A stretch of DNA of 64,000 nt, taken from the NCBI GenBank assembly GCA_041737965.1, contig JBGSQT010000001.1, positions 33,848 through 97,847 of the forward strand, written 5' to 3'. The notes beneath the pieces were generated by a model. It was given only the letters and a program-made list of their open reading frames with translations. It had not been told where the DNA came from and did no database searches. Positions 1-64,000 of the stretch are shown here, piece after piece (position 1 is the stretch's first letter; each line of letters begins with the position of its first letter). The DNA comes from Spirochaetota bacterium. Its GTDB lineage: Bacteria; Spirochaetota; UBA4802; UBA5550. Both the position numbers and the translations under genes were made by a program.

Positions 1-786
1 ATCGTTCTGGGATACCAGACTTCACGCGAGGATTTTCATCGGGCAGTGGGGAGGAGCTCCGTCCTCTGCGATGAGCGGGTTCTGGACGTGTTTTTTGCAG
101 CCTCAGGGTTCGCGCATTGCCTGGATGTCATGACCGGGCTTCCAGGTCAGGGGGAGCGCGATGTGGAGAGTGAGCTGGATTTGATTTGCCGCTTCGCTCC
201 TGACCATATATCGGCCTATTCCCTTGCGGTGGAGGAAAAATCCCCCCTGGCATCACGATTCGCCGAGACTGAGGAGTTCTCAGCGGCCCAACGGAAGTGC
301 ATGGAGGCGGCGATGGATTTTCTCGCCTCCAGGGGATACCGGCAGTACGAAATATCGAATTTCGCGCTCCCCGGACGTGAATCGAGGCACAATATCAAAT
401 ACTGGACCTTTCAGCCCTATATCGGGCTGGGGCCAAGGTCCCACTCTTTTTTCCGGGGGGCGCGCTCCTGGGTTGACATGACGGTATGGGAGTATCTCGA
501 ATCGGAACACATCAAAATCGGGTGGGACCGCAGGGGGAGAGGCGCCATGATGGCCGAATTCATCATGACCGGTCTCCGGATGGCGGACGGGATTTCGCTC
601 GACCGCATGGAAAAAATCGTCGGAAAGACGCCGGGCCCTGTTCTGGACAGGATTCGGGGGCTTGAGGAGTCGGGGCTCGTTGCAGTATTCCGCACCAGCG
701 GAGGGGAGGTGTGTCTGCGGCTCACCAGGGAGGGTATATTCGTGTCCGACTGGGTAATCTACACTATCGTCGAAGATCTTGTTTAA
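1..786 (+). CDS. hemW: Radical SAM HemN/HemW-family protein, C-terminal part; the gene starts upstream of the window
   Basis: The frame is open from base 1. Motifs ISAYSL, HNIKYW and YIGLGP..HSF, plus the C-terminal HemN_C-like region, are typical of HemW/HemN-like proteins. Confidence 0.7.
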   Translation: MVLGYQTSREDFHRAVGRSSVLCDERVLDVFFAASGFAHCLDVMTGLPGQGERDVESELDLICRFAPDHISAYSLAVEEKSPLASRFAETEEFSAAQRKCMEAAMDFLASRGYRQYEISNFALPGRESRHNIKYWTFQPYIGLGPRSHSFFRGARSWVDMTVWEYLESEHIKIGWDRRGRGAMMAEFIMTGLRMADGISLDRMEKIVGKTPGPVLDRIRGLEESGLVAVFRTSGGEVCLRLTREGIFVSDWVIYTIVEDLV

Positions 787-798
787 ATCACGGGGGCT

Positions 799-1668
799 TC
801 AATCCCTGATTATGTGGTATTTTTTATAGTTGTTGTTGATCCGGTTGTAATACTCCGCCGCTTCCGCGTTTCCCAGAATCTTATAGTAATACGAAAGGAG
901 TTCGCTTGACTTGATGAGGAAGATGTTGACGTCCTTCCCTTTGAGCCCCCTGGCGATTTCCGGGCTGTTGCTTTTAAGTATCCCTATTGCCGAATTGACC
1001 CTTTTGTTCAGCTCGGCCATCTCTGTCATGAAGGCGCGGTTTCCTGAGGTGATCAGTTCCTTGATCACATCGGTGTTAAGCCCTCCCGACAGCAGCTGGT
1101 ATTTTTTTATATGTACGGCGGACATGCTGATCAGGGCCTTTTCATACCCGAGTTTCATCTTATCTTTGAGGAGCAGGTAGGCGCGGACGATATGGTCCTC
1201 TGTCACCGGTGAGGCCTTGAATTTTATATTGTAAAGATTAAATGCCGTCTTCTCAACTTCGCGGTAGTCTATGTCGTTCCTCAATGTTTCGACAAGCTTG
1301 AAGAATTTTTTCGGGTTTCTCTGAATTATGGTGATGTACAGATCGACCCCCTTGATCGCCTCGGCATAAACCGTCAGCCGCTTTGATGAATAATCCTGCA
1401 TCGTGAGATATTTCATCCCCTCGATTATCATGGGCGATTGGGCGGTGACAAGAAGCGCGTCCATGTCAGGCTCAAAATCCTCAGAGGTGCGTTTCCGCTT
1501 TTTTGTCGCAGCGGATTCGTCCTCATCCCGAGACGGGGTTTCCTCGATGTCCTGAGTTGCGGGCAGATCTTCGTCGAAAGTAAAAAGCTCTTCTTCGGTT
1601 CCGGACTCCTCGTTCTCAGACGGACCGTCATCAAAAAGGGAATCGAAATTGTCGCTGTTGTCAGGCAT
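799..1668 (-). CDS. Hypothetical protein with a strongly acidic, probably disordered N-terminus and a helical C-terminal domain
   Basis: Long ORF. The likely start is MPDNSDNF at 1668, just after the stop of the upstream ORF at 1661. I recognise no family. Confidence 0.55.
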   Translation of the reverse strand: MPDNSDNFDSLFDDGPSENEESGTEEELFTFDEDLPATQDIEETPSRDEDESAATKKRKRTSEDFEPDMDALLVTAQSPMIIEGMKYLTMQDYSSKRLTVYAEAIKGVDLYITIIQRNPKKFFKLVETLRNDIDYREVEKTAFNLYNIKFKASPVTEDHIVRAYLLLKDKMKLGYEKALISMSAVHIKKYQLLSGGLNTDVIKELITSGNRAFMTEMAELNKRVNSAIGILKSNSPEIARGLKGKDVNIFLIKSSELLSYYYKILGNAEAAEYYNRINNNYKKYHIIRD

Positions 1669-2062
1669 CCGTGATTCCTTGTTCGGTCCTGTCGCCGAGT
1701 GGGAGTATGTCATACACTATATTAAGCGATATCAGCATCTGGAGAACCCCCTTTAACGGGAGTAGCCTGCCGATCTCAAGGATCTGGGCATCGGTGACTC
1801 CGGAAAAATCCCATTTGGATTTTTCAAACACAAGTATCGAACCGCAATAATCGAAAGAATCTGCGTCGTACATTTTGATTTCTGTTATAGGGCCCATCAT
1901 TATATATATAGCTGTTTCCCACTGTAATAATTTGTCAAGTGCCTTTTTGAGGGCGTATTCCGCCGATGGGTGTGAATTTTTTCCGGGGTTATAATAAATA
2001 AGACACTCTGCAATTTCAGAACAGGACGGAAGAAAGCCGGGATCCGCGATAAAACAGTTCAT
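1661..2062 (-). CDS. Hypothetical protein (133 aa)
   Basis: The ORF is co-directional with, and overlaps by 8 nt, the downstream ORF if that starts at 1668. I recognise no family. Confidence 0.45.
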   Translation of the reverse strand: MNCFIADPGFLPSCSEIAECLIYYNPGKNSHPSAEYALKKALDKLLQWETAIYIMMGPITEIKMYDADSFDYCGSILVFEKSKWDFSGVTDAQILEIGRLLPLKGVLQMLISLNIVYDILPLGDRTEQGITDA

Positions 2063-2121
2063 TGCCGCAATTCAGGGAACGGCACCCCGGGTAGTTGATT
2101 TATATCCGGCGGCAGCGATAA

Positions 2122-2871
2122 CTATTCTGTATTGATTTGCGCGGCGGTATCGGGAAGCACCGGGGCCAGTATTTCTTTGATCTTTATCGCAAAGGCAGCT
2201 CCGGGGTGGACTATGCCGCCAAAGTATTCGGGAGGTCTGGAGAACACGGTAATCCTTGACCCCGATATCGGATGCAGAAAACTGATAATCGTCGAATGAA
2301 GGCATATTGCGCGTCCGGAAACGCAACGGCTTTGACTGCCGTATCTGACGTCCCCGACAATGGGCGTCCCCATTGACGATAATTGCGCCCGGATCTGGTG
2401 TTTTTTTCCGGTGAGGAGGCGTACCAGAATGAGCGTCTGCCGGTCACTGGACGCAATCCAGTGCAGGTTCAGTTTCGCCTCCCTCGCGCCGGCATCTCCC
2501 TCATCAACGATTTCAGATATTCCCCTTTTTCTCGCGATTTTCTGGTCCAGTTCCACCCAGCGGTCACGGGGTGTCATCCCTCCTGCTTCGGTCACAGCGG
2601 TGTAAATTTTTATCATGCTTCTCGAGCGGATCTCCCGACTGATTCGAGCGGCTGCTTTGGATGTTTTCGCAAAAAGGATCGCACCGGACACCGGTTTGTC
2701 AAGCCGCTGTACCATGCCGAGAAACACGTTTCCCGGTTTGTGGTATTTTTCCCGCAGATAGCGTTTAATCATGTCTGTAAGGGCGGTGTCGCCGGTACTG
2801 TCGCTCTGCGTGAGAGTGCCGGCCTCCTTTTCCACCGCAATCAGGTGATTGTCTTCATAAAGTATTTTCAT
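2122..2871 (-). CDS. RluA-family 23S rRNA/tRNA pseudouridine synthase
   Basis: Motifs RLDKPVSG (catalytic Asp), HQIRAQL and GDVRYG. Length and domain order match the RluA/RluD catalytic domain, without an S4 domain. Confidence 0.85.
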   Translation of the reverse strand: MKILYEDNHLIAVEKEAGTLTQSDSTGDTALTDMIKRYLREKYHKPGNVFLGMVQRLDKPVSGAILFAKTSKAAARISREIRSRSMIKIYTAVTEAGGMTPRDRWVELDQKIARKRGISEIVDEGDAGAREAKLNLHWIASSDRQTLILVRLLTGKKHQIRAQLSSMGTPIVGDVRYGSQSRCVSGRAICLHSTIISFLHPISGSRITVFSRPPEYFGGIVHPGAAFAIKIKEILAPVLPDTAAQINTE

Positions 2872-2986
2872 GGTTCCCGGGACTTTGTATAGAGTAAAAA
2901 TCGATGATACTTCGGATAATGTAATTGACTGGAGCGCATAGTATGGTATTTTTCAAATCATATTTAATAAAAAGGCGGACTCCAAA

Positions 2987-3259
2987 ATGAAAAAAATAAT
3001 TGTAGCGCTTTTTTTATCGGCTCCGTTTTTCCTTCAGACGGTAACCATCGATGCGAATCCACTGATCATGAATCTTCAGAGAAACGGGAAAAAAGTCCAT
3101 TTCGTCACCAGAAACGGGCAGCAGGTAAATAACTGCATGTACTGCCATAGCGGTACCCCGATCAAGCAGACACCGGCACAAAATTATCGAAAAGGCCAGG
3201 CGAATTATGGGAAACTCCGCTCAATTCCCAAATGCGGGGGGAGCGGCTGTCACACATAA
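2987..3259 (+). CDS. Small secreted c-type cytochrome-like protein (90 aa)
   Basis: N-terminal signal peptide MKKIIVALFLSAPFF. One CxxCH motif (CMYCH) and a C-terminal CGGSGCH (Cx4CH) motif. Confidence 0.5.
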   Translation: MKKIIVALFLSAPFFLQTVTIDANPLIMNLQRNGKKVHFVTRNGQQVNNCMYCHSGTPIKQTPAQNYRKGQANYGKLRSIPKCGGSGCHT

Positions 3260-3304
3260 AAAAAGCTTGAAAAAAAACAATAATTCAAAATATTGGTCAG
3301 ATAA

Positions 3305-3386
3305 GCGAGCGTGGTGGAACTGGCAGACACGCTAGACTTAGGATCTAGTGCCGCAAGGCGTGGGGGTTCGATTCCCTTCGCTCGCA
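3305..3386 (+). tRNA. tRNA-Leu, anticodon TAG
   Basis: Acceptor stem gcgagcg/cgctcgc. Anticodon stem ctaga/tctag with loop cTTAGga. Long variable arm, and T-loop ggttcgattcc. Confidence 0.9.
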
Positions 3387-3391
3387 AGTCG

Positions 3392-3463
<72 letters not shown>

Positions 3464-3471
3464 CATGTATC

Positions 3472-3499
3472 CCGGCTCTGACGAGCCGGTTTGTGTATT
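3472..3499 (+). terminator. Rho-independent terminator after the tRNA pair
   Basis: 7-bp stem ccggctc/gagccgg with loop tgac, followed by the T-rich tract tttgtgtatt. Confidence 0.55.
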
Positions 3500-3637
3500 A
3501 ACCGAAATGCGCAGTGTCCCTCTTTTTTTTATCCGGGTAATAATAGCACATCAAAGAAAAAAATTATTTGACGCTCCGCATCGCGTCTCAGCGTAGTAAT
3601 AATCACGCTATGATATTTAATAAGAGGTGTTATACAA

Positions 3638-4975
3638 TTGAATATATCTGAAAAAAAACTGGAAAACGCGACTATGGAGCTTCAGATAGAGGTGCCCGCG
3701 GATAAGGTCGACGCCGAATACGTGACGGTATTCGAAAATCTGCAAAAAAAGGTGAAAATCGACGGGTTCAGAAAGGGGAAAGCGCCGCTGAATCTTGTTG
3801 AATCAAGGTTTATAGATGAGGCGGACAAAGAAGTCGTTGAAGGCCTCGTGCGGAAAATGTTTCTTGAAGCCGTAACTGAAAAGCAGTATACGCCTATTGC
3901 CCAGCCCCACTACAGTGTCGAGCGCCAGGTCAAACGCGGAGAGCCCTTTTCTTTCAGCGTTCATTTTGAGGTCCCGCCGACCGTGGTTCTCGGGAAATAC
4001 CGTGATATAGCGGCGGAAGAGAGAAGTGTCACTATAAAGGAGAGCGATGTTGCGGATGAAATCACCGCTATCCGGGAGAGGGACGCGAAAATATCAAAAA
4101 AAGAATCCGGTTCAGTACAAAACGGCGATTATGTTAAGATAAAAGTAAAACGCCTGGATGATCCGAAACAGGATAAGGAGACGCCGCCGTCATATAAAGA
4201 TTACTCGATAATAGTCGGCAAGAGCAAAGATAGTTCTTCATTGGATAAATACATTGTCGGAATGTCAATCGGTGAAGAGAGGGAAGTTGATGTGAAGTAT
4301 CCAAAAGACTATTCAATCAAGGATCTGGCGGGACAGAAGGTGACGTATCAGGTAAGAATCGAGGAATTAAGCGATTTTGAACTGCCTCCTCTTGATGATG
4401 ACTACGTAAAAAAACACAATTTTTCCTCTGTTCAGGAAATGAAGGAAAAGATTACTGAAAATATCAACAAATATGTCGCCGAAAAAACAAGAGGAGAAGT
4501 GAAAGCCGACATTCTGCGGAAGATCGTCGAGTCTTCAACCTATGATATTCCTGAATCTATGATTCAGACTGAAATGGTTAACTTATTTAGAAAGATGCAG
4601 GAGCGGTTCGGGTATCAGATCGACTCAATCGAGAAATTCGCGTCGATCTTCGGGATAGACAAGGACGAGTTTGTGAATAAATTGCGGAGTGAGTCCTCCC
4701 AGTCGATACAAACCTCACTGGCCCTTCATGAAATAGCCAAGGCCGAATCGATAACGGTTTCTGAAGAGCGGATTGCCGAGGTAGTACGCGCAATAGCGGA
4801 AAGAAACAACAAAACCGACGAGGAAGTCCTTCAGCTCCTTGATCAGAACGAAGGAAGAAGCAGGGTCGAAAACGAACTGATCATGGATCAGACAATGGAT
4901 TTTATCTACGATCACGCGAAGGTGAAGAAGCTGAAAAGCATTTCATATGAAGAATTTATGAAAAGCATATCGTAA
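3638..4975 (+). CDS. tig: Trigger factor (ribosome-associated PPIase chaperone)
   Basis: N-terminal GFRKGKAP ribosome-binding motif, 445 aa, TTG start. It lies directly upstream of clpP-clpX-lon, as in many bacteria. Confidence 0.95.
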   Translation: MNISEKKLENATMELQIEVPADKVDAEYVTVFENLQKKVKIDGFRKGKAPLNLVESRFIDEADKEVVEGLVRKMFLEAVTEKQYTPIAQPHYSVERQVKRGEPFSFSVHFEVPPTVVLGKYRDIAAEERSVTIKESDVADEITAIRERDAKISKKESGSVQNGDYVKIKVKRLDDPKQDKETPPSYKDYSIIVGKSKDSSSLDKYIVGMSIGEEREVDVKYPKDYSIKDLAGQKVTYQVRIEELSDFELPPLDDDYVKKHNFSSVQEMKEKITENINKYVAEKTRGEVKADILRKIVESSTYDIPESMIQTEMVNLFRKMQERFGYQIDSIEKFASIFGIDKDEFVNKLRSESSQSIQTSLALHEIAKAESITVSEERIAEVVRAIAERNNKTDEEVLQLLDQNEGRSRVENELIMDQTMDFIYDHAKVKKLKSISYEEFMKSIS

Positions 4976-5196
4976 AAAAGCTGCCGCCGTCGTCGGCGCG
5001 GTTGAAATGCGGTGCGTTTATGTGTATCTTGTTGTATTATGCTGCCTGTAAAGGTAATTAAGGCGGTAATATTAAAAATGTTCTTTGAATGTCAAGTAAT
5101 GCCGAAATAAAATATGAACGCTGAAACAACGGAAGATGCAACCTCAAAGACGTTCGATCGGATTGCAATCTATCACTTCAATGGAAGGAGTTACCA

Positions 5197-5778
5197 ATGA
5201 GTCTGATTCCCATAGTAGTCGAGCAGACAAGCCGGGGTGAGAGATCCTATGATATTTACTCCCGATTGTTAAAAGACCGGATCATTTTTCTCGGTGAACC
5301 GATTAATGACCATATTTCAAGCCTTATTATCGCTCAGATGCTTTTTTTAGAGGCGGAAGAACCTGATAAAGACATATTCCTGTATATTAATTCCCCTGGA
5401 GGCATTGTTACATCGGGACTGGCGATATACGACACCATGCAGTATATAAAACCGGATGTGGCGACAATATGCATCGGACAGGCCGCGTCCATGGGTTCAC
5501 TTCTTCTCGCGGCGGGGGCCAGCGGGAAACGATCGGCGCTTCCCAATTCCAGGATCATGATCCATCAGCCCGCAGGAGGCTTTGAAGGCCAGGCCTCCGA
5601 TATCGCCATCCACGCGAAGGAAATTCTAAAGGTTAAGCAAAAACTGAATGAAATTTATGCGAAACACACTAAAAAGAACGTGGATGTGATAGAGAATGAC
5701 ATGGACAGGGATTATTTCATGTCTTCTGATGAGGCCAAAGACTACGGTATTATCGATAAAGTCATTGTGAGAGAGTAA
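5197..5778 (+). CDS. clpP: ATP-dependent Clp protease proteolytic subunit
   Basis: [26 protein letters not shown] (catalytic Ser) and IMIHQP (catalytic His). 193 aa. Confidence 0.97.
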
Positions 5779-5792
5779 ATTCAGAGGTAGTT

Positions 5793-7049
5793 ATGGCAAC
5801 GAAAAAAAAGGATGAAAAAACGAAGCTTTTCTGCTCTTTTTGCGGAAAAAGCCAGGATATTGTCAGGAAACTGGTTGCAGGTCCTGAAGTATATATTTGC
5901 GACGAATGCATAGAACTCTGCAACGAAATAGTCGCCGAAGAAAAGGAGATCAGTTCGGAAGACCAGTTAAAAAATCTTCCGAAGCCGAAGGATATCAAGT
6001 CATTTCTCGATCAGTACGTCATCGGGCAGGAGGACGCAAAGAAAGTGCTCTCCGTGGCCGTGTACAATCATTACAAGCGCATCTTCTCAAACAGCAACCT
6101 TAAAAAAAGCGAGGTGGAGCTTGATAAAAGCAACATCCTGCTGGTGGGGCCCACGGGATCAGGGAAAACCCTGCTTGCGCAAACGCTTGCCAAGATGCTT
6201 CATGTGCCTTTCGCGATCGCGGACGCCACCTCGCTCACCGAGGCCGGATATGTCGGTGAGGACGTAGAAAACATACTTCTCCGCCTTATTCAGAACGCTG
6301 AAGGTGATGTAAAAAAAGCGGAGATGGGTATCGTCTATATAGACGAAATTGATAAAATATCAAGAAAATCAGAGAACCCGTCAATAACCCGGGACGTTTC
6401 CGGTGAAGGGGTCCAGCAGGCCCTGCTCAAGATTATTGAGGGAACCACCGCCAATGTTCCTCCCCAGGGGGGGAGAAAACACCCCCATCAGGAATTCATC
6501 GCCATAGATACGAAAAACATTCTGTTTATCGTAGGCGGCGCCTTTGTTGCCCTGGATAAAGTTGTGGGGACCCGGGTCGGGAAAAAACTGCTTGGTTTTG
6601 GCGCGGAGATCAGGTCGACGGGAGCCGGTGAAACGGAAAATATTCTGAAACAATTGATACCGGAGGACCTCATAAAGTATGGGCTCATTCCGGAGTTCGT
6701 CGGTCGTCTGCCGGTTGTCGCAGTATTGGATGAACTGGACAGGGGGGCGCTGGTGAAGATCCTTACCGAACCGAAAAACGCCCTTTTAAAGCAGTATTCC
6801 AAAATGTTCTCCTTCGAGGAAGTGGAACTGGAGTTTACCGTAGAGGCGATCAACGAAATAGCCGCCAAATCCTTTGAAAGGGAGTCCGGCGCGCGAGGGC
6901 TGAGGGCCGTTATGGAGAAACTGATGATGGACCTGATGTACGACATACCGTCCCAGGACAATATCGCCAAGGTGATCATCACCGAGGACGTTGTGAAAGG
7001 GATCGCCCCGCCGGAGCTTATGTATCGAAAGGAGGAGAAGTCCGCGTGA
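5793..7049 (+). CDS. clpX: ATP-dependent Clp protease ATP-binding subunit ClpX
   Basis: N-terminal zinc finger CSFCGK...CDEC, Walker A GPTGSGKT and Walker [10 protein letters not shown]. 418 aa. Confidence 0.97.
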
Positions 7050-7087
7050 CACTCCGGGGTAAATTTTAGGCGAAAAGTGTAGGCAAC

Positions 7088-9535
7088 ATGCAGAAAAAAA
7101 TAGATTTTAAAAAGGAATACCCTCTGCTCCCGCTCAGGGACGTTGTGGTGTTCCCTCATATGGTCATTCCCCTGTTTGTGGGGAGGGAAAAGTCGGTCAA
7201 CGCGCTCGATGAGGCCATGAAGAGCGATCGTTTTATCGTGCTGGCCACCCAGATGGACGCGCAGATTTCGAATCCGGAGATGAAGGACCTCTACGATGTG
7301 GGGACAGTCGCGGAGATACTGCAGCTGCTGAAGCTTCCCGACGGTACCATCAAGGTGCTCGTCGAGGGGATCACCAGGGCGTATCTGTCCGGTGTTGACA
7401 CGGAAGGCGATTACCATCTCGCCGAAGTGAGGGAGATCGAGCGTTATGTGGAACAGGGCCAGAACGTGATCGCCCTGAGGAGGTCGCTGCTCGATACCTT
7501 TGACAAGTACATCAAGATAAACAAAAAAGTGCCCAAGGAGGCGCTCTCTTCGGTTTCCAGCATCGAAGACCTTTCCCAGCTGGCCGACGTGGTGGCGTCC
7601 CATGTGGACATGAAGATCGAGTTCAAGCAGTCGATTCTTGACCTCGGCAACCCCTCTGAACGCATAGAAAAACTGATAGAGCTCATCAACGGCGAAATAG
7701 AGATAATGTTCATCGAGAAGAAGATTCAGGGGCAGGTGCGCAAGCACATGGAGAAGACCCAGAAGGAGTACTATCTCAACGAGCAGATGAAGGTCATTAA
7801 AAAAGAGCTGGGCCAGGACGAAGGCGAGGTTGACGAGATCGATGAATTGAAAAAATCGGTGGACGCGGCAAACATGAGCAAAGAAGCGAAGACCAAGGCG
7901 CTTCAGGAGATAAAGAGGCTTGAAAAGATGCCGCCCATGTCGGCCGAGTCCGCGGTCGTGAGAAATTATATCGAGTGGCTCAGGGACGTGCCCTGGTACA
8001 AAAGGACACGCGACAACAGGGACATCGAGCACGCCATGAATATACTGAACGAGGACCATTACGGCCTCGAGGAAGTGAAGGAGCGCATAATCGAGTATAT
8101 CGCCGTGCGACAGCTTTCCAAGAGCCTGAAGGGGCCGATACTCTGCTTTGTGGGGCCTCCAGGAGTGGGCAAAACCTCCCTCGGCAGGTCCGTGGCCAGG
8201 GCGCTGGGAAGAAAATTCGTCAGGATGTCACTCGGAGGCGTACGCGACGAGGCGGAGATTCGCGGACATAGAAGAACGTACGTCGGCGCGCTTCCGGGCA
8301 GGATCATTCAGATGATGAAAAAATCCGGAACGGTCAATCCCCTGATACTGCTCGACGAGATCGATAAAATGTCAATGGATTTCAGGGGCGATCCCTCCTC
8401 GGCGCTTCTGGAGGTGCTGGACCCGGAACAGAACAATTCCTTCCAGGACCATTACATGGAAGTAACCTATAATCTCAGCAATGTCATGTTTATCACCACC
8501 GCAAATGTTCAGCACAAAATTCCACTGCCGCTGTACGACAGGATGGAGATAATTGAGATATCCAGCTATACCGAGCCGGAAAAGCTCAATATTGCCCTGC
8601 AGTTTCTGCTGAGCAAACAGATCACGGAAAACGGGCTCGAACAGGAGAACATCGTCTATTCGGAAGAGGCGATGCTTTACACGATACGCCACTATACGCG
8701 CGAGGCCGGCGTGAGGAGCCTGGAAAGGGTCATCGCGAAGGTGTGCAGAAAAGTAGGCCGCGAGGTGGTATTGAAAGGGAAGGGCTATTCAAGAACCATC
8801 GACGAGGTGACGCTGCACGAATTTCTCGGGCCGACCAAGTTCAAGTACGGCGTTAAAGAGAAGAAAGAGGAAGTTGGTCTCGCAAACGGCCTCGCATGGA
8901 CCGAGGTCGGGGGAGATATACTCAATATCGAAGCCCTGTTAACAAAAGGGAAAGGCGTCCTAACTCTTACCGGAAAGCTGGGTGAGGTAATGCAGGAATC
9001 GGCGCAGGCCGCCTTTACCTATGTGAAGGCAAATCAGCAGTTTTTCAACATAGAGGAAGAGCTGGTGAAGGTGAACGACGTGCACCTGCATGTACCGGAA
9101 GGCGCGATACCGAAAGACGGCCCGTCAGCCGGTATCACCATGGGAGTGGTTATCGCATCCTTGTTCAGCAATATCCCGGTCCGATGTGATGTAGCCATGA
9201 CAGGCGAAATCACCCTGAGGGGGAAGGTGCTCCCCATCGGCGGCCTGAAAGAGAAAGTGCTTGCGGCACACAGGGCCCAGATAACCCACGTAATAATTCC
9301 GGAGGAAAACAGAAAGGACCTGGAAAAAATTCCCGAGTATGTCAGGGAGAGGATGACTTTTCATCCGGTCACGACCATGGAGGAAGTGCTGTTCCTTTCA
9401 CTTACCCATCCGGAGAGGTTTTTCAAGGACCATGACAAAACGATGAGCCTTTATAACCGCCTTAAAGGAACCTTGGGGGACTGGGTGCTCGATACCGGTC
9501 CGCTGGATGGCGACGACGCGAAACTGACGATGTAA
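7088..9535 (+). CDS. lon: Lon protease (LonA type)
   Basis: N-terminal LON domain, Walker [10 protein letters not shown], and protease motif PKDGPSAG with the catalytic Ser. 815 aa. Confidence 0.97.
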
Positions 9536-9537
9536 GC

Positions 9538-10290
9538 TCAGGCCTTTTCGAAATGGATGATAATCCTGTTCGAGAAGGCCTGGAATGTCTCTTTAATGAA
9601 ACTGGAATAAACGTTTCGAAGAACGAGACCGTTTTCTTTTAGATGACCTTTAAGTTCATCGATGGTGAATGTCCTCATGACATGACGGTCTTTTACCGTT
9701 CGCGAGCCCTCTGACCCATGAATTCTGTAGAGGTAGTTTACCTCAACGATACTTTTTTCCTCGTCTTCCATGAGTTTGAATCCGCGCTCCCTTTCGATTG
9801 ATATTCCTTCATACCTTGTTCTTGAAACGGTGCCCAGATCTTTTTCCTTGATTATTTCGACGGGAACCGTGTTCCATACCTCGAACAGGCCGATTCCGCC
9901 GGGTTTCAGCCCCCGCCATGTATTCCACAGCGTCCTGTCGACGTCGGTGTCGTCGATAAGGTAGTTAAAGGATCCGAAAAGCGACATTATCATGTCGAAT
10001 TCGTTGTAGTAGTCGAAATCCGTCATGCCGCCGAACACGAAATCAGTCGTTTCCGGGTTTCTCTGTCTGGCTATGCGAAGCATGGCCTGGCTGGAGTCAA
10101 GCCCGATACACTCAAATCCCAATCGTGTCAGCTTTTCCAGGTGCTCGCCAGTGCCGCACCCGAGGTCAAGAATTTTCGGCGAGATTTTTCCTTTTAACAG
10201 GGACCGTATAAGGGCGATGTCATTATGTATATCCCGGTGGTTGGATTCAATGGAGAAATAATATTCTGCAAGCTCGTCGTATAGTTTCAT
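9538..10290 (-). CDS. Class I SAM-dependent methyltransferase
   Basis: Motif I ILDLGCGTGEH. The start is placed at MKLYDELAEYY (10290) because the longer ORF would overlap the ptsI 3' end. Confidence 0.8.
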   Translation of the reverse strand: MKLYDELAEYYFSIESNHRDIHNDIALIRSLLKGKISPKILDLGCGTGEHLEKLTRLGFECIGLDSSQAMLRIARQRNPETTDFVFGGMTDFDYYNEFDMIMSLFGSFNYLIDDTDVDRTLWNTWRGLKPGGIGLFEVWNTVPVEIIKEKDLGTVSRTRYEGISIERERGFKLMEDEEKSIVEVNYLYRIHGSEGSRTVKDRHVMRTFTIDELKGHLKENGLVLRNVYSSFIKETFQAFSNRIIIHFEKA

Positions 10291-10297
10291 CGGGTGT

Positions 10298-12058
10298 TTA
10301 CAGGTAAAGATCGGGAAATTTTTTCCGAAGGGCCTCGTTAAGGGCGTTTTCGATATCGCTCGTCGTCTCCATCCGCATGATTTGCGCCACAAGGTTCTCG
10401 CATTCTTCCGCGGTGACAGACCTCACAATTCGTTTGACCTGGTACATGTATACAGGGCTCATGGAAAAGTGTCTGAATCCAAGGCCCAGCAGGATCATTG
10501 TGTATTTCGGCTCGCCCGCGATCTCTCCGCAAATGGATACCGGCACGGAATTCTCGTTCGATATGTCCACTATCTGCTTCAGGAAGCGCAGCACCGCTAT
10601 ATTCAGCGGATTGTACAGATATGCGACTTTTTCGCTGATTCTGTCAACCGCCAGGATGTATTGGACAAGGTCATTGGTGCCGACCGAGAAAAAATCGGCA
10701 TGCCGGGCCAGAATGTCGGCGCTGATAACCGCCGAGGGGACTTCCACCATGATTCCGACGGGTATGCTTTCATCAAAGGGAATGCCGGCTTCCCTGAGGG
10801 AATTCATCTCCTCGTCTGTGATCGAACGAGCTTTTATGAACTCTTCCACCGTCGTTATCATGGGAAACATTATTTTAACGTTGCCGTAATGACTTGCTTT
10901 CAGAATTGCCCGTATCTGTATTCTGAAAAGGTGTTCGTTTTCCAGGGAGAAGCGGATGGCCCTGCATCCCAGAAAGGGATTGCGTTCCTTATAGGGCTTT
11001 GTATAGGCGTATACTTTGTCTCCGCCAACGTCAAGCGTTCTGATCGTTACCGGAAGGGGATTGAAGAATTCGACCACGCGTTTATACTCGTTGAATTGAA
11101 GGTCCTCGTCAGGAAGAGAGCGGTCGAGGAACAGGAACTCGGATCTGTACAGTCCGATACCCTGGGCACCGTGTTCCTTGATTATCTCCTTTTCTTCCGG
11201 TATCTCAATGTTGCCGTAAATGAAAATTTCAATCCCGTCCATGGTCTGGGCCGGAAGATGGGTGAGCTTTACGAGCTCCTGTTCCAGTTCCAGGAAATCG
11301 CGCTGGTACTTCTCAAACTCATCTATCTCTTTTTCCGAGGGATCGATAATAACCTGACCGTGAATCGCGTCCACAATCACGAGTTCGCCGGTTTTGACCA
11401 GGGATGTTCCGTTTAAGGTGCCCACGATCGCGGGTATCTCGAGCGCTCTTGCCATGATTGCGGTGTGGGATGTCTTGCCGCCCTTGTCTGTCACGAAAGC
11501 GTGGATGAAATTCCGGTTCATCAATGCCGTTTCTGAGGGGGTCAGGTCGGTTGCGAAAAGTATCACTTCTTCGTTTATTGCAGCCAGAGACGCGGCCTCT
11601 TTCTTTTGAAGATTGAGCATGAGCCGCTTATTCACGTCGGAGATATCGATGATTCTTTCCCTCAGGTATTCGTCCTCTATCACGCTGAGGCTGTTTATGA
11701 GCTCCAGGGTAATATCGTTTAAAACCCATTCCACGTTTCTTTTTTCACGCCTGATAGTGGCCCTCGATTTTTCCTCTATCTGCGGGTCCTCCAGGACCAT
11801 CAAATGGCTCGTAAAAATGTCCGACATTTCCTTGGACAGGCTCGACGCGATCTGTTTCTGTATGCCTATGATCTCTTCCTTGGTCTTTTGGAGCGCTTCC
11901 TCGAAACGCTGCAGCTCCGATTCGATATCATCGTCATCGAGAAGATATTTGGGTATTATAATTTTATCACCCTGATAAACGAAGGCCTTGCCGATTTTAA
12001 TACCCGGAGACGCGACAATACCTTTTGGCACTATCCTGGACATTATTTTCCTTGCCAT
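10298..12058 (-). CDS. ptsI: Phosphoenolpyruvate-protein phosphotransferase (PTS enzyme I)
   Basis: GIVASPGI N-terminus, phospho-His region GGKTSHTAIMARALEIPA, and the C-terminal PEP-utilising motif FFSVGTNDL. An alternative start at 12043 is possible. Confidence 0.93.
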   Translation of the reverse strand: MARKIMSRIVPKGIVASPGIKIGKAFVYQGDKIIIPKYLLDDDDIESELQRFEEALQKTKEEIIGIQKQIASSLSKEMSDIFTSHLMVLEDPQIEEKSRATIRREKRNVEWVLNDITLELINSLSVIEDEYLRERIIDISDVNKRLMLNLQKKEAASLAAINEEVILFATDLTPSETALMNRNFIHAFVTDKGGKTSHTAIMARALEIPAIVGTLNGTSLVKTGELVIVDAIHGQVIIDPSEKEIDEFEKYQRDFLELEQELVKLTHLPAQTMDGIEIFIYGNIEIPEEKEIIKEHGAQGIGLYRSEFLFLDRSLPDEDLQFNEYKRVVEFFNPLPVTIRTLDVGGDKVYAYTKPYKERNPFLGCRAIRFSLENEHLFRIQIRAILKASHYGNVKIMFPMITTVEEFIKARSITDEEMNSLREAGIPFDESIPVGIMVEVPSAVISADILARHADFFSVGTNDLVQYILAVDRISEKVAYLYNPLNIAVLRFLKQIVDISNENSVPVSICGEIAGEPKYTMILLGLGFRHFSMSPVYMYQVKRIVRSVTAEECENLVAQIMRMETTSDIENALNEALRKKFPDLYL

Positions 12059-12182
12059 GACATGGATTTTACATGCAAGACAATGATCTTACGGGACAGA
12101 ATTGTCAAGATGAAATTGTTGAAGTATGGACAGACGCGTACCTCACTTGCTCGGCGTATGCATGCGTGAGCCGGCCTGTTTA

Positions 12183-13280
12183 TCACGACCAGAGCCTGGC
12201 ACCGCCGATTATGGAACTGTTTTCCATCCCATGAATGCTGATGCGACCATCGGGAATTCCCAGTCTGCGGAGGTGCTCATCGACGGATTCCCTGTATTTC
12301 CAACCCTTCCAGAATAGGCTTCCCTCGATTATGACATTCAGCTCGTTTCCGTCCTTAAAATCATGTATTGCCGCTATCAATGCGCTGACAAGACTTGCAG
12401 ATCTTTCAAACAGATTTCTCGCGCATTCGGCGCCGTCTCCGGAGCCTGCCGCGATCGCGGCGAGCTCCCTTGTGGAACCGATATCGCGGCGGGGGAATCC
12501 GAATTTTTCCGCGTAGATGTTGTAATGGCGGTAGAGATAGGCTCCTGATACTTCCTTTTCAAGCGCCTGAAGTCCCCTGTTTGTGGAGTCCTCGTCGATT
12601 ATCATTCCTGTATCGCTGTGCCGAAACCGGTTAAAGTTGCCGGATTCAAGGTTTATCACCGTGGAGCCGTCCGCAATGAACCCGAAATTAAAACCGGTCC
12701 CGATAACGCCGCCCGCAAGTGATCCGGCCTTCCAGCGTCCGAGACCTGCGAGTACCAGGCATACCGTATCGTTGGCGCAGAGGACGGCTGAATCCATATT
12801 GAATTTTTTCCTGTAGATATTTTCGACTGTCTCCCCGATTTTTTCTCCCACGAGCCCGTTGAAGACGTGGTCTTTTGTCCCCTTGATCAAAATCCCGTCA
12901 ATCCTGTTTCCGCGGGTCGCCGGACTGAGGGGATAGGCGAAATTAATGCAGATAAGTTCGGGTTTTTCGGCGATGTATTCATCGATCAGTGAAATGAACA
13001 CATCCCTGTCGCTTATCACGGGGAGGCTGGAATCCCATGTCTCGATGATTTCCACCTGTTGAGAAGTTATTTTCACCTTTGAGCAGGAGAAATTGGATCC
13101 GCCGATAACGAGAACCTGGGCCTCAACGGGGAGTTCCCTGCTGTGGTCCGCCATCTCATGACGGGCGAATACGAGTGATGTCTCCTCGCCTCTTGATGCG
13201 TCCGACATCTCCCTCACCATGTCGGTTCGGATTGAACGAATCTCTTCAGTCGTATACATTGATATTTTTCGGCTTTTCAT
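12183..13280 (-). CDS. Hexokinase-family sugar kinase
   Basis: Hexokinase signature blocks: VIGGSNFSCSKV (like LGGTNFR), INFAYPLSP (like FTFSFP), ANDTVCLVLAG (like NDTVGTL) and VIGTGFNFGF (like GTGxNxxY). Confidence 0.72.
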   Translation of the reverse strand: MKSRKISMYTTEEIRSIRTDMVREMSDASRGEETSLVFARHEMADHSRELPVEAQVLVIGGSNFSCSKVKITSQQVEIIETWDSSLPVISDRDVFISLIDEYIAEKPELICINFAYPLSPATRGNRIDGILIKGTKDHVFNGLVGEKIGETVENIYRKKFNMDSAVLCANDTVCLVLAGLGRWKAGSLAGGVIGTGFNFGFIADGSTVINLESGNFNRFRHSDTGMIIDEDSTNRGLQALEKEVSGAYLYRHYNIYAEKFGFPRRDIGSTRELAAIAAGSGDGAECARNLFERSASLVSALIAAIHDFKDGNELNVIIEGSLFWKGWKYRESVDEHLRRLGIPDGRISIHGMENSSIIGGARLWS

Positions 13281-13436
13281 TTCATTTTCCGCTTATGCGA
13301 ATCGAACAAAAATATTAATTATGCGCTATAATCCACTTTTTTAAAATTTGCAGTTATCATATATATAATAAATAATTGTATCGCATCATGTCAAAAGTAA
13401 ATGGAGCATCGGCGGGGAATCGGGACCGGCGCTTTA

Positions 13437-13868
13437 TTAAATCCCACGTTTCAATTTTTCATTCTCAAGGTTGTGACGCCTTATTGCGGTTGAGATGGTA
13501 GTCTGCAGATTTATACGGTCTATCGGTTTCATTAAATATCCGTAATGCTTGGTTTTTTCTGCCCTCTTTATCGTGGTGGGGTCGGTGTTGGCGGTAAGGT
13601 ACACAATGGGTATATCGATTTCGCGCTGGATTTTTTCGGCCGCCTCAATGCCGTCCATATCTTCAGACAGCATGAAGTCCATTAAAATCAGGTCCGGTTT
13701 GACGGAAACGGCTTTACTGATCGACTCCTCACCTGATGATATTGTTATCGGTACGGTATAACCCAATTTTTCCAGCATGCGCTGGATATCCATCGCGGTT
13801 ATTGCCTCGTCTTCGACAAGCATTATCGAAATATTGAGTTTTTCCTGTTCTTTTATTGTATTATGCAT
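13437..13868 (-). CDS. Single-domain response regulator (CheY-like receiver)
   Basis: Acidic pocket VEDE, phospho-acceptor context LILMDF, and a conserved Lys region (YLMKP). There is no output domain. Confidence 0.85.
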   Translation of the reverse strand: MHNTIKEQEKLNISIMLVEDEAITAMDIQRMLEKLGYTVPITISSGEESISKAVSVKPDLILMDFMLSEDMDGIEAAEKIQREIDIPIVYLTANTDPTTIKRAEKTKHYGYLMKPIDRINLQTTISTAIRRHNLENEKLKRGI

Positions 13869-14271
13869 AATAGATTCATACTGAACATATCGGTATTAGT
13901 CAAGAAATATTAGCCTCCGGCAGTCATGAAATGTTATGTTTACATCACTTCAGCATTTCATTCAGGAAAATGCCCGGTGTGCTGTCATCGTGTGTGATGA
14001 TCCTGAATTATCGCTGCGGATTCTGTTCTCTTATCCACAAGATGTGAAATCCAGAGACCGCGTCAATATTTGGGTCAATGCATTTACATTTAACGCCTTT
14101 AAGACCGGATTGCTCCTCTTGATTGAAACGCCAATGAAATTCCCCTTGAGTTTTGCAAATTCTGTGTAATGAGCGCATCAATATCCTTTTTTTATCGGGA
14201 CAACACCCTTTCGGCGTTTCACTGGAATTAGGGCTATCTGTTCGGGCAATTTCAAGTAAAAATCAAGCAGA

Positions 14272-14715
14272 GTGAAAAAAATTATTGATAGAATCAGTAT
14301 CAGGAAAATCATTGCCATGTCAAAGAATGAGTTTTATGGGACGGAAAGCACGATGATAAAAGTAGATTTCGAGAAACAGGGGGGGCTGGTGCCGGCCATT
14401 GCCCAGGATTATGACACCGGTGAGGTGCTCATGATGGCATATATGAACCGCGAGTCATTTGAGCTGACTCTTTCAACGCGAATCGCCCATTACTGGAGCC
14501 GGTCGCGCAGTGCTCTGTGGAAAAAAGGAGAAACCTCGGGCAACATTCAGGAAGTCAGGGAAATTCGGATCGATTGTGATGACGATACGATTCTGCTGCG
14601 CATACGCCAGATCGGCGGGGCCGCATGCCATACCGGCCATAGGAGCTGTTTCTACAGGGTGGTTGATGAAGGCGGATTGAGGGTCGACGGAACGCCGATT
14701 TCAGGAGAAAAATAG
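14272..14715 (+). CDS. hisI: Phosphoribosyl-AMP cyclohydrolase (monofunctional HisI)
   Basis: GLVPAIAQD...[21 protein letters not shown], and C.D.D...L...Q..GAACHTG. The true start may be ATG 14317. Confidence 0.88.
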
Positions 14716-14730
14716 AGGACCGGAGTTGAT

Positions 14731-15624
14731 ATGAAAAAGCAGTTAAAACTGGGCATACCGAAAGGGAGCCTCGAAAAAGCGACGATAGACCTTTTTCTCA
14801 AGGCGGGATGGAAAATCTCAGTTTCAAGCAGGAACTATTTCCCTTCAATAAATGACGCCGACATCGTATGCTCGCTGATCAGGGCCCAGGAGATGGCGAG
14901 GTATATAGAAAGCGGCGTTCTGGATCTTGGGCTTACCGGTTATGACTGGATTCTGGAAAACAATTCCGACGTCCAGATACTCACGGACCTGGTATACTCT
15001 AAAACGAGCACGCAGAAAGCGCGTTGGGTGCTGGCTGTGCCGGAGGATTCGCCGATCAACAGCCTGGAGGACTGTGAGGGGAAAACAATATCCACGGAGC
15101 TTGTGAATTTCACTAAAAGGTATTTTCAGGAAAAAAACATCTCTGTAAATGTGGAGTTCTCATGGGGCGCAACCGAGGCGAAAGTGGTGGAAGGTCTTGT
15201 CGACGCCATAGTCGAAGTAACGGAGACTGGATCGACCATTAAGGCGCACGGACTTAAAATTATCCACACGCTCCTTGAGACGAACACAAAACTTGCGGCA
15301 AATATAAAAAGCCTTTCCGATCCCTGGAAAAAAGGGAAAATTAACCAGATATCCATGCTGCTGCAGGGAGCATTGCATGCCGAAAAACTTGTGGGTCTGA
15401 AGATGAATGTGCCGAAGGAAAAAATAGAGACCATAATATCGATAATTCCGAGTCTTACGTCGCCGACCCTTGCGCAGCTCTATAATTCAGAGTGGATTTC
15501 TCTTGAAAGCGTGATTGACGAAGCCGTTGTCAGGGAAATTATCCCCAAACTGATCGAAGAGGGGGCGGACGGGATTATAGAATACCCGCTGAATAAAGTG
15601 GTACAGCACAAGGAGTTCGTTTAA
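14731..15624 (+). CDS. hisG: ATP phosphoribosyltransferase, long form
   Basis: LKLGIPKGSL start, the TETGSTI motif, and a C-terminal regulatory domain. 297 aa. Confidence 0.9.
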   Translation: MKKQLKLGIPKGSLEKATIDLFLKAGWKISVSSRNYFPSINDADIVCSLIRAQEMARYIESGVLDLGLTGYDWILENNSDVQILTDLVYSKTSTQKARWVLAVPEDSPINSLEDCEGKTISTELVNFTKRYFQEKNISVNVEFSWGATEAKVVEGLVDAIVEVTETGSTIKAHGLKIIHTLLETNTKLAANIKSLSDPWKKGKINQISMLLQGALHAEKLVGLKMNVPKEKIETIISIIPSLTSPTLAQLYNSEWISLESVIDEAVVREIIPKLIEEGADGIIEYPLNKVVQHKEFV

Positions 15625-15637
15625 AGTGTAGGCGCGG

Positions 15638-16294
15638 TCATTCAATAATATCGTACTTTTTATTCATGGGTATTATCATCGATGCCACTGTTTCATGCTC
15701 TTTCATTTCGATTATAAGGTTTCTGTGCGAAAGATTGAGGCTTTTCAGCATCATGGCTATCATTACAAGGCCGAGCCCCGCGCCCTCGCGTTCCGGGTCG
15801 TCGTCCACTTTTATGAAGTAGTCCGATATGTCCTCGCATTCCGAGGCGTCTTTTAATTTCTGCCTGACCTTGTTGATTTCCTGCTGTGTCATTCTGGAGG
15901 GATTGCTTACTTTTATGTGAAACACGTCGTTTTCCACCCACAGGTATATCTTTACGTGAATGTCTTCCTGCCTTGCGAGCTTTTCGAGATGTCCGGCATT
16001 TTCCCTGCTCATTTCAAGTTTAAAAAGTTTTAAAGCGACCAGATATTCCAGGGCGGTTTCTTCGGCGTTTTTTGGAGTGTAGTTTTCAAAGTAGATATTC
16101 TTGAAGTTCGCTTTGACCGCGTTCATCAGAAGCTCTTTGATGCATGTATAAATCGGCGCGATGAGCTTGGGGTGATTGTATTTTTTCAGTATCTGCTCGG
16201 TGACGCTGTGAAGGCGTGATTCGATCGTGTCGGACACCGAATAGGCGAGGATGCATATCTTCTTGTTGTTATTTATCGCGTTCTGAATTTTCAT
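15638..16294 (-). CDS. Stand-alone GHKL (histidine-kinase-like) ATPase-fold protein, possibly of anti-sigma-factor type
   Basis: N-box-like ELLMNAVKAN and G2-box-like EGAGLGLVMI. There is no HisKA or sensor domain. Confidence 0.5.
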   Translation of the reverse strand: MKIQNAINNNKKICILAYSVSDTIESRLHSVTEQILKKYNHPKLIAPIYTCIKELLMNAVKANFKNIYFENYTPKNAEETALEYLVALKLFKLEMSRENAGHLEKLARQEDIHVKIYLWVENDVFHIKVSNPSRMTQQEINKVRQKLKDASECEDISDYFIKVDDDPEREGAGLGLVMIAMMLKSLNLSHRNLIIEMKEHETVASMIIPMNKKYDIIE

Positions 16295-16492
16295 GGTCCC
16301 GCTGCGGTAACTTCGTCATGCGAACTGTATGCATGCACCCCTGAAGAGTCAATGAAATTTTTCCCTTCCGCATGCTGGTCGGTGATATATAATAGTGGTT
16401 AAAATATGGCAAAAAAATAAAAAAACATTTGCGTTATATTAGTGATATCCCGTATACTGTACAGATTCTCTTTTTTTACCGGAGGTTTTGTC

Positions 16493-17422
16493 ATGAAAAA
16501 GACAGGTCAGCTCCATCTTTCCCAGCTTCTGCCGGACAAATCGCCAAAAACGGTCTTCGGTGAAGTGGAAAGAGTGTACCGCTTTCATTATTCGGACAGC
16601 ACCTTCACCGTGGTCAGGCAATGCTATCATATGATCGAAAAGCTCTTCAAGGGGAAATATGAAGGGTATAAATCGTGCAATACTAACTATCATGACTTCG
16701 GACACACGCTTGATGCGCTTCTCGCCGCGGTGCGCCTTCTGGACGGCATAAATCTTGTTCTTGAACCGATTTCGGAAGGGACCGCATGCACGCTACTGCT
16801 GGGAACACTTTTTCATGATACCGGGTACCTTCAGGAAATTGGCGATGAGGAGGGAACCGGGGCGAAGTTTACCGCAAACCATGTCGAAAGAAGCATACAA
16901 TTTCTGAAACAGAACGGAAATAAATTTCACGTGAAAGAGGCCCTGATCCCGGGGATTTCGAATATTATCTGCTGCACCGGCCTCAACGCGGAACTCGATT
17001 CAATCCCTTTTACCTCGAAGGAGGAATCGATCGCTGGAACGATACTGGGTGCGTCCGATCTTCTGGGCCAGATGTCCCAGCGGGAATATCTGGAAAAACT
17101 TCTGTTTTTATATTACGAATTCAGAGAGGCCGGGATCTCCGGATTCGATACTGAATTTGACATTTTAAGAAAGACCCTGGATTTTTATGAAATGGTGAAA
17201 GACAAGTTTAAAATGACATACCATTCGATTCATGAATACGGCAGGGAGCACTTCAGGACCCGATTCGGTATCGATTCAAATCTCTATATGGAAGCCATTG
17301 ATAAAAACATAGGTTATCTTCATAGAATCATAGAAGACGAAACCACCAATTTCAGGCATAAATTGAAAAGGGGGAGTTGGATAGTCCGGGAGAAAAGGGA
17401 AACAGCCTGGCAGGTGCAGTAA
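16493..17422 (+). CDS. HD-domain phosphohydrolase-like protein
   Basis: YHDFGHT and LFHDTGY form an H...HD...D-type metal site. ATG 16493 is preceded by ggagg at 16481-16485. Confidence 0.62.
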   Translation: MKKTGQLHLSQLLPDKSPKTVFGEVERVYRFHYSDSTFTVVRQCYHMIEKLFKGKYEGYKSCNTNYHDFGHTLDALLAAVRLLDGINLVLEPISEGTACTLLLGTLFHDTGYLQEIGDEEGTGAKFTANHVERSIQFLKQNGNKFHVKEALIPGISNIICCTGLNAELDSIPFTSKEESIAGTILGASDLLGQMSQREYLEKLLFLYYEFREAGISGFDTEFDILRKTLDFYEMVKDKFKMTYHSIHEYGREHFRTRFGIDSNLYMEAIDKNIGYLHRIIEDETTNFRHKLKRGSWIVREKRETAWQVQ

Positions 17423-17457
17423 ACCTAAAGGATCATTATTCGGAAGTAACAATAAAA

Positions 17458-17488
17458 AGAGGCCGCTTCCCGTGAGGATGCGGCCTCT
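17458..17488. terminator. Bidirectional hairpin terminator between convergent genes
   Basis: 9-bp stem agaggccgc/gcggcctct with a 13-nt loop, flanked by an A-run upstream and the T-rich ttctat downstream. Confidence 0.6.
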
Positions 17489-17517
17489 TTCTATAACGCA
17501 CTGTCTGTCAAAAAAAG

Positions 17518-18576
17518 TTATTCGGGAATCGTATCAATCTTTGTGTCGGGAGCGATTGTATCGACAAATACCGAAAACGCAGTGACCGCGGAAACATTTC
17601 CGACCCTGTCAATGGCCTTTGCTTCAATTGTATGCTCGCCGTTCGATTTAAACTTGATGTCGCTGAAGTAGGGCATGAAGTCCCCGATGTTGTCTATTCT
17701 TACGTGAATCGAAGAAACACCCGAGTCGATATCCGTTGCCGATACCGTGTATTTCACGCTTGTTGACGCGATATTCTTGTTGTCTGCGGTTTTATTCAAC
17801 GCTTCGCTCGGATTGATCAGCACTGCCGGAGGAGTATTGTCCACCGAGAATCTTACGGCCGCTTCATTAAGGACGGAGGATTTTCCCCTTTCATCCAGAA
17901 TTGAAAAGGCAAACCGGTTGTTCCTGTTGTTGACGTTGTCATTCGCGTTTACCTTTAACTCGACATCGCCTTCCGATGCGATGCTGAAGGGTGCGGTGTA
18001 TTCTCTGGCTGCACCATTCAGTGAGTATTCAATTTTTTCAACGCCCGAAAGCGCGTCGTATGCGTCTATGCCAAATGTGTAGCTGCTTGAAATGTAGTAT
18101 TTTCCGTTCGCGTTGATTACCGGAATATTGGTGTTGACGATGATATCCGGCGCGGTCGAATCGGTTATGACCCTGAAGATTTTCGCGTCTTCCTGGTTCC
18201 CGATTTTATCAATGGCGAAATAGCTTATCTGGTGGTTCCCTTCGACATCGATTACAAAGGGATTCTGGTAAACCTGATAGTCGCCCGAGTCGATGCGATA
18301 CATGATCCGGTCCAGAAGCAGATTGTCCTTTGCCTGAAGCTTGAACTGAACAGTTGCGTTCGCGAAAATGTTTCCGCTCTGATAGAAGACCTTTGCGTCC
18401 TGGGACACAACGGCCGTCTCATCCATCGCATTTTTCTGTCCAGCCTTTTCTGCAGTGCCGGTAACGTTTCCGTCTTTCATTTTCGTGGTCGCAGGATCAT
18501 CCTGTGAATATGAAAATGTTGAATAGGCGAATCCGGCAATTATGCAGAAAACTATAATAGATAGTTTCTTACGCAT
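17518..18576 (-). CDS. Secreted protein with repeated Ig-like/bacterial Ig-fold modules
   Basis: Signal peptide MRKKLSIIVFCIIAGFAYS. Three repeats each end in a D..GN....F.V..D...P motif (IDKIGNQE..DSTAPD, NDNVNN..VDNTPP, IDRVGNVS..VDTIAPD). Confidence 0.6.
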   Translation of the reverse strand: MRKKLSIIVFCIIAGFAYSTFSYSQDDPATTKMKDGNVTGTAEKAGQKNAMDETAVVSQDAKVFYQSGNIFANATVQFKLQAKDNLLLDRIMYRIDSGDYQVYQNPFVIDVEGNHQISYFAIDKIGNQEDAKIFRVITDSTAPDIIVNTNIPVINANGKYYISSSYTFGIDAYDALSGVEKIEYSLNGAAREYTAPFSIASEGDVELKVNANDNVNNRNNRFAFSILDERGKSSVLNEAAVRFSVDNTPPAVLINPSEALNKTADNKNIASTSVKYTVSATDIDSGVSSIHVRIDNIGDFMPYFSDIKFKSNGEHTIEAKAIDRVGNVSAVTAFSVFVDTIAPDTKIDTIPE

Positions 18577-18724
18577 AAAAGACCTCCAAAATTTTGCTGT
18601 GAGATTAATTTCATGATGAAGCAATTGTTAATATGCAAGGAATAAGCGTAATTGTCAATATTTTTTCTCATGATTATTCGTTAAAAGAATAATAATGGGG
18701 AATTGGTTTGCTTATTCCGTAATA

Positions 18725-19909
18725 TCAGCCTTTAATCGCAGACCTCAGAACGCACAGGGGGATCCTTAAAAGCACTGGTTGATAAATAGATGGGTTGATA
18801 TAAATCGCGTATATGTTTTCATCGGTACTGAATACTTCCTTTCCGGAATAATAGAACATGAATTGGCGCGATTCGATTTTTTTAAGTTTCGGAGGAGTAT
18901 ACACAACGAAGGGAACCGCCGAGGGGAGATCCCCGAATGACCTGAAAACGGCCGCCTTGATGCAGCCGGTAAGACTGCAGAAGATAACCACATAACAGCG
19001 GAGATTTTTATTGTAGGAAAGCGACGGCTCTCCGGAGATGTCCCCGAAAAATTTTCCCGCTTTCCCGGAAGAGCGGGTCCACCTGCCGTCGCCTCCGAGA
19101 AACTGATAATGACTCCGGGATTCGATCATGTCCGGACTCACGCGGGAAAAATATCCGTGTACATGCCGGCCGGATTTTTTATGCCCGATCAGATAGATGT
19201 TCCCTTCATGAAGAATGACTGAATCGCCGAAAACCGGCTCATCAGGTCCGAATAGCGTTGCCAGAAACCTGAAATCCGGATTTTTCATGCCGAAACCGCC
19301 GTCCCTGCTATGCCATGATGCTATGCCGGTTCCTGTCACCCTGAAGGGCTCAGGTGATCCGGGATTGGTGCGCACTCCGATATAATACACATACACCCTG
19401 TCTCCGATACGAATCCCGTCAACGGGCCATATCCTGCGGTGTCCTTTGCCGTTTCCCTTCGGCGGCAGAAATTCCCTCGGGGCGCCGTGAAGTCGGTAAA
19501 AGGCAAACCTGAGGTTTTCGATTGTGCCGTCGTCGGGGAGGGGAGTTTCTGCGATCGAGTTGCTGATCATGCCGTTCATGACCGCTGAATTCTCGAAAGT
19601 CGATGCCGCTGTCTGCTTTTCGGTGAATCTGCCGATGATGGTGTCGCCGAAAGTCCAGAGTACGCGGTGTTCATCCAGCGGGATCGATGCGCATCCGTCG
19701 AGTCCCACGATGTCGTCGCTGTCCGGGTGGACGAAGATGCCGAGGTTTTCGACGGCGCATTCTGGCGATGCGCATCGGAGTATAAGCGCAACGAGAATGC
19801 ACGGTGCCGTTATGCACAGAAGGCGGAGGAATCGACGGGTCTGCAGGCGAGTGGTGTGTCCCTGTGACAGGGAGTGCCGCTGTTCCGCCTGCGTGTTATT
19901 CAAATACAT
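18725..19909 (-). CDS. Secreted hypothetical protein, possibly a DUF4185-like beta-propeller
   Basis: N-terminal hydrophobic signal. The WTFGDTIIG block resembles DUF4185. The family assignment comes from memory of the motif only. Confidence 0.45.
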   Translation of the reverse strand: MYLNNTQAEQRHSLSQGHTTRLQTRRFLRLLCITAPCILVALILRCASPECAVENLGIFVHPDSDDIVGLDGCASIPLDEHRVLWTFGDTIIGRFTEKQTAASTFENSAVMNGMISNSIAETPLPDDGTIENLRFAFYRLHGAPREFLPPKGNGKGHRRIWPVDGIRIGDRVYVYYIGVRTNPGSPEPFRVTGTGIASWHSRDGGFGMKNPDFRFLATLFGPDEPVFGDSVILHEGNIYLIGHKKSGRHVHGYFSRVSPDMIESRSHYQFLGGDGRWTRSSGKAGKFFGDISGEPSLSYNKNLRCYVVIFCSLTGCIKAAVFRSFGDLPSAVPFVVYTPPKLKKIESRQFMFYYSGKEVFSTDENIYAIYINPSIYQPVLLRIPLCVLRSAIKG

Positions 19910-20768
19910 AAAATACGTGCTGTTTTCCGAGTCCGGCGAAACCGTATTCCTTTATCTTGTCCTGAAAGTTTTCCCAGTTGTCTCCGTAATGTGTAAGAAA
20001 CAGCTTTTTCTTCACTTCTGGCGATAACTGGTTTAATTCATCGATTCCCGCATGGACGCCCCCGGTAAAGAACTGGCAGTCGTGGAAAATCGCCTCGAAA
20101 TTGAATTTCGATTCATAGAGTTCCACAAGATCATAATCGTATCTTGTGTCGCTTGTAAACATGACCCTGTCGTCAATAATAATTCCGCAGCTCCAAAACG
20201 AGCTCTGCCAGTCTGATGAAGAATCGGGGATGTGCTTGGTCCGCATCATCTTTACATTTATGCTTCCAACGTTGACTTCGAAGGTCTCGCGCGGATAGTC
20301 GGGGAGCCACTGAGGCCTCATTATGCTCCAGAAGTCGCTGAAGGACAGCATGTCACGGGCCTCATCTTCATTATAGGCGCACCCCCCCCGCAGGGACATG
20401 TCCCACAGAATATACTGATATGTCTCGTTTATTATCATGGTGGGTTTCTTTTTCGTCACATATCGTCCCATAAGAGCCACCTCTTCGAGGCCGCCGATAT
20501 GGTCCGCGTGGGAATGGGTGATCAGAAATGTGTCGATCTCGGTCACCGGCACACCGAGCTCTGAAAGGGCCTGGGGGCATTTCGTGCCGCAGTCGATCAA
20601 CAGATGATCGTTGCCCTTCACGATCAGCAGATTGGTCTGATACTGACGTTTGGTGAAAGCGCTTCCGACACCGATGAAAAAGAGTTCCAGGGTGCCTTTG
20701 TTTTTAAGCTCGAGCTTCCGTTTTTCCATCGTTTCAATTTTCATGACTGGACCTCGCCGTTTTATCAA
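19896..20768 (-). CDS. MBL-fold metallo-hydrolase
   Basis: HxHxDH motif ITHSHADHIGG plus downstream His/Asp ligand blocks. Confidence 0.8.
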   Translation of the reverse strand: MIKRRGPVMKIETMEKRKLELKNKGTLELFFIGVGSAFTKRQYQTNLLIVKGNDHLLIDCGTKCPQALSELGVPVTEIDTFLITHSHADHIGGLEEVALMGRYVTKKKPTMIINETYQYILWDMSLRGGCAYNEDEARDMLSFSDFWSIMRPQWLPDYPRETFEVNVGSINVKMMRTKHIPDSSSDWQSSFWSCGIIIDDRVMFTSDTRYDYDLVELYESKFNFEAIFHDCQFFTGGVHAGIDELNQLSPEVKKKLFLTHYGDNWENFQDKIKEYGFAGLGKQHVFYVFE

Positions 20769-20841
20769 TAATCATCGGCATTGCAATGATGCCGTCACTT
20801 TGTTGACAGGCTCGATTAGCCGGACGATATCATTCCGAAAA

Positions 20842-21522
20842 TCACTGGTTTTCGATGCGGAAATTGAGCCTTTTCCACATGTACACCCCGTTTTTATAGA
20901 AGGATATAATGTAAAAATCATTGTCAGTCGCGTGCTCAATGACGTTAAGCGCAATTTTATTTGACTCGTCCGGGACTTTGAGCATATTGTCGGTTGTGAG
21001 CACGAGTTTGAGCTGGTTTGCCGACAAATCGTTGAGGCTTTTAACCCGCTCCTCTTCTCTTTCGTCGTAATAGTCTTCGAAAGTCAGGTTTTCATCGATA
21101 AAGGAATGGTACTTTTCTATATAGGTGTAGTAATCGAAAAAGTCGCCGAACTCCTCGATTCCGGCGGATATGAAATCGTCGTTCACATATATGGTCATGT
21201 AAAAGTATCCGGGCACTTTTTTCCCGATCTGCACCTTTCGCACAACCTCTCGCAGCATCGAGAACTGGCTGTTGAGTATCAGCTCATTAATAATAAAACG
21301 AACATGTTTTTTTTTCGTCCATGGGTACCGTTCAATGATGCGCATAACCTCGGCGTCGAACTGCTTGTAATGTTTTTCCCCGAGGCCGATGACGAAACGG
21401 ATGGGCTGTATTATCCTCGAACCATCGTATTTCGCATCGAGCTTCAGTATATTACGCTGCTTGTTCAGCTGAATTCTGTGCTTGAGCGGTACAAGTATAT
21501 TGTAATCTGTTGTTTCACTCAT
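20842..21522 (-). CDS. Hypothetical protein (226 aa)
   Basis: Clean ORF in an AT-richer segment. A weak N-box-like INELILNS is the only motif. Confidence 0.45.
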   Translation of the reverse strand: MSETTDYNILVPLKHRIQLNKQRNILKLDAKYDGSRIIQPIRFVIGLGEKHYKQFDAEVMRIIERYPWTKKKHVRFIINELILNSQFSMLREVVRKVQIGKKVPGYFYMTIYVNDDFISAGIEEFGDFFDYYTYIEKYHSFIDENLTFEDYYDEREEERVKSLNDLSANQLKLVLTTDNMLKVPDESNKIALNVIEHATDNDFYIISFYKNGVYMWKRLNFRIENQ

Positions 21523-21767
21523 CGGATATGCCGTATTTCCCCCGGTCTTCCTGTTTAATAATTTTTAACAATTATTGGTTTTCATCGATCCGGACGCATT
21601 TGATCGATAAACCGGCGGCGTATGCTAATTGAAAGCATTCGGCCATGAAATGTCAACTGCAATATGCATGCTGTAAGATTGAATATTTGGATTTTTAGAT
21701 CCGACGCGCCGAGACCTCGGTCGGCGTTGATGATTTTCCTGAAAGTGTTGACATAATCCGCCTTTGC

Positions 21768-22364
21768 GTGAATAGAATTTTTTTGAACATTTCAACTGTG
21801 CGGAGTATGATGATGCGTGAGATCAGAAGCTGGAAAAGGGCTCTGAAAATAACCGTGGCACTGGTCGCGGTTTCGTCGTTTTTCTATTTTCTCACCCCGC
21901 TGTTCTCCCTGCAGCGATACGGGATCCGCCCCAGAACCCTCCCGGGACTGGCGGGTATTCTTTTCTCGCCGTTTCTTCATGGTGACATCAATCATCTCAC
22001 TGCCAATTCCCTCAGCTTCCTGATACTGGGGACCGTGTTTTTCGCGATAATCAGGGACCGTGCATTTCTGAAGATCACTCTTTTCGCCGTTCTGGGCGGG
22101 TTCGGGACGTGGCTGCTGGGCCGTCAGGGGAGCAATCATATCGGAATGAGCGGGGTAATCTACGGAATCATGGGGTATATGATGTCTCTGGGGTTTTTCG
22201 AAAAGAGGCTTTCCGCGATCCTTTTGTCTGCCGCCGCTTTTTTCCTTTACGGCGGAGCCTTGTGGGGCGTTCTTCCCGGAAACCCGGCTATGTCCTGGGA
22301 AAGTCATCTGTGCGGATTTATTTCCGGCATCGCTGTCGCCTGGTTTTTTTCTAATAAAAGATGA
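21768..22364 (+). CDS. Rhomboid-family intramembrane serine protease
   Basis: HGDINHLTAN, catalytic GMSGVIYG, catalytic His in HLCGFISGIAVAWF, and six predicted TM segments. The start may be ATG 21807. Confidence 0.8.
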   Translation: MNRIFLNISTVRSMMMREIRSWKRALKITVALVAVSSFFYFLTPLFSLQRYGIRPRTLPGLAGILFSPFLHGDINHLTANSLSFLILGTVFFAIIRDRAFLKITLFAVLGGFGTWLLGRQGSNHIGMSGVIYGIMGYMMSLGFFEKRLSAILLSAAAFFLYGGALWGVLPGNPAMSWESHLCGFISGIAVAWFFSNKR

Positions 22365-22370
22365 ACTCTT

Positions 22371-23183
22371 TCAACGGGTTTTCAGCACCGTGACATGATA
22401 ACACCTCTGCCGGCGCTCCAGGATGGCAAATATGCGCCCTTCATCCTGCATTTCCAGCAGCGTTTCGGTCAGAATGGATCTCAGCTGCCTGCGGATAGAG
22501 GCGCCGCACATGAAGCCCATGCGCGGATTAAGTACCGAGATAAAGGACCGCGTCAGGGAACTCGAGCCGTCGAATGGCGGGGGAGACACGTAATACTCGT
22601 CGTAGAAGATATCGAAACTTGTGCCGAAACTGTGGGTTGACCCTTCGGTGGCGTTGAAATTTTTTCCCCGGAGGCCCTTCTGGTATTCCGCCGTACGAAG
22701 GGCCGACGAAATGGCGATCTTTACCGGCGTGAGGTCAGCCCGTTTCCGCAGGTTACGCTGGAACCGTGCGGTGAGTTCCTTCAATCCCTCCGCCGCCGCG
22801 GGTGTCAGGCAACGGTTTTTCTTTTTCACGTTATAGAAGTAGTGGAATGTATGTTCACCGGTGTCAATCGATACGAGTTCACCTGATTGAATGAATTTTT
22901 CTATTTCAGAGTCGGATGCAACCGGACCCGTGCCGTTTTCCTGCGCTGCCTTGATGTGGTCCTGTTGAAGGTGCCGCCGCAATTCCCGTTCTTTTTCAGC
23001 GTCAATGAAGTCATCGTAAATAGGAAGACGCCTGACGGCGCTCTGTTCTAATTCAAAATACCGTCGCGCGTACTCCTCAAACTCGGTGACTGCCCTGCGC
23101 ATGAAGTGAATATACAGCGCCGTTGCGGAACAGAGTATGATTGATACTCCGGCGATTGCGGCTATGATTTTTCTGATGTTCAA
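22371..23183 (-). CDS. Membrane-anchored peptidase M15 (VanY/LD-carboxypeptidase)-like protein
   Basis: N-terminal TM helix. SALRTAEYQ and STHSFGTSFDI resemble the SxHxxGxAxD zinc-site block of M15 peptidases. Confidence 0.5.
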   Translation of the reverse strand: MNIRKIIAAIAGVSIILCSATALYIHFMRRAVTEFEEYARRYFELEQSAVRRLPIYDDFIDAEKERELRRHLQQDHIKAAQENGTGPVASDSEIEKFIQSGELVSIDTGEHTFHYFYNVKKKNRCLTPAAAEGLKELTARFQRNLRKRADLTPVKIAISSALRTAEYQKGLRGKNFNATEGSTHSFGTSFDIFYDEYYVSPPPFDGSSSLTRSFISVLNPRMGFMCGASIRRQLRSILTETLLEMQDEGRIFAILERRQRCYHVTVLKTR

Positions 23184-23249
23184 TTCGTTCCGCCGTCCCC
23201 GGTTTTATCCCCCCGGGCCCGACAAACGGCTGAAGGCCTTGGAAGAGCC

Positions 23250-23768
23250 TCAGTTTCCCTCACGGAACGCGCCGTTGTCCCAAAAACCATTTTTATACAC
23301 CCTGTCATTATAGTAAAGGATCCCCTGTCCGTGTTTCTTGTCGTCTTTCCACTGGCCGTCGTATTTATATCCGTTGCTGTAATAGTAGACACCGCGTCCT
23401 TCCTTTTTGCCGCGCTCGAAATCGCCTTCGTATTTATCGCCGTTGGAGAAATAGAAGATACCCTTGCCGTCCATCGCCCCGTCCTTGTATGTCCCGACAT
23501 ACCGCTCTCCGTTTCCGTAAAAATAGGTCCCCTGTCCGCCGATCTGGCCTCTTATGAATTGCCCCCGATACTTGTCGCCGTTGGCGAAATAGCAAGTGCC
23601 GCGGCCCTGAATTACCCCTTTGACAAACCTGCCTGCGTACCTGTCGCCGTTGTTGAATCTGTACACGCCCTTGCCGTCATTGCAGTCCCCTCTGATGCAT
23701 TCCGAGTGAAGCGATTGAAGCGTCGCCAGGACCAAGACCGCGGTTGTAATCAGCACGCAGTTTCTCAT
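23250..23768 (-). CDS. Secreted MORN-repeat protein
   Basis: Signal peptide MRNCVLITTAVLVLATL, followed by at least 6 tandem YxGxfxxGxxxGxGxxxxxNGDxY repeats. Confidence 0.85.
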   Translation of the reverse strand: MRNCVLITTAVLVLATLQSLHSECIRGDCNDGKGVYRFNNGDRYAGRFVKGVIQGRGTCYFANGDKYRGQFIRGQIGGQGTYFYGNGERYVGTYKDGAMDGKGIFYFSNGDKYEGDFERGKKEGRGVYYYSNGYKYDGQWKDDKKHGQGILYYNDRVYKNGFWDNGAFREGN

Positions 23769-23988
23769 TTTAATTCTCCGGTCACTGTTCGTATGGGGTA
23801 GTCGCCTTTTCAAATACACAAAAGCGAGTTGCTGCCGATGTATTCACCATACTACAACAATCGGCGGTGTCAAGAAATCTTTCATAGCTGAGGCGCAAGT
23901 GGCCGAAAATATAATTGTACCGCCACGGTCAGCGCGTCCTACATCGCCCCGTGGTAGTGCAAAATTGATAACTGATCAGGAGCCGCCG

Positions 23989-24384
23989 ATGCCGAAAAAT
24001 ATTGCGTATTACCGACAAAATGAAAAAATTATCGAAGTGGGAAAAACCGAGAAAAAGATGTACATTATTCTCGAAGGCGATGTGGAAATCGCCCTGAGCG
24101 ACGGGAAAAACAGGATTGTCGTGGCGGAATTAAAAAAAGGTGATTTTTTCGGTGAAATATCGCTCTTTACCAACACTCCGCGAAGTGCCACTGTCATTGC
24201 CATGAGTGAAGTAAAGCTCGTATACATCGACAGTGTTGACGAATTAAAGGCTTTTTTGATAAAGAACCCCTCATTCGCCGCCAAAATGGTGTCGATTCTG
24301 GCAAAGAGACTGGCAAAAACTGATGAGATCCTTATCGGTAAAATTAGCGAGCTGAACAGGATTAAAATAACCAGGGACCTGTAA
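23989..24384 (+). CDS. Stand-alone cyclic-nucleotide-binding domain protein
   Basis: GDFFGEISL...PRSATV phosphate-binding cassette. ATG 23989 is preceded by aggag. Confidence 0.8.
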   Translation: MPKNIAYYRQNEKIIEVGKTEKKMYIILEGDVEIALSDGKNRIVVAELKKGDFFGEISLFTNTPRSATVIAMSEVKLVYIDSVDELKAFLIKNPSFAAKMVSILAKRLAKTDEILIGKISELNRIKITRDL

Positions 24385-24393
24385 ACCGGGTGC

Positions 24394-24987
24394 TCATTCC
24401 ACCCACACTATTGCGCTGAAGTTTGTCACTCCCTGGCGCTGGATGAATCCCATCCATTTCCTGCTCACTATGGCACCTTCCATGTTCGCCCCCTGCATCT
24501 TTACCGCGGTAAAGTCGACGGCGCTCAGGTCGGCGAATCTGAGATCAGCTTCGCTCAGGTCGGCGCCGAAAAGATTCGCGCCTTTGACATCGGCCTTTGT
24601 CAGGTCGATCTTCCGCCCGTTGCTGGCCCTGATATCGGCGAAGCTGAGATCCGCTCCGCTCATCTTCGCCCCGGACAGGTTCGTGAAGCTCAGGTCTGAT
24701 CCCCTGAGGATCGCCTTTGAAAGGTCGCAGTCCCGAAGATCAGCTTTTTTCAGTATCGCCCCGGTGAGGTCGGTGCCCGTCATTTTCGCGCCTGTCAGAA
24801 GGGCCCCGGAAAGGTTTGCTCCTCTTAGGTCGCGTTTTTTCAGGTCCGCCTGCTGGAGGTTCGCCCCGGCAAGGTAGGCGTTTTTCCCTGCCTCGCGAAG
24901 GGCCTTGTCGCTATATGGCGTGCTGCCGCAACGAAAAAGAATCGTGGATATAAGGATCAAAGTGATTGATACTGTTTTTATCTTCAT
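24394..24987 (-). CDS. Secreted pentapeptide-repeat protein
   Basis: Signal sequence ending in a Cys (LFRCGS), followed by about 30 A(D/N)LxG/A pentapeptide repeats. Confidence 0.85.
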   Translation of the reverse strand: MKIKTVSITLILISTILFRCGSTPYSDKALREAGKNAYLAGANLQQADLKKRDLRGANLSGALLTGAKMTGTDLTGAILKKADLRDCDLSKAILRGSDLSFTNLSGAKMSGADLSFADIRASNGRKIDLTKADVKGANLFGADLSEADLRFADLSAVDFTAVKMQGANMEGAIVSRKWMGFIQRQGVTNFSAIVWVE

Positions 24988-25140
24988 CAAATCTCCCATT
25001 GAGTCTGGTTATATTGTATTAACGTCACCCTGAAAATGCCCGCACTAATGAAAATATAGTAATAATCCGCTGAGGTCAACACATGCGGACTATAACAAAG
25101 GGGTTTGTGCTATGATGAACGCGCGTGCGATGGGAGAATG

Positions 25141-25326
25141 TCAGATGCGGTGGATGTCGAAAAAATCGTCAATAAAGTCATTTTTTTCTATTATATAGGA
25201 GAGTTTGAGCATCTCGTATTCCACCAGCTTCTGGTGATCCCGCCTCTGCCTCCTGAGCCTCCATATCTCCCCGGTCAGCTCGTCAAGGCGGCGGTCATAT
25301 TCCTTTATGGACGAGAAACGGTACAT
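25141..25326 (-). CDS. Small coiled-coil hypothetical protein (61 aa)
   Basis: ggag lies 8-9 nt upstream of the ATG. It sits 62 nt downstream of asnS on the same strand. I recognise no family. Confidence 0.35.
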   Translation of the reverse strand: MYRFSSIKEYDRRLDELTGEIWRLRRQRRDHQKLVEYEMLKLSYIIEKNDFIDDFFDIHRI

Positions 25327-25387
25327 GATGACAGTCTCCGTTGCATACTTACAGTATCGGCCGGAAACAGTCGGAATATTAGCCTGT

Positions 25388-26773
25388 TTAGAATTCCAGC
25401 GTCTTCACGCAGCGCGGGTAGGGGATCACGTCGCGGATGTTCTGCATTCCAGTGACGAACTGGATGAGCCGTTCGAATCCGAGCCCGAATCCGGCATGGG
25501 GAACAGTCCCGAAACGCCGCAGGTCCATGTACCACCAGTAATCGTCGGGATTGAGCCCCATTTCGAGTATCCTGTTTTTAAGCGTACCGTAATCGGACTC
25601 CCTTTCACTGCCGCCGATAATCTCCCCGAGCCTCGGGACCAGTATATCCATGGCCCGGACAGTCCTGCCGTCTTCATTCAGCTTCATGTAAAAGGCCTTT
25701 ATCTCCTTCGGATAATCGATAATGATCACCGGCTTCATGTACACTTTTTCGGTCAGGTACCGCTCGTGTTCGCTCTGCAGGTCCTGCCCCCAGGCCACCG
25801 GATACTCGAATTTCTCGCCGGATTGGATGAGAATGTCCACCGCTTCGGTGTAGGTTATGCGGCGGAATTCGCTTTCGACGATGTTCCGCAGGTTTTCGAT
25901 GACGCCCTTGTTTATCCTGGAGTCGAAAAATTCCATGTCGTCGCGGCAATTGTCCAGTATGTGGGTGAATATGTATTTGAGGAACTCCTCGGCGACGTTC
26001 ATGTTTTGCGTTATATCGCAGAAGGCCATTTCCGGCTCCACCATCCAGAACTCGGCAAGGTGCCGGGAGGTGTTGGAATTTTCCGCCCTGAAGGTGGGGC
26101 CAAAGGTGTAGATGTTGGTGAGGGCGCAGGCGTAGGTTTCCCCTTCAAGCTGGCCGCTCACGGTAAGGGATGCTTTTTTGCCGAAAAAATCGCCGTCGTA
26201 ATCGACATTCCCCTCACGTTTCGGCGGGTCCTCGAGAGAGAGCGTGGTGACGGTAAACATGTCGCCGGCACCCTCGCAGTCGCTTCCGGTGATGATGGGA
26301 GTGTGCACCAGGACAAACCCCCTTTCATGGAAAAATCGATGGATCGCGAAGCTCATTTCGCTTCTGATCCTGGCCACGGCCCCGAAAGTGTTGGTCCTGG
26401 CACGCAGATGGGCGATTTCCCTGAGGAATTCAAATGAATGCCGCTTTTTCTGGAGCGGGTACTCGTCGGCCGGGGACTCTCCCAGAAGCTCGATGGATTC
26501 GGCTTTCAGCTCGACCTGCTGGCCTGTTCCGGGGGATTCGATGAGCCGCCCGGCGATCCTCACACTGCACCCGTTGGTGAGTTTTTGGCCGAGTTTTTTA
26601 AAATCCGGGAGGCCGCCGTCAATGACCGCCTGCAAATTCTTTATGGACGAACCGTCGTTGATCTCAAGAAAGGATATTTCCTTGGAGTCTCTCCTTGTGC
26701 GGACCCAGCCCTCGGCCGTGCACGCGGCTCCCGCGGATCCTGTCAGCAATTCTTTAATGCTCATTCTGTTCAT
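25388..26773 (-). CDS. asnS: Asparagine--tRNA ligase
   Basis: N-terminal OB anticodon-binding domain, [25 protein letters not shown] (motif 2) and GFGLGFERL (motif 3). 461 aa. Confidence 0.95.
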
Positions 26774-26837
26774 GGTCTCCTCGTCTTTCCGCGCTCACGC
26801 GGCAGGTTCATCATTGTTTGTGTGTCGACCTGGTCTG

Positions 26838-28073
26838 TCAGAAAAGGTAAATGGGGTGCGAATCCGGGTTTTTCCCGAAAAAGGTTACGTCGTCGATCTT
26901 TTTCACCTTTTCCCCCCTCAGGACCGCGTAGAGCGTCCGCTCTACACCGATACCGCCCCCCATGGTGTCCGGAAATAACGGTTCCCCCTTTTTATCCGTC
27001 ATCCGCGCGAAGTAGAGGAAGGGGCCGTATCCCCCCAGCTCGTCGATGTTCTCGATGTTCCCGTTTCTGAACACAGGGCGGACCGGCAGCACCTTGTTGT
27101 CGATGATGCGCTCCACAATCGGTTCGAAGAGCCATTCACGTATGGCGCCGGAAAGTATCTCTTTGGCAGGGGAGTGGGCGCCCGACTTCCTGTCAATGCT
27201 CTTTGCGATGATGTCGTAGTTGAAAATGCTGTCCGAGGGGATGCCGGAAGGGAAGGCCCGGGAGCCGTCCTCTTTTAGGTAGGGATAGACCAGGTCGTAG
27301 TTTTCCCGGAGCAGTCCGGTAATCCAGAAAAACTGCGATTTCGTTTCCTCTCCGATTTTTTCCTCAAAATCCCGTGCACCGTATTTTAAAGCGGCCTCGT
27401 CCTTTTTGAACACCGGAAAGGGTATTTTTGGCACCTCGAGCGCCACTCCCAGGCCCTTTAAGTTCTCTCCATTAATCCTGTTTATCTCCTCGCAGACCCG
27501 GACCAGCAGCCGTTCGAACAGGTTCATGATCGTTCCCATATCCTCCCTGAGCAGGTCGGTGACCCTGGGGACGTTGCGGTAATAATCCTCAATGGTGAGG
27601 CCGCGACGGCGTTTCACCTCGACGTCGATCTGGGAAAAATCGGCCAGGTAGCGGCCCCGCTGGATCCGCATGGGGCTTTCCATCTCCAGGCGTATGTTGG
27701 GGGAGTCGACGAATATCCCCTTCAGGCCGGGATTCGTGCAGGCCAGGAATTTGCTGTAGATCATGCTGTGCGTGGTCAGGTACGTGTGCCCCTTGTAGGG
27801 GATCGAAGGCGTGTGCTCGATGTCGTGGGCCAGGGGATCGGTGATTATGCTGAGCATGACCTTTTCGAGGTTCAGCAGACCCTCCTCTACCAGAAACTGC
27901 GTGGCGGTCTGGACAAAGGTGGTCCGTATCGCCGAAATGTGATACATTTCTTCCGACCGCCATTTTCCCGCGTAATTCTCCCTGATATAGTCCTCCAGGG
28001 TCGATCCGCTTTCGTTCAGGGCGGATTGGAACCTGTAGAGACTCTCGCCGATTAATTTTATATTGTCTTCCAT
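26838..28073 (-). CDS. Class II aminoacyl-tRNA-synthetase-like catalytic-core paralog without an anticodon-binding domain; an AsnA-like function is possible
   Basis: Motif-2-like SPNIRLE...YLADFSQIDVE and motif-3-like GGGIGVERTLYAVLRG. There is no OB-fold N-domain. It is adjacent to asnS. Confidence 0.65.
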   Translation of the reverse strand: MEDNIKLIGESLYRFQSALNESGSTLEDYIRENYAGKWRSEEMYHISAIRTTFVQTATQFLVEEGLLNLEKVMLSIITDPLAHDIEHTPSIPYKGHTYLTTHSMIYSKFLACTNPGLKGIFVDSPNIRLEMESPMRIQRGRYLADFSQIDVEVKRRRGLTIEDYYRNVPRVTDLLREDMGTIMNLFERLLVRVCEEINRINGENLKGLGVALEVPKIPFPVFKKDEAALKYGARDFEEKIGEETKSQFFWITGLLRENYDLVYPYLKEDGSRAFPSGIPSDSIFNYDIIAKSIDRKSGAHSPAKEILSGAIREWLFEPIVERIIDNKVLPVRPVFRNGNIENIDELGGYGPFLYFARMTDKKGEPLFPDTMGGGIGVERTLYAVLRGEKVKKIDDVTFFGKNPDSHPIYLF

Positions 28074-28150
28074 GGACGTGCCGCTCCTGATTTTTTTTCA
28101 CACACTTAATCAGCGGGCGGCGTAATGTCAAGAATAAAGACGGGGGGCGA

Positions 28151-31100
28151 TCAGGCCCCGTGGTATTCCTGAAGCGGCGTGACGCCGAGATCCTCCGATT
28201 TTTTCGCCTCCAGCCCCTTGAGCGCCGCCATGGCGCCGGCGACGGTGGTGATGTAGGGGATTTTGTACTTTATCGCCGCCTTGCGAATGTAGGAGTCGTC
28301 GTACTCGCTCAGCTTTCCGCTGGGCGTGTTGATGATCAGCTGAATCTCGTTGTTCTTTATCCTGTCCACGATGTGGGGCCGGCCCTGGTACACTTTCAGA
28401 ACCGGTTCCGATTGTACCGAGTGCTCGTTGAGAAAGCGGTGAATCCCCTCTGTCGCAAGGATTTTGAACCCGAGCCTGCCGAGTCCCCTGGCGACCTCCA
28501 GCGCGCCCTGCCGGTCGTTCTTGTTCACCGTGAGGAGCACGGTCCCGCTGAGGGGCAGATACTGTTTGGCCGCCTCCTGCGCCTTCAGATAGGCGATCCC
28601 GAAGGTCGGCGCCATTCCGAGCACCTCCCCGGTGGACCGCATCTCGGGTCCGAGCAGGGGGTCCACTTCCGGGAACATATTAAAGGGGAACACCGATTCC
28701 TTGACCCCGAAATGGCTGAGCGCTTTCCGTGACAGGCCGAGGTCCTTCAGCCTGCTCCCCAGCATTACACGGGTTGCCAGGTTCGCCATGGAAATGTTGC
28801 TCACCTTGGATACAAGCGGTACGGTCCTGGACGCCCTCGGGTTGGCCTCCAGGACGTAGACCATGTCGCCGGCGATGGCGTACTGGATGTTGATGAGGCC
28901 CACCACCTTGAGCTCGATGGCGATCCGCTTCGTGTAATCCTCGATTGTGGTGATGTGCTTCTGAGGGATGCTCACCGGCGGGAGCACGCAGGCCGAATCG
29001 CCGGAATGCACGCCGGCGAGCTCGATATGCTCCATCACCGCGGGGACGAACGCGTCGGTTCCGTCGCTGATGGCGTCGGCCTCCGCCTCGATGGCGTTGT
29101 CCAGGAATTTGTCGATCAGTATCGGCCTCTCCGGGCTCACGTCCACCGCGGCGTTGACGTACTGCTCCAGCATCTGCTCGTCGTGTATGATCTCCATCGC
29201 GCGGCCCCCCAGCACATAGGAGGGCCTCACGATGAGGGGGTATCCGATCCTCCCGGCGATACTCTTGGCCTCGTCAAGGGTGCTGGCCATTCCGGATACC
29301 GGCATCGGTATTCCCATCGCCTCCATTACATTCCTGAACCTGTCCCTGTCCTCGGCCAGGTCGATCGAATCCGGCGAAGTGCCGAGAATTTTCACGCCCG
29401 CCCTGAGGAGCTCGCCGGCGATGTTGAGCGGCGTCTGGCCGCCGAACTGCACGATCATCCCCTCCGGTTTTTCCTTTTCATAGATGTTCAGCACGTCCTC
29501 CACGGTCAGCGGCTCGAAATAGAGCTTGTCCGATGTGTCGTAATCTGTCGAGACCGTCTCCGGGTTGCAGTTCACCATTATCGATTCGTATCCCCCGTCG
29601 CGGAGCGCGAAGGCGGCGTGGACGCAGCAGTAATCGAACTCGATCCCCTGGCCGATCCTGTTGGGGCCGCCGCCGAGGACCATGATCTTTTTCTTATCGG
29701 ACACCGGGACCGTGTCATCGGCGTTATAGGTGGAATAGTAGTAGGCTGCGTTTTCCACGCCGCTTACCGGTACCGAGTCCCATCGGCCGGAAAGGCCCGC
29801 CTTCAGGCGCTGTCCGCGTATCTTCATTTCATCGGAGCCGATCAGGCGGGCGATATACCTGTCCGCGAAACCGTCTTTTTTCAGCCTGAGGAGCAGCTCA
29901 CGCGGGACGGTGCCGTTCCGGTGCGCCAACAGCTCCTCTTCAAGGTCCACAAGCTCCTTCATCTGGGTGATGAACCACTTTTTGATAAAGGTTTTTTCAT
30001 GAAGCTGGTCCACCGTCGCCCCCTTGCGGAGCGCCTCGTACATCTGGTACTGGCGCATGCTCGAGGGGACCGTCATGATGCGCATGATTTCGTCGAGGTC
30101 CATGGACCTGATCTTTTCCACACCGCCAAGGCCGTAGCTTCCGGTTTCCATGGAGCGGATCGCCTTCTGAAACGCCTCTTTATAGGTCTTGCCGATGCTC
30201 ATCGCCTCGCCCACGGCCTTCATCTGGGTTCCCAGCTCGTCATTGACCCCGGGGAATTTTTCGAAACCCCACCGGGGGAATTTCACCACAACATAATCGC
30301 CCGAAGGGGTGTACTTGTCCAGAGTGCCGTCCCGCCAGTAGGGTATTTCATCCAGGGTGAGCCCGCAGGCCAGGAGCGCCGAGACATAGGCGATGGGGAA
30401 ACCGGTCGCCTTTGACGCCAGGGCCGAGGAGCGGGACGTCCTCGGGTTTATTTCGATCACCACGACGCGGCCCGTATTCGGGTCGTGGGCGAACTGAATG
30501 TTGGTGCCGCCGATTACGCGTATCGCCTCGACGATGTCGTAGGAGTAGCGCTGGAGTTTTTCCTGCAGGGCCTTTTCAATGGTGAGCATCGGCGCGACGC
30601 AGAATGAGTCGCCGGTATGTATCCCCATCGCGTCGACGTTTTCGATGAAACAGACGGTGATCATGCAGTTTTTTGAGTCCCGGACCACTTCGAGCTCGAG
30701 TTCCTCCCACCCCATCACCGATTCCTCAACGAGAATCTGTCCCACAAGGCTTTCCGAAAGACCTCTGGACGCCACCGTCTGGAGCTCCTCCTTGTTGTAC
30801 ACGTGGCCGCCGCCGGTGCCTCCCATGGTATACGCGGGACGAATCACCACCGGGTACCCCATATCCTGCGCGATCGCTTCCGCCTCCTCGAGACTGTATG
30901 CGGGACTGCTTTTTGGCATTTCGATACCGAGGCCGTTCATGGTCTCCTTGAAGGCGATGCGGTCCTCCCCTTTTTCTATCGCCTCTGCCTCAACGCCGAT
31001 GATCTTCACCCCGTATTTCGCCAGAATCCCCTTTTTGTGCAGTTCCGACGACAGGTTCAGGCCGGTCTGGCCCCCCAGGTTCGGAAGAAGCGCGTCGGGC

Positions 31101-31345
31101 CGTTCCTTTTCGATTATTTTTGCCAGAGACTCGACATTCAGCGGTTCGATATAGGTTTTATCCGCCATTCCCGGGTCGGTCATGATGGTTGCGGGGTTGG
31201 AATTCACAAGAATAATGGTGTATCCCAGTTTTTTCAATGCTTTGCACGCCTGGGTTCCGGAATAATCGAATTCGCAGGCCTGGCCTATGATGATGGGACC
31301 GGAACCTATAATCAGTACTGTGTTGATGTCGTCTCTTTTTGGCAT
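28151..31345 (-). CDS. carB: Carbamoyl-phosphate synthase large subunit
   Basis: Duplicated ATP-grasp halves, N-terminus MPKR.DI..VLIIGSGPIIIGQACEFDYSG, and a C-terminal MGS-like domain. 1064 aa. Confidence 0.97.
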   Translation of the reverse strand: MPKRDDINTVLIIGSGPIIIGQACEFDYSGTQACKALKKLGYTIILVNSNPATIMTDPGMADKTYIEPLNVESLAKIIEKERPDALLPNLGGQTGLNLSSELHKKGILAKYGVKIIGVEAEAIEKGEDRIAFKETMNGLGIEMPKSSPAYSLEEAEAIAQDMGYPVVIRPAYTMGGTGGGHVYNKEELQTVASRGLSESLVGQILVEESVMGWEELELEVVRDSKNCMITVCFIENVDAMGIHTGDSFCVAPMLTIEKALQEKLQRYSYDIVEAIRVIGGTNIQFAHDPNTGRVVVIEINPRTSRSSALASKATGFPIAYVSALLACGLTLDEIPYWRDGTLDKYTPSGDYVVVKFPRWGFEKFPGVNDELGTQMKAVGEAMSIGKTYKEAFQKAIRSMETGSYGLGGVEKIRSMDLDEIMRIMTVPSSMRQYQMYEALRKGATVDQLHEKTFIKKWFITQMKELVDLEEELLAHRNGTVPRELLLRLKKDGFADRYIARLIGSDEMKIRGQRLKAGLSGRWDSVPVSGVENAAYYYSTYNADDTVPVSDKKKIMVLGGGPNRIGQGIEFDYCCVHAAFALRDGGYESIMVNCNPETVSTDYDTSDKLYFEPLTVEDVLNIYEKEKPEGMIVQFGGQTPLNIAGELLRAGVKILGTSPDSIDLAEDRDRFRNVMEAMGIPMPVSGMASTLDEAKSIAGRIGYPLIVRPSYVLGGRAMEIIHDEQMLEQYVNAAVDVSPERPILIDKFLDNAIEAEADAISDGTDAFVPAVMEHIELAGVHSGDSACVLPPVSIPQKHITTIEDYTKRIAIELKVVGLINIQYAIAGDMVYVLEANPRASRTVPLVSKVSNISMANLATRVMLGSRLKDLGLSRKALSHFGVKESVFPFNMFPEVDPLLGPEMRSTGEVLGMAPTFGIAYLKAQEAAKQYLPLSGTVLLTVNKNDRQGALEVARGLGRLGFKILATEGIHRFLNEHSVQSEPVLKVYQGRPHIVDRIKNNEIQLIINTPSGKLSEYDDSYIRKAAIKYKIPYITTVAGAMAALKGLEAKKSEDLGVTPLQEYHGA

Positions 31346-31572
31346 TGCCTGCTCCTGTGTCTGAGTATTATGGGATTAAGTATCGCTAAATATTTATATG
31401 TCAATACTAAAAATATTTTATGTCTCCGGCAATCCGAACAGCATGAATCTCGCCGGCATCCTGGAAATGGGCATGCAAAAAATTCCGTCGGCCTGTCATT
31501 TATGACTTTACTTTTATTCCAGAATGAAGCATCCATTTTGACCTCTGAATATACGCGACGAGAGGTGATCAG

Positions 31573-33153
31573 ATGAAACGCAACGCGGCGCTTTTCTGCG
31601 GGTTGATCTCCCTGTCCGCGCTCTGCTGCATGAGCGCGGTTGGCGAGCGCACCGCTGGTACGGTTTCGATAAGGGGGCTTTCCCTCGATGAGGTCCGGGA
31701 AAAAACCGTCGAGGATTACCGCACCATACAGAGATTCCGGGAGGGGCTTGCCGGAATCAACCTTTTCATGAAAACGCGACCGGACATTTTCAAACGGCCC
31801 GAAAAGTTCAACCGGAGCACCTTCAACAGCGCCGAAAGGGACACGATACTCGGAGTCTGGCGTTCCATGATCGACTACTACCTTGCCCTGGATTCTCTGC
31901 GCCGCTTCCATTCCGGCTACTGGCTTATCGGCGACAGGGACCATCAGTACGGCTCCTTTGTCTGCTACCTCTCGTCCTTTATGGCCGAATACCGATATGC
32001 CCTGGATTTTCTCGCCATAACAGAGAGGGACGACGCTTTCGCGAAGATCCTGAACGAACCTCTTCCGGAAATCGGCCTTGAGGGGAACAGCTACGCCGAG
32101 TTTAAATTCCGGTACCTCAACGTCGCCGCCGCCACCGAGTTCGCGTCGCTCCACTTTCTGTACACCGGGTACCGCGGCGAAGGGTATCCGAAAGTTGCGG
32201 GACCGGTAAACGGGGACATATCGCGGATCTGGGGTTTCGGCAAAGGGAAGGGTATCGCCATGACCGCGGCCAACGCACTGGACCTTGTGAAAAAATCCGC
32301 CTCCATCGTGTTTTTTCCGGTTCAGAGCGGCGTTGCGGAGTGGATGGGTGACACCAAGGTGTGGCGCCTTTCGAAGTCTCTCATCACCCCCCAGCAGCTG
32401 GACAGTCTTCTGCCTAAGCTGGAGCCGGGGGACGTGCTTCTGGAGAGGAGGGAGTGGTATCTCTCCAACATAGGGCTTCCGGGATTCTGGCCCCACGCGG
32501 CGCTCTTCATCGGCACTGCCGAGGAGAGGGAACGTTTTTTCGACGATCCGGACGTGGCGCAATGGGTCAGGAAGAGGGGGACCGCAAGCGGCAAGCTTGA
32601 AGATCTGCTCAAGAAAAGCTTTCCCGGCGCGTACCGGGACTTCGAGGCCCCCGACAAGGCCGGTCATCACTGCCGCGTCATAGAGGCGATGAGCGAGGGC
32701 GTACTGTTTACGTCTCTGGAGCACTCCGGCGATTGCGACGCCCTGGCGGTGCTCCGTCCGAGGCTCACAAAGCGGGAAAGGGCGGAGGCGATACTTACCG
32801 CTTTTTCATATCAGGGCAGGCCCTATGATTTCGATTTTGATTTCATGACCGACAGGACCATCGTGTGCACCGAACTGGTCTACAAATCCTACCAGCCGCG
32901 TCCCGGTTTCCGCGGCATCCAGTTCATGCTGACCGAGATGATGGGCCGCATGGTCCTGCCTGCAAACGAGATAGCCCGTCAGTACGACCTCGTGGCCGGC
33001 ACCGGTCTTCAGCAGTTCGATTTTATCGAGTTCTATGACGGCGTCGAAAAGGACGGGAAGGCGTATGTTTCAAACGTCGACGGTTTCAGGAAGAGCTGGA
33101 AGCGGCCCCGATGGCACAGTTACTCGCAGAAGACGGCTCTGGGGTTGGAATGA
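31573..33153 (+). CDS. Secreted permuted-papain (YiiX/C92, NlpC/P60 superfamily)-like protein
   Basis: Signal peptide. Blocks GDVLLER...FWPHAALFIG...VIEAMSEGV and YDFDFDF...IVCTELVYKSY resemble the C92 permuted catalytic arrangement. Confidence 0.5.
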   Translation: MKRNAALFCGLISLSALCCMSAVGERTAGTVSIRGLSLDEVREKTVEDYRTIQRFREGLAGINLFMKTRPDIFKRPEKFNRSTFNSAERDTILGVWRSMIDYYLALDSLRRFHSGYWLIGDRDHQYGSFVCYLSSFMAEYRYALDFLAITERDDAFAKILNEPLPEIGLEGNSYAEFKFRYLNVAAATEFASLHFLYTGYRGEGYPKVAGPVNGDISRIWGFGKGKGIAMTAANALDLVKKSASIVFFPVQSGVAEWMGDTKVWRLSKSLITPQQLDSLLPKLEPGDVLLERREWYLSNIGLPGFWPHAALFIGTAEERERFFDDPDVAQWVRKRGTASGKLEDLLKKSFPGAYRDFEAPDKAGHHCRVIEAMSEGVLFTSLEHSGDCDALAVLRPRLTKRERAEAILTAFSYQGRPYDFDFDFMTDRTIVCTELVYKSYQPRPGFRGIQFMLTEMMGRMVLPANEIARQYDLVAGTGLQQFDFIEFYDGVEKDGKAYVSNVDGFRKSWKRPRWHSYSQKTALGLE

Positions 33154-34016
33154 TGTCGCGGCGGAACAGAGGATCCTCCCGCCGTGGGTCGAACGTGAGC
33201 GATCACGGATTCAGGCTGAAAGTATACATCGCCATCTTTGCCGCGGTGATGGCGATCGGGACGGTCGGATTCATGGCGACCGAGGGGAGGACGCTTTTCG
33301 ATTCGGCCTACTATACGGTCGTGACCGTGGCCACGGTCGGGTACGGCGACATCCATCCGGAAACACCGGCGGGGAAGGCGATCGCCATTATGATTATTTT
33401 ATTCGGCACCGGCACTTTTCTGGGGGTCGTCGCCACCGCCACCGAGATGATGCTCTCAAGGCGCGAGGAGCGGTCCAGGCATGACAAGCTCAATATTCTG
33501 GCGGGGCTTTTTTTCAGCGAGATCGGCTTGAGTGTCCTGAAAACAGCGTCGATCAAGGACAGCGCCATCGGTTCCATCCGGAAGACCCTTGCGTCCGCGG
33601 GAAAATGGACCGACGCCGACGTGTCCGCAATCAGGACATACTTCTCGGGACACGAGTCCGACCTCGCGCCGCTTCCCGCCGATTTCGAACTGCTCCGGGG
33701 AATCCTGAAGGAAAACCAGTACCTTATGATTCAGCTCCTGGAAAATCCGGTGCTGGTGGAGCACGAACATTTCACCGACATACTTCGCGCCGCCTTTCAT
33801 TTTAACGAGGAGCTGAGAAGCAGGAACGATTTCCGTGAACTCCCTCCAAGCGATTTGGAGCACCTGAAAGGGGACCTGAAGCGGCTGTACGATTTCCTGA
33901 TCCCGCAGTGGGTCGACTACATGGTGTTTTTAAAGGAAAATTATCCGTACCTTTTCTCCCTCGCGGTGAGGACCAACCCATTCTGTGACCGTGAGGACGC
34001 CCGCGTGATCGGGTGA
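33150..34016 (+). CDS. Two-TM potassium channel with an uncharacterised helical C-terminal domain
   Basis: Selectivity filter TVATVGYGD between two TM helices. ATG 33150 overlaps the upstream stop (ATGA). Confidence 0.78.
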   Translation: MMSRRNRGSSRRGSNVSDHGFRLKVYIAIFAAVMAIGTVGFMATEGRTLFDSAYYTVVTVATVGYGDIHPETPAGKAIAIMIILFGTGTFLGVVATATEMMLSRREERSRHDKLNILAGLFFSEIGLSVLKTASIKDSAIGSIRKTLASAGKWTDADVSAIRTYFSGHESDLAPLPADFELLRGILKENQYLMIQLLENPVLVEHEHFTDILRAAFHFNEELRSRNDFRELPPSDLEHLKGDLKRLYDFLIPQWVDYMVFLKENYPYLFSLAVRTNPFCDREDARVIG

Positions 34017-34029
34017 CGCGCTCCCCGGA

Positions 34030-34410
34030 TCAGAACAGCCCCAGCTGGCACGAGTTGATTTTTACGCCCATCACATCGCAGGCGGCGCCGATTTCCTCAC
34101 GCGCGGCGCCTGCAAGCTCGGCTATGTCCCAAGCCTGGCGGCAGGTGATGCTCCCGTTTCCGGAAAGCGCGTCTATTGCCGCCCTTACCGGGCCACGTAC
34201 CGCGCCGTGCGGCGGATCCTTTCGGCGCCGGAGCAGCCCCAGCCTGCACTGGCGCACTTTTATCGAAAGTGAATCCGCTTTTTCGCCGAGCATCACCGGG
34301 TCGGCGCCCATTCTGTCAGCGCACCGGAAAAGCTCATCGCAGGTGACCGAGCCGGCGCTATGGTCGATTCCGCAGTGTCTATAAAATGCGTCGTCTTTGA
34401 TTTCTGCCAT
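34030..34410 (-). CDS. Small protein made of two tandem Cys-containing repeats (126 aa)
   Basis: Internal duplication: SVTCDELFRCADRMGADP..IKVRQCRLGLL versus SITCRQAWDIAELAGAAR..VKINSCQLGLF. I recognise no family. Confidence 0.5.
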   Translation of the reverse strand: MAEIKDDAFYRHCGIDHSAGSVTCDELFRCADRMGADPVMLGEKADSLSIKVRQCRLGLLRRRKDPPHGAVRGPVRAAIDALSGNGSITCRQAWDIAELAGAAREEIGAACDVMGVKINSCQLGLF

Positions 34411-34428
34411 AACCCGCGTTTTCCAGTG

Positions 34429-35922
34429 TCAGTAGACGGCGATCCAGTGCTCGAGGACGCGGTCCATGGCATCCTTCATGCGTTCGTTCCACCAGTAGGC
34501 GCGGTTGCGGACGTCCCTTTCGCGCCTGTCCGGGTCCCGCTCGAAAGCGCGCCTTTTTTCCCGGTCGGTGATAAAAAAGGAGAAGAGTAGCCTTCGGTGG
34601 GAACTGGTGAAAATGTAGCCCGATAGGCCGATGGCGTAATTAATGGTGCCGGTTTTCCCCCACACATGAAAGGCGGTATTCGGCCCGTAGAGGCGCGAGA
34701 GCATCGACCATTCCCATCCGGACGCGGGGAGCATGGAGATGAAGGTGCGTTCGCCGTAGGTCCTTGAATCCGCGTAGACCAGCGCCCCCAGCATCTGTGA
34801 GGGGGTCACGGAGTTTCCGCTCGTCAGTCCCGACCCGTTTTCAAGGCGGAAACCGGACCAGTCGATTCCGCGGACCCGGGATCTGACATACGCGGCAACC
34901 GCTTCGCCTGATTCCGCGAGCGGGAGGCTCCTTCCGGCGAGCTTGCGTGCCGAGGCCAGGAGCATCAGCTCCGCCATGATGTTGTTGCTGTAGGTAAGGG
35001 TGATTTCCGCGATCTGCGAGAGAGGCCGTCCCCTGTGCGCCGCCACCTCCCGAGTTCCCGATGGAACGGCGCCCGCTTTCGGCTCCGGAAGGATGACTCC
35101 GTGCATGGCGCAGGCCTTTCTGAACATGAAGGCGGTGTAGAGACCGGGGTTGTGCACCGGAAGGCGCTCGCTTCCGCCCCGTTTTTCCTCGGGTGAAAGA
35201 AGCCATCGCTCCCTGATTCCGCTCCTCACAAGCTTGAAGGGGATGCCTTTTCCCGGGGATTCACCCGCGATTCCGGCGCCGTAGAACGGCATGTCCGGAA
35301 TCAGCGTGATTTTCATGGAGTCCCGGTCTCTGTCGTCCCTTTCCCAGCGGGCGATGAAGGTGTTGTATTCCAGGGAGAGGGCGCTGATTCCCGGATTGTA
35401 CGATACGTCCTCGTCCATGGACGGGTCGATCATGTCGGCGCGGTACAGGGCGGTTTCGTCGTAATAGAAATTTCCGGCCACCTCCCGGAGGCCGGCCGCC
35501 TTCAGTCTTGCCGCCAGGAGCATGAGGTCGGCCATTGCCAGCAGAGGGTCGCCGGTACCGCGAAGATACAAATCTCCCGCCAGGCGGCCCTGTACGATGT
35601 CGCCCGCGGCGTGTATAAAAGTATCAAACCTGAAATCCGGTCCCAGTATGTCCAGGGCGGCCAGGATGGTGAGAATTTTTGTGACCGACGCAGGGATGAA
35701 GGGCACGTCCCTGTTGTGACTCTGGATCACGGTCCCGGTTTCCGGGTCGTAGAGGATGAATCCGCTCATGTCCGCGGGGAGATCATTTGTCCTGATAAGC
35801 TCGCCGCTGTCGCCGCTCTGGTCGGGGCCGAGTGACACGGTCACCGGCTCCGGTTTTCCGGCACAGCCGGATACAGAGATCAGAAAAAGTGTAATTGTTA
35901 CCGCCGCCAGTACCGGGCGCAT
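34429..35922 (-). CDS. dacB: D-alanyl-D-alanine carboxypeptidase/endopeptidase (PBP4, peptidase S13)
   Basis: Lipoprotein-like signal (ISVSGC), SxxK (ASVTK), SxN (YSNN) and KTG (GKTGT). Confidence 0.85.
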   Translation of the reverse strand: MRPVLAAVTITLFLISVSGCAGKPEPVTVSLGPDQSGDSGELIRTNDLPADMSGFILYDPETGTVIQSHNRDVPFIPASVTKILTILAALDILGPDFRFDTFIHAAGDIVQGRLAGDLYLRGTGDPLLAMADLMLLAARLKAAGLREVAGNFYYDETALYRADMIDPSMDEDVSYNPGISALSLEYNTFIARWERDDRDRDSMKITLIPDMPFYGAGIAGESPGKGIPFKLVRSGIRERWLLSPEEKRGGSERLPVHNPGLYTAFMFRKACAMHGVILPEPKAGAVPSGTREVAAHRGRPLSQIAEITLTYSNNIMAELMLLASARKLAGRSLPLAESGEAVAAYVRSRVRGIDWSGFRLENGSGLTSGNSVTPSQMLGALVYADSRTYGERTFISMLPASGWEWSMLSRLYGPNTAFHVWGKTGTINYAIGLSGYIFTSSHRRLLFSFFITDREKRRAFERDPDRRERDVRNRAYWWNERMKDAMDRVLEHWIAVY

Positions 35923-36084
35923 CGGAAAAACCTCCGTACAGTGTCATGCAGTTTCATTAAGTGTCATGGCCAAATGTGAAACCCAGTGTTATCCCGGGTC
36001 CGGCTCAATGCAACAATTAATTGCACATGGGGGAGATAATACCGAGGAATAATGGTTTGACACCTGCGGACGACCCCGCCATGG

Positions 36085-36999
36085 ATGGTTCTCATGACAC
36101 GATATGAAGGCGAAGAGTATGATGACGCGGCCATGGTGGCCGAGTTCAGAAGGGAATACTCCCCGTTGCCGCAGGCGCCTGCCGCGGGCGGCAACGCGGT
36201 CACCCGGTTTAATCAGATTCTGTACGGCTATTACCGGGACCACGGGCGTCACGATCTTCCCTGGAGGCATACCGGTGATCCCTATCATATCGCGGTATCC
36301 GAGATCATGCTTCAGCAGACTCAGGTGCACAGGGTCGTGCCGAAATACATTGAATTCATCGGGCGCTTTCCGACTCTTCGGGACCTTGCGGCGGCATCGG
36401 GGGAGGAGGTTCTCTCGGCCTGGCAGGGTCTCGGGTACAACCGGAGGGCGCTCTATCTCCACCGCTTCGCCGGCCAGGTGCTGGAGCGTTATTCCGGCGC
36501 GATTCCCGATGAGCCCATGGAACTCGCGTCCCTGCCGGGGATCGGACAGGCTACCGCGTCTTCCATCGCGGTGTTCGCCTTTAACCGCGGTATCCCTTTC
36601 ATCGAAACCAACATCAGGGCAGTGTTCATCCACTTCTTTTTCTGCGATCGCCTGCAGGTGCGGGACGGTGAAATACTGCCGTTTGTTGAAGCTGCCATGG
36701 ACAGGCGTGATCCCAGGAAATGGTTTTCCGCGCTCATGGATTACGGCACCATGCTGAAAAGGCTCCATCCCAATCCCGGGAGGAAAAGCGCCCATTACCG
36801 AACACAGCCGAAGTTCAGAGGTTCCAGAAGGGAGATGAGAGGGAAGGTGATCCGCGCCATGCTCCTCCTGAGGCGCGCCACGTTGGAAGAGCTGGCTGAT
36901 CGATGCGGCAGGTCCCTCGATGAAGCCGCCGCCGCGGTGAGCGGTCTTGAAAAAGAGGGGTTTCTCCGAAGGGAGGGGGGTTTTTTTGTGATTCCCTGA
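36085..36999 (+). CDS. HhH-GPD DNA glycosylase related to MutY/endonuclease III, lacking the Fe-S cluster loop
   Basis: LPWR....PY...SEIMLQQTQV and GLGYNRRA are MutY-like, and LPGIGQATA is the HhH motif. There are only 2 Cys and no Cx6Cx2Cx5C. The C-terminus looks like a winged helix. Confidence 0.72.
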   Translation: MVLMTRYEGEEYDDAAMVAEFRREYSPLPQAPAAGGNAVTRFNQILYGYYRDHGRHDLPWRHTGDPYHIAVSEIMLQQTQVHRVVPKYIEFIGRFPTLRDLAAASGEEVLSAWQGLGYNRRALYLHRFAGQVLERYSGAIPDEPMELASLPGIGQATASSIAVFAFNRGIPFIETNIRAVFIHFFFCDRLQVRDGEILPFVEAAMDRRDPRKWFSALMDYGTMLKRLHPNPGRKSAHYRTQPKFRGSRREMRGKVIRAMLLLRRATLEELADRCGRSLDEAAAAVSGLEKEGFLRREGGFFVIP

Positions 37000-37013
37000 G
37001 TATCTCCCCGGTC

Positions 37014-37958
37014 CTATCTGTTCATGTCGAGTTCCATCCTGACGCGCTCACGGCCACCTTCTTTTTCAGGCGATCCGGGAGACGTCTTCATTGACCCGAG
37101 TTTTCCAAGCTCCCTCAGAAGGTCGGCGTATTTTCCGCGGGGAAGCTCGATTGTATAGAAGGTTCCCCCCTGCCGGCGTGTCGAGCGAGTGATTGTGCCT
37201 GACAGGCCGGCGACGATGTCTTCCACGCCTGCGATTCTGTCCATTTCCACCGCAGACGATTTTTCTGAAAACGATAGTCCTCCCGAACCCGCGGCAGAAT
37301 CATCCCGCCTTTCCCTTGACCTTAAGGCGACTGCCGTCTGATCAGTCTCCTCGCGATCATCCGTAACTGCAGAGCGGTTGACCGAAAGAGCGATGACAAT
37401 GATTTCGCCGCCCCTGTATTCGTCCGCACTTTTTTCCATGGGCCTGCCGCTTTCTGCGGCTGGGAGGATTTCAGTGTCAATAATGGTGACGGCGCGGGAG
37501 CCGGGGATAGCCGTTTTTCCGGCGTTCACGCGCGCGGGGTGTTGAGTCCGGAGGACCGCAACTGACGGTTGTTCCCGCATCGACTGTTCAGCCGGCCCTG
37601 CGGCCTGCCGGACAGGCGTAAACAGCGGCCTCAGAAAAAAAGCCGCAATCAGGGATGCCGCCGCGAGCCCGGCCAAGGCCGCGGGGACCTTTACGCGGCG
37701 ATGGGAATACAGATATGTGAGTCTCCGAAAAGGAGATTCCTTTTCAATTCTCGTCATAGTGCATTCAACGAAGTCCGCGGGCGGGGCGACGGTGTCGGCT
37801 TTGCTGATCCGCCTGAAGTAGGCCCTGGTCTTTCCGAGCTCTTCCCGGCAGGGTGCGCACTCCTCAAGGTGCTTCGCGATTTCCCGTCTGACCGCGGGAT
37901 CAACTTTTTCCCTCACGTAATCGTGCAGAAGGTCCAGCACGTGGCCGTTGCGGTTCAT
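37014..37958 (-). CDS. Anti-sigma factor (zf-HC2 type) with one TM helix and an extracytoplasmic domain
   Basis: HLEECAPCREEL zinc motif and TM segment AALAGLAAASLIAAFFL. The ATG overlaps the sigma-factor stop (ATGA at 37955-37958). Confidence 0.72.
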   Translation of the reverse strand: MNRNGHVLDLLHDYVREKVDPAVRREIAKHLEECAPCREELGKTRAYFRRISKADTVAPPADFVECTMTRIEKESPFRRLTYLYSHRRVKVPAALAGLAAASLIAAFFLRPLFTPVRQAAGPAEQSMREQPSVAVLRTQHPARVNAGKTAIPGSRAVTIIDTEILPAAESGRPMEKSADEYRGGEIIVIALSVNRSAVTDDREETDQTAVALRSRERRDDSAAGSGGLSFSEKSSAVEMDRIAGVEDIVAGLSGTITRSTRRQGGTFYTIELPRGKYADLLRELGKLGSMKTSPGSPEKEGGRERVRMELDMNR

Positions 37959-38587
37959 AGAACCCCCTGGAGAAGGCCCCGAAGAATGCGGCGGGCCCTG
38001 GCGAGCTTCGATTTTACAGTGCCCAGCTTCATGCCGCAAAGAATGGCGATCTCATCATACGGCTTGTCCTCAAAATCCCGAAGCACGACGAGTATTCTGA
38101 GATCGGCGGGGAGTGAATTGACAGCCCTTCTGACTTCGCGTCCGCCTTCGTCCCTGTCCAGTGATTCCTGCGGGTCCCAGCGGCGGTCCGGCGCGTCCAG
38201 GGGGTTCCTGTCGGATATTCCGCTCTGGTCGAGAGACATCGCCCGCTTCCGAAACCTGGCGTGGGAGGAGGTGAGGCTGTTCCGGCAGGTGTTCACCGCT
38301 ATACGGTACGCCCATGTGGCAAAGCTGGATTTGAACTTGAAGGAATGAATGTTTCGGTAGATTTTTACAAAGGTTTCCTGGGCGCAGTCGTTTGCGTCGT
38401 CGTAATCGCCCATTATTCTGTAACAGAGATTGAACACCATATTCATATGCGCTTCAATAAGCTTTCGGAACGCGCCTTCTTCACCGTGTAAAAAGTCCCG
38501 GATCAGTGTGTCGTCACGAATGGTCTCGTTTCCGTCGTTTCTATTCATTAGACAGCGATATACCGTAAAAGATCTATGTTTTTTCAT
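37955..38587 (-). CDS. ECF-subfamily RNA polymerase sigma-70 factor
   Basis: Region 2 (AQETFVKIYRNIHSF....FATWAYRIAVN) and region 4 (LRDFEDKPYDEIA..CGMKLGTVKSKLARAR). Confidence 0.9.
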   Translation of the reverse strand: MKKHRSFTVYRCLMNRNDGNETIRDDTLIRDFLHGEEGAFRKLIEAHMNMVFNLCYRIMGDYDDANDCAQETFVKIYRNIHSFKFKSSFATWAYRIAVNTCRNSLTSSHARFRKRAMSLDQSGISDRNPLDAPDRRWDPQESLDRDEGGREVRRAVNSLPADLRILVVLRDFEDKPYDEIAILCGMKLGTVKSKLARARRILRGLLQGVL

Positions 38588-38791
38588 ACTACGGGCGCTA
38601 TTCTTTGCGCAATAACATTACGGGATATAATGGAAAAACATGTCATCTTTTTTACGCGGTTTGATTCTCCTGCTGTCCATGGCGGTGCGCGGAAAAGTGA
38701 GAAAAATAAGCATATTGTTGAAAATATGCATGTATATGGCGTGGTTCTAATTCTGTCCGCCCTCTTAAGCAGCTATAAGGTGAAAAAATAC

Positions 38792-38821
38792 TTGCAATAG
38801 TACCATTCGTATCGATACAAT
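38792..38821 (+). promoter_or_regulatory. Candidate sigma-70 promoter for the zinc-ribbon gene
   Basis: TTGCAA, an 18-nt spacer, then TACAAT, about 40 nt upstream of ATG 38861. Confidence 0.4.
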
Positions 38822-38860
38822 TAATTAATATGAAAAACAGGTGAATACGGGAAGTGCAAC

Positions 38861-39286
38861 ATGAAATGTCCTCGATGTAAAAAGAACCTGTCAACAAAAA
38901 CGATTGAAGACCAGAAAATAGACTTCTGTGAATCCTGCAACGGCCTCTGGCTTCATAAACACCAGCTTAACAGGCTTGTCGGCGAAAGCAGCGGCGATGT
39001 TGAAATGTGCTCTATTGACCACAAGCCCCATACCGACAGGTTTCCCCCGATTGAGTGCAGGGAATGCGCCGGTGTGGTCATGGACAAGATCAATTTCCTG
39101 GATTATTCAGACATAATCCTTGATCACTGTCCCAGCTGCGGCTCCTTCTGGCTTGATAAAGACGAACTTGAAAAAATGCAAGTCTATATCAATGATGTTG
39201 AAACAGGGGCGCATGAGGTGAAAGACGGCGTAGCGTACGGGTTTCTCGTCCGGGTGAGCAGATTGTTATACTCGATTTTTCATTGA
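38861..39286 (+). CDS. Double zinc-ribbon protein (TFIIB-type zf / zf-TFIIB-like)
   Basis: Two copies of CPxC...CxxCxGxWLdk..L (CPRC..CESCNGLWLHKHQL and CREC..CPSCGSFWLDKDEL). Confidence 0.65.
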   Translation: MKCPRCKKNLSTKTIEDQKIDFCESCNGLWLHKHQLNRLVGESSGDVEMCSIDHKPHTDRFPPIECRECAGVVMDKINFLDYSDIILDHCPSCGSFWLDKDELEKMQVYINDVETGAHEVKDGVAYGFLVRVSRLLYSIFH

Positions 39287-39360
39287 ACAAGGTCAATAAA
39301 GGGTGATTGGGCGGTGTGCGGACACCTGCCCGGAGCCGCGGCCGTCTGGCACAATAAATT

Positions 39361-39394
39361 AAAAAGACCGGTGGTCACGGTTTCGGTTTTTTTT
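39361..39394 (+). terminator. Probable intrinsic terminator
   Basis: aaaaagaccg pairs with cggttttttt (one G-U) around a 12-nt loop, ending in a T8 run. Confidence 0.45.
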
Positions 39395-39577
39395 AATATG
39401 GTTTTCGGTAATTGGTGTACCCCGGGAAAACAAATGATAACGCAGTCCTTAGAAGTTTCATTATATAAATAAAGGTGGATAATAATATTCCCGCGTTTAT
39501 AGAAAATTTAGTGAACATGAATGTATTGACTTTTCATAGGCATCTTTTTATTCTGGAACATCTATCATATAAGGACA

Positions 39578-40633
39578 GTGGGCACTATGGGACTTATAAC
39601 GCCAAATATCAACAAGCTTGTCAAGGAAGGGGACACGGAGGGGCTGCAAAAATGCCTCAGGCATAAAAAGGCGGAGATTCGCCTGAAGGCCTTTAATGCG
39701 CTTTTCCATATCTCGCAAAATGACACTGATCTGATGAACAGAATGTGCGAGCTCACCAGGGACAAGGAACCGAAAGTCCGGATAGAGACGACGTTGAGGT
39801 TCGCGACGCTGGGACGCAAAGACATCATGGAGGAAATGAAATACGCGATCGTGAACGGCTCCAAAAGCGAAAAGTTCGAACTGCTGAGGTCTCTGGCAGA
39901 CCATTATAAGGCGCGGGACGAATCGGTGTCTAACCTCCTGGTGCTCGCGCTGAATGACAAGACAGCCATGGTCCAGATCGAGGCAATGAAGACCATGGGG
40001 CTGATGAAGGACACCACCGCGGTGTACCATCTGTCGGAAATGCTTCATGACCGCCGCCACGCCTTGCGGATTGAATCAGTCCTGGCCCTGGGCAATATCG
40101 CCACGGCCGAGGCGATAGACCTGCTCATCGGCTCCCTTATGGACAAGAACCCGGATGTTCGCCGTGCCGCACGGGAATCGCTGGAAAAAATCGGCACCGA
40201 CAGGGCGATGAAGGCCACCAATGACGCTCCCTTCATGCTCCTGGTGAAGCGCATGAACAGCAATGTGGCGACGAAGCTTGACACCATACAATACATCGCA
40301 AAAATGAAAATTCAGGAAGGGCTTCCGCTCATCCGCAAGGCCTGCAGTGACGAGTTTAAAAATGTGCGGATAGAGGCAATCAAGACCATTGGCATTTTCA
40401 AGGACAAATACGCGATGAAAGTGCTTGCCCGGAGCATCGAAGACCCCTATTTCGACGTTCGGCTGGAAACGGTAAGAACCCTGGAAAGGCTCGTGTTGAG
40501 GGAATCGCTCATGCTCATTGAAAAAGCGATCAAGGACTACAACCACAATGTTCGCGAGGAAGCGAAACAGGCGTATTACCATCTCCTTGACAGGATCGAG
40601 AAGGTAGAGAGCCGGAACAAAAAGGACGAGTAA
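39578..40633 (+). CDS. HEAT-repeat (PBS-lyase-type) protein
   Basis: About 9 repeats containing D....VR..A...LG. The start may be ATG 39587. Confidence 0.8.
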   Translation: MGTMGLITPNINKLVKEGDTEGLQKCLRHKKAEIRLKAFNALFHISQNDTDLMNRMCELTRDKEPKVRIETTLRFATLGRKDIMEEMKYAIVNGSKSEKFELLRSLADHYKARDESVSNLLVLALNDKTAMVQIEAMKTMGLMKDTTAVYHLSEMLHDRRHALRIESVLALGNIATAEAIDLLIGSLMDKNPDVRRAARESLEKIGTDRAMKATNDAPFMLLVKRMNSNVATKLDTIQYIAKMKIQEGLPLIRKACSDEFKNVRIEAIKTIGIFKDKYAMKVLARSIEDPYFDVRLETVRTLERLVLRESLMLIEKAIKDYNHNVREEAKQAYYHLLDRIEKVESRNKKDE

Positions 40634-40648
40634 CCGGCCGGTGCATTC

Positions 40649-41164
40649 ATGCCGGACATTCCGATAAAAGAACACCTCATGGCGCTGCCAAATTTCGGCG
40701 GCAATACCTGTTTTGGATGCGGCCCCGCGAACAGGGACGGGCTTCACATGGAATTTCATACAGATGGAGAACGCGTGTACTCATGGATTCACGTACCCCG
40801 GCATCTGTGCGGCTGGGGGAGCATAGTCCACGGAGGCGTACTCGCCACCATGCTTGATGAGATCATGAGCTGGTCGGCGATGTATCTGACCGGTTTCGCG
40901 ATTCTTACGAAATCAATCGCCATCGATTTTCTTAAACCTGTTCGGGCCCTTGAAGAAGTAAGGGTGAGCGGGCTCGTCCGGAACCGAAACGGTGACAGGG
41001 AGGTCGAAATCGAGGGCTTCATCCATGACGGGAAAGATCGGCTCTGCGCACGGTCCAGCGGCACCTTCAGTCTCTTCTCGCCCGGGCGTTTGAGGGAAAA
41101 AGGGATGATCGACGCCGAAATGACCGGTTTTTTTGACCGCCTGTTTGAGACCGCAAAGAAATAA
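40649..41164 (+). CDS. PaaI-family hotdog-fold thioesterase
   Basis: C.GCG..N..GL N-terminal block and the HGGVLATMLDE catalytic-region motif. Confidence 0.8.
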   Translation: MPDIPIKEHLMALPNFGGNTCFGCGPANRDGLHMEFHTDGERVYSWIHVPRHLCGWGSIVHGGVLATMLDEIMSWSAMYLTGFAILTKSIAIDFLKPVRALEEVRVSGLVRNRNGDREVEIEGFIHDGKDRLCARSSGTFSLFSPGRLREKGMIDAEMTGFFDRLFETAKK

Positions 41165-41218
41165 TCCGCACCTTTGTCATTTTTATGATTCTGCACCAAT
41201 AAATTCAAATTCTCTGTC

Positions 41219-41247
41219 TTGACATTTTTTTTAAGCCGCGTTATAAT
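41219..41247 (+). promoter_or_regulatory. Consensus sigma-70 promoter
   Basis: Perfect TTGACA (41219-41224), a 17-nt spacer, then perfect TATAAT (41242-41247), 40 nt upstream of ATG 41287. Confidence 0.6.
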
Positions 41248-41286
41248 TGGAAGATTGTGTAATACAGACATACCGTATTAATTAAT

Positions 41287-41745
41287 ATGATAATAAGTTT
41301 ACTGATAATTCTGCTGATCATTTCTTTCATTGTGCACATATACTTTTTAATACAGTATATTGGCACAAAAAAGAAAAAATTCCTGACTCTCTATCTGAAT
41401 ACGACCGTCAGCAACATGTTGATCGCCGGTGGGCTGATCTACGTTTCCCTTAAAAACCCGTTACAGATAAGGGAGGTGGATCTAAAAACACTTTTCTGGT
41501 TAATATCGGGAATTGTTCTCGCCGTTACCCTGAATGTGAAAATATCGATTTTCAGAAACATATACCGCAGGGCCCAGGAACCGGAGAATTATCATTTTAA
41601 TTTTTTCGGTAAGAAGGTCCTGCACGCCACGGTGGTGAAACCGATCTATCTGTTCGGTTTTTTCGGATCTATGCCGTTTTTTCTTGTGGCCGGTTCCTAT
41701 TTCGTTGCACGACTCATAAATTTGATACTGTACCGGCACTTGTAG
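41287..41745 (+). CDS. Small integral membrane protein (4 predicted TM helices)
   Basis: Four hydrophobic segments in an AT-rich gene behind a consensus promoter. I recognise no family. Confidence 0.55.
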   Translation: MIISLLIILLIISFIVHIYFLIQYIGTKKKKFLTLYLNTTVSNMLIAGGLIYVSLKNPLQIREVDLKTLFWLISGIVLAVTLNVKISIFRNIYRRAQEPENYHFNFFGKKVLHATVVKPIYLFGFFGSMPFFLVAGSYFVARLINLILYRHL

Positions 41746-41786
41746 GATGTAAGAATTTCAATATCGCGCAATGGCGATAAATGTAA

Positions 41787-41816
41787 TTGACTGTTTACAG
41801 CGATGTGTGCTATAAA
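41787..41816 (+). promoter_or_regulatory. Candidate sigma-70 promoter with an extended -10
   Basis: TTGACT, an 18-nt spacer, then TGcTATAAA, about 50 nt upstream of ATG 41865. Confidence 0.5.
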
Positions 41817-41864
41817 TGGCCTAATCGCCTTTTTCGGCACCCATATTATTCAAGGAGGGATTAA

Positions 41865-42158
41865 ATGGCTTTTATTTCGAGCAGAGTGAATAAGAACGCA
41901 AAGAAATGCTTTGATTGCGTATTTCAGCAGATTCAGTCAAAAATACAGGGGAAAATAAACAAAACCACGGACGACTTCTATTTTGACAAGGACGGGCTCT
42001 GGTACAAGGGGACGAAAATAGCTTTTGAGAGCGTTATGAGGGCAGGGTGCAGTTTTTGCCCCACGAAAGAAGATTTCGTCAAGGTCTACGGCGTTGATCC
42101 ATTCGAATACTTTCGCGATGAGTTTATGAAAAAGATCAAAGAAGAAAGCCGGGACTGA
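41865..42158 (+). CDS. Small hypothetical protein with two CxxC pairs (97 aa)
   Basis: aggaggg RBS. CFDC and CSFC pairs suggest a metal site. It is followed by a strong terminator. Confidence 0.5.
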   Translation: MAFISSRVNKNAKKCFDCVFQQIQSKIQGKINKTTDDFYFDKDGLWYKGTKIAFESVMRAGCSFCPTKEDFVKVYGVDPFEYFRDEFMKKIKEESRD

Positions 42159-42190
42159 CAGTTTCCGAGAAACGACATATATTCGTGGAA

Positions 42191-42232
42191 AAAATAAAAT
42201 GGGGGGAGCGCTCCCCCATTTTATTTTTTTTT
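42191..42232 (+). terminator. Strong Rho-independent terminator
   Basis: Long near-perfect palindrome aaaataaaatgggggGagcgctcccccattttatttt, followed by a T-run. Confidence 0.75.
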
Positions 42233-42290
42233 CTGCACTTTCCGGCATATGATTGAGTAAAGACAATAGAATGTCTAAAGGAGCGGTGTC

Positions 42291-42671
42291 ATGTTTAAAT
42301 TTCTTTCAGGGACCGGCAGTAAAAAAGCTGAGCGCAAATCCGAAGAGAGGAAAAATGAAAGGTTTGATTTTTTTCAAACCACTTATTTCCGATCAGAAAA
42401 CGGTGCGGAGAAGACATACCAGTGCTGGTCTAATAATATTTCAATGGGCGGTCTCTGTTTCGATGCGGAGTCGGGGGATATAGGGCTTGATGAAAAAATC
42501 AAAATACTCTACAAGATCGAGACGAAGATACGTCATGACGTATGTTGTATAAAGTTTAAAAGCAAGGCCCTCAACAACTGGCGGTACGGGTGTCAGTTCG
42601 CCGATGACGATCCCCAACGCGATGAACTGATCGAAAAATACATTAATGACCACGTCCTCGCGAAACGATAG
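42291..42671 (+). CDS. PilZ-domain (c-di-GMP-binding) protein
   Basis: RxxxR motif (RKNER) and N.S..G motif (NISMGG) at the expected spacing. 126 aa. Confidence 0.72.
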   Translation: MFKFLSGTGSKKAERKSEERKNERFDFFQTTYFRSENGAEKTYQCWSNNISMGGLCFDAESGDIGLDEKIKILYKIETKIRHDVCCIKFKSKALNNWRYGCQFADDDPQRDELIEKYINDHVLAKR

Positions 42672-42732
42672 ACCTGCTGGTTTTCAAGCTTTAAAAAGCG
42701 ATACTACTGTTTGACTTCAGACGATCCTGCCG

Positions 42733-43485
42733 TCAGGGTTTGTCCACGTCAAGGTCCGCCGCCAGCAGTTTTTTCGGGATTATCCCGATAATGGCCAGAA
42801 GCGCCATGCTGAGTATCATAAACATCACGGTCACCGTGATTATGGTCATCTGGTTTTTTATGATATCGATCCTGTTGAGAGATACTCCCATCAGGAAGAA
42901 ACCCCAGTGTCTGCCCTTGAGCTGGACAGGCGAGCCGACCAGCCACATTGTCTCGCCGGTATCGCGGTAGTAGAGCAGACGAACCGTCTCGTTACCCTTG
43001 TAGCCCAGGGCCTTCTTAATTGACGGATTGTCAGAGAATATGCGTTTTGACCGGCTCTTGACGAGATCGATCTTGTAATTGCCGGTTTCCGGCAAAGAGT
43101 ATTTGGAATTGTGGACCGGGACATAGCCGTTTTTGTCGGCCAGCACCGCGAAATCTATGTCGCTGTCCTTGAGAAACTCATCCGATATCTTCTGAACATA
43201 TTTCTCGATCTTTGCATCATACCGTGTGTGATATTTCTTCGGATTCGATCCGGGAATTTCGACATAATTCGTATCAAAAAGGTCCTGCTCGGTGATCGAA
43301 CCTTCTGTTATCATTAATTCCATGACATCGCTCATGATCCTGGAACCGAGTGTCGCTTCTATCTGGCATTTCTCATAGAGCTGGTTTTCCAGACTGTCGA
43401 ACATAAAGCGGATGATAAAAAACGATCCGATGGAGAGTGTTATACAAAGACCGATGATAAGCAGTACTTTGTGCTTGAATTTCAT
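42733..43485 (-). CDS. Membrane protein consisting only of a TM-Cache-like periplasmic sensor-TM module
   Basis: An N-terminal TM helix, a roughly 180-aa extracytoplasmic domain with Cache-like blocks (DKNGYVPVHN, YYRDTGE, GRHWGFF) and a second TM helix. The ORF then ends without HAMP or an output domain. Confidence 0.6.
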   Translation of the reverse strand: MKFKHKVLLIIGLCITLSIGSFFIIRFMFDSLENQLYEKCQIEATLGSRIMSDVMELMITEGSITEQDLFDTNYVEIPGSNPKKYHTRYDAKIEKYVQKISDEFLKDSDIDFAVLADKNGYVPVHNSKYSLPETGNYKIDLVKSRSKRIFSDNPSIKKALGYKGNETVRLLYYRDTGETMWLVGSPVQLKGRHWGFFLMGVSLNRIDIIKNQMTIITVTVMFMILSMALLAIIGIIPKKLLAADLDVDKP

Positions 43486-43700
43486 GGCATTCCCTGATTA
43501 TAGCTATTTTTTTTTGAAATGTGTCAAACTATGACATGATTAATTCAATGTGTCAATTACTTTATACCATGTCTCCAACTTAAAAAAATCCGTCATTCGT
43601 GAAAGACCGACGCGAAAAGCGTGAATACATTATATATAATAAAGAGGACTTCTCCGCATATAATGGGAATGACGATCCCGAACTGCCATTCACCGACGTT

Positions 43701-44444
43701 TTAAAGGATTTTTTTCAGCGCTTCGGCAATGATTGCCGACCCGATATGGTTGATGTGGATGTCGTCAAGGGCGATGGAGTCGATATCAATGTCGCCGTTC
43801 AGGGGGTCAATGCATTGGACATTCCTGTACCGGCGTGCCGTTTCACGGTAGATGGAATTGTAAAGGTCGATGTTTTTCTTCACATGGGGGCTTTTCCGAA
43901 CCAGCAGCGATGAAGGCTTGCCGATCAGAATTATGATCACCGACGCGTTCAGTGCCTCGGCTCGGGAGAAGTAATTCTCTAAATTTGCCCTGAATTGCTC
44001 CGGCGGCACATAGGTGATTTCCGGGTTTCTGACCCTGCGTCGCCGCACAAAACCGATGTATTTATTTCTCCAATATGCATTCAGGACCCTTGTAATGAAG
44101 TAATGCTCGATTCCCTTTTTCCTGAAAAGCCTCGGCGCGCATTCCGCGAGCCCCATCTGGAGAATGACGGTGTCCGGCCTGTACCTCTCAAGCAGGGTCA
44201 CGCCGCCGCCACCTTCGGTCACGAGTCGTACGGTTGTGGACCCGCTCGCGGGGCGGTCGATGAAATCGTAGCAGGGGAAGAACTCCTTTATCCTGAAAAT
44301 CCAGGTGTCTTCGTAGGGAAGGTCTGCCCTGGGCATCCCGTGGGAATCCGACACGATCAGGACTTTTCTCTTTTCCGGTCCGGCTCCGTTTTTTCCGGGA
44401 GCCGGGCAGTCGACACGGGATTGCGCATCATCGCTCTGATTCAT
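43701..44444 (-). CDS. SGNH/GDSL-family hydrolase
   Basis: Block I VLIVSDSHG, with later blocks compatible with the family (DDIHINHIG resembles the DxxH block). Confidence 0.68.
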   Translation of the reverse strand: MNQSDDAQSRVDCPAPGKNGAGPEKRKVLIVSDSHGMPRADLPYEDTWIFRIKEFFPCYDFIDRPASGSTTVRLVTEGGGGVTLLERYRPDTVILQMGLAECAPRLFRKKGIEHYFITRVLNAYWRNKYIGFVRRRRVRNPEITYVPPEQFRANLENYFSRAEALNASVIIILIGKPSSLLVRKSPHVKKNIDLYNSIYRETARRYRNVQCIDPLNGDIDIDSIALDDIHINHIGSAIIAEALKKIL

Positions 44445-44510
44445 ACGCGAACTAAAGGCAGGCGGGCCTGTTTCGTCAAGCAGGTTTCGAAATGAACCGT
44501 TATCAACGGT

Positions 44511-45023
44511 TCACTCATTGGTCGATATTTCTTCCACGAGGGCCGAAAAGAGCGTGATAACGTCCTCGTTTGCTTTCCTCAGTTTTTTTGAGAGCTGTCC
44601 CGCAATTATTCTCGTAATTTCAAGTCCCGCGGAGGGATTATCATTGCCGAAGGCGATAAAGTCGCCCCTGTTGATGACGAGGCACTGACAATCCGTTTTG
44701 GCGATTACGGTGGCAGACCTCTTTTCGTGGTCGATCAGGGCCAGTTCACCTACATAGACGCTTCCTGACCTCGAGCTCTGCGTGGTCACGGTATACTCCT
44801 CCTTCTGAAGCGTCTTTTTCAGGATTTCGATCTCGCCCCCGGCGATGATGAACAGCTCGTCGCCATATTCATCTTCCTTTATAATTGTCTTGCCTTTTTT
44901 TATCTGCTTCTTCCTGCAGAGTGAGGCGATTTTTTCCATAATCGCGGTATCGTCCCTGTAGGGGCGGAAAAAGGAGACGTTCCGGAGTATTTTGATCATA
45001 TCGGTCATATCAGGCGTTGCCAT
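44511..45023 (-). CDS. Stand-alone cyclic-nucleotide-binding domain protein
   Basis: GDELFIIAGGE and GELALID...RSATV cassette. The start at 45023 overlaps the channel gene by 14 nt; the alternative start at 45008 begins 1 nt after its stop. Confidence 0.85.
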   Translation of the reverse strand: MATPDMTDMIKILRNVSFFRPYRDDTAIMEKIASLCRKKQIKKGKTIIKEDEYGDELFIIAGGEIEILKKTLQKEEYTVTTQSSRSGSVYVGELALIDHEKRSATVIAKTDCQCLVINRGDFIAFGNDNPSAGLEITRIIAGQLSKKLRKANEDVITLFSALVEEISTNE

Positions 45024-46320
45024 GGGACGCCTCCGTACCGGCTGCCGTAAGGTGCCTGCTTCTCCCTTCGATAAGTATCGCCCTGCAGTTTTTTTTCAGG
45101 ATGTAATCAGGGTGGGGGTTGATCACCGGCAGGTTTGCCGTCAGTTTCTTTACGTCTTTGAGGTTGTCCACAAGTGTCGAGATGTCCGGCGTTTTCTGGG
45201 CTTCCTGGATTGCCTCCTTCTTCCTAGTGAAGAAATTGCCGGTATTTTCGAGGACACCGATCAGTATTGAATTGTCCCTGTTTCGGTAAAAATCGTACAG
45301 ATCCCGGAAACTCTTCCCTAAGAAATTTTTCGGTATGCCGATCGTGTTGATCGAAATTCCGGCGTTTACGTCCAGGAGCTCGTTGATGATATGGGAAATT
45401 CCGCTTCCGGTCGAGGCGTTGGCGATGAGGGCCCGGTTGTAATCGCTGGAGAGGATGATCTCGTCGCAGTTCGACGCGTTCAGGTACCGCGCGAATTTCG
45501 AATCCAGCAGTTCAGCGCAGGTATACACCGATTTGCACAGGGATTTTATGGTGATGATCGTCATAACGGTCCGTGAGTCGATTTCCTGCGGCGATCCGGT
45601 GATCATCCTGTCGGCCATGACCAAAACCTTCTGCGCATGCTTCAGGTTGGCGCGATGAAGGACCCGCTCGTCGATGTAATCGCCGTGAATGAAATTTATG
45701 CTGGAGAGGGTCTTGTCTGTGCGGAGGTTTTCAATCTCTTCCGGGTCAGCGGAGGTTATCAGGACGATTTCCGACGGCAGAAAGGACTTGTTTTTTTCCA
45801 GAATGTCGGTCAGGACTTCGGCCATGTTCCTCTTCCATCCGCAAATTATGAAATGGTTTGTGAGCTTGAGCTGTTTCAAACCTCTTCCCTCCTTTAACTG
45901 TTTCTCCACGAGCAGTGATGCGATGTTACCCGTTATGATGCCGACCAGGGATATTCCGAAGAACATAAGGATTGTGCCGGTTATCCTCCCGAGCCTGGAC
46001 TTGGGATAATAGTCTCCGTATCCCACCGTCGTCGATGTAACGATGGTCCACCAGATTGCTTCCTCGAATGTGCGTATATTGCTTGAGTTTTTATGGTCTG
46101 TCACCTTCACGCCGTTTACCATGGCGTAGTGCACATAATCCTTCTCAATGCTGTAGATGATGAAAGAAAAAAGAATCAGAATCGAGCCGGCAATGAGGAT
46201 CAGTTTAAAGAGGATGTTCTTCCATAATCTAATGCACAGCGCCTTTGCCCATATGGCCGGTCCCGGCCTGCCGTTTTTATCTTCCATAATACCCATCCGG
46301 GATGAATCGCGGTTCTTCAT
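45010..46320 (-). CDS. Two-TM potassium channel with a cytoplasmic RCK/TrkA domain (MthK-like)
   Basis: Selectivity filter TSTTVGYGD, followed by the Rossmann-like HFIICGWKRN and a TrkA_C-like region. Confidence 0.85.
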   Translation of the reverse strand: MKNRDSSRMGIMEDKNGRPGPAIWAKALCIRLWKNILFKLILIAGSILILFSFIIYSIEKDYVHYAMVNGVKVTDHKNSSNIRTFEEAIWWTIVTSTTVGYGDYYPKSRLGRITGTILMFFGISLVGIITGNIASLLVEKQLKEGRGLKQLKLTNHFIICGWKRNMAEVLTDILEKNKSFLPSEIVLITSADPEEIENLRTDKTLSSINFIHGDYIDERVLHRANLKHAQKVLVMADRMITGSPQEIDSRTVMTIITIKSLCKSVYTCAELLDSKFARYLNASNCDEIILSSDYNRALIANASTGSGISHIINELLDVNAGISINTIGIPKNFLGKSFRDLYDFYRNRDNSILIGVLENTGNFFTRKKEAIQEAQKTPDISTLVDNLKDVKKLTANLPVINPHPDYILKKNCRAILIEGRSRHLTAAGTEASHGNA

Positions 46321-46548
46321 AGTAGTATTTTCGATAGAATCCGGTCATTTTCTTAATTCCGAGGGGCATATTTTTCATGATTTTATCGTAAATATATTTT
46401 CCCGGGTGATTAAGAGCAAATAGCATGAAAAAATCGTTGGCCAGGCCCGGGGGGAACGGATTTTCCTTGATTAATTACGCGATCCCTTGGTATATTACTT
46501 TCTGAATCAACACATCATTATGGTCAGCCGAGCGAGAGGGATATTCGT

Positions 46549-47256
46549 ATGAAACATTACCATTGGTTATATTCGTTGTTATTGGGACTGTGTATCGGGT
46601 GCGTGACGATGCCTGAACCGGTCAGCGACAGTTATATGATCGATAAGACCAAGGATGAGCAGAAATTGATCAGTGAACTGCAGGAAAAGATTGTCTCCAA
46701 AAAGCTGGAAATGGACAATTACAGGGATACGGTAAAAAAAGCCGATCAGACCCTCCTGAGGAGCCGCAGCGAGTTTTCGGTGCTGAACAAGAAGAAATCG
46801 TTGTTCATGGAGGAGCAGAAGCTTGCCCTTGTGAAAGAGGACCAGGCTGCCGCAAATGAAATACAGGAACAGATAAACGGCAATGAGCTGTTGATTCAGA
46901 AACAGAAGCTCCATGTCCGATTCAGCGAGTTGATGAAAGCGAATGCAGAAGCAACCGGAAAGATAAAGGAATCGGAACTCGCGGTGCTTGTGGCTGAGAT
47001 GAGTTATGAGAAAGCCAAGGTGGCCAAAAAATATTTCGACAAACGGAACAAAGAGCTGGGAAAGGACAAGGAGGAACCTTCTTTTTTCAGCAGGCTTTTC
47101 GGGGGTGGCGGCAACGACACCATCGATACCTCGAGATATCTGGCCTATCTTGAGAAACTCCGGGACCGACTGAAAGCCGACAGGGAAAGCCAGAAGGAGA
47201 CAGAGACCAAAGCGGAAGCGGCGGAGAAGGCATTTAACTCATTTACCTCGCAGTAA
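46549..47256 (+). CDS. Coiled-coil lipoprotein
   Basis: Lipobox LLLGLCIGC. The rest is K/E/Q-rich heptad-like sequence. Confidence 0.62.
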   Translation: MKHYHWLYSLLLGLCIGCVTMPEPVSDSYMIDKTKDEQKLISELQEKIVSKKLEMDNYRDTVKKADQTLLRSRSEFSVLNKKKSLFMEEQKLALVKEDQAAANEIQEQINGNELLIQKQKLHVRFSELMKANAEATGKIKESELAVLVAEMSYEKAKVAKKYFDKRNKELGKDKEEPSFFSRLFGGGGNDTIDTSRYLAYLEKLRDRLKADRESQKETETKAEAAEKAFNSFTSQ

Positions 47257-47263
47257 GGAGATT

Positions 47264-48298
47264 GTGATGAAACCAGTCACAGGAATTGCGGTCGTCGCGG
47301 CGGTACTTTTCGGATCGATGCTGCCGGCGCGGTCGGACCTTTTTTATTCTACCGCTGAATACAATAAAGTGTACAACAGGAAAGTGGCTGCGGAGCTTGA
47401 AATCGAATGGTTAAAAAAGCTTCATAGCAATGAAAAGGGGAACTTTGAGTCAAAAATACGGGACCTTCAGGGGATAATCGAAAACCTGGAAGAGCAGTTG
47501 GGCATATTCAAGACCCGTGCAAAAGAGCAGGAGGACTCCGCGAACAGGAGGATCGAAGACCTCGAAAAACGGACCGATATTTTAAAACAAAAGGGCTCTG
47601 ACAGGGAAAAGGAATTGATCCAGGAAAACAGGGATCTTCAGTCCAGGTTTGAAAAGGAGAGGGATGAGCTGAGAAAAAAATTGGACGACGAGAGGGATGC
47701 GCACATTCAGTCGGCCAAAAAACAACGGGACGAGTGCCAGTCCAGGATCGACGATATGCAGAGGACCATCGGCAATCTCACCAATGACCTCGCCGGCCTG
47801 AAGGACCTTACCAAAAGGCAGAAGGAAGAGCTGGCCAGAATGGAATCGCAGGCGGATGAACTGGCCACCCAGTTAAAGGAGGAAATCGACAAGGGGGATA
47901 TCCGCCTCAGAAAATTTCATAACAAGCTTATAATCAATCTCGATGACAAGATCTGCTTCGATTCCGGCTCATCGGAGCTTAAAAAGGAGATTCTGCCCGC
48001 CCTCAACAAGATAGTTCAGATTCTCAATAAATATTCTGAAAACAGGATCGTCATCGAAGGGAACACCGACAATGTCCCCATTATAAGCAAGCGGTTCAGG
48101 GACAACTGGGAACTTTCAACGGAACGGGCGCTCTCCGTTCTGGGGTATATTCTAAAAAATAAACAGCTCGATTCCCGCAGATTTTCCGCTGCAGGGTACG
48201 GCGAATTCAATCCGATAGTGCAGAACGACACTTCTGAAAACCGGTCTCTCAACAGGCGCGTTGATATCGTGGTGCTGCCGAGGGTTAAAGACCAGTAA
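47264..48298 (+). CDS. OmpA/MotB-family peptidoglycan-binding protein with a long coiled-coil N-domain
   Basis: Signal peptide and about 200 aa of coiled coil. OmpA_C motifs GNTDNVPI, NWELSTERA, GYGEFNP and NRRVDIVV. Confidence 0.85.
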   Translation: MMKPVTGIAVVAAVLFGSMLPARSDLFYSTAEYNKVYNRKVAAELEIEWLKKLHSNEKGNFESKIRDLQGIIENLEEQLGIFKTRAKEQEDSANRRIEDLEKRTDILKQKGSDREKELIQENRDLQSRFEKERDELRKKLDDERDAHIQSAKKQRDECQSRIDDMQRTIGNLTNDLAGLKDLTKRQKEELARMESQADELATQLKEEIDKGDIRLRKFHNKLIINLDDKICFDSGSSELKKEILPALNKIVQILNKYSENRIVIEGNTDNVPIISKRFRDNWELSTERALSVLGYILKNKQLDSRRFSAAGYGEFNPIVQNDTSENRSLNRRVDIVVLPRVKDQ

Positions 48299-48302
48299 TA
48301 GT

Positions 48303-50216
48303 ATGCGGGGAGCGGATATGGATGCGGGGAAAGGATTAAAAAGGCTGGAAAGGCTGGCCAAGTCCCTGCTGCTGGACAAGGAGATTCCTCCGGCCGAGAT
48401 GGACCGGGTCAGAGGATTGATGCGGAATGTCAATCTCGAACCAGAGCAGAAATACAGGGAAATCATCGGTATTGTTCAGAACCTGCCGGATAAGAAGGTG
48501 CTCCTGGGCGAAGGAATAGAAGTAGCCGAGGAAAAAAAAGTTTCCGAACCGGTGAAACGCGGAGTCAGGAAAAAGCATGAGGCCAGAACATTCACCGGAC
48601 CCACTGAATCCTCTGTAAATATCGACGAAATATACGGTAAATTCAAAAATTCCAAGCTCTTCAAAAAACGCTATCTTGTCCATCGCGATAACAGGTTCGG
48701 AATCGGGTTCCGAAAACGCCTCGTCCCCTCAAAAAAATTCAAACAGATACTGGACAGGATCGCGGATATACAGGAGCTGGTCATCAATGGGCTCGTCAAT
48801 GTGCTTCATGATATAATGTTCGACACCGGTGCCCAGGACCCGACGATGTATAACTATCTCAGGGTAATGGACAGGTGGATGGCCGATGTTCCGCTCTTGC
48901 GCCAGGAATACGAGAAAATCATCTGGCTCGAGAGAAAGGAGTTCGACAGGGCCTTTAGGAAATACACCTCCTTTTTCTTCTCATTTTACAAGATAGGCGC
49001 TGCCGTCAGGGAAGGAATGATTGCAGAGATGGAGGAAAGGCTTGCCGGACGGCCGGGCGCCGCGCCCGGTGTGCCGGTGAAGGACACATACCGAATCATA
49101 ACTGCGGCCAGATTTTTCCTGCCGAATGCTCTTGATGAAAAGAACCCAATGGGGGAAGAGATATTCAAGTTAACGGGAATGAGGAATCTCGCGGATTTTC
49201 TATTCGCCACGATCGAAGCCCTTGTGTATCAGCGTCCCTTTGTAATTGAAGAACTCATTTCTTATTACGGAATAACGTCGATTTCGGTGGATGAGACGAA
49301 ATGGGACTGCAGCGATGAACTGCTCGAAAGGGCCGGAAAGGATAAGAAGGCAAAGTTGAGAGAGGAGCTGAAACGCCTCACCGATGAGTATTCCCGGTAT
49401 GAGACAATGATGTTTCTCATGAACGTGACTGAGGAGGGGGATGAGGCGCTGTCAGGACTGGTGCGGGAATACTGGCGTCAGACATACAGAAAGGAATGGG
49501 AACCGAATCATGTAAGAGAGATCAACTACCTCTTTTATATATACAGCGTGGGTGCATTGAGCGCCGACCTGTTCAATCCGCTTCTCAGCGGGACTCCGCT
49601 TAAAATGCGGGATCCGGGAAGAGAGGAGCTTGAGGGTGAGATATTTTTTCCCTCCTATTTCGAGGATGAACTGGCTTCGATTCTCGCTGCCCAGAAGGAA
49701 CTCAGATCCATGTTCCTGACCAAAACGCTTCCCCAGGCGGAAAGGGAGACGGTGAGGCGGATACTTGATGGCAGCGATCCGATCGACGCGCCCGTGTATG
49801 ATATGGTGAGGAGTTTCGGGGAGGCCTTTTACCGGATCGCGGCCGAACTCCGCAGAATTTATGACCGGCACAGGCTCTGGAAATTCAACGGCGGAGCGAT
49901 TCTGAATCAGGCGGCCATTCGATCGCCGCTTGTCAGGACAACCGATGAACCTGAGCCGCCTGCTTCCGGCGCCCCTGTCCCGTTTTTCGACTGTCTTCTT
50001 CTGGACATGCCGGGCGCGAGCCCCTTCTCCAGATATTTTCGGGGAAGGAGGATACTGGAAGACTCCGTTACCGAAGGGATTTTTCTGACACTGGCAGCGT
50101 TCTGTTTTCAGGCGGCCCGAGAATGTTTTAACGCGAGCATTGAAGAGGATATCGGCACGCGGGATGTGCTGAAGCGCAGGATTGACGAACTTTCGGGCGA
50201 AATAAACGGCCGGTAG
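48303..50216 (+). CDS. Large all-helical cytoplasmic hypothetical protein (about 637 aa)
   Basis: ORF directly after the OmpA-like gene (ATG 48303, or 48318). There is no signal peptide and I recognise no family. Confidence 0.6.
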   Translation: MRGADMDAGKGLKRLERLAKSLLLDKEIPPAEMDRVRGLMRNVNLEPEQKYREIIGIVQNLPDKKVLLGEGIEVAEEKKVSEPVKRGVRKKHEARTFTGPTESSVNIDEIYGKFKNSKLFKKRYLVHRDNRFGIGFRKRLVPSKKFKQILDRIADIQELVINGLVNVLHDIMFDTGAQDPTMYNYLRVMDRWMADVPLLRQEYEKIIWLERKEFDRAFRKYTSFFFSFYKIGAAVREGMIAEMEERLAGRPGAAPGVPVKDTYRIITAARFFLPNALDEKNPMGEEIFKLTGMRNLADFLFATIEALVYQRPFVIEELISYYGITSISVDETKWDCSDELLERAGKDKKAKLREELKRLTDEYSRYETMMFLMNVTEEGDEALSGLVREYWRQTYRKEWEPNHVREINYLFYIYSVGALSADLFNPLLSGTPLKMRDPGREELEGEIFFPSYFEDELASILAAQKELRSMFLTKTLPQAERETVRRILDGSDPIDAPVYDMVRSFGEAFYRIAAELRRIYDRHRLWKFNGGAILNQAAIRSPLVRTTDEPEPPASGAPVPFFDCLLLDMPGASPFSRYFRGRRILEDSVTEGIFLTLAAFCFQAARECFNASIEEDIGTRDVLKRRIDELSGEINGR

Positions 50217-50228
50217 AAGATTGACAAC

Positions 50229-52022
50229 GTGTTGCAGAGAAAAAAAATAAACAGCCCCCATTTCCGGGAATGCGTCATTTTTACGGTGCTGGTCTTTATC
50301 TCCCTGTTGTTTCGTAATGACGCGCTCAGAGGGGATGAACTGCCATCAGGAAATATTTTCTCGCCGGATATCGGCACGACCAGATTTGAAGCGGTGGAAA
50401 TGGGAGACGTCAGAGATTTCGCGATCCACGGCGATTTTGCATATGTTCTGGTGCGGCAGTTCAACATGATCACCGACTCGATATTCAAGATCGGCAGGAA
50501 TGACGGGCGGATCGTCAGAATATGGGGGATCGGAAACTTCAGTTCGTCAGCCATCGAGTCGGATGGAAAGCATCTGTACGTTCTCGGCGAGAAGTGCGGG
50601 CATTTTATCAGGGTATTTTCGATGAACGGCGACTGGGTACGTACCCTGAAACTGAAGGATGGGCCGTCAGGATCCCTGTTCGGACTCGGAATTTCGGAAG
50701 ATAAGCTGTATTACACGCTTTTTGACGGTGTGAAATCCGAACTCTGCGTGTATGATAAAAAATCGGAAACCTCGAAATCGATTTACACATTCAACAATAA
50801 GATCGAATCCCTCGCCATGGTGTCCGGCCGTGTGGTGATGTACCAGAATTATTTCGACGCCTATTCATCCCACTGGATGGGGGTGGTGGATTTTAATCCC
50901 CTCAGGTACCGAGTGGTCCGCTTTTTAAACGACAGCGCCATCGGTTTGTCCGCGGGACCTTCGGGAACGGCATATTATCTTTCAGGAGGCAGCAGGCAGT
51001 TCAGGATAACGCCGTTTGTCCTGCTGGACGATGACCGGACCGTGGCAGCAAATCCCCGGAAAAAGAAGGTGACCGTCACGTTCCATCTGTCAGGGACCGC
51101 AAACCCCTCGAAGATGCAACTGTGGATACCATGTCCCTGGGAAACGAAATTCCAGAGGGTAAGCAACCTCGTATTGGCTCCGGCGCCGAAGGAGTACGCG
51201 ACGGACAGGTTCGGCAATAAATGGGCGGGATATCAGGATGATCAGTATCGGGGAAAAAGCACGGTTGAAATGAAATTCGATCTTCAAACCGCAGAAGCGG
51301 CCTATACTGTTGACAAATTTGCCCCATATTCCAATAAGATGATCCCCGAGACTATCCTCGAAGAATATGCCGGATCTACAGATCTCAATGAAAAGGACTC
51401 GCCTGAACTGCTTGCGGCCCTTACGGTAATGCCCAGGGAATATCTTCACATTTCAAGGCTTCTTGGGCTGAGAAATTACCTCCAGGAGAAACTGCGGGCG
51501 GGCGCCGATGACTCCGGATGCCTAACCGCGGAGTGCGTTCTCAAAAAAGGCAAATGCGGCGGCCAGGGCTTTTCTCTTGTCATGTCGGCGTTGTCCAGGT
51601 TGTACGGCATCCCCGTGAGATCAACCGGAGGGTATTTGATCGCACCGGAAACCGGGGATGATACGGCTGAAGCGATGTATTGGAACCAGTGGTACATGCC
51701 CGGTTACGGATGGATCGACGTGAATTCGGGAGTTGTCGGGCCGAAGGATTCCCCGTCTCAAAAAGGGGATTTTTGCTACATCGGCAACGGGCGCTGTATG
51801 ATGTTTGCGGGCGATTTAGGGACTCCGGATTATAAAGAGATATTCGCGGCCGGCGAATGGCGTTACGTCCTGAAGAGCGAACCGGCCGAAAAAGGGAAGA
51901 ACGCGCGGGTAGAAGTTTCAACTATTACTGTGAAAGGCGAGAATATCGCGGCAGAAAAAAAGAAGAGACCGGTGCGAAGGCCGGTTCGAAGGCCGGTGCG
52001 CCGCAGATCGAGAAAAAAATAA
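50229..52022 (+). CDS. Membrane-anchored protein with a beta-propeller-like N-region and a transglutaminase-like core domain
   Basis: N-terminal anchor VIFTVLVFISLLF. The block GKCGGQGFSLVMSALSRLYGIPVRSTGGY....WNQWYMPGYGWIDVN resembles the transglutaminase core. The tail is basic (RPVRRPVRRPVRRRSRKK). Confidence 0.6.
   Translation: MLQRKKINSPHFRECVIFTVLVFISLLFRNDALRGDELPSGNIFSPDIGTTRFEAVEMGDVRDFAIHGDFAYVLVRQFNMITDSIFKIGRNDGRIVRIWGIGNFSSSAIESDGKHLYVLGEKCGHFIRVFSMNGDWVRTLKLKDGPSGSLFGLGISEDKLYYTLFDGVKSELCVYDKKSETSKSIYTFNNKIESLAMVSGRVVMYQNYFDAYSSHWMGVVDFNPLRYRVVRFLNDSAIGLSAGPSGTAYYLSGGSRQFRITPFVLLDDDRTVAANPRKKKVTVTFHLSGTANPSKMQLWIPCPWETKFQRVSNLVLAPAPKEYATDRFGNKWAGYQDDQYRGKSTVEMKFDLQTAEAAYTVDKFAPYSNKMIPETILEEYAGSTDLNEKDSPELLAALTVMPREYLHISRLLGLRNYLQEKLRAGADDSGCLTAECVLKKGKCGGQGFSLVMSALSRLYGIPVRSTGGYLIAPETGDDTAEAMYWNQWYMPGYGWIDVNSGVVGPKDSPSQKGDFCYIGNGRCMMFAGDLGTPDYKEIFAAGEWRYVLKSEPAEKGKNARVEVSTITVKGENIAAEKKKRPVRRPVRRPVRRRSRKK
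51969..52004 (+). repeat. Three tandem 12-bp units encoding (RPVR)x3
   Basis: ccggtgcgaagg / ccggttcgaagg / ccggtgcgccgc. Confidence 0.8.
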
Positions 52023-52134
52023 TTGTGTATCAATCGGACCTTTGGAACCGGCTGGGACCCCCCCCAAATGTCCGATGACGGCAGTTATAAACATGCCGGC
52101 GAAAGGCATCACATCAAGATGAAGGAAGAACGAC

Positions 52135-53199
52135 ATGAGTGACCGAGTAAAAGGGGACCGAAATGTCCCCCGGCTCACGGAAACCGTTACCGGATCCGGC
52201 TGAGCGGCCAAGATGGGTCCGTGTGACCTGGCAGACGCCATAAAAGGCATAACACCGCCCGATGATCCTGCGGTAATCGTGGGCCTCGGATCAAACGACG
52301 ACGCGGGGGTCATCAGGTTGGGCGACGATATCGCCCTTATACAGACCGTGGACTTCATCACTCCGCTGGTGGATGATCCTTATGCCTTCGGTATGATCGC
52401 CGCATGCAACAGCCTTTCGGACGTTTACGCCATGGGAGGCGTCCCCTATACCGCGCTGAATATCGTATGCTTCCCCACTGAAATTTTTTCACTGGATGTT
52501 CTTCGCGAGGTGCTCGCTGGAGGGCTCGAGATATGCACAAGGGCGGGATGCCGGCTCCTTGGAGGTCACAGCGTGACGGACAAGGAGATGAAGTTCGGCC
52601 TCTCCGTCACCGGGCTGGTTCATCCCGATAAAGTTTTACTGAACAGGGGAATCAGGGCGGGTGATGTGCTGGTTCTGACCAAACCGCTCGGTACCGGCGT
52701 CATCGCGACTGCGGTAAAGGCCGGGCTTTCCGGGAGGGAAACGGTGGAGCCGTTCATCCGTTCAATGACGTCGCTCAACGATACGGCGGCTCGGATAACG
52801 GCAGATTTCCCCGTTCACGCATGCACTGACGTCACCGGATTCGGACTGGCGGGGCATATAAGTGAAATGCTGGGGAATGAGAATATAATTGTAGAAATCG
52901 ATTCTGCGGCGATTCCGCTGCTGCCCGGGGCCGCGGAATGCGCAAGGAACGGCCTGATTCCCGGTGGCAGGTACAAAAACGAGGATTTCACCAGGGGATT
53001 GTTCTCGTCAGCGGACGGGATACCCCGCGAAATGACGGATCTCGTCTTTGATCCCCAGACTTCAGGCGGGCTCCTTATCTCCCTGCCGGAGAAGGATGGC
53101 GTGCAATTGGTCGCCCGCCTTCGCGATGCGGGAATACGCGACGCCGCGATTGTCGCCGCGGTTGCCGCGGGAGATATCCCCATCATCAAACTCAAATGA
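52135..53199 (+). CDS. selD: Selenide, water dikinase (selenophosphate synthetase) with an in-frame TGA read as selenocysteine at 52201-52203
   Basis: Reading from ATG 52135 gives MSDRVKGDRNVPRLTETVTGSG-TGA-AAKMGP.... This aligns with the E. coli SelD segment IRLTQYSHGAGCGCK, with the TGA on catalytic Cys17 and Lys on Lys20. The remainder (DDAGV, DFITP.VDDPY.FG, GGHS, TDVTGFGL.GH) is canonical SelD. Confidence 0.85.
52214..52230 (+). promoter_or_regulatory. SECIS-like hairpin downstream of the selD TGA
   Basis: Stem tgggtc/gacctg (4 Watson-Crick plus 2 G-U pairs) with loop cgtgt, starting 10-11 nt after the TGA. Confidence 0.45.
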
Positions 53200-53384
53200 T
53201 CACCGAAACGCCTCCATCGCCGCCGAAAAACGGGCGGGTGGCCAATATAATTTTATTCCGGTGACCAAATTAATCTTGAATTATTCCAATAACGGGTATA
53301 ATTGAATCTCCGGCAAAGATCTCACCGGATTAGGGCCGCGTTCCCATGCCGGCACGGATGTGGTAATTCAGGACAGGACCGAAA

Positions 53385-54401
53385 ATGATAACTGGGGCAT
53401 CCCTGCTGAAACATTCGGAAGAGAATGTAAATTTCCTGAAAAATGTGGCAGTGTTTTCGCTTCTCTCGCCTGAAGAGACGGCGATGATACTGCATCATTT
53501 TGATTTCGTGGAAATTGGCGGGAACAGAACGCTGTTCAGGGAGGGGGACAAGGGAAACGAGCTGTTCATAATAAAAAGCGGCAAGGTCAGGACATCCATC
53601 AGCCTTTCCGGCGGGGAAGAGAAGGATATAGCCTCCTTTACATCTGGTGATTTTTTCGGGGAAATGTCGATTTTCGACGATGAGCCGAGATCGGCCACCT
53701 GCCGCACCGTTGAAAAGACGGAACTCGTGATCCTGAAAGGGGAGAGTCTTTTCGAAATGATTGAGACTAACCCAGAGATTTCGATCAAGATCATGTACCG
53801 GATGCTGAACATCACCACCAGAAGGCTCAGGGACACTGGTGAATTCCTTTCTGACATGGTACAATGGGGAGAGGAGGCAAGAAAAAGGACGATTACCGAT
53901 GAACTCACTGGCGTGTACAACAGGCGGTTTCTCGAGGAATCCTTCACGCAGATTTTCGAATCGGCAAGAAGAAACTCCAAGCCCCTGTCCATGGTCATGG
54001 CGGACCTTGATGATTTCAGGCAGATCAACGAGATTTACGGACATGAAAAAGGGGACAGGGTAATCCTTGAAGTTGTGGGAATTTTCAGGCGCCATCTTCG
54101 TGACACTGACATTCTTGCGCGTTACGGCGGCGACGAATTCACCGTCCTTATGCCGGACACTGATCTCGATGCGGCGATGGAAATATCGGAACGTATAAGG
54201 TCCGATGTTGAAAGGCTCGATCTTCTGAACGATCCCGCCGGGGTCTCGCACTCCATGCACAGGGTCACTGCAAGCCAGGGACTCGCCTGTTATCCGGACA
54301 CCGCGGATTCAGGTGAGTCTCTGAAGGAATCAGCGGATCGGGCGCTCTACAAGGCGAAGGAGAGCGGGAGAAACAGGGTTTTTTGCGAAGGTATTGGATA
54401 A
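53385..54401 (+). CDS. Cyclic-nucleotide-binding domain fused to a GGDEF diguanylate cyclase
   Basis: N-terminal GDFFGEMS...PRSATC cassette. C-terminal DELTGVYNRR, DLDDFRQIN and RYGGDEF. Confidence 0.9.
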   Translation: MITGASLLKHSEENVNFLKNVAVFSLLSPEETAMILHHFDFVEIGGNRTLFREGDKGNELFIIKSGKVRTSISLSGGEEKDIASFTSGDFFGEMSIFDDEPRSATCRTVEKTELVILKGESLFEMIETNPEISIKIMYRMLNITTRRLRDTGEFLSDMVQWGEEARKRTITDELTGVYNRRFLEESFTQIFESARRNSKPLSMVMADLDDFRQINEIYGHEKGDRVILEVVGIFRRHLRDTDILARYGGDEFTVLMPDTDLDAAMEISERIRSDVERLDLLNDPAGVSHSMHRVTASQGLACYPDTADSGESLKESADRALYKAKESGRNRVFCEGIG

Positions 54402-54419
54402 TCGGGTACGGGTAATAAA

Positions 54420-55571
54420 ATGAAAAAGAAGACAATCGATACGATACACGAGAAGAACAGCATAATCGGAAACATCATCGACGCGATTCTGACGAGGAAC
54501 AATTTTCTGGTGATGGGACACATAATGCCGGATGAGGACTGTATCGGTGCGATCGTTGCATCGGCGCTCATGATCAGCAAGTTTTCCAAGGACGTGCAGA
54601 TATTCATAGACTCCGGCCTTCACGAGCATTTTCAGTATCTGATAAGCATATGTGAATACAACTCCATCAAGGTCGCCTATACACCCGAACAGATAGAAAA
54701 AAAAATCGACACCGTATTCGTGTGCGACACGCCGAAGCCGTCCATGATAAGGCAGGACGGCGTTCTCCTCTCCCTGATGAAGGATCCCGGTGTCATAAAG
54801 ATAGAGATCGACCACCACATCGGCGCGGACAGCGAATACATCGGCGACAAGGGGTACTGCCTGGTAACCGAAGCCTCCTCTGCCAGTGAGCTTGTGGGCC
54901 TGGTGGCGCTGAAGCTCATGAAAAGGACCGAAATACTCCAGCAATACAACATAACGAATTTCATGACCAGGAACATCGTTCTTTCAATACTCACCGGCAT
55001 TATCGGGGATTCCAAAATGGGGCAGTTCCTGAAGTCGAAGAGGGAAAAAAGGTATTACCGCATGTTCAGCACGCTTTACAACAGCTTGCTGGTCACCGAA
55101 ACGGTGAAAAAAACGAATTTCATGAACATGGAGCAGGTATTTAAGGAGATCCAGCGGCTTTCAAACCATGAGGAGCGATGCCATAACTATATTATCGAAA
55201 GAAAAGCCATGGCTCCGTCAGTGGGCTATGTCATTCTGACGCAGGAAGACATGAAAACGCTCAACGGCCTTTTCGACAGTGAAATCATCGTAAATTCCAT
55301 GAGGGTCGTCGCGGACGACCTTGCCGAGGAGAGCGGCAAACTGAGCCTCGTGGTATCCGACGATCCCTCGTCCGATCTCGTGCAGTTCCGCATGCGCCGG
55401 AGTCACGGCTACAAAGGCTATGATGTGAGGGACATGCTGACGCAGTTTTCTATAGAAAACGGCGGGGGGCACGAGGGGGCCATCGGGTTCAGGATGAAAA
55501 GAGACCGGATAGGAAACCTCGATGAATACGTAAGGGAATTAATAGAGGGTGTGAGAAAGGTCATTCCCTGA
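54420..55571 (+). CDS. DHH/DHHA1 phosphoesterase (NrnA-like nanoRNase / pAp phosphatase family)
   Basis: Motifs GHIMPDEDCIGA, VCDT, IDHH and GGGHEGAIGF. Confidence 0.82.
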   Translation: MKKKTIDTIHEKNSIIGNIIDAILTRNNFLVMGHIMPDEDCIGAIVASALMISKFSKDVQIFIDSGLHEHFQYLISICEYNSIKVAYTPEQIEKKIDTVFVCDTPKPSMIRQDGVLLSLMKDPGVIKIEIDHHIGADSEYIGDKGYCLVTEASSASELVGLVALKLMKRTEILQQYNITNFMTRNIVLSILTGIIGDSKMGQFLKSKREKRYYRMFSTLYNSLLVTETVKKTNFMNMEQVFKEIQRLSNHEERCHNYIIERKAMAPSVGYVILTQEDMKTLNGLFDSEIIVNSMRVVADDLAEESGKLSLVVSDDPSSDLVQFRMRRSHGYKGYDVRDMLTQFSIENGGGHEGAIGFRMKRDRIGNLDEYVRELIEGVRKVIP

Positions 55572-56787
55572 ACGTCAGCATGATTTCGACGATTTCCGGC
55601 CTGTTGCCGGTTCGTACCGGCGGACCCCAGGTACCGAAGCCCGTGGACACATAATAATGGGTGTTTTCGATCCTGGCGTATCCGTATCCAACCTGATAAA
55701 TCAACGCGACTATAAAGTTAAGCGGCCACAGCTGGCCGTTGTGAGTGTGGCCTGAGAGCTGGATATCAACACCGTTTTCAGCCGCTTCTTCAAGATGGAA
55801 AGGCTGGTGGTCCATGCAGATTATCGGGCGTTTCCTGTCCACGCCGTTCAATATCGCGGCAAGCGATTTTCTCCTGACGCCGGTAAACCTGTTTTTTGTA
55901 AGATCCTCCCTCCCTGCGAGGACCACCGAGCCTCCGATGACGGTATGGGCGTCACGAAGCACGGTTATCCCGTGCTCCTCCATGTACCGGCACGCCGCCT
56001 CGGCTCCGCCGATGTACTCGTGATTTCCGGTAATGGCGAATGTTCCGTATTTGGAACGTATCTGCCTGAGCTGTTCGCCGAGGTTCATTTCAATCACCGG
56101 TTTCAGGTCCTCATCAACGATATCGCCTCCCAATAAAACGACATCGGGATTGCACGAATTGATCGCATCAACGAGGGTGCGCACCCTGGAATTGCTGATT
56201 ATGGTGCCCAGGTGTATGTCCGTGGCCATGACTATTTTCAAATTCCTGAGCGTACCCGCGTTTTTGCCGATTTCCAGATTAAGTTTCTGAATTCTCGGAT
56301 GGATTGAATTGATGTGACCCGCGAAGACCAGGGCAAGAGAGGCGGTGACGGCAAAGAGAAAGGCGGCGATTTTAACAGTGCCGTATCGTTCCCCGGCCCA
56401 GACGGGGAAGAATTTAAAAAAGTAATCGCCGGCGCGGAGAAGATCGAAGAAAAGGACGAAGAGCAGGAGATACAGTATCATCGCGAGCCAGAACGAACCG
56501 GTCCAGATAAGGACCTTGCTGAACGTGCAGACAGATATATGTTCGGTGACACGGCCCGCGATGTATGACGTCGCAAAAAAGAAAAACAGGAACGCGTATG
56601 GTATTCTGAGGGCCGCGCTGTCGGGCAGCGCCTGCCATCCCCGTATAAAAAGATAGGAGTGGACCGATATATAAATGAGCAGTACGACCGAAATAAACAC
56701 TACGAAATCTGATGTTTTCATGGCTCCCTTGCAAGGACCTCCCGGTATTTCCGCAGAAGACGTGCGGCTGATCATAGATGTATCCAT
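55561..56787 (-). CDS. Membrane-anchored calcineurin-like metallophosphoesterase (YkuE-like)
   Basis: N-terminal TM helices, then TDIHLG, GGDIVDE, GNHE and SGHTHNGQ. The start may be 56721. Confidence 0.8.
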   Translation of the reverse strand: MDTSMISRTSSAEIPGGPCKGAMKTSDFVVFISVVLLIYISVHSYLFIRGWQALPDSAALRIPYAFLFFFFATSYIAGRVTEHISVCTFSKVLIWTGSFWLAMILYLLLFVLFFDLLRAGDYFFKFFPVWAGERYGTVKIAAFLFAVTASLALVFAGHINSIHPRIQKLNLEIGKNAGTLRNLKIVMATDIHLGTIISNSRVRTLVDAINSCNPDVVLLGGDIVDEDLKPVIEMNLGEQLRQIRSKYGTFAITGNHEYIGGAEAACRYMEEHGITVLRDAHTVIGGSVVLAGREDLTKNRFTGVRRKSLAAILNGVDRKRPIICMDHQPFHLEEAAENGVDIQLSGHTHNGQLWPLNFIVALIYQVGYGYARIENTHYYVSTGFGTWGPPVRTGNRPEIVEIMLTFRE

Positions 56788-56861
56788 CAGGCAGTCTTGT
56801 CAAGAGATTTGAGGGTCTGTCCCGTCGTATTCATCTTGACAGTCACCTGCGCGGATATACA

Positions 56862-57857
56862 ATGAATAACAATCAACATTTCTACAAGGAGCCGACCATG
56901 TCCGATACGTCATCCAAGAATGATATTCCGATGCTGGATTCCCAGTGGAAAAGCGGGCTCTCCAGTGTCGTCGATACACTGTGCGAATCCGGTTCCTATA
57001 ACACGGTGTTTCATCGGGCCAATCACGAGATTCCGATGCCCTCAATCGACGACCTCAACATGATCGTGTACAGGCTGAAAACGGTCCTCTTCCCCGGCTA
57101 TTTCGCGCATTCCGAACTGAGGCCGGAAACGATGAAATACTACATCGGATTCACGCTCGATTCCGTGCTCAAGGATCTTGCCGAGCAGATAAAGCGCGGT
57201 GAGTGCTTCTCATGCCCTGAAGGGCTTGAGGCGAGCTGTGTGGACTGTGATCTCAGGGCCCGGCAGAAAGCCGGCCAGTTCATCCGGGAACTGCCGAAAA
57301 TACGTGAAATGCTGGCTCTTGACGCCAAGGCCGCGTACGAAGGGGACCCGGCGGCGAAAGGGGTGGGTGAGGCGATATTCTGCTATCCCAGCATGACGGC
57401 AATGACCAACTATCGGATAGCCCACGAGCTCTACGGCCTTGATGTTCAGCTCATCCCGAGGATAATCACGGAAATGGCCCATTCCTCCACTGGAATCGAC
57501 ATTCACCCCGGCGCGAGGATCGGCAAGAGCTTTTTCATCGATCACGGTACCGGGACGGTCATAGGGGAAACATGCGTAATCGGAAAAAACGTGAGGATAT
57601 ACCAGGGGGTGACGCTGGGGGCAAAGCATTTCCCCCTGGATGACAAAGGTAGGCCAATCAAGGGAATACCAAGGCACCCCATTGTCGAGGACGATGTAGT
57701 GATCTACTCCGGTGCGACAATCCTCGGGAGGGTCACCATCGGTAAAGGCGCCGAAATAGGCGGAAATGTCTGGCTTACCGGCGATGTGCCCCCCGGCGGA
57801 AAAATCGTGCAGGGGAGGGCGGAGGAGTTCCGGTTCGGCGACGGCGGGGGGATATGA
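56862..57857 (+). CDS. cysE: Serine O-acetyltransferase
   Basis: Hexapeptide core DIHPGARIGKSFFIDHGTGTVIGETCVIGKNVRIYQGVTLG with an N-terminal helical SATase domain. The start is taken at ATG 56862. Confidence 0.83.
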   Translation: MNNNQHFYKEPTMSDTSSKNDIPMLDSQWKSGLSSVVDTLCESGSYNTVFHRANHEIPMPSIDDLNMIVYRLKTVLFPGYFAHSELRPETMKYYIGFTLDSVLKDLAEQIKRGECFSCPEGLEASCVDCDLRARQKAGQFIRELPKIREMLALDAKAAYEGDPAAKGVGEAIFCYPSMTAMTNYRIAHELYGLDVQLIPRIITEMAHSSTGIDIHPGARIGKSFFIDHGTGTVIGETCVIGKNVRIYQGVTLGAKHFPLDDKGRPIKGIPRHPIVEDDVVIYSGATILGRVTIGKGAEIGGNVWLTGDVPPGGKIVQGRAEEFRFGDGGGI

Positions 57858-59204
57858 TCAGCGTTTCATCAAAAGATGCGCCGCGGTGTTGATCGGGTCC
57901 CATACCGGGGAAAAAGGGGGCGCGTATCCGAGATCCAGATATGCCAGTTGCTCCACCGTCATCCCGGTGGTTATGGCCGCGGCGGCGATGTTGGAACGGA
58001 GGGCGGCGCCGTCGGTGCCGGCGCACTCACAGCCGATAACGGTGCCGGTCGTATCGTTAATCACCAGGTTTACCAGTATGGGGCGAGCGCCCGGGTAATA
58101 ACCGGCCCTTGATCTCCCCTCAACGGCCGCGGCCCGCGCGGGTATCCCCGCAGCCAGTGCATCGGACTCGTTAAGGCCGGTTTTCCCCACCTCGAGGTCG
58201 AAAACCTTTACCTGCTGGGACCCCACGATGCCGGGGAACCGCTCACCTCTGATTCCCGCCGCCTGCAGTCCCGCCACGCGGCCCTGCTTGTTTGCCGTGG
58301 TCCCCAGGGGCATGTACACGTCCTTTCCCGTCACCATGTGCCTCACCGTGGCGCAGTCGCCCGCGGCATACACGTCCGGCGCGGTTGTCATGGAGCGATC
58401 GTCCACGATGATCGCCCCTTTCTCGTGAAGCGCAAGGGCGCCGGGCGTGAGAAATCCGGTGTTGGGTTTGATCCCCACTGAGAGTATGGCGAAATCCGCG
58501 GAATATGGCCCGCCGTCCCCGTGCACCGTGACCGATGACCCGCGGTCCTCAATTTCGGCGATGGATATGCCGGTATGGAAGGACACGCCGTTTTCCCGGA
58601 GAGTTTCCGCAACCATCTTCCTGATCCCGGGCGACATGGCCATGGCTACGGACTCAAGCCTTTCCAGCAGGGTGATTTCTATCCCGCGTTTCCTCAGCGA
58701 CTCGGCCATTTCGAGGCCGATAAACCCCCCTCCGATAATGACGCCGGAGTTGGGCTTTTCACTGTCGATGAACTTCCGTATTGCGATTCCCTGGGCGAGG
58801 CTTCTCAGCGGAAACACACGGGGGGAGGTTACCCCCTTGATGGGAGGGATGAAAGGCGATGCGCCGGTGGCGATTACAAGTGTGCCGTAAGAACGCTCAG
58901 ACGTGCCTTTACCCTGCCTGAACGAAACGACCTTTTTCTCGAAATCGACTCCTACTGCTTCAGACTCGAGAAATATGGATATGTTTTTTCTTTTCGAAAA
59001 CTCCTCACGATCGATGGCAAGGAGGTCCTTCGATGAGCCCACGTCGCCGGATATGAAGTACGGCATGCCGCATGCCGCGTATGAGACATCGACGCTCTTC
59101 TCAAATACCGCTATTGACATTGAGTTGTCGATCCTGCGGGCCTGCGACGCCGCGGTCATGCCGCCTGCGTCGCCGCCTATGACAAGAAGATCGTAGTTGT
59201 TCAT
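57858..59204 (-). CDS. FAD-dependent pyridine nucleotide-disulfide oxidoreductase of the NADH oxidase / CoA-disulfide reductase type
   Basis: FAD motif VIGGDAGG, single redox Cys in SYAACGMPYFI, NAD motif GGGFIGLE, and a C-terminal dimerisation domain. Confidence 0.85.
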   Translation of the reverse strand: MNNYDLLVIGGDAGGMTAASQARRIDNSMSIAVFEKSVDVSYAACGMPYFISGDVGSSKDLLAIDREEFSKRKNISIFLESEAVGVDFEKKVVSFRQGKGTSERSYGTLVIATGASPFIPPIKGVTSPRVFPLRSLAQGIAIRKFIDSEKPNSGVIIGGGFIGLEMAESLRKRGIEITLLERLESVAMAMSPGIRKMVAETLRENGVSFHTGISIAEIEDRGSSVTVHGDGGPYSADFAILSVGIKPNTGFLTPGALALHEKGAIIVDDRSMTTAPDVYAAGDCATVRHMVTGKDVYMPLGTTANKQGRVAGLQAAGIRGERFPGIVGSQQVKVFDLEVGKTGLNESDALAAGIPARAAAVEGRSRAGYYPGARPILVNLVINDTTGTVIGCECAGTDGAALRSNIAAAAITTGMTVEQLAYLDLGYAPPFSPVWDPINTAAHLLMKR

Positions 59205-59281
59205 GAGGCTTCCGCGCGCATTTTATAATACCGCATATTCAGTGATGGCCTCCCGTTTCGGCCGCCCTTTCCGGCATTATA

Positions 59282-59854
59282 TCAATACGCCTCGCAGTTT
59301 ATCTCGAAATATGCCTTTGGATGATCGCAGCAGGGGCATTTTTCGGGAGCGTTTTTGCCTGACACTATATATCCGCAGTTACGGCACTTCCACTGTACGC
59401 TCGATTCCTTCTTAAAGGTGGTCCCGTCAACTATGGTGCTGCGAAGCGCCCTGTACCTCTCTTCGTGGTGCTTTTCCACTTCCGCGATTTTTCTCCAGAT
59501 AAAGGCCGCGTCCTTGAAGCCCTCCTGCTCGGCCGTTGCGGCAAAGGCCGGATACAGCTCGGTATGCTCCTCTTTCTCTCCATTGGCTGCGGCTTCAAGG
59601 TTCTCCAGCGTGGTGCCGATGCATCCGGCGGGATACATCGCCGTAATCTCCACCGCACCGCCTTCAAGAAACTTGAAAAACTTTTTCGCGTGTTCTTTTT
59701 CGTTTTCCGCTGTTTCAAGAAATATGGCGGCTATCTGCTCATACCCCTCTTTTTTCGCCTGAGAAGCGAAATAGGTGTAACGATTCCTTGCCTGTGATTC
59801 TCCGGCAAAAGAAGCGAGCAGATTCTTTTCCGTTTTTGTTCCTTTAATACTCAT
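59282..59854 (-). CDS. rbr: Rubrerythrin
   Basis: Diiron four-helix-bundle ExxH motifs (ENEKEHA, EKHHEE) plus a C-terminal rubredoxin-like CRNCG....CPCC. Confidence 0.93.
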
Positions 59855-59942
59855 TTTTGTCCTCTTTGAAGTAATTTTTTAAGCCTGCATTTCGGTACAT
59901 CATCCTGCAATCGCGCAGACGTGTATGACGACTCGCATCAGA

Positions 59943-60935
59943 TTAATCCACTATTTTTCCTTTGAATACCCTGTACACATATACCGTGTATCCCAGAACA
60001 ATCGGGATTCCGATACAGGTGATGATGAGCATCACCTTGAGGGTCAGTTCGCTCGAAGACGCGGAGAATATGGTTATATCGAAGCCCTCGCTCGCCCTGA
60101 CGAGGTTGGGGTAGAGCTGAAGCCCTGCGATTCCCCAGAAAGAGACGATTGCTCCGGCGGTGGTCATATACAGCACACCGTCCCGCTCACCGTGAAGCAG
60201 AAGCCTGAAGCTGGTTATGGAAGCCGCGGCCACGGCGAACAGGGCCCATGACCAGGGGCTTGTCATGCTCTCCGGGAGGACCAGCGCCGCAGCGGCGACA
60301 GAGGCGACGGCGATGATGACGTGGAACATCCACACCGTTGCGGCGACGCTTTTCGCGCGGGAGTTCGTCTGCCCCGACGTTTTCAGGATCGCAAAAGAGC
60401 AGCCGTGGAGAATAATGAGCGTAAGCCCGAGCAGTCCTATCAGAAGCGGAAAAGGCCTGAGCAGGGTGAAGAATGACCCGATATAGTTCATCTGATAATC
60501 AAGCGGCACCCCAAACACGATGTTCCCCAGGGTCACACTGAGGAGAAAAGCCACAAGCGCGCTGCAGACTGAGTACGTCCACATCCACAGCTTCCTCCTC
60601 TTCTCGTCGAGAAACCAGAACTCTATGGACACTGCCCTGAAAATAAGGGCGAAAAGGAGGAGCATCAGGGCAAGATAGAACCCGCTGAACACCGTGGCGT
60701 AGGCCTGGGGAAACGCGGCGAACAGCGCGGCACCGCCGGTGATGAGCCAGACTTCGTTGCCGTCCCAGAGCGGACCGATCGCGGTGAAAAGTTTTTTCGT
60801 GTCGCCTTCACTTTCGCAGAGAAGGGGGAGCGATACGCCTATTCCGAGATCGAACCCGTCAAGTATGGTATATCCGGTAAGGAGAAAACCGATAATGAGA
60901 AACCATGTGATCTGTAAAACCTGATGTGTATCCAT
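59943..60935 (-). CDS. cydB: Cytochrome bd-type quinol oxidase subunit II
   Basis: N-terminus W.....L.GY.ILDGFDLG. About 8 TM helices. It lies directly downstream of cydA. Confidence 0.9.
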   Translation of the reverse strand: MDTHQVLQITWFLIIGFLLTGYTILDGFDLGIGVSLPLLCESEGDTKKLFTAIGPLWDGNEVWLITGGAALFAAFPQAYATVFSGFYLALMLLLFALIFRAVSIEFWFLDEKRRKLWMWTYSVCSALVAFLLSVTLGNIVFGVPLDYQMNYIGSFFTLLRPFPLLIGLLGLTLIILHGCSFAILKTSGQTNSRAKSVAATVWMFHVIIAVASVAAAALVLPESMTSPWSWALFAVAAASITSFRLLLHGERDGVLYMTTAGAIVSFWGIAGLQLYPNLVRASEGFDITIFSASSSELTLKVMLIITCIGIPIVLGYTVYVYRVFKGKIVD

Positions 60936-60955
60936 GAGTACCTCGCCTTGTGTGA

Positions 60956-62278
60956 TCAGTAACCAGCCGCTACGTCATCCATTCCCTTGCCGATAATTTT
61001 AAACAAGAGCTTAAGGAAAAGGAACCCGAGGATGAGATAAATGACGGAAAACATTATAAGGGAGAACAGAATATGGGCCGCGGGGACGTTGATCGATACC
61101 GCCTCCGATGTTTTTAAAATCCCATATACCGCCCAGGGCTGTCTTCCGATTTCCGCCGATATCCAGCCCACTTCGTTGGCAACCAGGGGGAGCGGCGATG
61201 CGAGCACCAGGGTCCACAAAAGCCATTTCTGCCGGTGCAATTTTTTTAGCACCATGAAAATAACGACCAGCATGCTCAGAAAGGCGAAAAACGAGCCGAG
61301 ACCTATCATCAGATGGTAGCTCATGTATACCGGTAAAAGCGGGGGCAGAACATCGTCTGAAAAACCGTCAAGGCCCCGCACTTCCGCGTCCGGATCGAAA
61401 TGAATCAAGAGGCTCAATAGTTTCGGCACCGCGATTTCAAAATGGGTCCGTTTCTCTGTCGCGTCGGGAATCCCGATGATGGACATGGGCGCTCCCTTCT
61501 GGGTTTTCCAGAGCGCTTCGAAGGAGGCCATTCTCTCGGGATTGGTCCTGGCAACCTGAACCGAGTGGGCGTGCCCAGTGCCGAACTGCAGGAGTGAGGC
61601 GAAGATGAACAGCGTCAGGGCGGTCCCAAGCAGTTTTTTTGCGTACACGGGGCTTTTCTCCTTCAACAGCAGCCAGGCGGCGATGCCGGCGACAAAAAGC
61701 GACCCGGTGATCCAGCCGCCCACTATCACATGGAAAAACCTCTGAAGCGTGGACGGGTTGAATACAGCTGCGCTGAAATCGGTAAGTACCGCCCTTCCGT
61801 GCTGGATGACGTAGCCTGCCGGCGTATGCATCCATGAATTGGCTATGATGATCCAGAGCCCCGACAGGTGAGAGGCGAAGCATACGAGAAACGCGGAAAG
61901 GAGATACACCCGCGGCGATACTTTATTCCTCCCCCAAATCAGCACGCCGATAAAGACGGATTCCAGAAAAAACGCGAAAATCCCCTCAGCCGCCAGGGGG
62001 GCCCCGAAAATATCCCCCACCATTCTCGAGTAGTTGGCCCAGTTGGTGCCGAAGGCGAATTCGAGAACGATGCCGGTTGCCACCCCGAGAGAGAAAACCA
62101 GCGCCAGTATTTTGATTAAAAACGAGGAGATTTTCTTATAGGCCTCCTCCCTGGTGAGATAAAATTTTGTCTCGATTATGACTATCAAGAGCGTCAATCC
62201 CAGGGTTATGGGAGGAAAAATAAAATGGAATCCTGCGTTTATGCCGAATTGGATCCTTGAAAGCAGTACCGCATCCAT
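60956..62278 (-). CDS. cydA: Cytochrome bd-type quinol oxidase subunit I (short Q-loop form)
   Basis: LSRIQFG....HFIFPP N-terminus, GWI.AE.GRQPW block. 440 aa. Confidence 0.93.
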   Translation of the reverse strand: MDAVLLSRIQFGINAGFHFIFPPITLGLTLLIVIIETKFYLTREEAYKKISSFLIKILALVFSLGVATGIVLEFAFGTNWANYSRMVGDIFGAPLAAEGIFAFFLESVFIGVLIWGRNKVSPRVYLLSAFLVCFASHLSGLWIIIANSWMHTPAGYVIQHGRAVLTDFSAAVFNPSTLQRFFHVIVGGWITGSLFVAGIAAWLLLKEKSPVYAKKLLGTALTLFIFASLLQFGTGHAHSVQVARTNPERMASFEALWKTQKGAPMSIIGIPDATEKRTHFEIAVPKLLSLLIHFDPDAEVRGLDGFSDDVLPPLLPVYMSYHLMIGLGSFFAFLSMLVVIFMVLKKLHRQKWLLWTLVLASPLPLVANEVGWISAEIGRQPWAVYGILKTSEAVSINVPAAHILFSLIMFSVIYLILGFLFLKLLFKIIGKGMDDVAAGY

Positions 62279-62312
62279 GTGTGTAGTCCTTTATAACAGT
62301 GTCCGCAGGATG

Positions 62313-62477
62313 TTATCCTTCGTATGGCTCAAACTGGTCTTTGCCCACTCCGCAGGTCGGGCAGACCCAGTCATCGGGAAGATCTTCAAATGCGGTGCCC
62401 GGTTTCGTTCCGGAATCTGGATCTCCTTCGGCGGGATCGTAAATATACCCGCATACACTGCACTGGTATTTCTTCAT
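62313..62477 (-). CDS. Rubredoxin (54 aa; absent from the ORF track because it is shorter than 60 aa)
   Basis: Manual translation gives [54 protein letters not shown]. It has the CxxCG and CPxCG iron ligands, and GGAGG lies 6 nt upstream of the ATG. Confidence 0.9.
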
Positions 62478-62569
62478 TGTGGCCTCCATGTTTTATTCGT
62501 TGGGTTTTTTAACTGCGCTGAGAATTGTGTAACAATAACTTATCAAACTGAAACAATTGTAATGGTTAC

Positions 62570-62597
62570 ATTTTAATCGCAAATATATTTTTTTCAA
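62570..62597 (-). promoter_or_regulatory. Candidate sigma-70 promoter for rubredoxin-cydAB
   Basis: On the minus strand: TTGAAA, a 16-nt spacer, then TAAAAT. The inverted repeat TGTAAccaTTACA (62558-62570) follows immediately. Confidence 0.4.
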
Positions 62598-62606
62598 GTA
62601 AAAAAT

Positions 62607-63029
62607 TCATCCATCGCATTTTTTGCACAGCCCCTTGAAGTACACATGGCTTTCAACGATGGAATATTCGTCCTTCCGGGAGGCCGCAAATTCCGTCATG
62701 CAGGAATTCATCGCGTCATTGAACATGATGTCCCTGAGAGAGCCGCATTTCAGGCACTTGAAATGACCGTGGACACGCGTGTCCTGATCGAAACGGACTT
62801 CGTTGTCTTCGATGGTGATCGACCGGATCAGCCCCTTTCCGGTAAAAGTTTTCAGAGTGTTGTATATGGTCGTCTTCGACAGGGTTGGTATGAGTTTGAT
62901 AATGTCCGTGTAAATGGTGTCCGCGGTTGGATGGGATTTATTGTTCATGAGGTACTCGTATATTTTAATCCTGTGGTATGACGGGACTATTCCGTTCCTC
63001 TCGAGTATTTGTTTTAAATCATCAAGCAT
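62607..63029 (-). CDS. Fur-family metalloregulator (PerR-like by context)
   Basis: Winged-helix N-domain, HGHF.C..CG and C..C structural-zinc pairs. It is embedded among oxidative-stress genes. Confidence 0.85.
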   Translation of the reverse strand: MLDDLKQILERNGIVPSYHRIKIYEYLMNNKSHPTADTIYTDIIKLIPTLSKTTIYNTLKTFTGKGLIRSITIEDNEVRFDQDTRVHGHFKCLKCGSLRDIMFNDAMNSCMTEFAASRKDEYSIVESHVYFKGLCKKCDG

Positions 63030-63061
63030 GGCATCACATCGCGTGTGACTACATAATATCT

Positions 63062-64000
63062 TTAAACCTTCAGAGTTTTCAGCTTTTTTTCCATCTCATC
63101 GAGAAACGTCGCGTTCGGTATATATTTACACTTGATCGATTCCAGCATGTCGAAACCGCATGATTTGAGTATTTCCTCGATCTGGCCGATGCTCTGCCCG
63201 CCCCAGCCGTATGACCCGAACGCGAGCCCTGTCCGTTTTTTAGGCGCCAGCCCCTTCATGTAGGTCAGAAAGGCCGAGACAGTTGGAAGCATATTGTTGT
63301 TCAGAGTCGGCGACCCGACGCAGATAAACCGGGCGTCGATGATTTCGGTCATGATGTCAGAGATGTGGTTTTCCTGAAGCCCCATCATCCTGGTGGCGGC
63401 TCCCATGTTCTCGAAGGCCCGCTGAATGGAGTAGGCCATGGTCCTGGTGGAATTCCACATAGTGTCGTACACAATGACCGCCTTCCGGCCGGTGATGTTG
63501 CCGCACCATTCCCCGTAGTTTTTCAGTATCTCCGGAATATGGCGCCTCCAGATTATGCCGTGGCTCGGCGCGATCGTCCCGATGTCGAGTCCGGCCGCGG
63601 CGTCGAGGGCTTTTCTCACCTGCTGACCGTAAGGAAGCACGATGTTTGCGTAATATTTTTTCGCTTCATGAAGGATGATGTCGAAGAAATATTCGTCGTC
63701 AAAACGTTCCGAGGTGGCGATGTGCTGGCCGAACGCGTCGTTTGAGAAGAGGACCTTTTCCTCGGCCAGGTAGGCCATCATGTTGTCCGGCCAGTGCACC
63801 ATCGGGGTGTGGACGAAATGGAACGTGTAGTTCCCTGTATTGAGGGTTTCGCCGGACTGGACGACCCTGAGGTTTTTGGTCAGGCCGAAGTGTTCCTGCA
63901 GGCCCTTGCTGCCGTTTGGCGACGTCACTACCACGGCTGCGGGGGCGATCTCCCTGATACGGGAGAGAGAGCCGGAATGGTCCATCTCGACGTGGTTTGA
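63062..64000 (-). CDS. Flavodiiron protein (FprA / rubredoxin:oxygen oxidoreductase type); the N-terminus runs off the window
   Basis: The frame is open to base 64000. The diiron motif HVEMDHSG is at the window edge, followed by an MBL-like domain and a C-terminal flavodoxin domain (AVIVYDTMWNST). Confidence 0.9.
   Translation of the reverse strand, partial: SNHVEMDHSGSLSRIREIAPAAVVVTSPNGSKGLQEHFGLTKNLRVVQSGETLNTGNYTFHFVHTPMVHWPDNMMAYLAEEKVLFSNDAFGQHIATSERFDDEYFFDIILHEAKKYYANIVLPYGQQVRKALDAAAGLDIGTIAPSHGIIWRRHIPEILKNYGEWCGNITGRKAVIVYDTMWNSTRTMAYSIQRAFENMGAATRMMGLQENHISDIMTEIIDARFICVGSPTLNNNMLPTVSAFLTYMKGLAPKKRTGLAFGSYGWGGQSIGQIEEILKSCGFDMLESIKCKYIPNATFLDEMEKKLKTLKV

Follow-up and report, generated by a model that had tools for sequence, protein, structure and literature searches.

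The window, a stretch of 64,000 nucleotides, carries on its forward strand a gene for selenide, water dikinase (selD) whose reading frame contains an internal TGA. On the basis of profile and structure matches, the full-length gene was assigned to 52135–53199 (+), encoding 354 residues with a predicted selenocysteine (Sec) at residue 23. Translation is predicted to start at an ATG (52135–52137, +). An in-frame stop five codons upstream closes the frame, leaving this ATG as the only start available for the extended gene. The sequence shows a Shine–Dalgarno-like purine run, gaaggaag (52121–52128, +), with a spacer of 6 nt to the ATG. The putative Sec codon, UGA (52201–52203, +), is followed by the codon for Lys26 (AAG, 52210–52212, +), then by that for an internal Met27 (52213–52215, +), and the genuine stop is a second TGA (53197–53199, +). 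The read-through product is MSDRVKGDRNVPRLTETVTGSG-U-AAKMGPCDL. The ORF list gave selD as 52213–53199 with 328 aa, and the database copy of this protein (P0001) also has 328 aa, both showing that Met27 had been mistaken for the start; inspection of the sequence ahead of ATG 52213 revealed no purine run comparable to gaaggaag. Ordinary gene callers thus lose the first 26 codons of selD. When the region was re-read, every coordinate of the preliminary description proved exact, with the frame open from ATG 52135 except for the TGA at 52201, and its claim that the ORF track cuts the catalytic loop off SelD was borne out by the codons missing from the Met27 start.

The read-through product matched TIGR00476, the SelD equivalog model, with 368 bits (cutoff 125), and its residues 13–320 covered positions 1–309 of the 311 in the profile. 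Since this match begins at profile position 1, the N-terminal extension belongs to the family model. NF002098 was matched with 302.3 (cutoff 299), and the PurM-like domains PF00586 and PF02769 (AIRS and AIRS_C) are recorded for P0001. The SelD proteins of Aquifex aeolicus (2yye) and E. coli (3u0o) matched at E values of 1.4e-67 and 2.7e-66, respectively, with alignments starting at residues 9–10 of the extended protein. In the alignment to 3u0o, PRLTETVTGSG-U-AAKMGP of the window lies opposite IRLTQYSHGAG-C17-GC-K20-ISP, and the same loop aligns with SSG-C-AAKVGP of the Aquifex chain 2yye, whose Cys is found in 'SSGCAAKVGPGDL'. In the Aquifex structures (2yye/2zod) the Cys at this loop position stands for Sec. 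The structure–sequence alignment placed the TGA on the Cys17/Sec column and Lys26 on Lys20 of E. coli SelD, completing a UxxK motif. This is where the preliminary description had put both residues, and the family alignment (TIGR00476, 3u0o and 2yye) agrees. In PMC13188914, UxxK is the motif given for selenoproteins of the selenophosphate synthetase family. On these alignments, the protein-level case for the predicted N-terminal extension is far beyond chance.

The closest comparable locus was found in a 'Spirochaetes bacterium' MAG (GCA_016929135.1; L001), whose SelD (P0003) is 65% identical to that of the window. The gene order is shared: a K+ channel, an OmpA-like protein, two unknowns, a transglutaminase-like protein and selD are followed in both by cNMP-GGDEF, DHH, metallophosphoesterase, hexapeptide transferase, rubrerythrin and cytochrome bd genes. 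As a separate observation, the transglutaminase-like protein of the window (50229–52022), encoded just upstream of selD, carries a short tandem repeat, KKKRPVRRPVRRPVRRRSRKK, at its C-terminal end; this repeat corresponds to direct DNA repeats at 51960–52020. The selD gene of L001 starts with ATG, 21 codons and TGA, making 22 codons with the ATG, as in the window, and its read-through product is MGQGTNMKPKPLRLSESVTGSG-U-AAKMGPCDL (that is, ...RLSESVTGSG-TGA-AAKMGPCDL). Two separate assemblies of this relative, L001 and L002, agree on the TGA and its position. Directly before the TGA, six of the eight identical residues are encoded by a different synonymous codon in L001 and the window (CGG/CGC, GAA/GAG, GTT/GTA, ACC/ACA, GGA/GGC and GGC/GGG), which indicates that the upstream peptide is under purifying selection.

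To place these genes in the wider family, one genome per GTDB species was scanned, and 80 further loci with 46–58% identity over the best-matching segment were obtained from Spirochaetes, Chloroflexi/Dehalococcoidia, Desulfobacterota, Firmicutes, Calditrichota and others. With L001 and L002 added, the set came to 82 loci, of which about 75 had TGA in the Sec column and five had TGT or TGC, with three left unplaced by the sequence pattern that was used to find the column. The TGA loci share the context RLT..V.G.G-U-A.K..P.DL, with flanks conserved on both sides. No selD locus above 58% identity was found in this genome scan, and a metagenome scan revealed no SelD relative above 55%. Among database proteins, none was more than 65% identical to the window SelD, and the nearest, at 65% identity and 331 aa, are cut at the same Met. 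Public records of TGA-type SelD are almost all truncated at the N-terminus, with about 319–331 aa, and for most of the 120 top database homologues the query was covered to 81–93%. As nearly all of these 120 are without the N-terminus, its loss is an artefact that annotation introduces systematically.

These comparisons bear on the possibility that functional SelD starts at Met 52213, with the upstream 78 nt forming an untranslated leader, or that the gene is a pseudogene in which a Cys codon has become a stop. Met 52213 is the start given by ORF callers and by the GenBank annotation for the gene and its relatives, and the failure to find Sec machinery in the 64-kb window, described below, would fit either version. 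Against a Met 52213 start, the upstream peptide is kept with synonymous substitutions at 65% identity, and also across phyla, and the purine-rich ribosome-binding site lies before 52135, with none before 52213. Furthermore, such a product would be without the glycine-rich loop that holds Cys17/Sec and Lys20. In E. coli SelD, Cys17 is the selenide-binding residue and a C17S mutant is catalytically inactive (PMC3956282), so the truncated protein would be expected to be catalytically dead. Independent nonsense mutations, as the pseudogene version would require, cannot account for a TGA that recurs in about 75 of the 82 loci. We therefore consider a start at Met 52213 or a pseudogene very improbable, although it is the strongest of the alternatives to a Sec-containing SelD.

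The prototype of the bacterial SECIS element is that of E. coli fdhF. Downstream of the UGA in the window we found a candidate for such an element (52214–52230, +), identified by its homology to the hairpins of TGA-type selD genes. Its sequence, tgggtc/cgtgt/gacctg, begins 10 nt after the TGA and forms six pairs, two of them G–U (52214–52219 with 52225–52230), around a 5-nt apical loop, CGUGU (52220–52224). Folding gave −5.4 kcal/mol and an ensemble probability of about 21%, with a competing fold present. The region 52195–52260 yielded a z-score of 0.21, which is no signal above shuffles, and 16% of synonymous-codon shuffles produced a stem at least as long as that of the window. Rfam returned no SECIS match at the gathering threshold across the whole window, nor at E values up to 10 within 52120–52320. 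On its own, the window hairpin is weak and statistically not significant, and in the absence of a single-sequence folding signal it was judged only by comparison with other selD genes. Another short hairpin, UGGC-AGAC-GCCA (52229–52240), was weighed as an alternative SECIS and set aside, as L001 does not conserve it.

The published bSECIS model, that of bSECISearch as summarised in PMC13188914, specifies a loop of 3–9 nt, a stem of 4–16 bp, a G within the first two loop positions, a UGA-to-loop distance of 16–37 nt and a heuristic stability limit of −7.5 kcal/mol or lower. Like the window element, the modelled SECIS is a stem-loop that follows the UGA immediately and lies within coding sequence. 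The window hairpin agrees with its geometry, having a loop of 5 nt, a stem of 6 bp, and G then U at loop positions 2–3. It differs from the model in that its UGA-to-loop distance of 16 nt is the shortest that the model allows and in that it is less stable, −5.4 kcal/mol being above the limit; the 45-nt region as a whole folds to −12.1 kcal/mol, in a different structure. Some genuine selenoprotein genes fail the bSECIS model (PMC13188914).

Comparison across selD genes gave a clearer result than folding of the single sequence. In nearly all TGA-type genes a hairpin begins 7–15 nt past the UGA; in the Cys-type genes it is missing or weaker. Among 74 TGA-type genes, the longest stem starting within 7–16 nt averaged 6.5 bp, compared with 4.2 bp in synonymous shuffles of these genes and 3–5 bp in the five Cys-type genes. 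In the 45 nt that follow the UGA of selD, the loci L003–L082 show two hairpin registers, 3 nt apart, across phyla; since loci were assigned to a register by the location of their best hairpin, the apparent conservation is somewhat inflated. Register 1, GGUC-CGGGN-GACC, arises from Gly-Pro-x-Asp-Leu codons, occurs in Spirochaetes, Chloroflexi and Firmicutes, and includes the window. Across its 32 genes, the Gly (GGT), Pro (CCG) and Asp (GAC) codons each keep the same third base in 31 cases, whereas the third bases of the adjoining Ala, Lys, Ile/Leu and Leu codons vary freely, with entropies of 0.95–1.85 bits, or 1.3–1.9 bits at the neighbouring degenerate sites. Pairing was found in 94.8% of cells, against 19–52% when the partners were slid by 1–3 columns, and the 32 genes showed conservation only, with no compensatory changes. 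Register 2, UCCAGG-GGA-CCUGGA, is found mainly in Desulfobacterota; here six of eight pairs showed compensatory changes, and the covariation score was reached by none of 500 shuffles. Both registers encode the same conserved G/x-P-G-D-L peptide through different codon choices, and in one locus (L078) the stem is retained with an altered peptide.

The hairpin stem is identical between L001 and the window, and on this comparison the window hairpin, weak as it is when folded alone, is best described as the local version of the hairpin that is conserved among TGA-type selD genes. In the window and L001/L002 only, the residue seven positions after Sec is Cys, where other Sec-type SelD proteins usually have Gly, Ala or Glu. 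The apical loop of this lineage correspondingly reads CGUGU/C as opposed to CGGGN elsewhere, with one C–G pair fewer: the Cys codon (UGU/UGC) removes the pair that closes the loop, making the window hairpin weaker than those of most relatives. As regards the SECIS hairpin put forward in the preliminary description, its position, its geometry and its homology to the conserved TGA-type hairpin held up, and its stability fell short of the cut-off.

We then considered how TGA is used in the window as a whole. It is the commonest stop, ending 26 of 46 well-supported ORFs, and it ends selD too. Since TGA is a normal stop, including selD's own, recoding at 52201 must be site-specific, which excludes a general reassignment. 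This weighs on a reading in which TGA is read generally as sense (code 4/25-like), or by near-cognate suppression, so that residue 23 would be Trp, Gly or Cys. It could draw on one homologue, the ENA record P0091, which shows W at the Sec column; this W presumably came from gene calling under a code with TGA as Trp. Reading through the TGA stops of the window added just short unsupported tails, homologues lacking the TGA have Cys in the column, forming the classic Cys/Sec pair, and only the TGA forms have the conserved hairpin after the codon. We rate general sense reading or suppression as slightly less probable still than the start at Met 52213. A sequencing or assembly error for TGT or TGC in an ordinary Cys-type gene would need a one-base difference only, in what appears to be a metagenome-type contig of 108 kb, yet the TGA recurs at this site in the independently assembled relative, in both L001 and L002, and the downstream hairpin is typical of TGA-type and not of Cys-type selD, making an error the least probable explanation of all.

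Genes of the Sec pathway were searched for within the window. No selA, selB or tRNA-Sec was found in the 64 kb. ARAGORN and Rfam detected only tRNA-Leu and tRNA-Gly (3305–3464) and no tRNA-Sec, and Pfam and NCBIfam scans of about 55 window ORFs yielded no selA, selB or selenouridine synthase gene (selU/ybbB). A Leptospira-like MAG (L015) served as positive control for tRNA detection: here a tRNA-SeC with anticodon TCA (4394–4484) lies about 400 nt downstream of a TGA-type selD; the selD of the window has no such neighbour. The 45 read-through candidates in the window that passed an overlap filter included no further convincing case of a gene interrupted by TGA, and the 17 that were translated showed neither a CxxU/UxxC-type motif nor family support. 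A CoA-disulfide-reductase-like gene (57858–59204) was evaluated as a selenium-related partner or selenoprotein and discarded, as its ORF is uninterrupted and it is absent from the syntenic relative. The Sec machinery would be expected elsewhere in the genome, given a Sec-type selD that is conserved and evidently selected.

Collectively, 52135–53199 very probably encodes a full-length SelD with selenocysteine in its catalytic N-terminal loop. The direct support consists of the reading frame, the homology, the TGA column, the conservation of the TGA and upstream peptide, and the conservation of the hairpin in TGA-type genes; the three alternatives jointly retain only a small share of the probability. 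The proposal in the preliminary description that selD is itself a selenoprotein gene is likewise supported, as far as sequence comparison can tell, by the family alignment, by relatives that carry the TGA and keep the upstream codons at the protein level, as it had suggested checking, and by the conserved hairpin. From these data we infer that Sec is inserted, that SelB binds the window hairpin and that selA, selB and selC lie outside the window in this genome. Translation would begin at ATG 52135, and a SelB–GTP–Sec-tRNA(Sec) complex anchored by the hairpin (52214–52230) would place Sec at UGA 52201 in place of termination, after which the ribosome would proceed to the ordinary stop at 53197. 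In the protein, Sec23 and Lys26 of the glycine-rich loop, corresponding to Cys17 and Lys20 of E. coli, would make selenophosphate from selenide and ATP. As SelD makes selenophosphate and would itself contain Sec, its own product would be needed for its own synthesis.

Such an enzyme has close counterparts. The Sec-type SelD proteins of Aquifex and Treponema denticola belong to the same family and share with the window the UxxK in the N-terminal Gly-rich loop, the position of the UGA and a hairpin right after it, and the Aquifex loop (SSG-C-AAKVGPGDL) is nearly identical to that of the window (GSG-U-AAKMGPCDL). The Cys-type SelD of E. coli (3u0o) has the same fold and family and shares RLT, the Gly-rich loop and Lys20, but encodes Cys17 as TGY, hence with no recoding and no SECIS, where the window has UGA; at position +2 it carries another Cys (CGCK), where the window has none (UAAK). 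Among prokaryotic selenoprotein families, only one is more widespread than SelD (PMC13188914), every bacterial selenoproteome analysed had either FdhA or SelD, and in the spirochaete T. denticola SelD is among six selenoproteins (PMC1794560). Both papers agree with the remark in the preliminary description that Sec-containing SelD is known in other bacteria. Because this form is already widespread and known in spirochaetes, the window case is an annotation correction and not a discovery; its selD is a further example of a well-known kind, with nothing biologically new. The correct annotation would be a SelD of 354 residues with Sec at 23, and not the 328-residue product. Furthermore, a Sec-type selD makes it likely that this uncultured, spirochaete-like bacterium decodes Sec, and genes that seem split or truncated at TGA elsewhere in its genome therefore deserve re-examination.

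We speculate, on what we consider a rather unlikely chance, that the replacement of Gly by Cys seven residues after Sec in this lineage may tune both the chemistry of the enzyme and its own Sec-dependent translation. If so, the lineage Cys would act as a resolving thiol, forming a selenenylsulfide with Sec23 and replacing the +2 Cys of the E. coli-type CGCK, and the same substitution would remodel the apical loop of the SECIS from GG to GU and weaken its stem.

Several other features of the window were recorded. An oxygen and oxidative-stress cluster (57858–63985) contains genes for a CoA-disulfide reductase/NADH oxidase-like protein, rubrerythrin, subunits II and I of cytochrome bd, a Fur-like ORF (62610–63029, −), named from its position and sequence alone, and a flavodiiron protein. 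L001 has the same cluster with desulfoferrodoxin and rubredoxin in addition and minus the reductase. The cluster suggests an oxygen-exposed anaerobe.

At 12183–13280 (−), a 365-aa ORF with a Pfam Hexokinase_2 match (E 3e-15) and no NCBIfam family adjoins the gene for PTS enzyme I (10298–12058). Directly downstream of a PBP4-type carboxypeptidase gene lies a 126-aa ORF (34033–34410, −) with two C-x-LGL-F/L motifs, for which no NCBIfam match was found. A complete asparagine-tRNA ligase (679 bits, NF003037) adjoins a 411-aa class-II synthetase paralogue at 25388–28073 (−), and the paralogue weakly resembles the archaeal-type asparagine synthetase A (134 bits, cutoff 309). The protein encoded at 19896–20768 (−) has a metallo-beta-lactamase fold and matched PF23023, 'Anti-Pycsar protein Apyc1', with 135.9 bits (cutoff 50), making it a chromosomal homologue of a phage enzyme that degrades cyclic nucleotides. 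Finally, the G+C content across carB and its neighbours (28000–36000) is 57–59%, compared with 46–53% in the remaining window.
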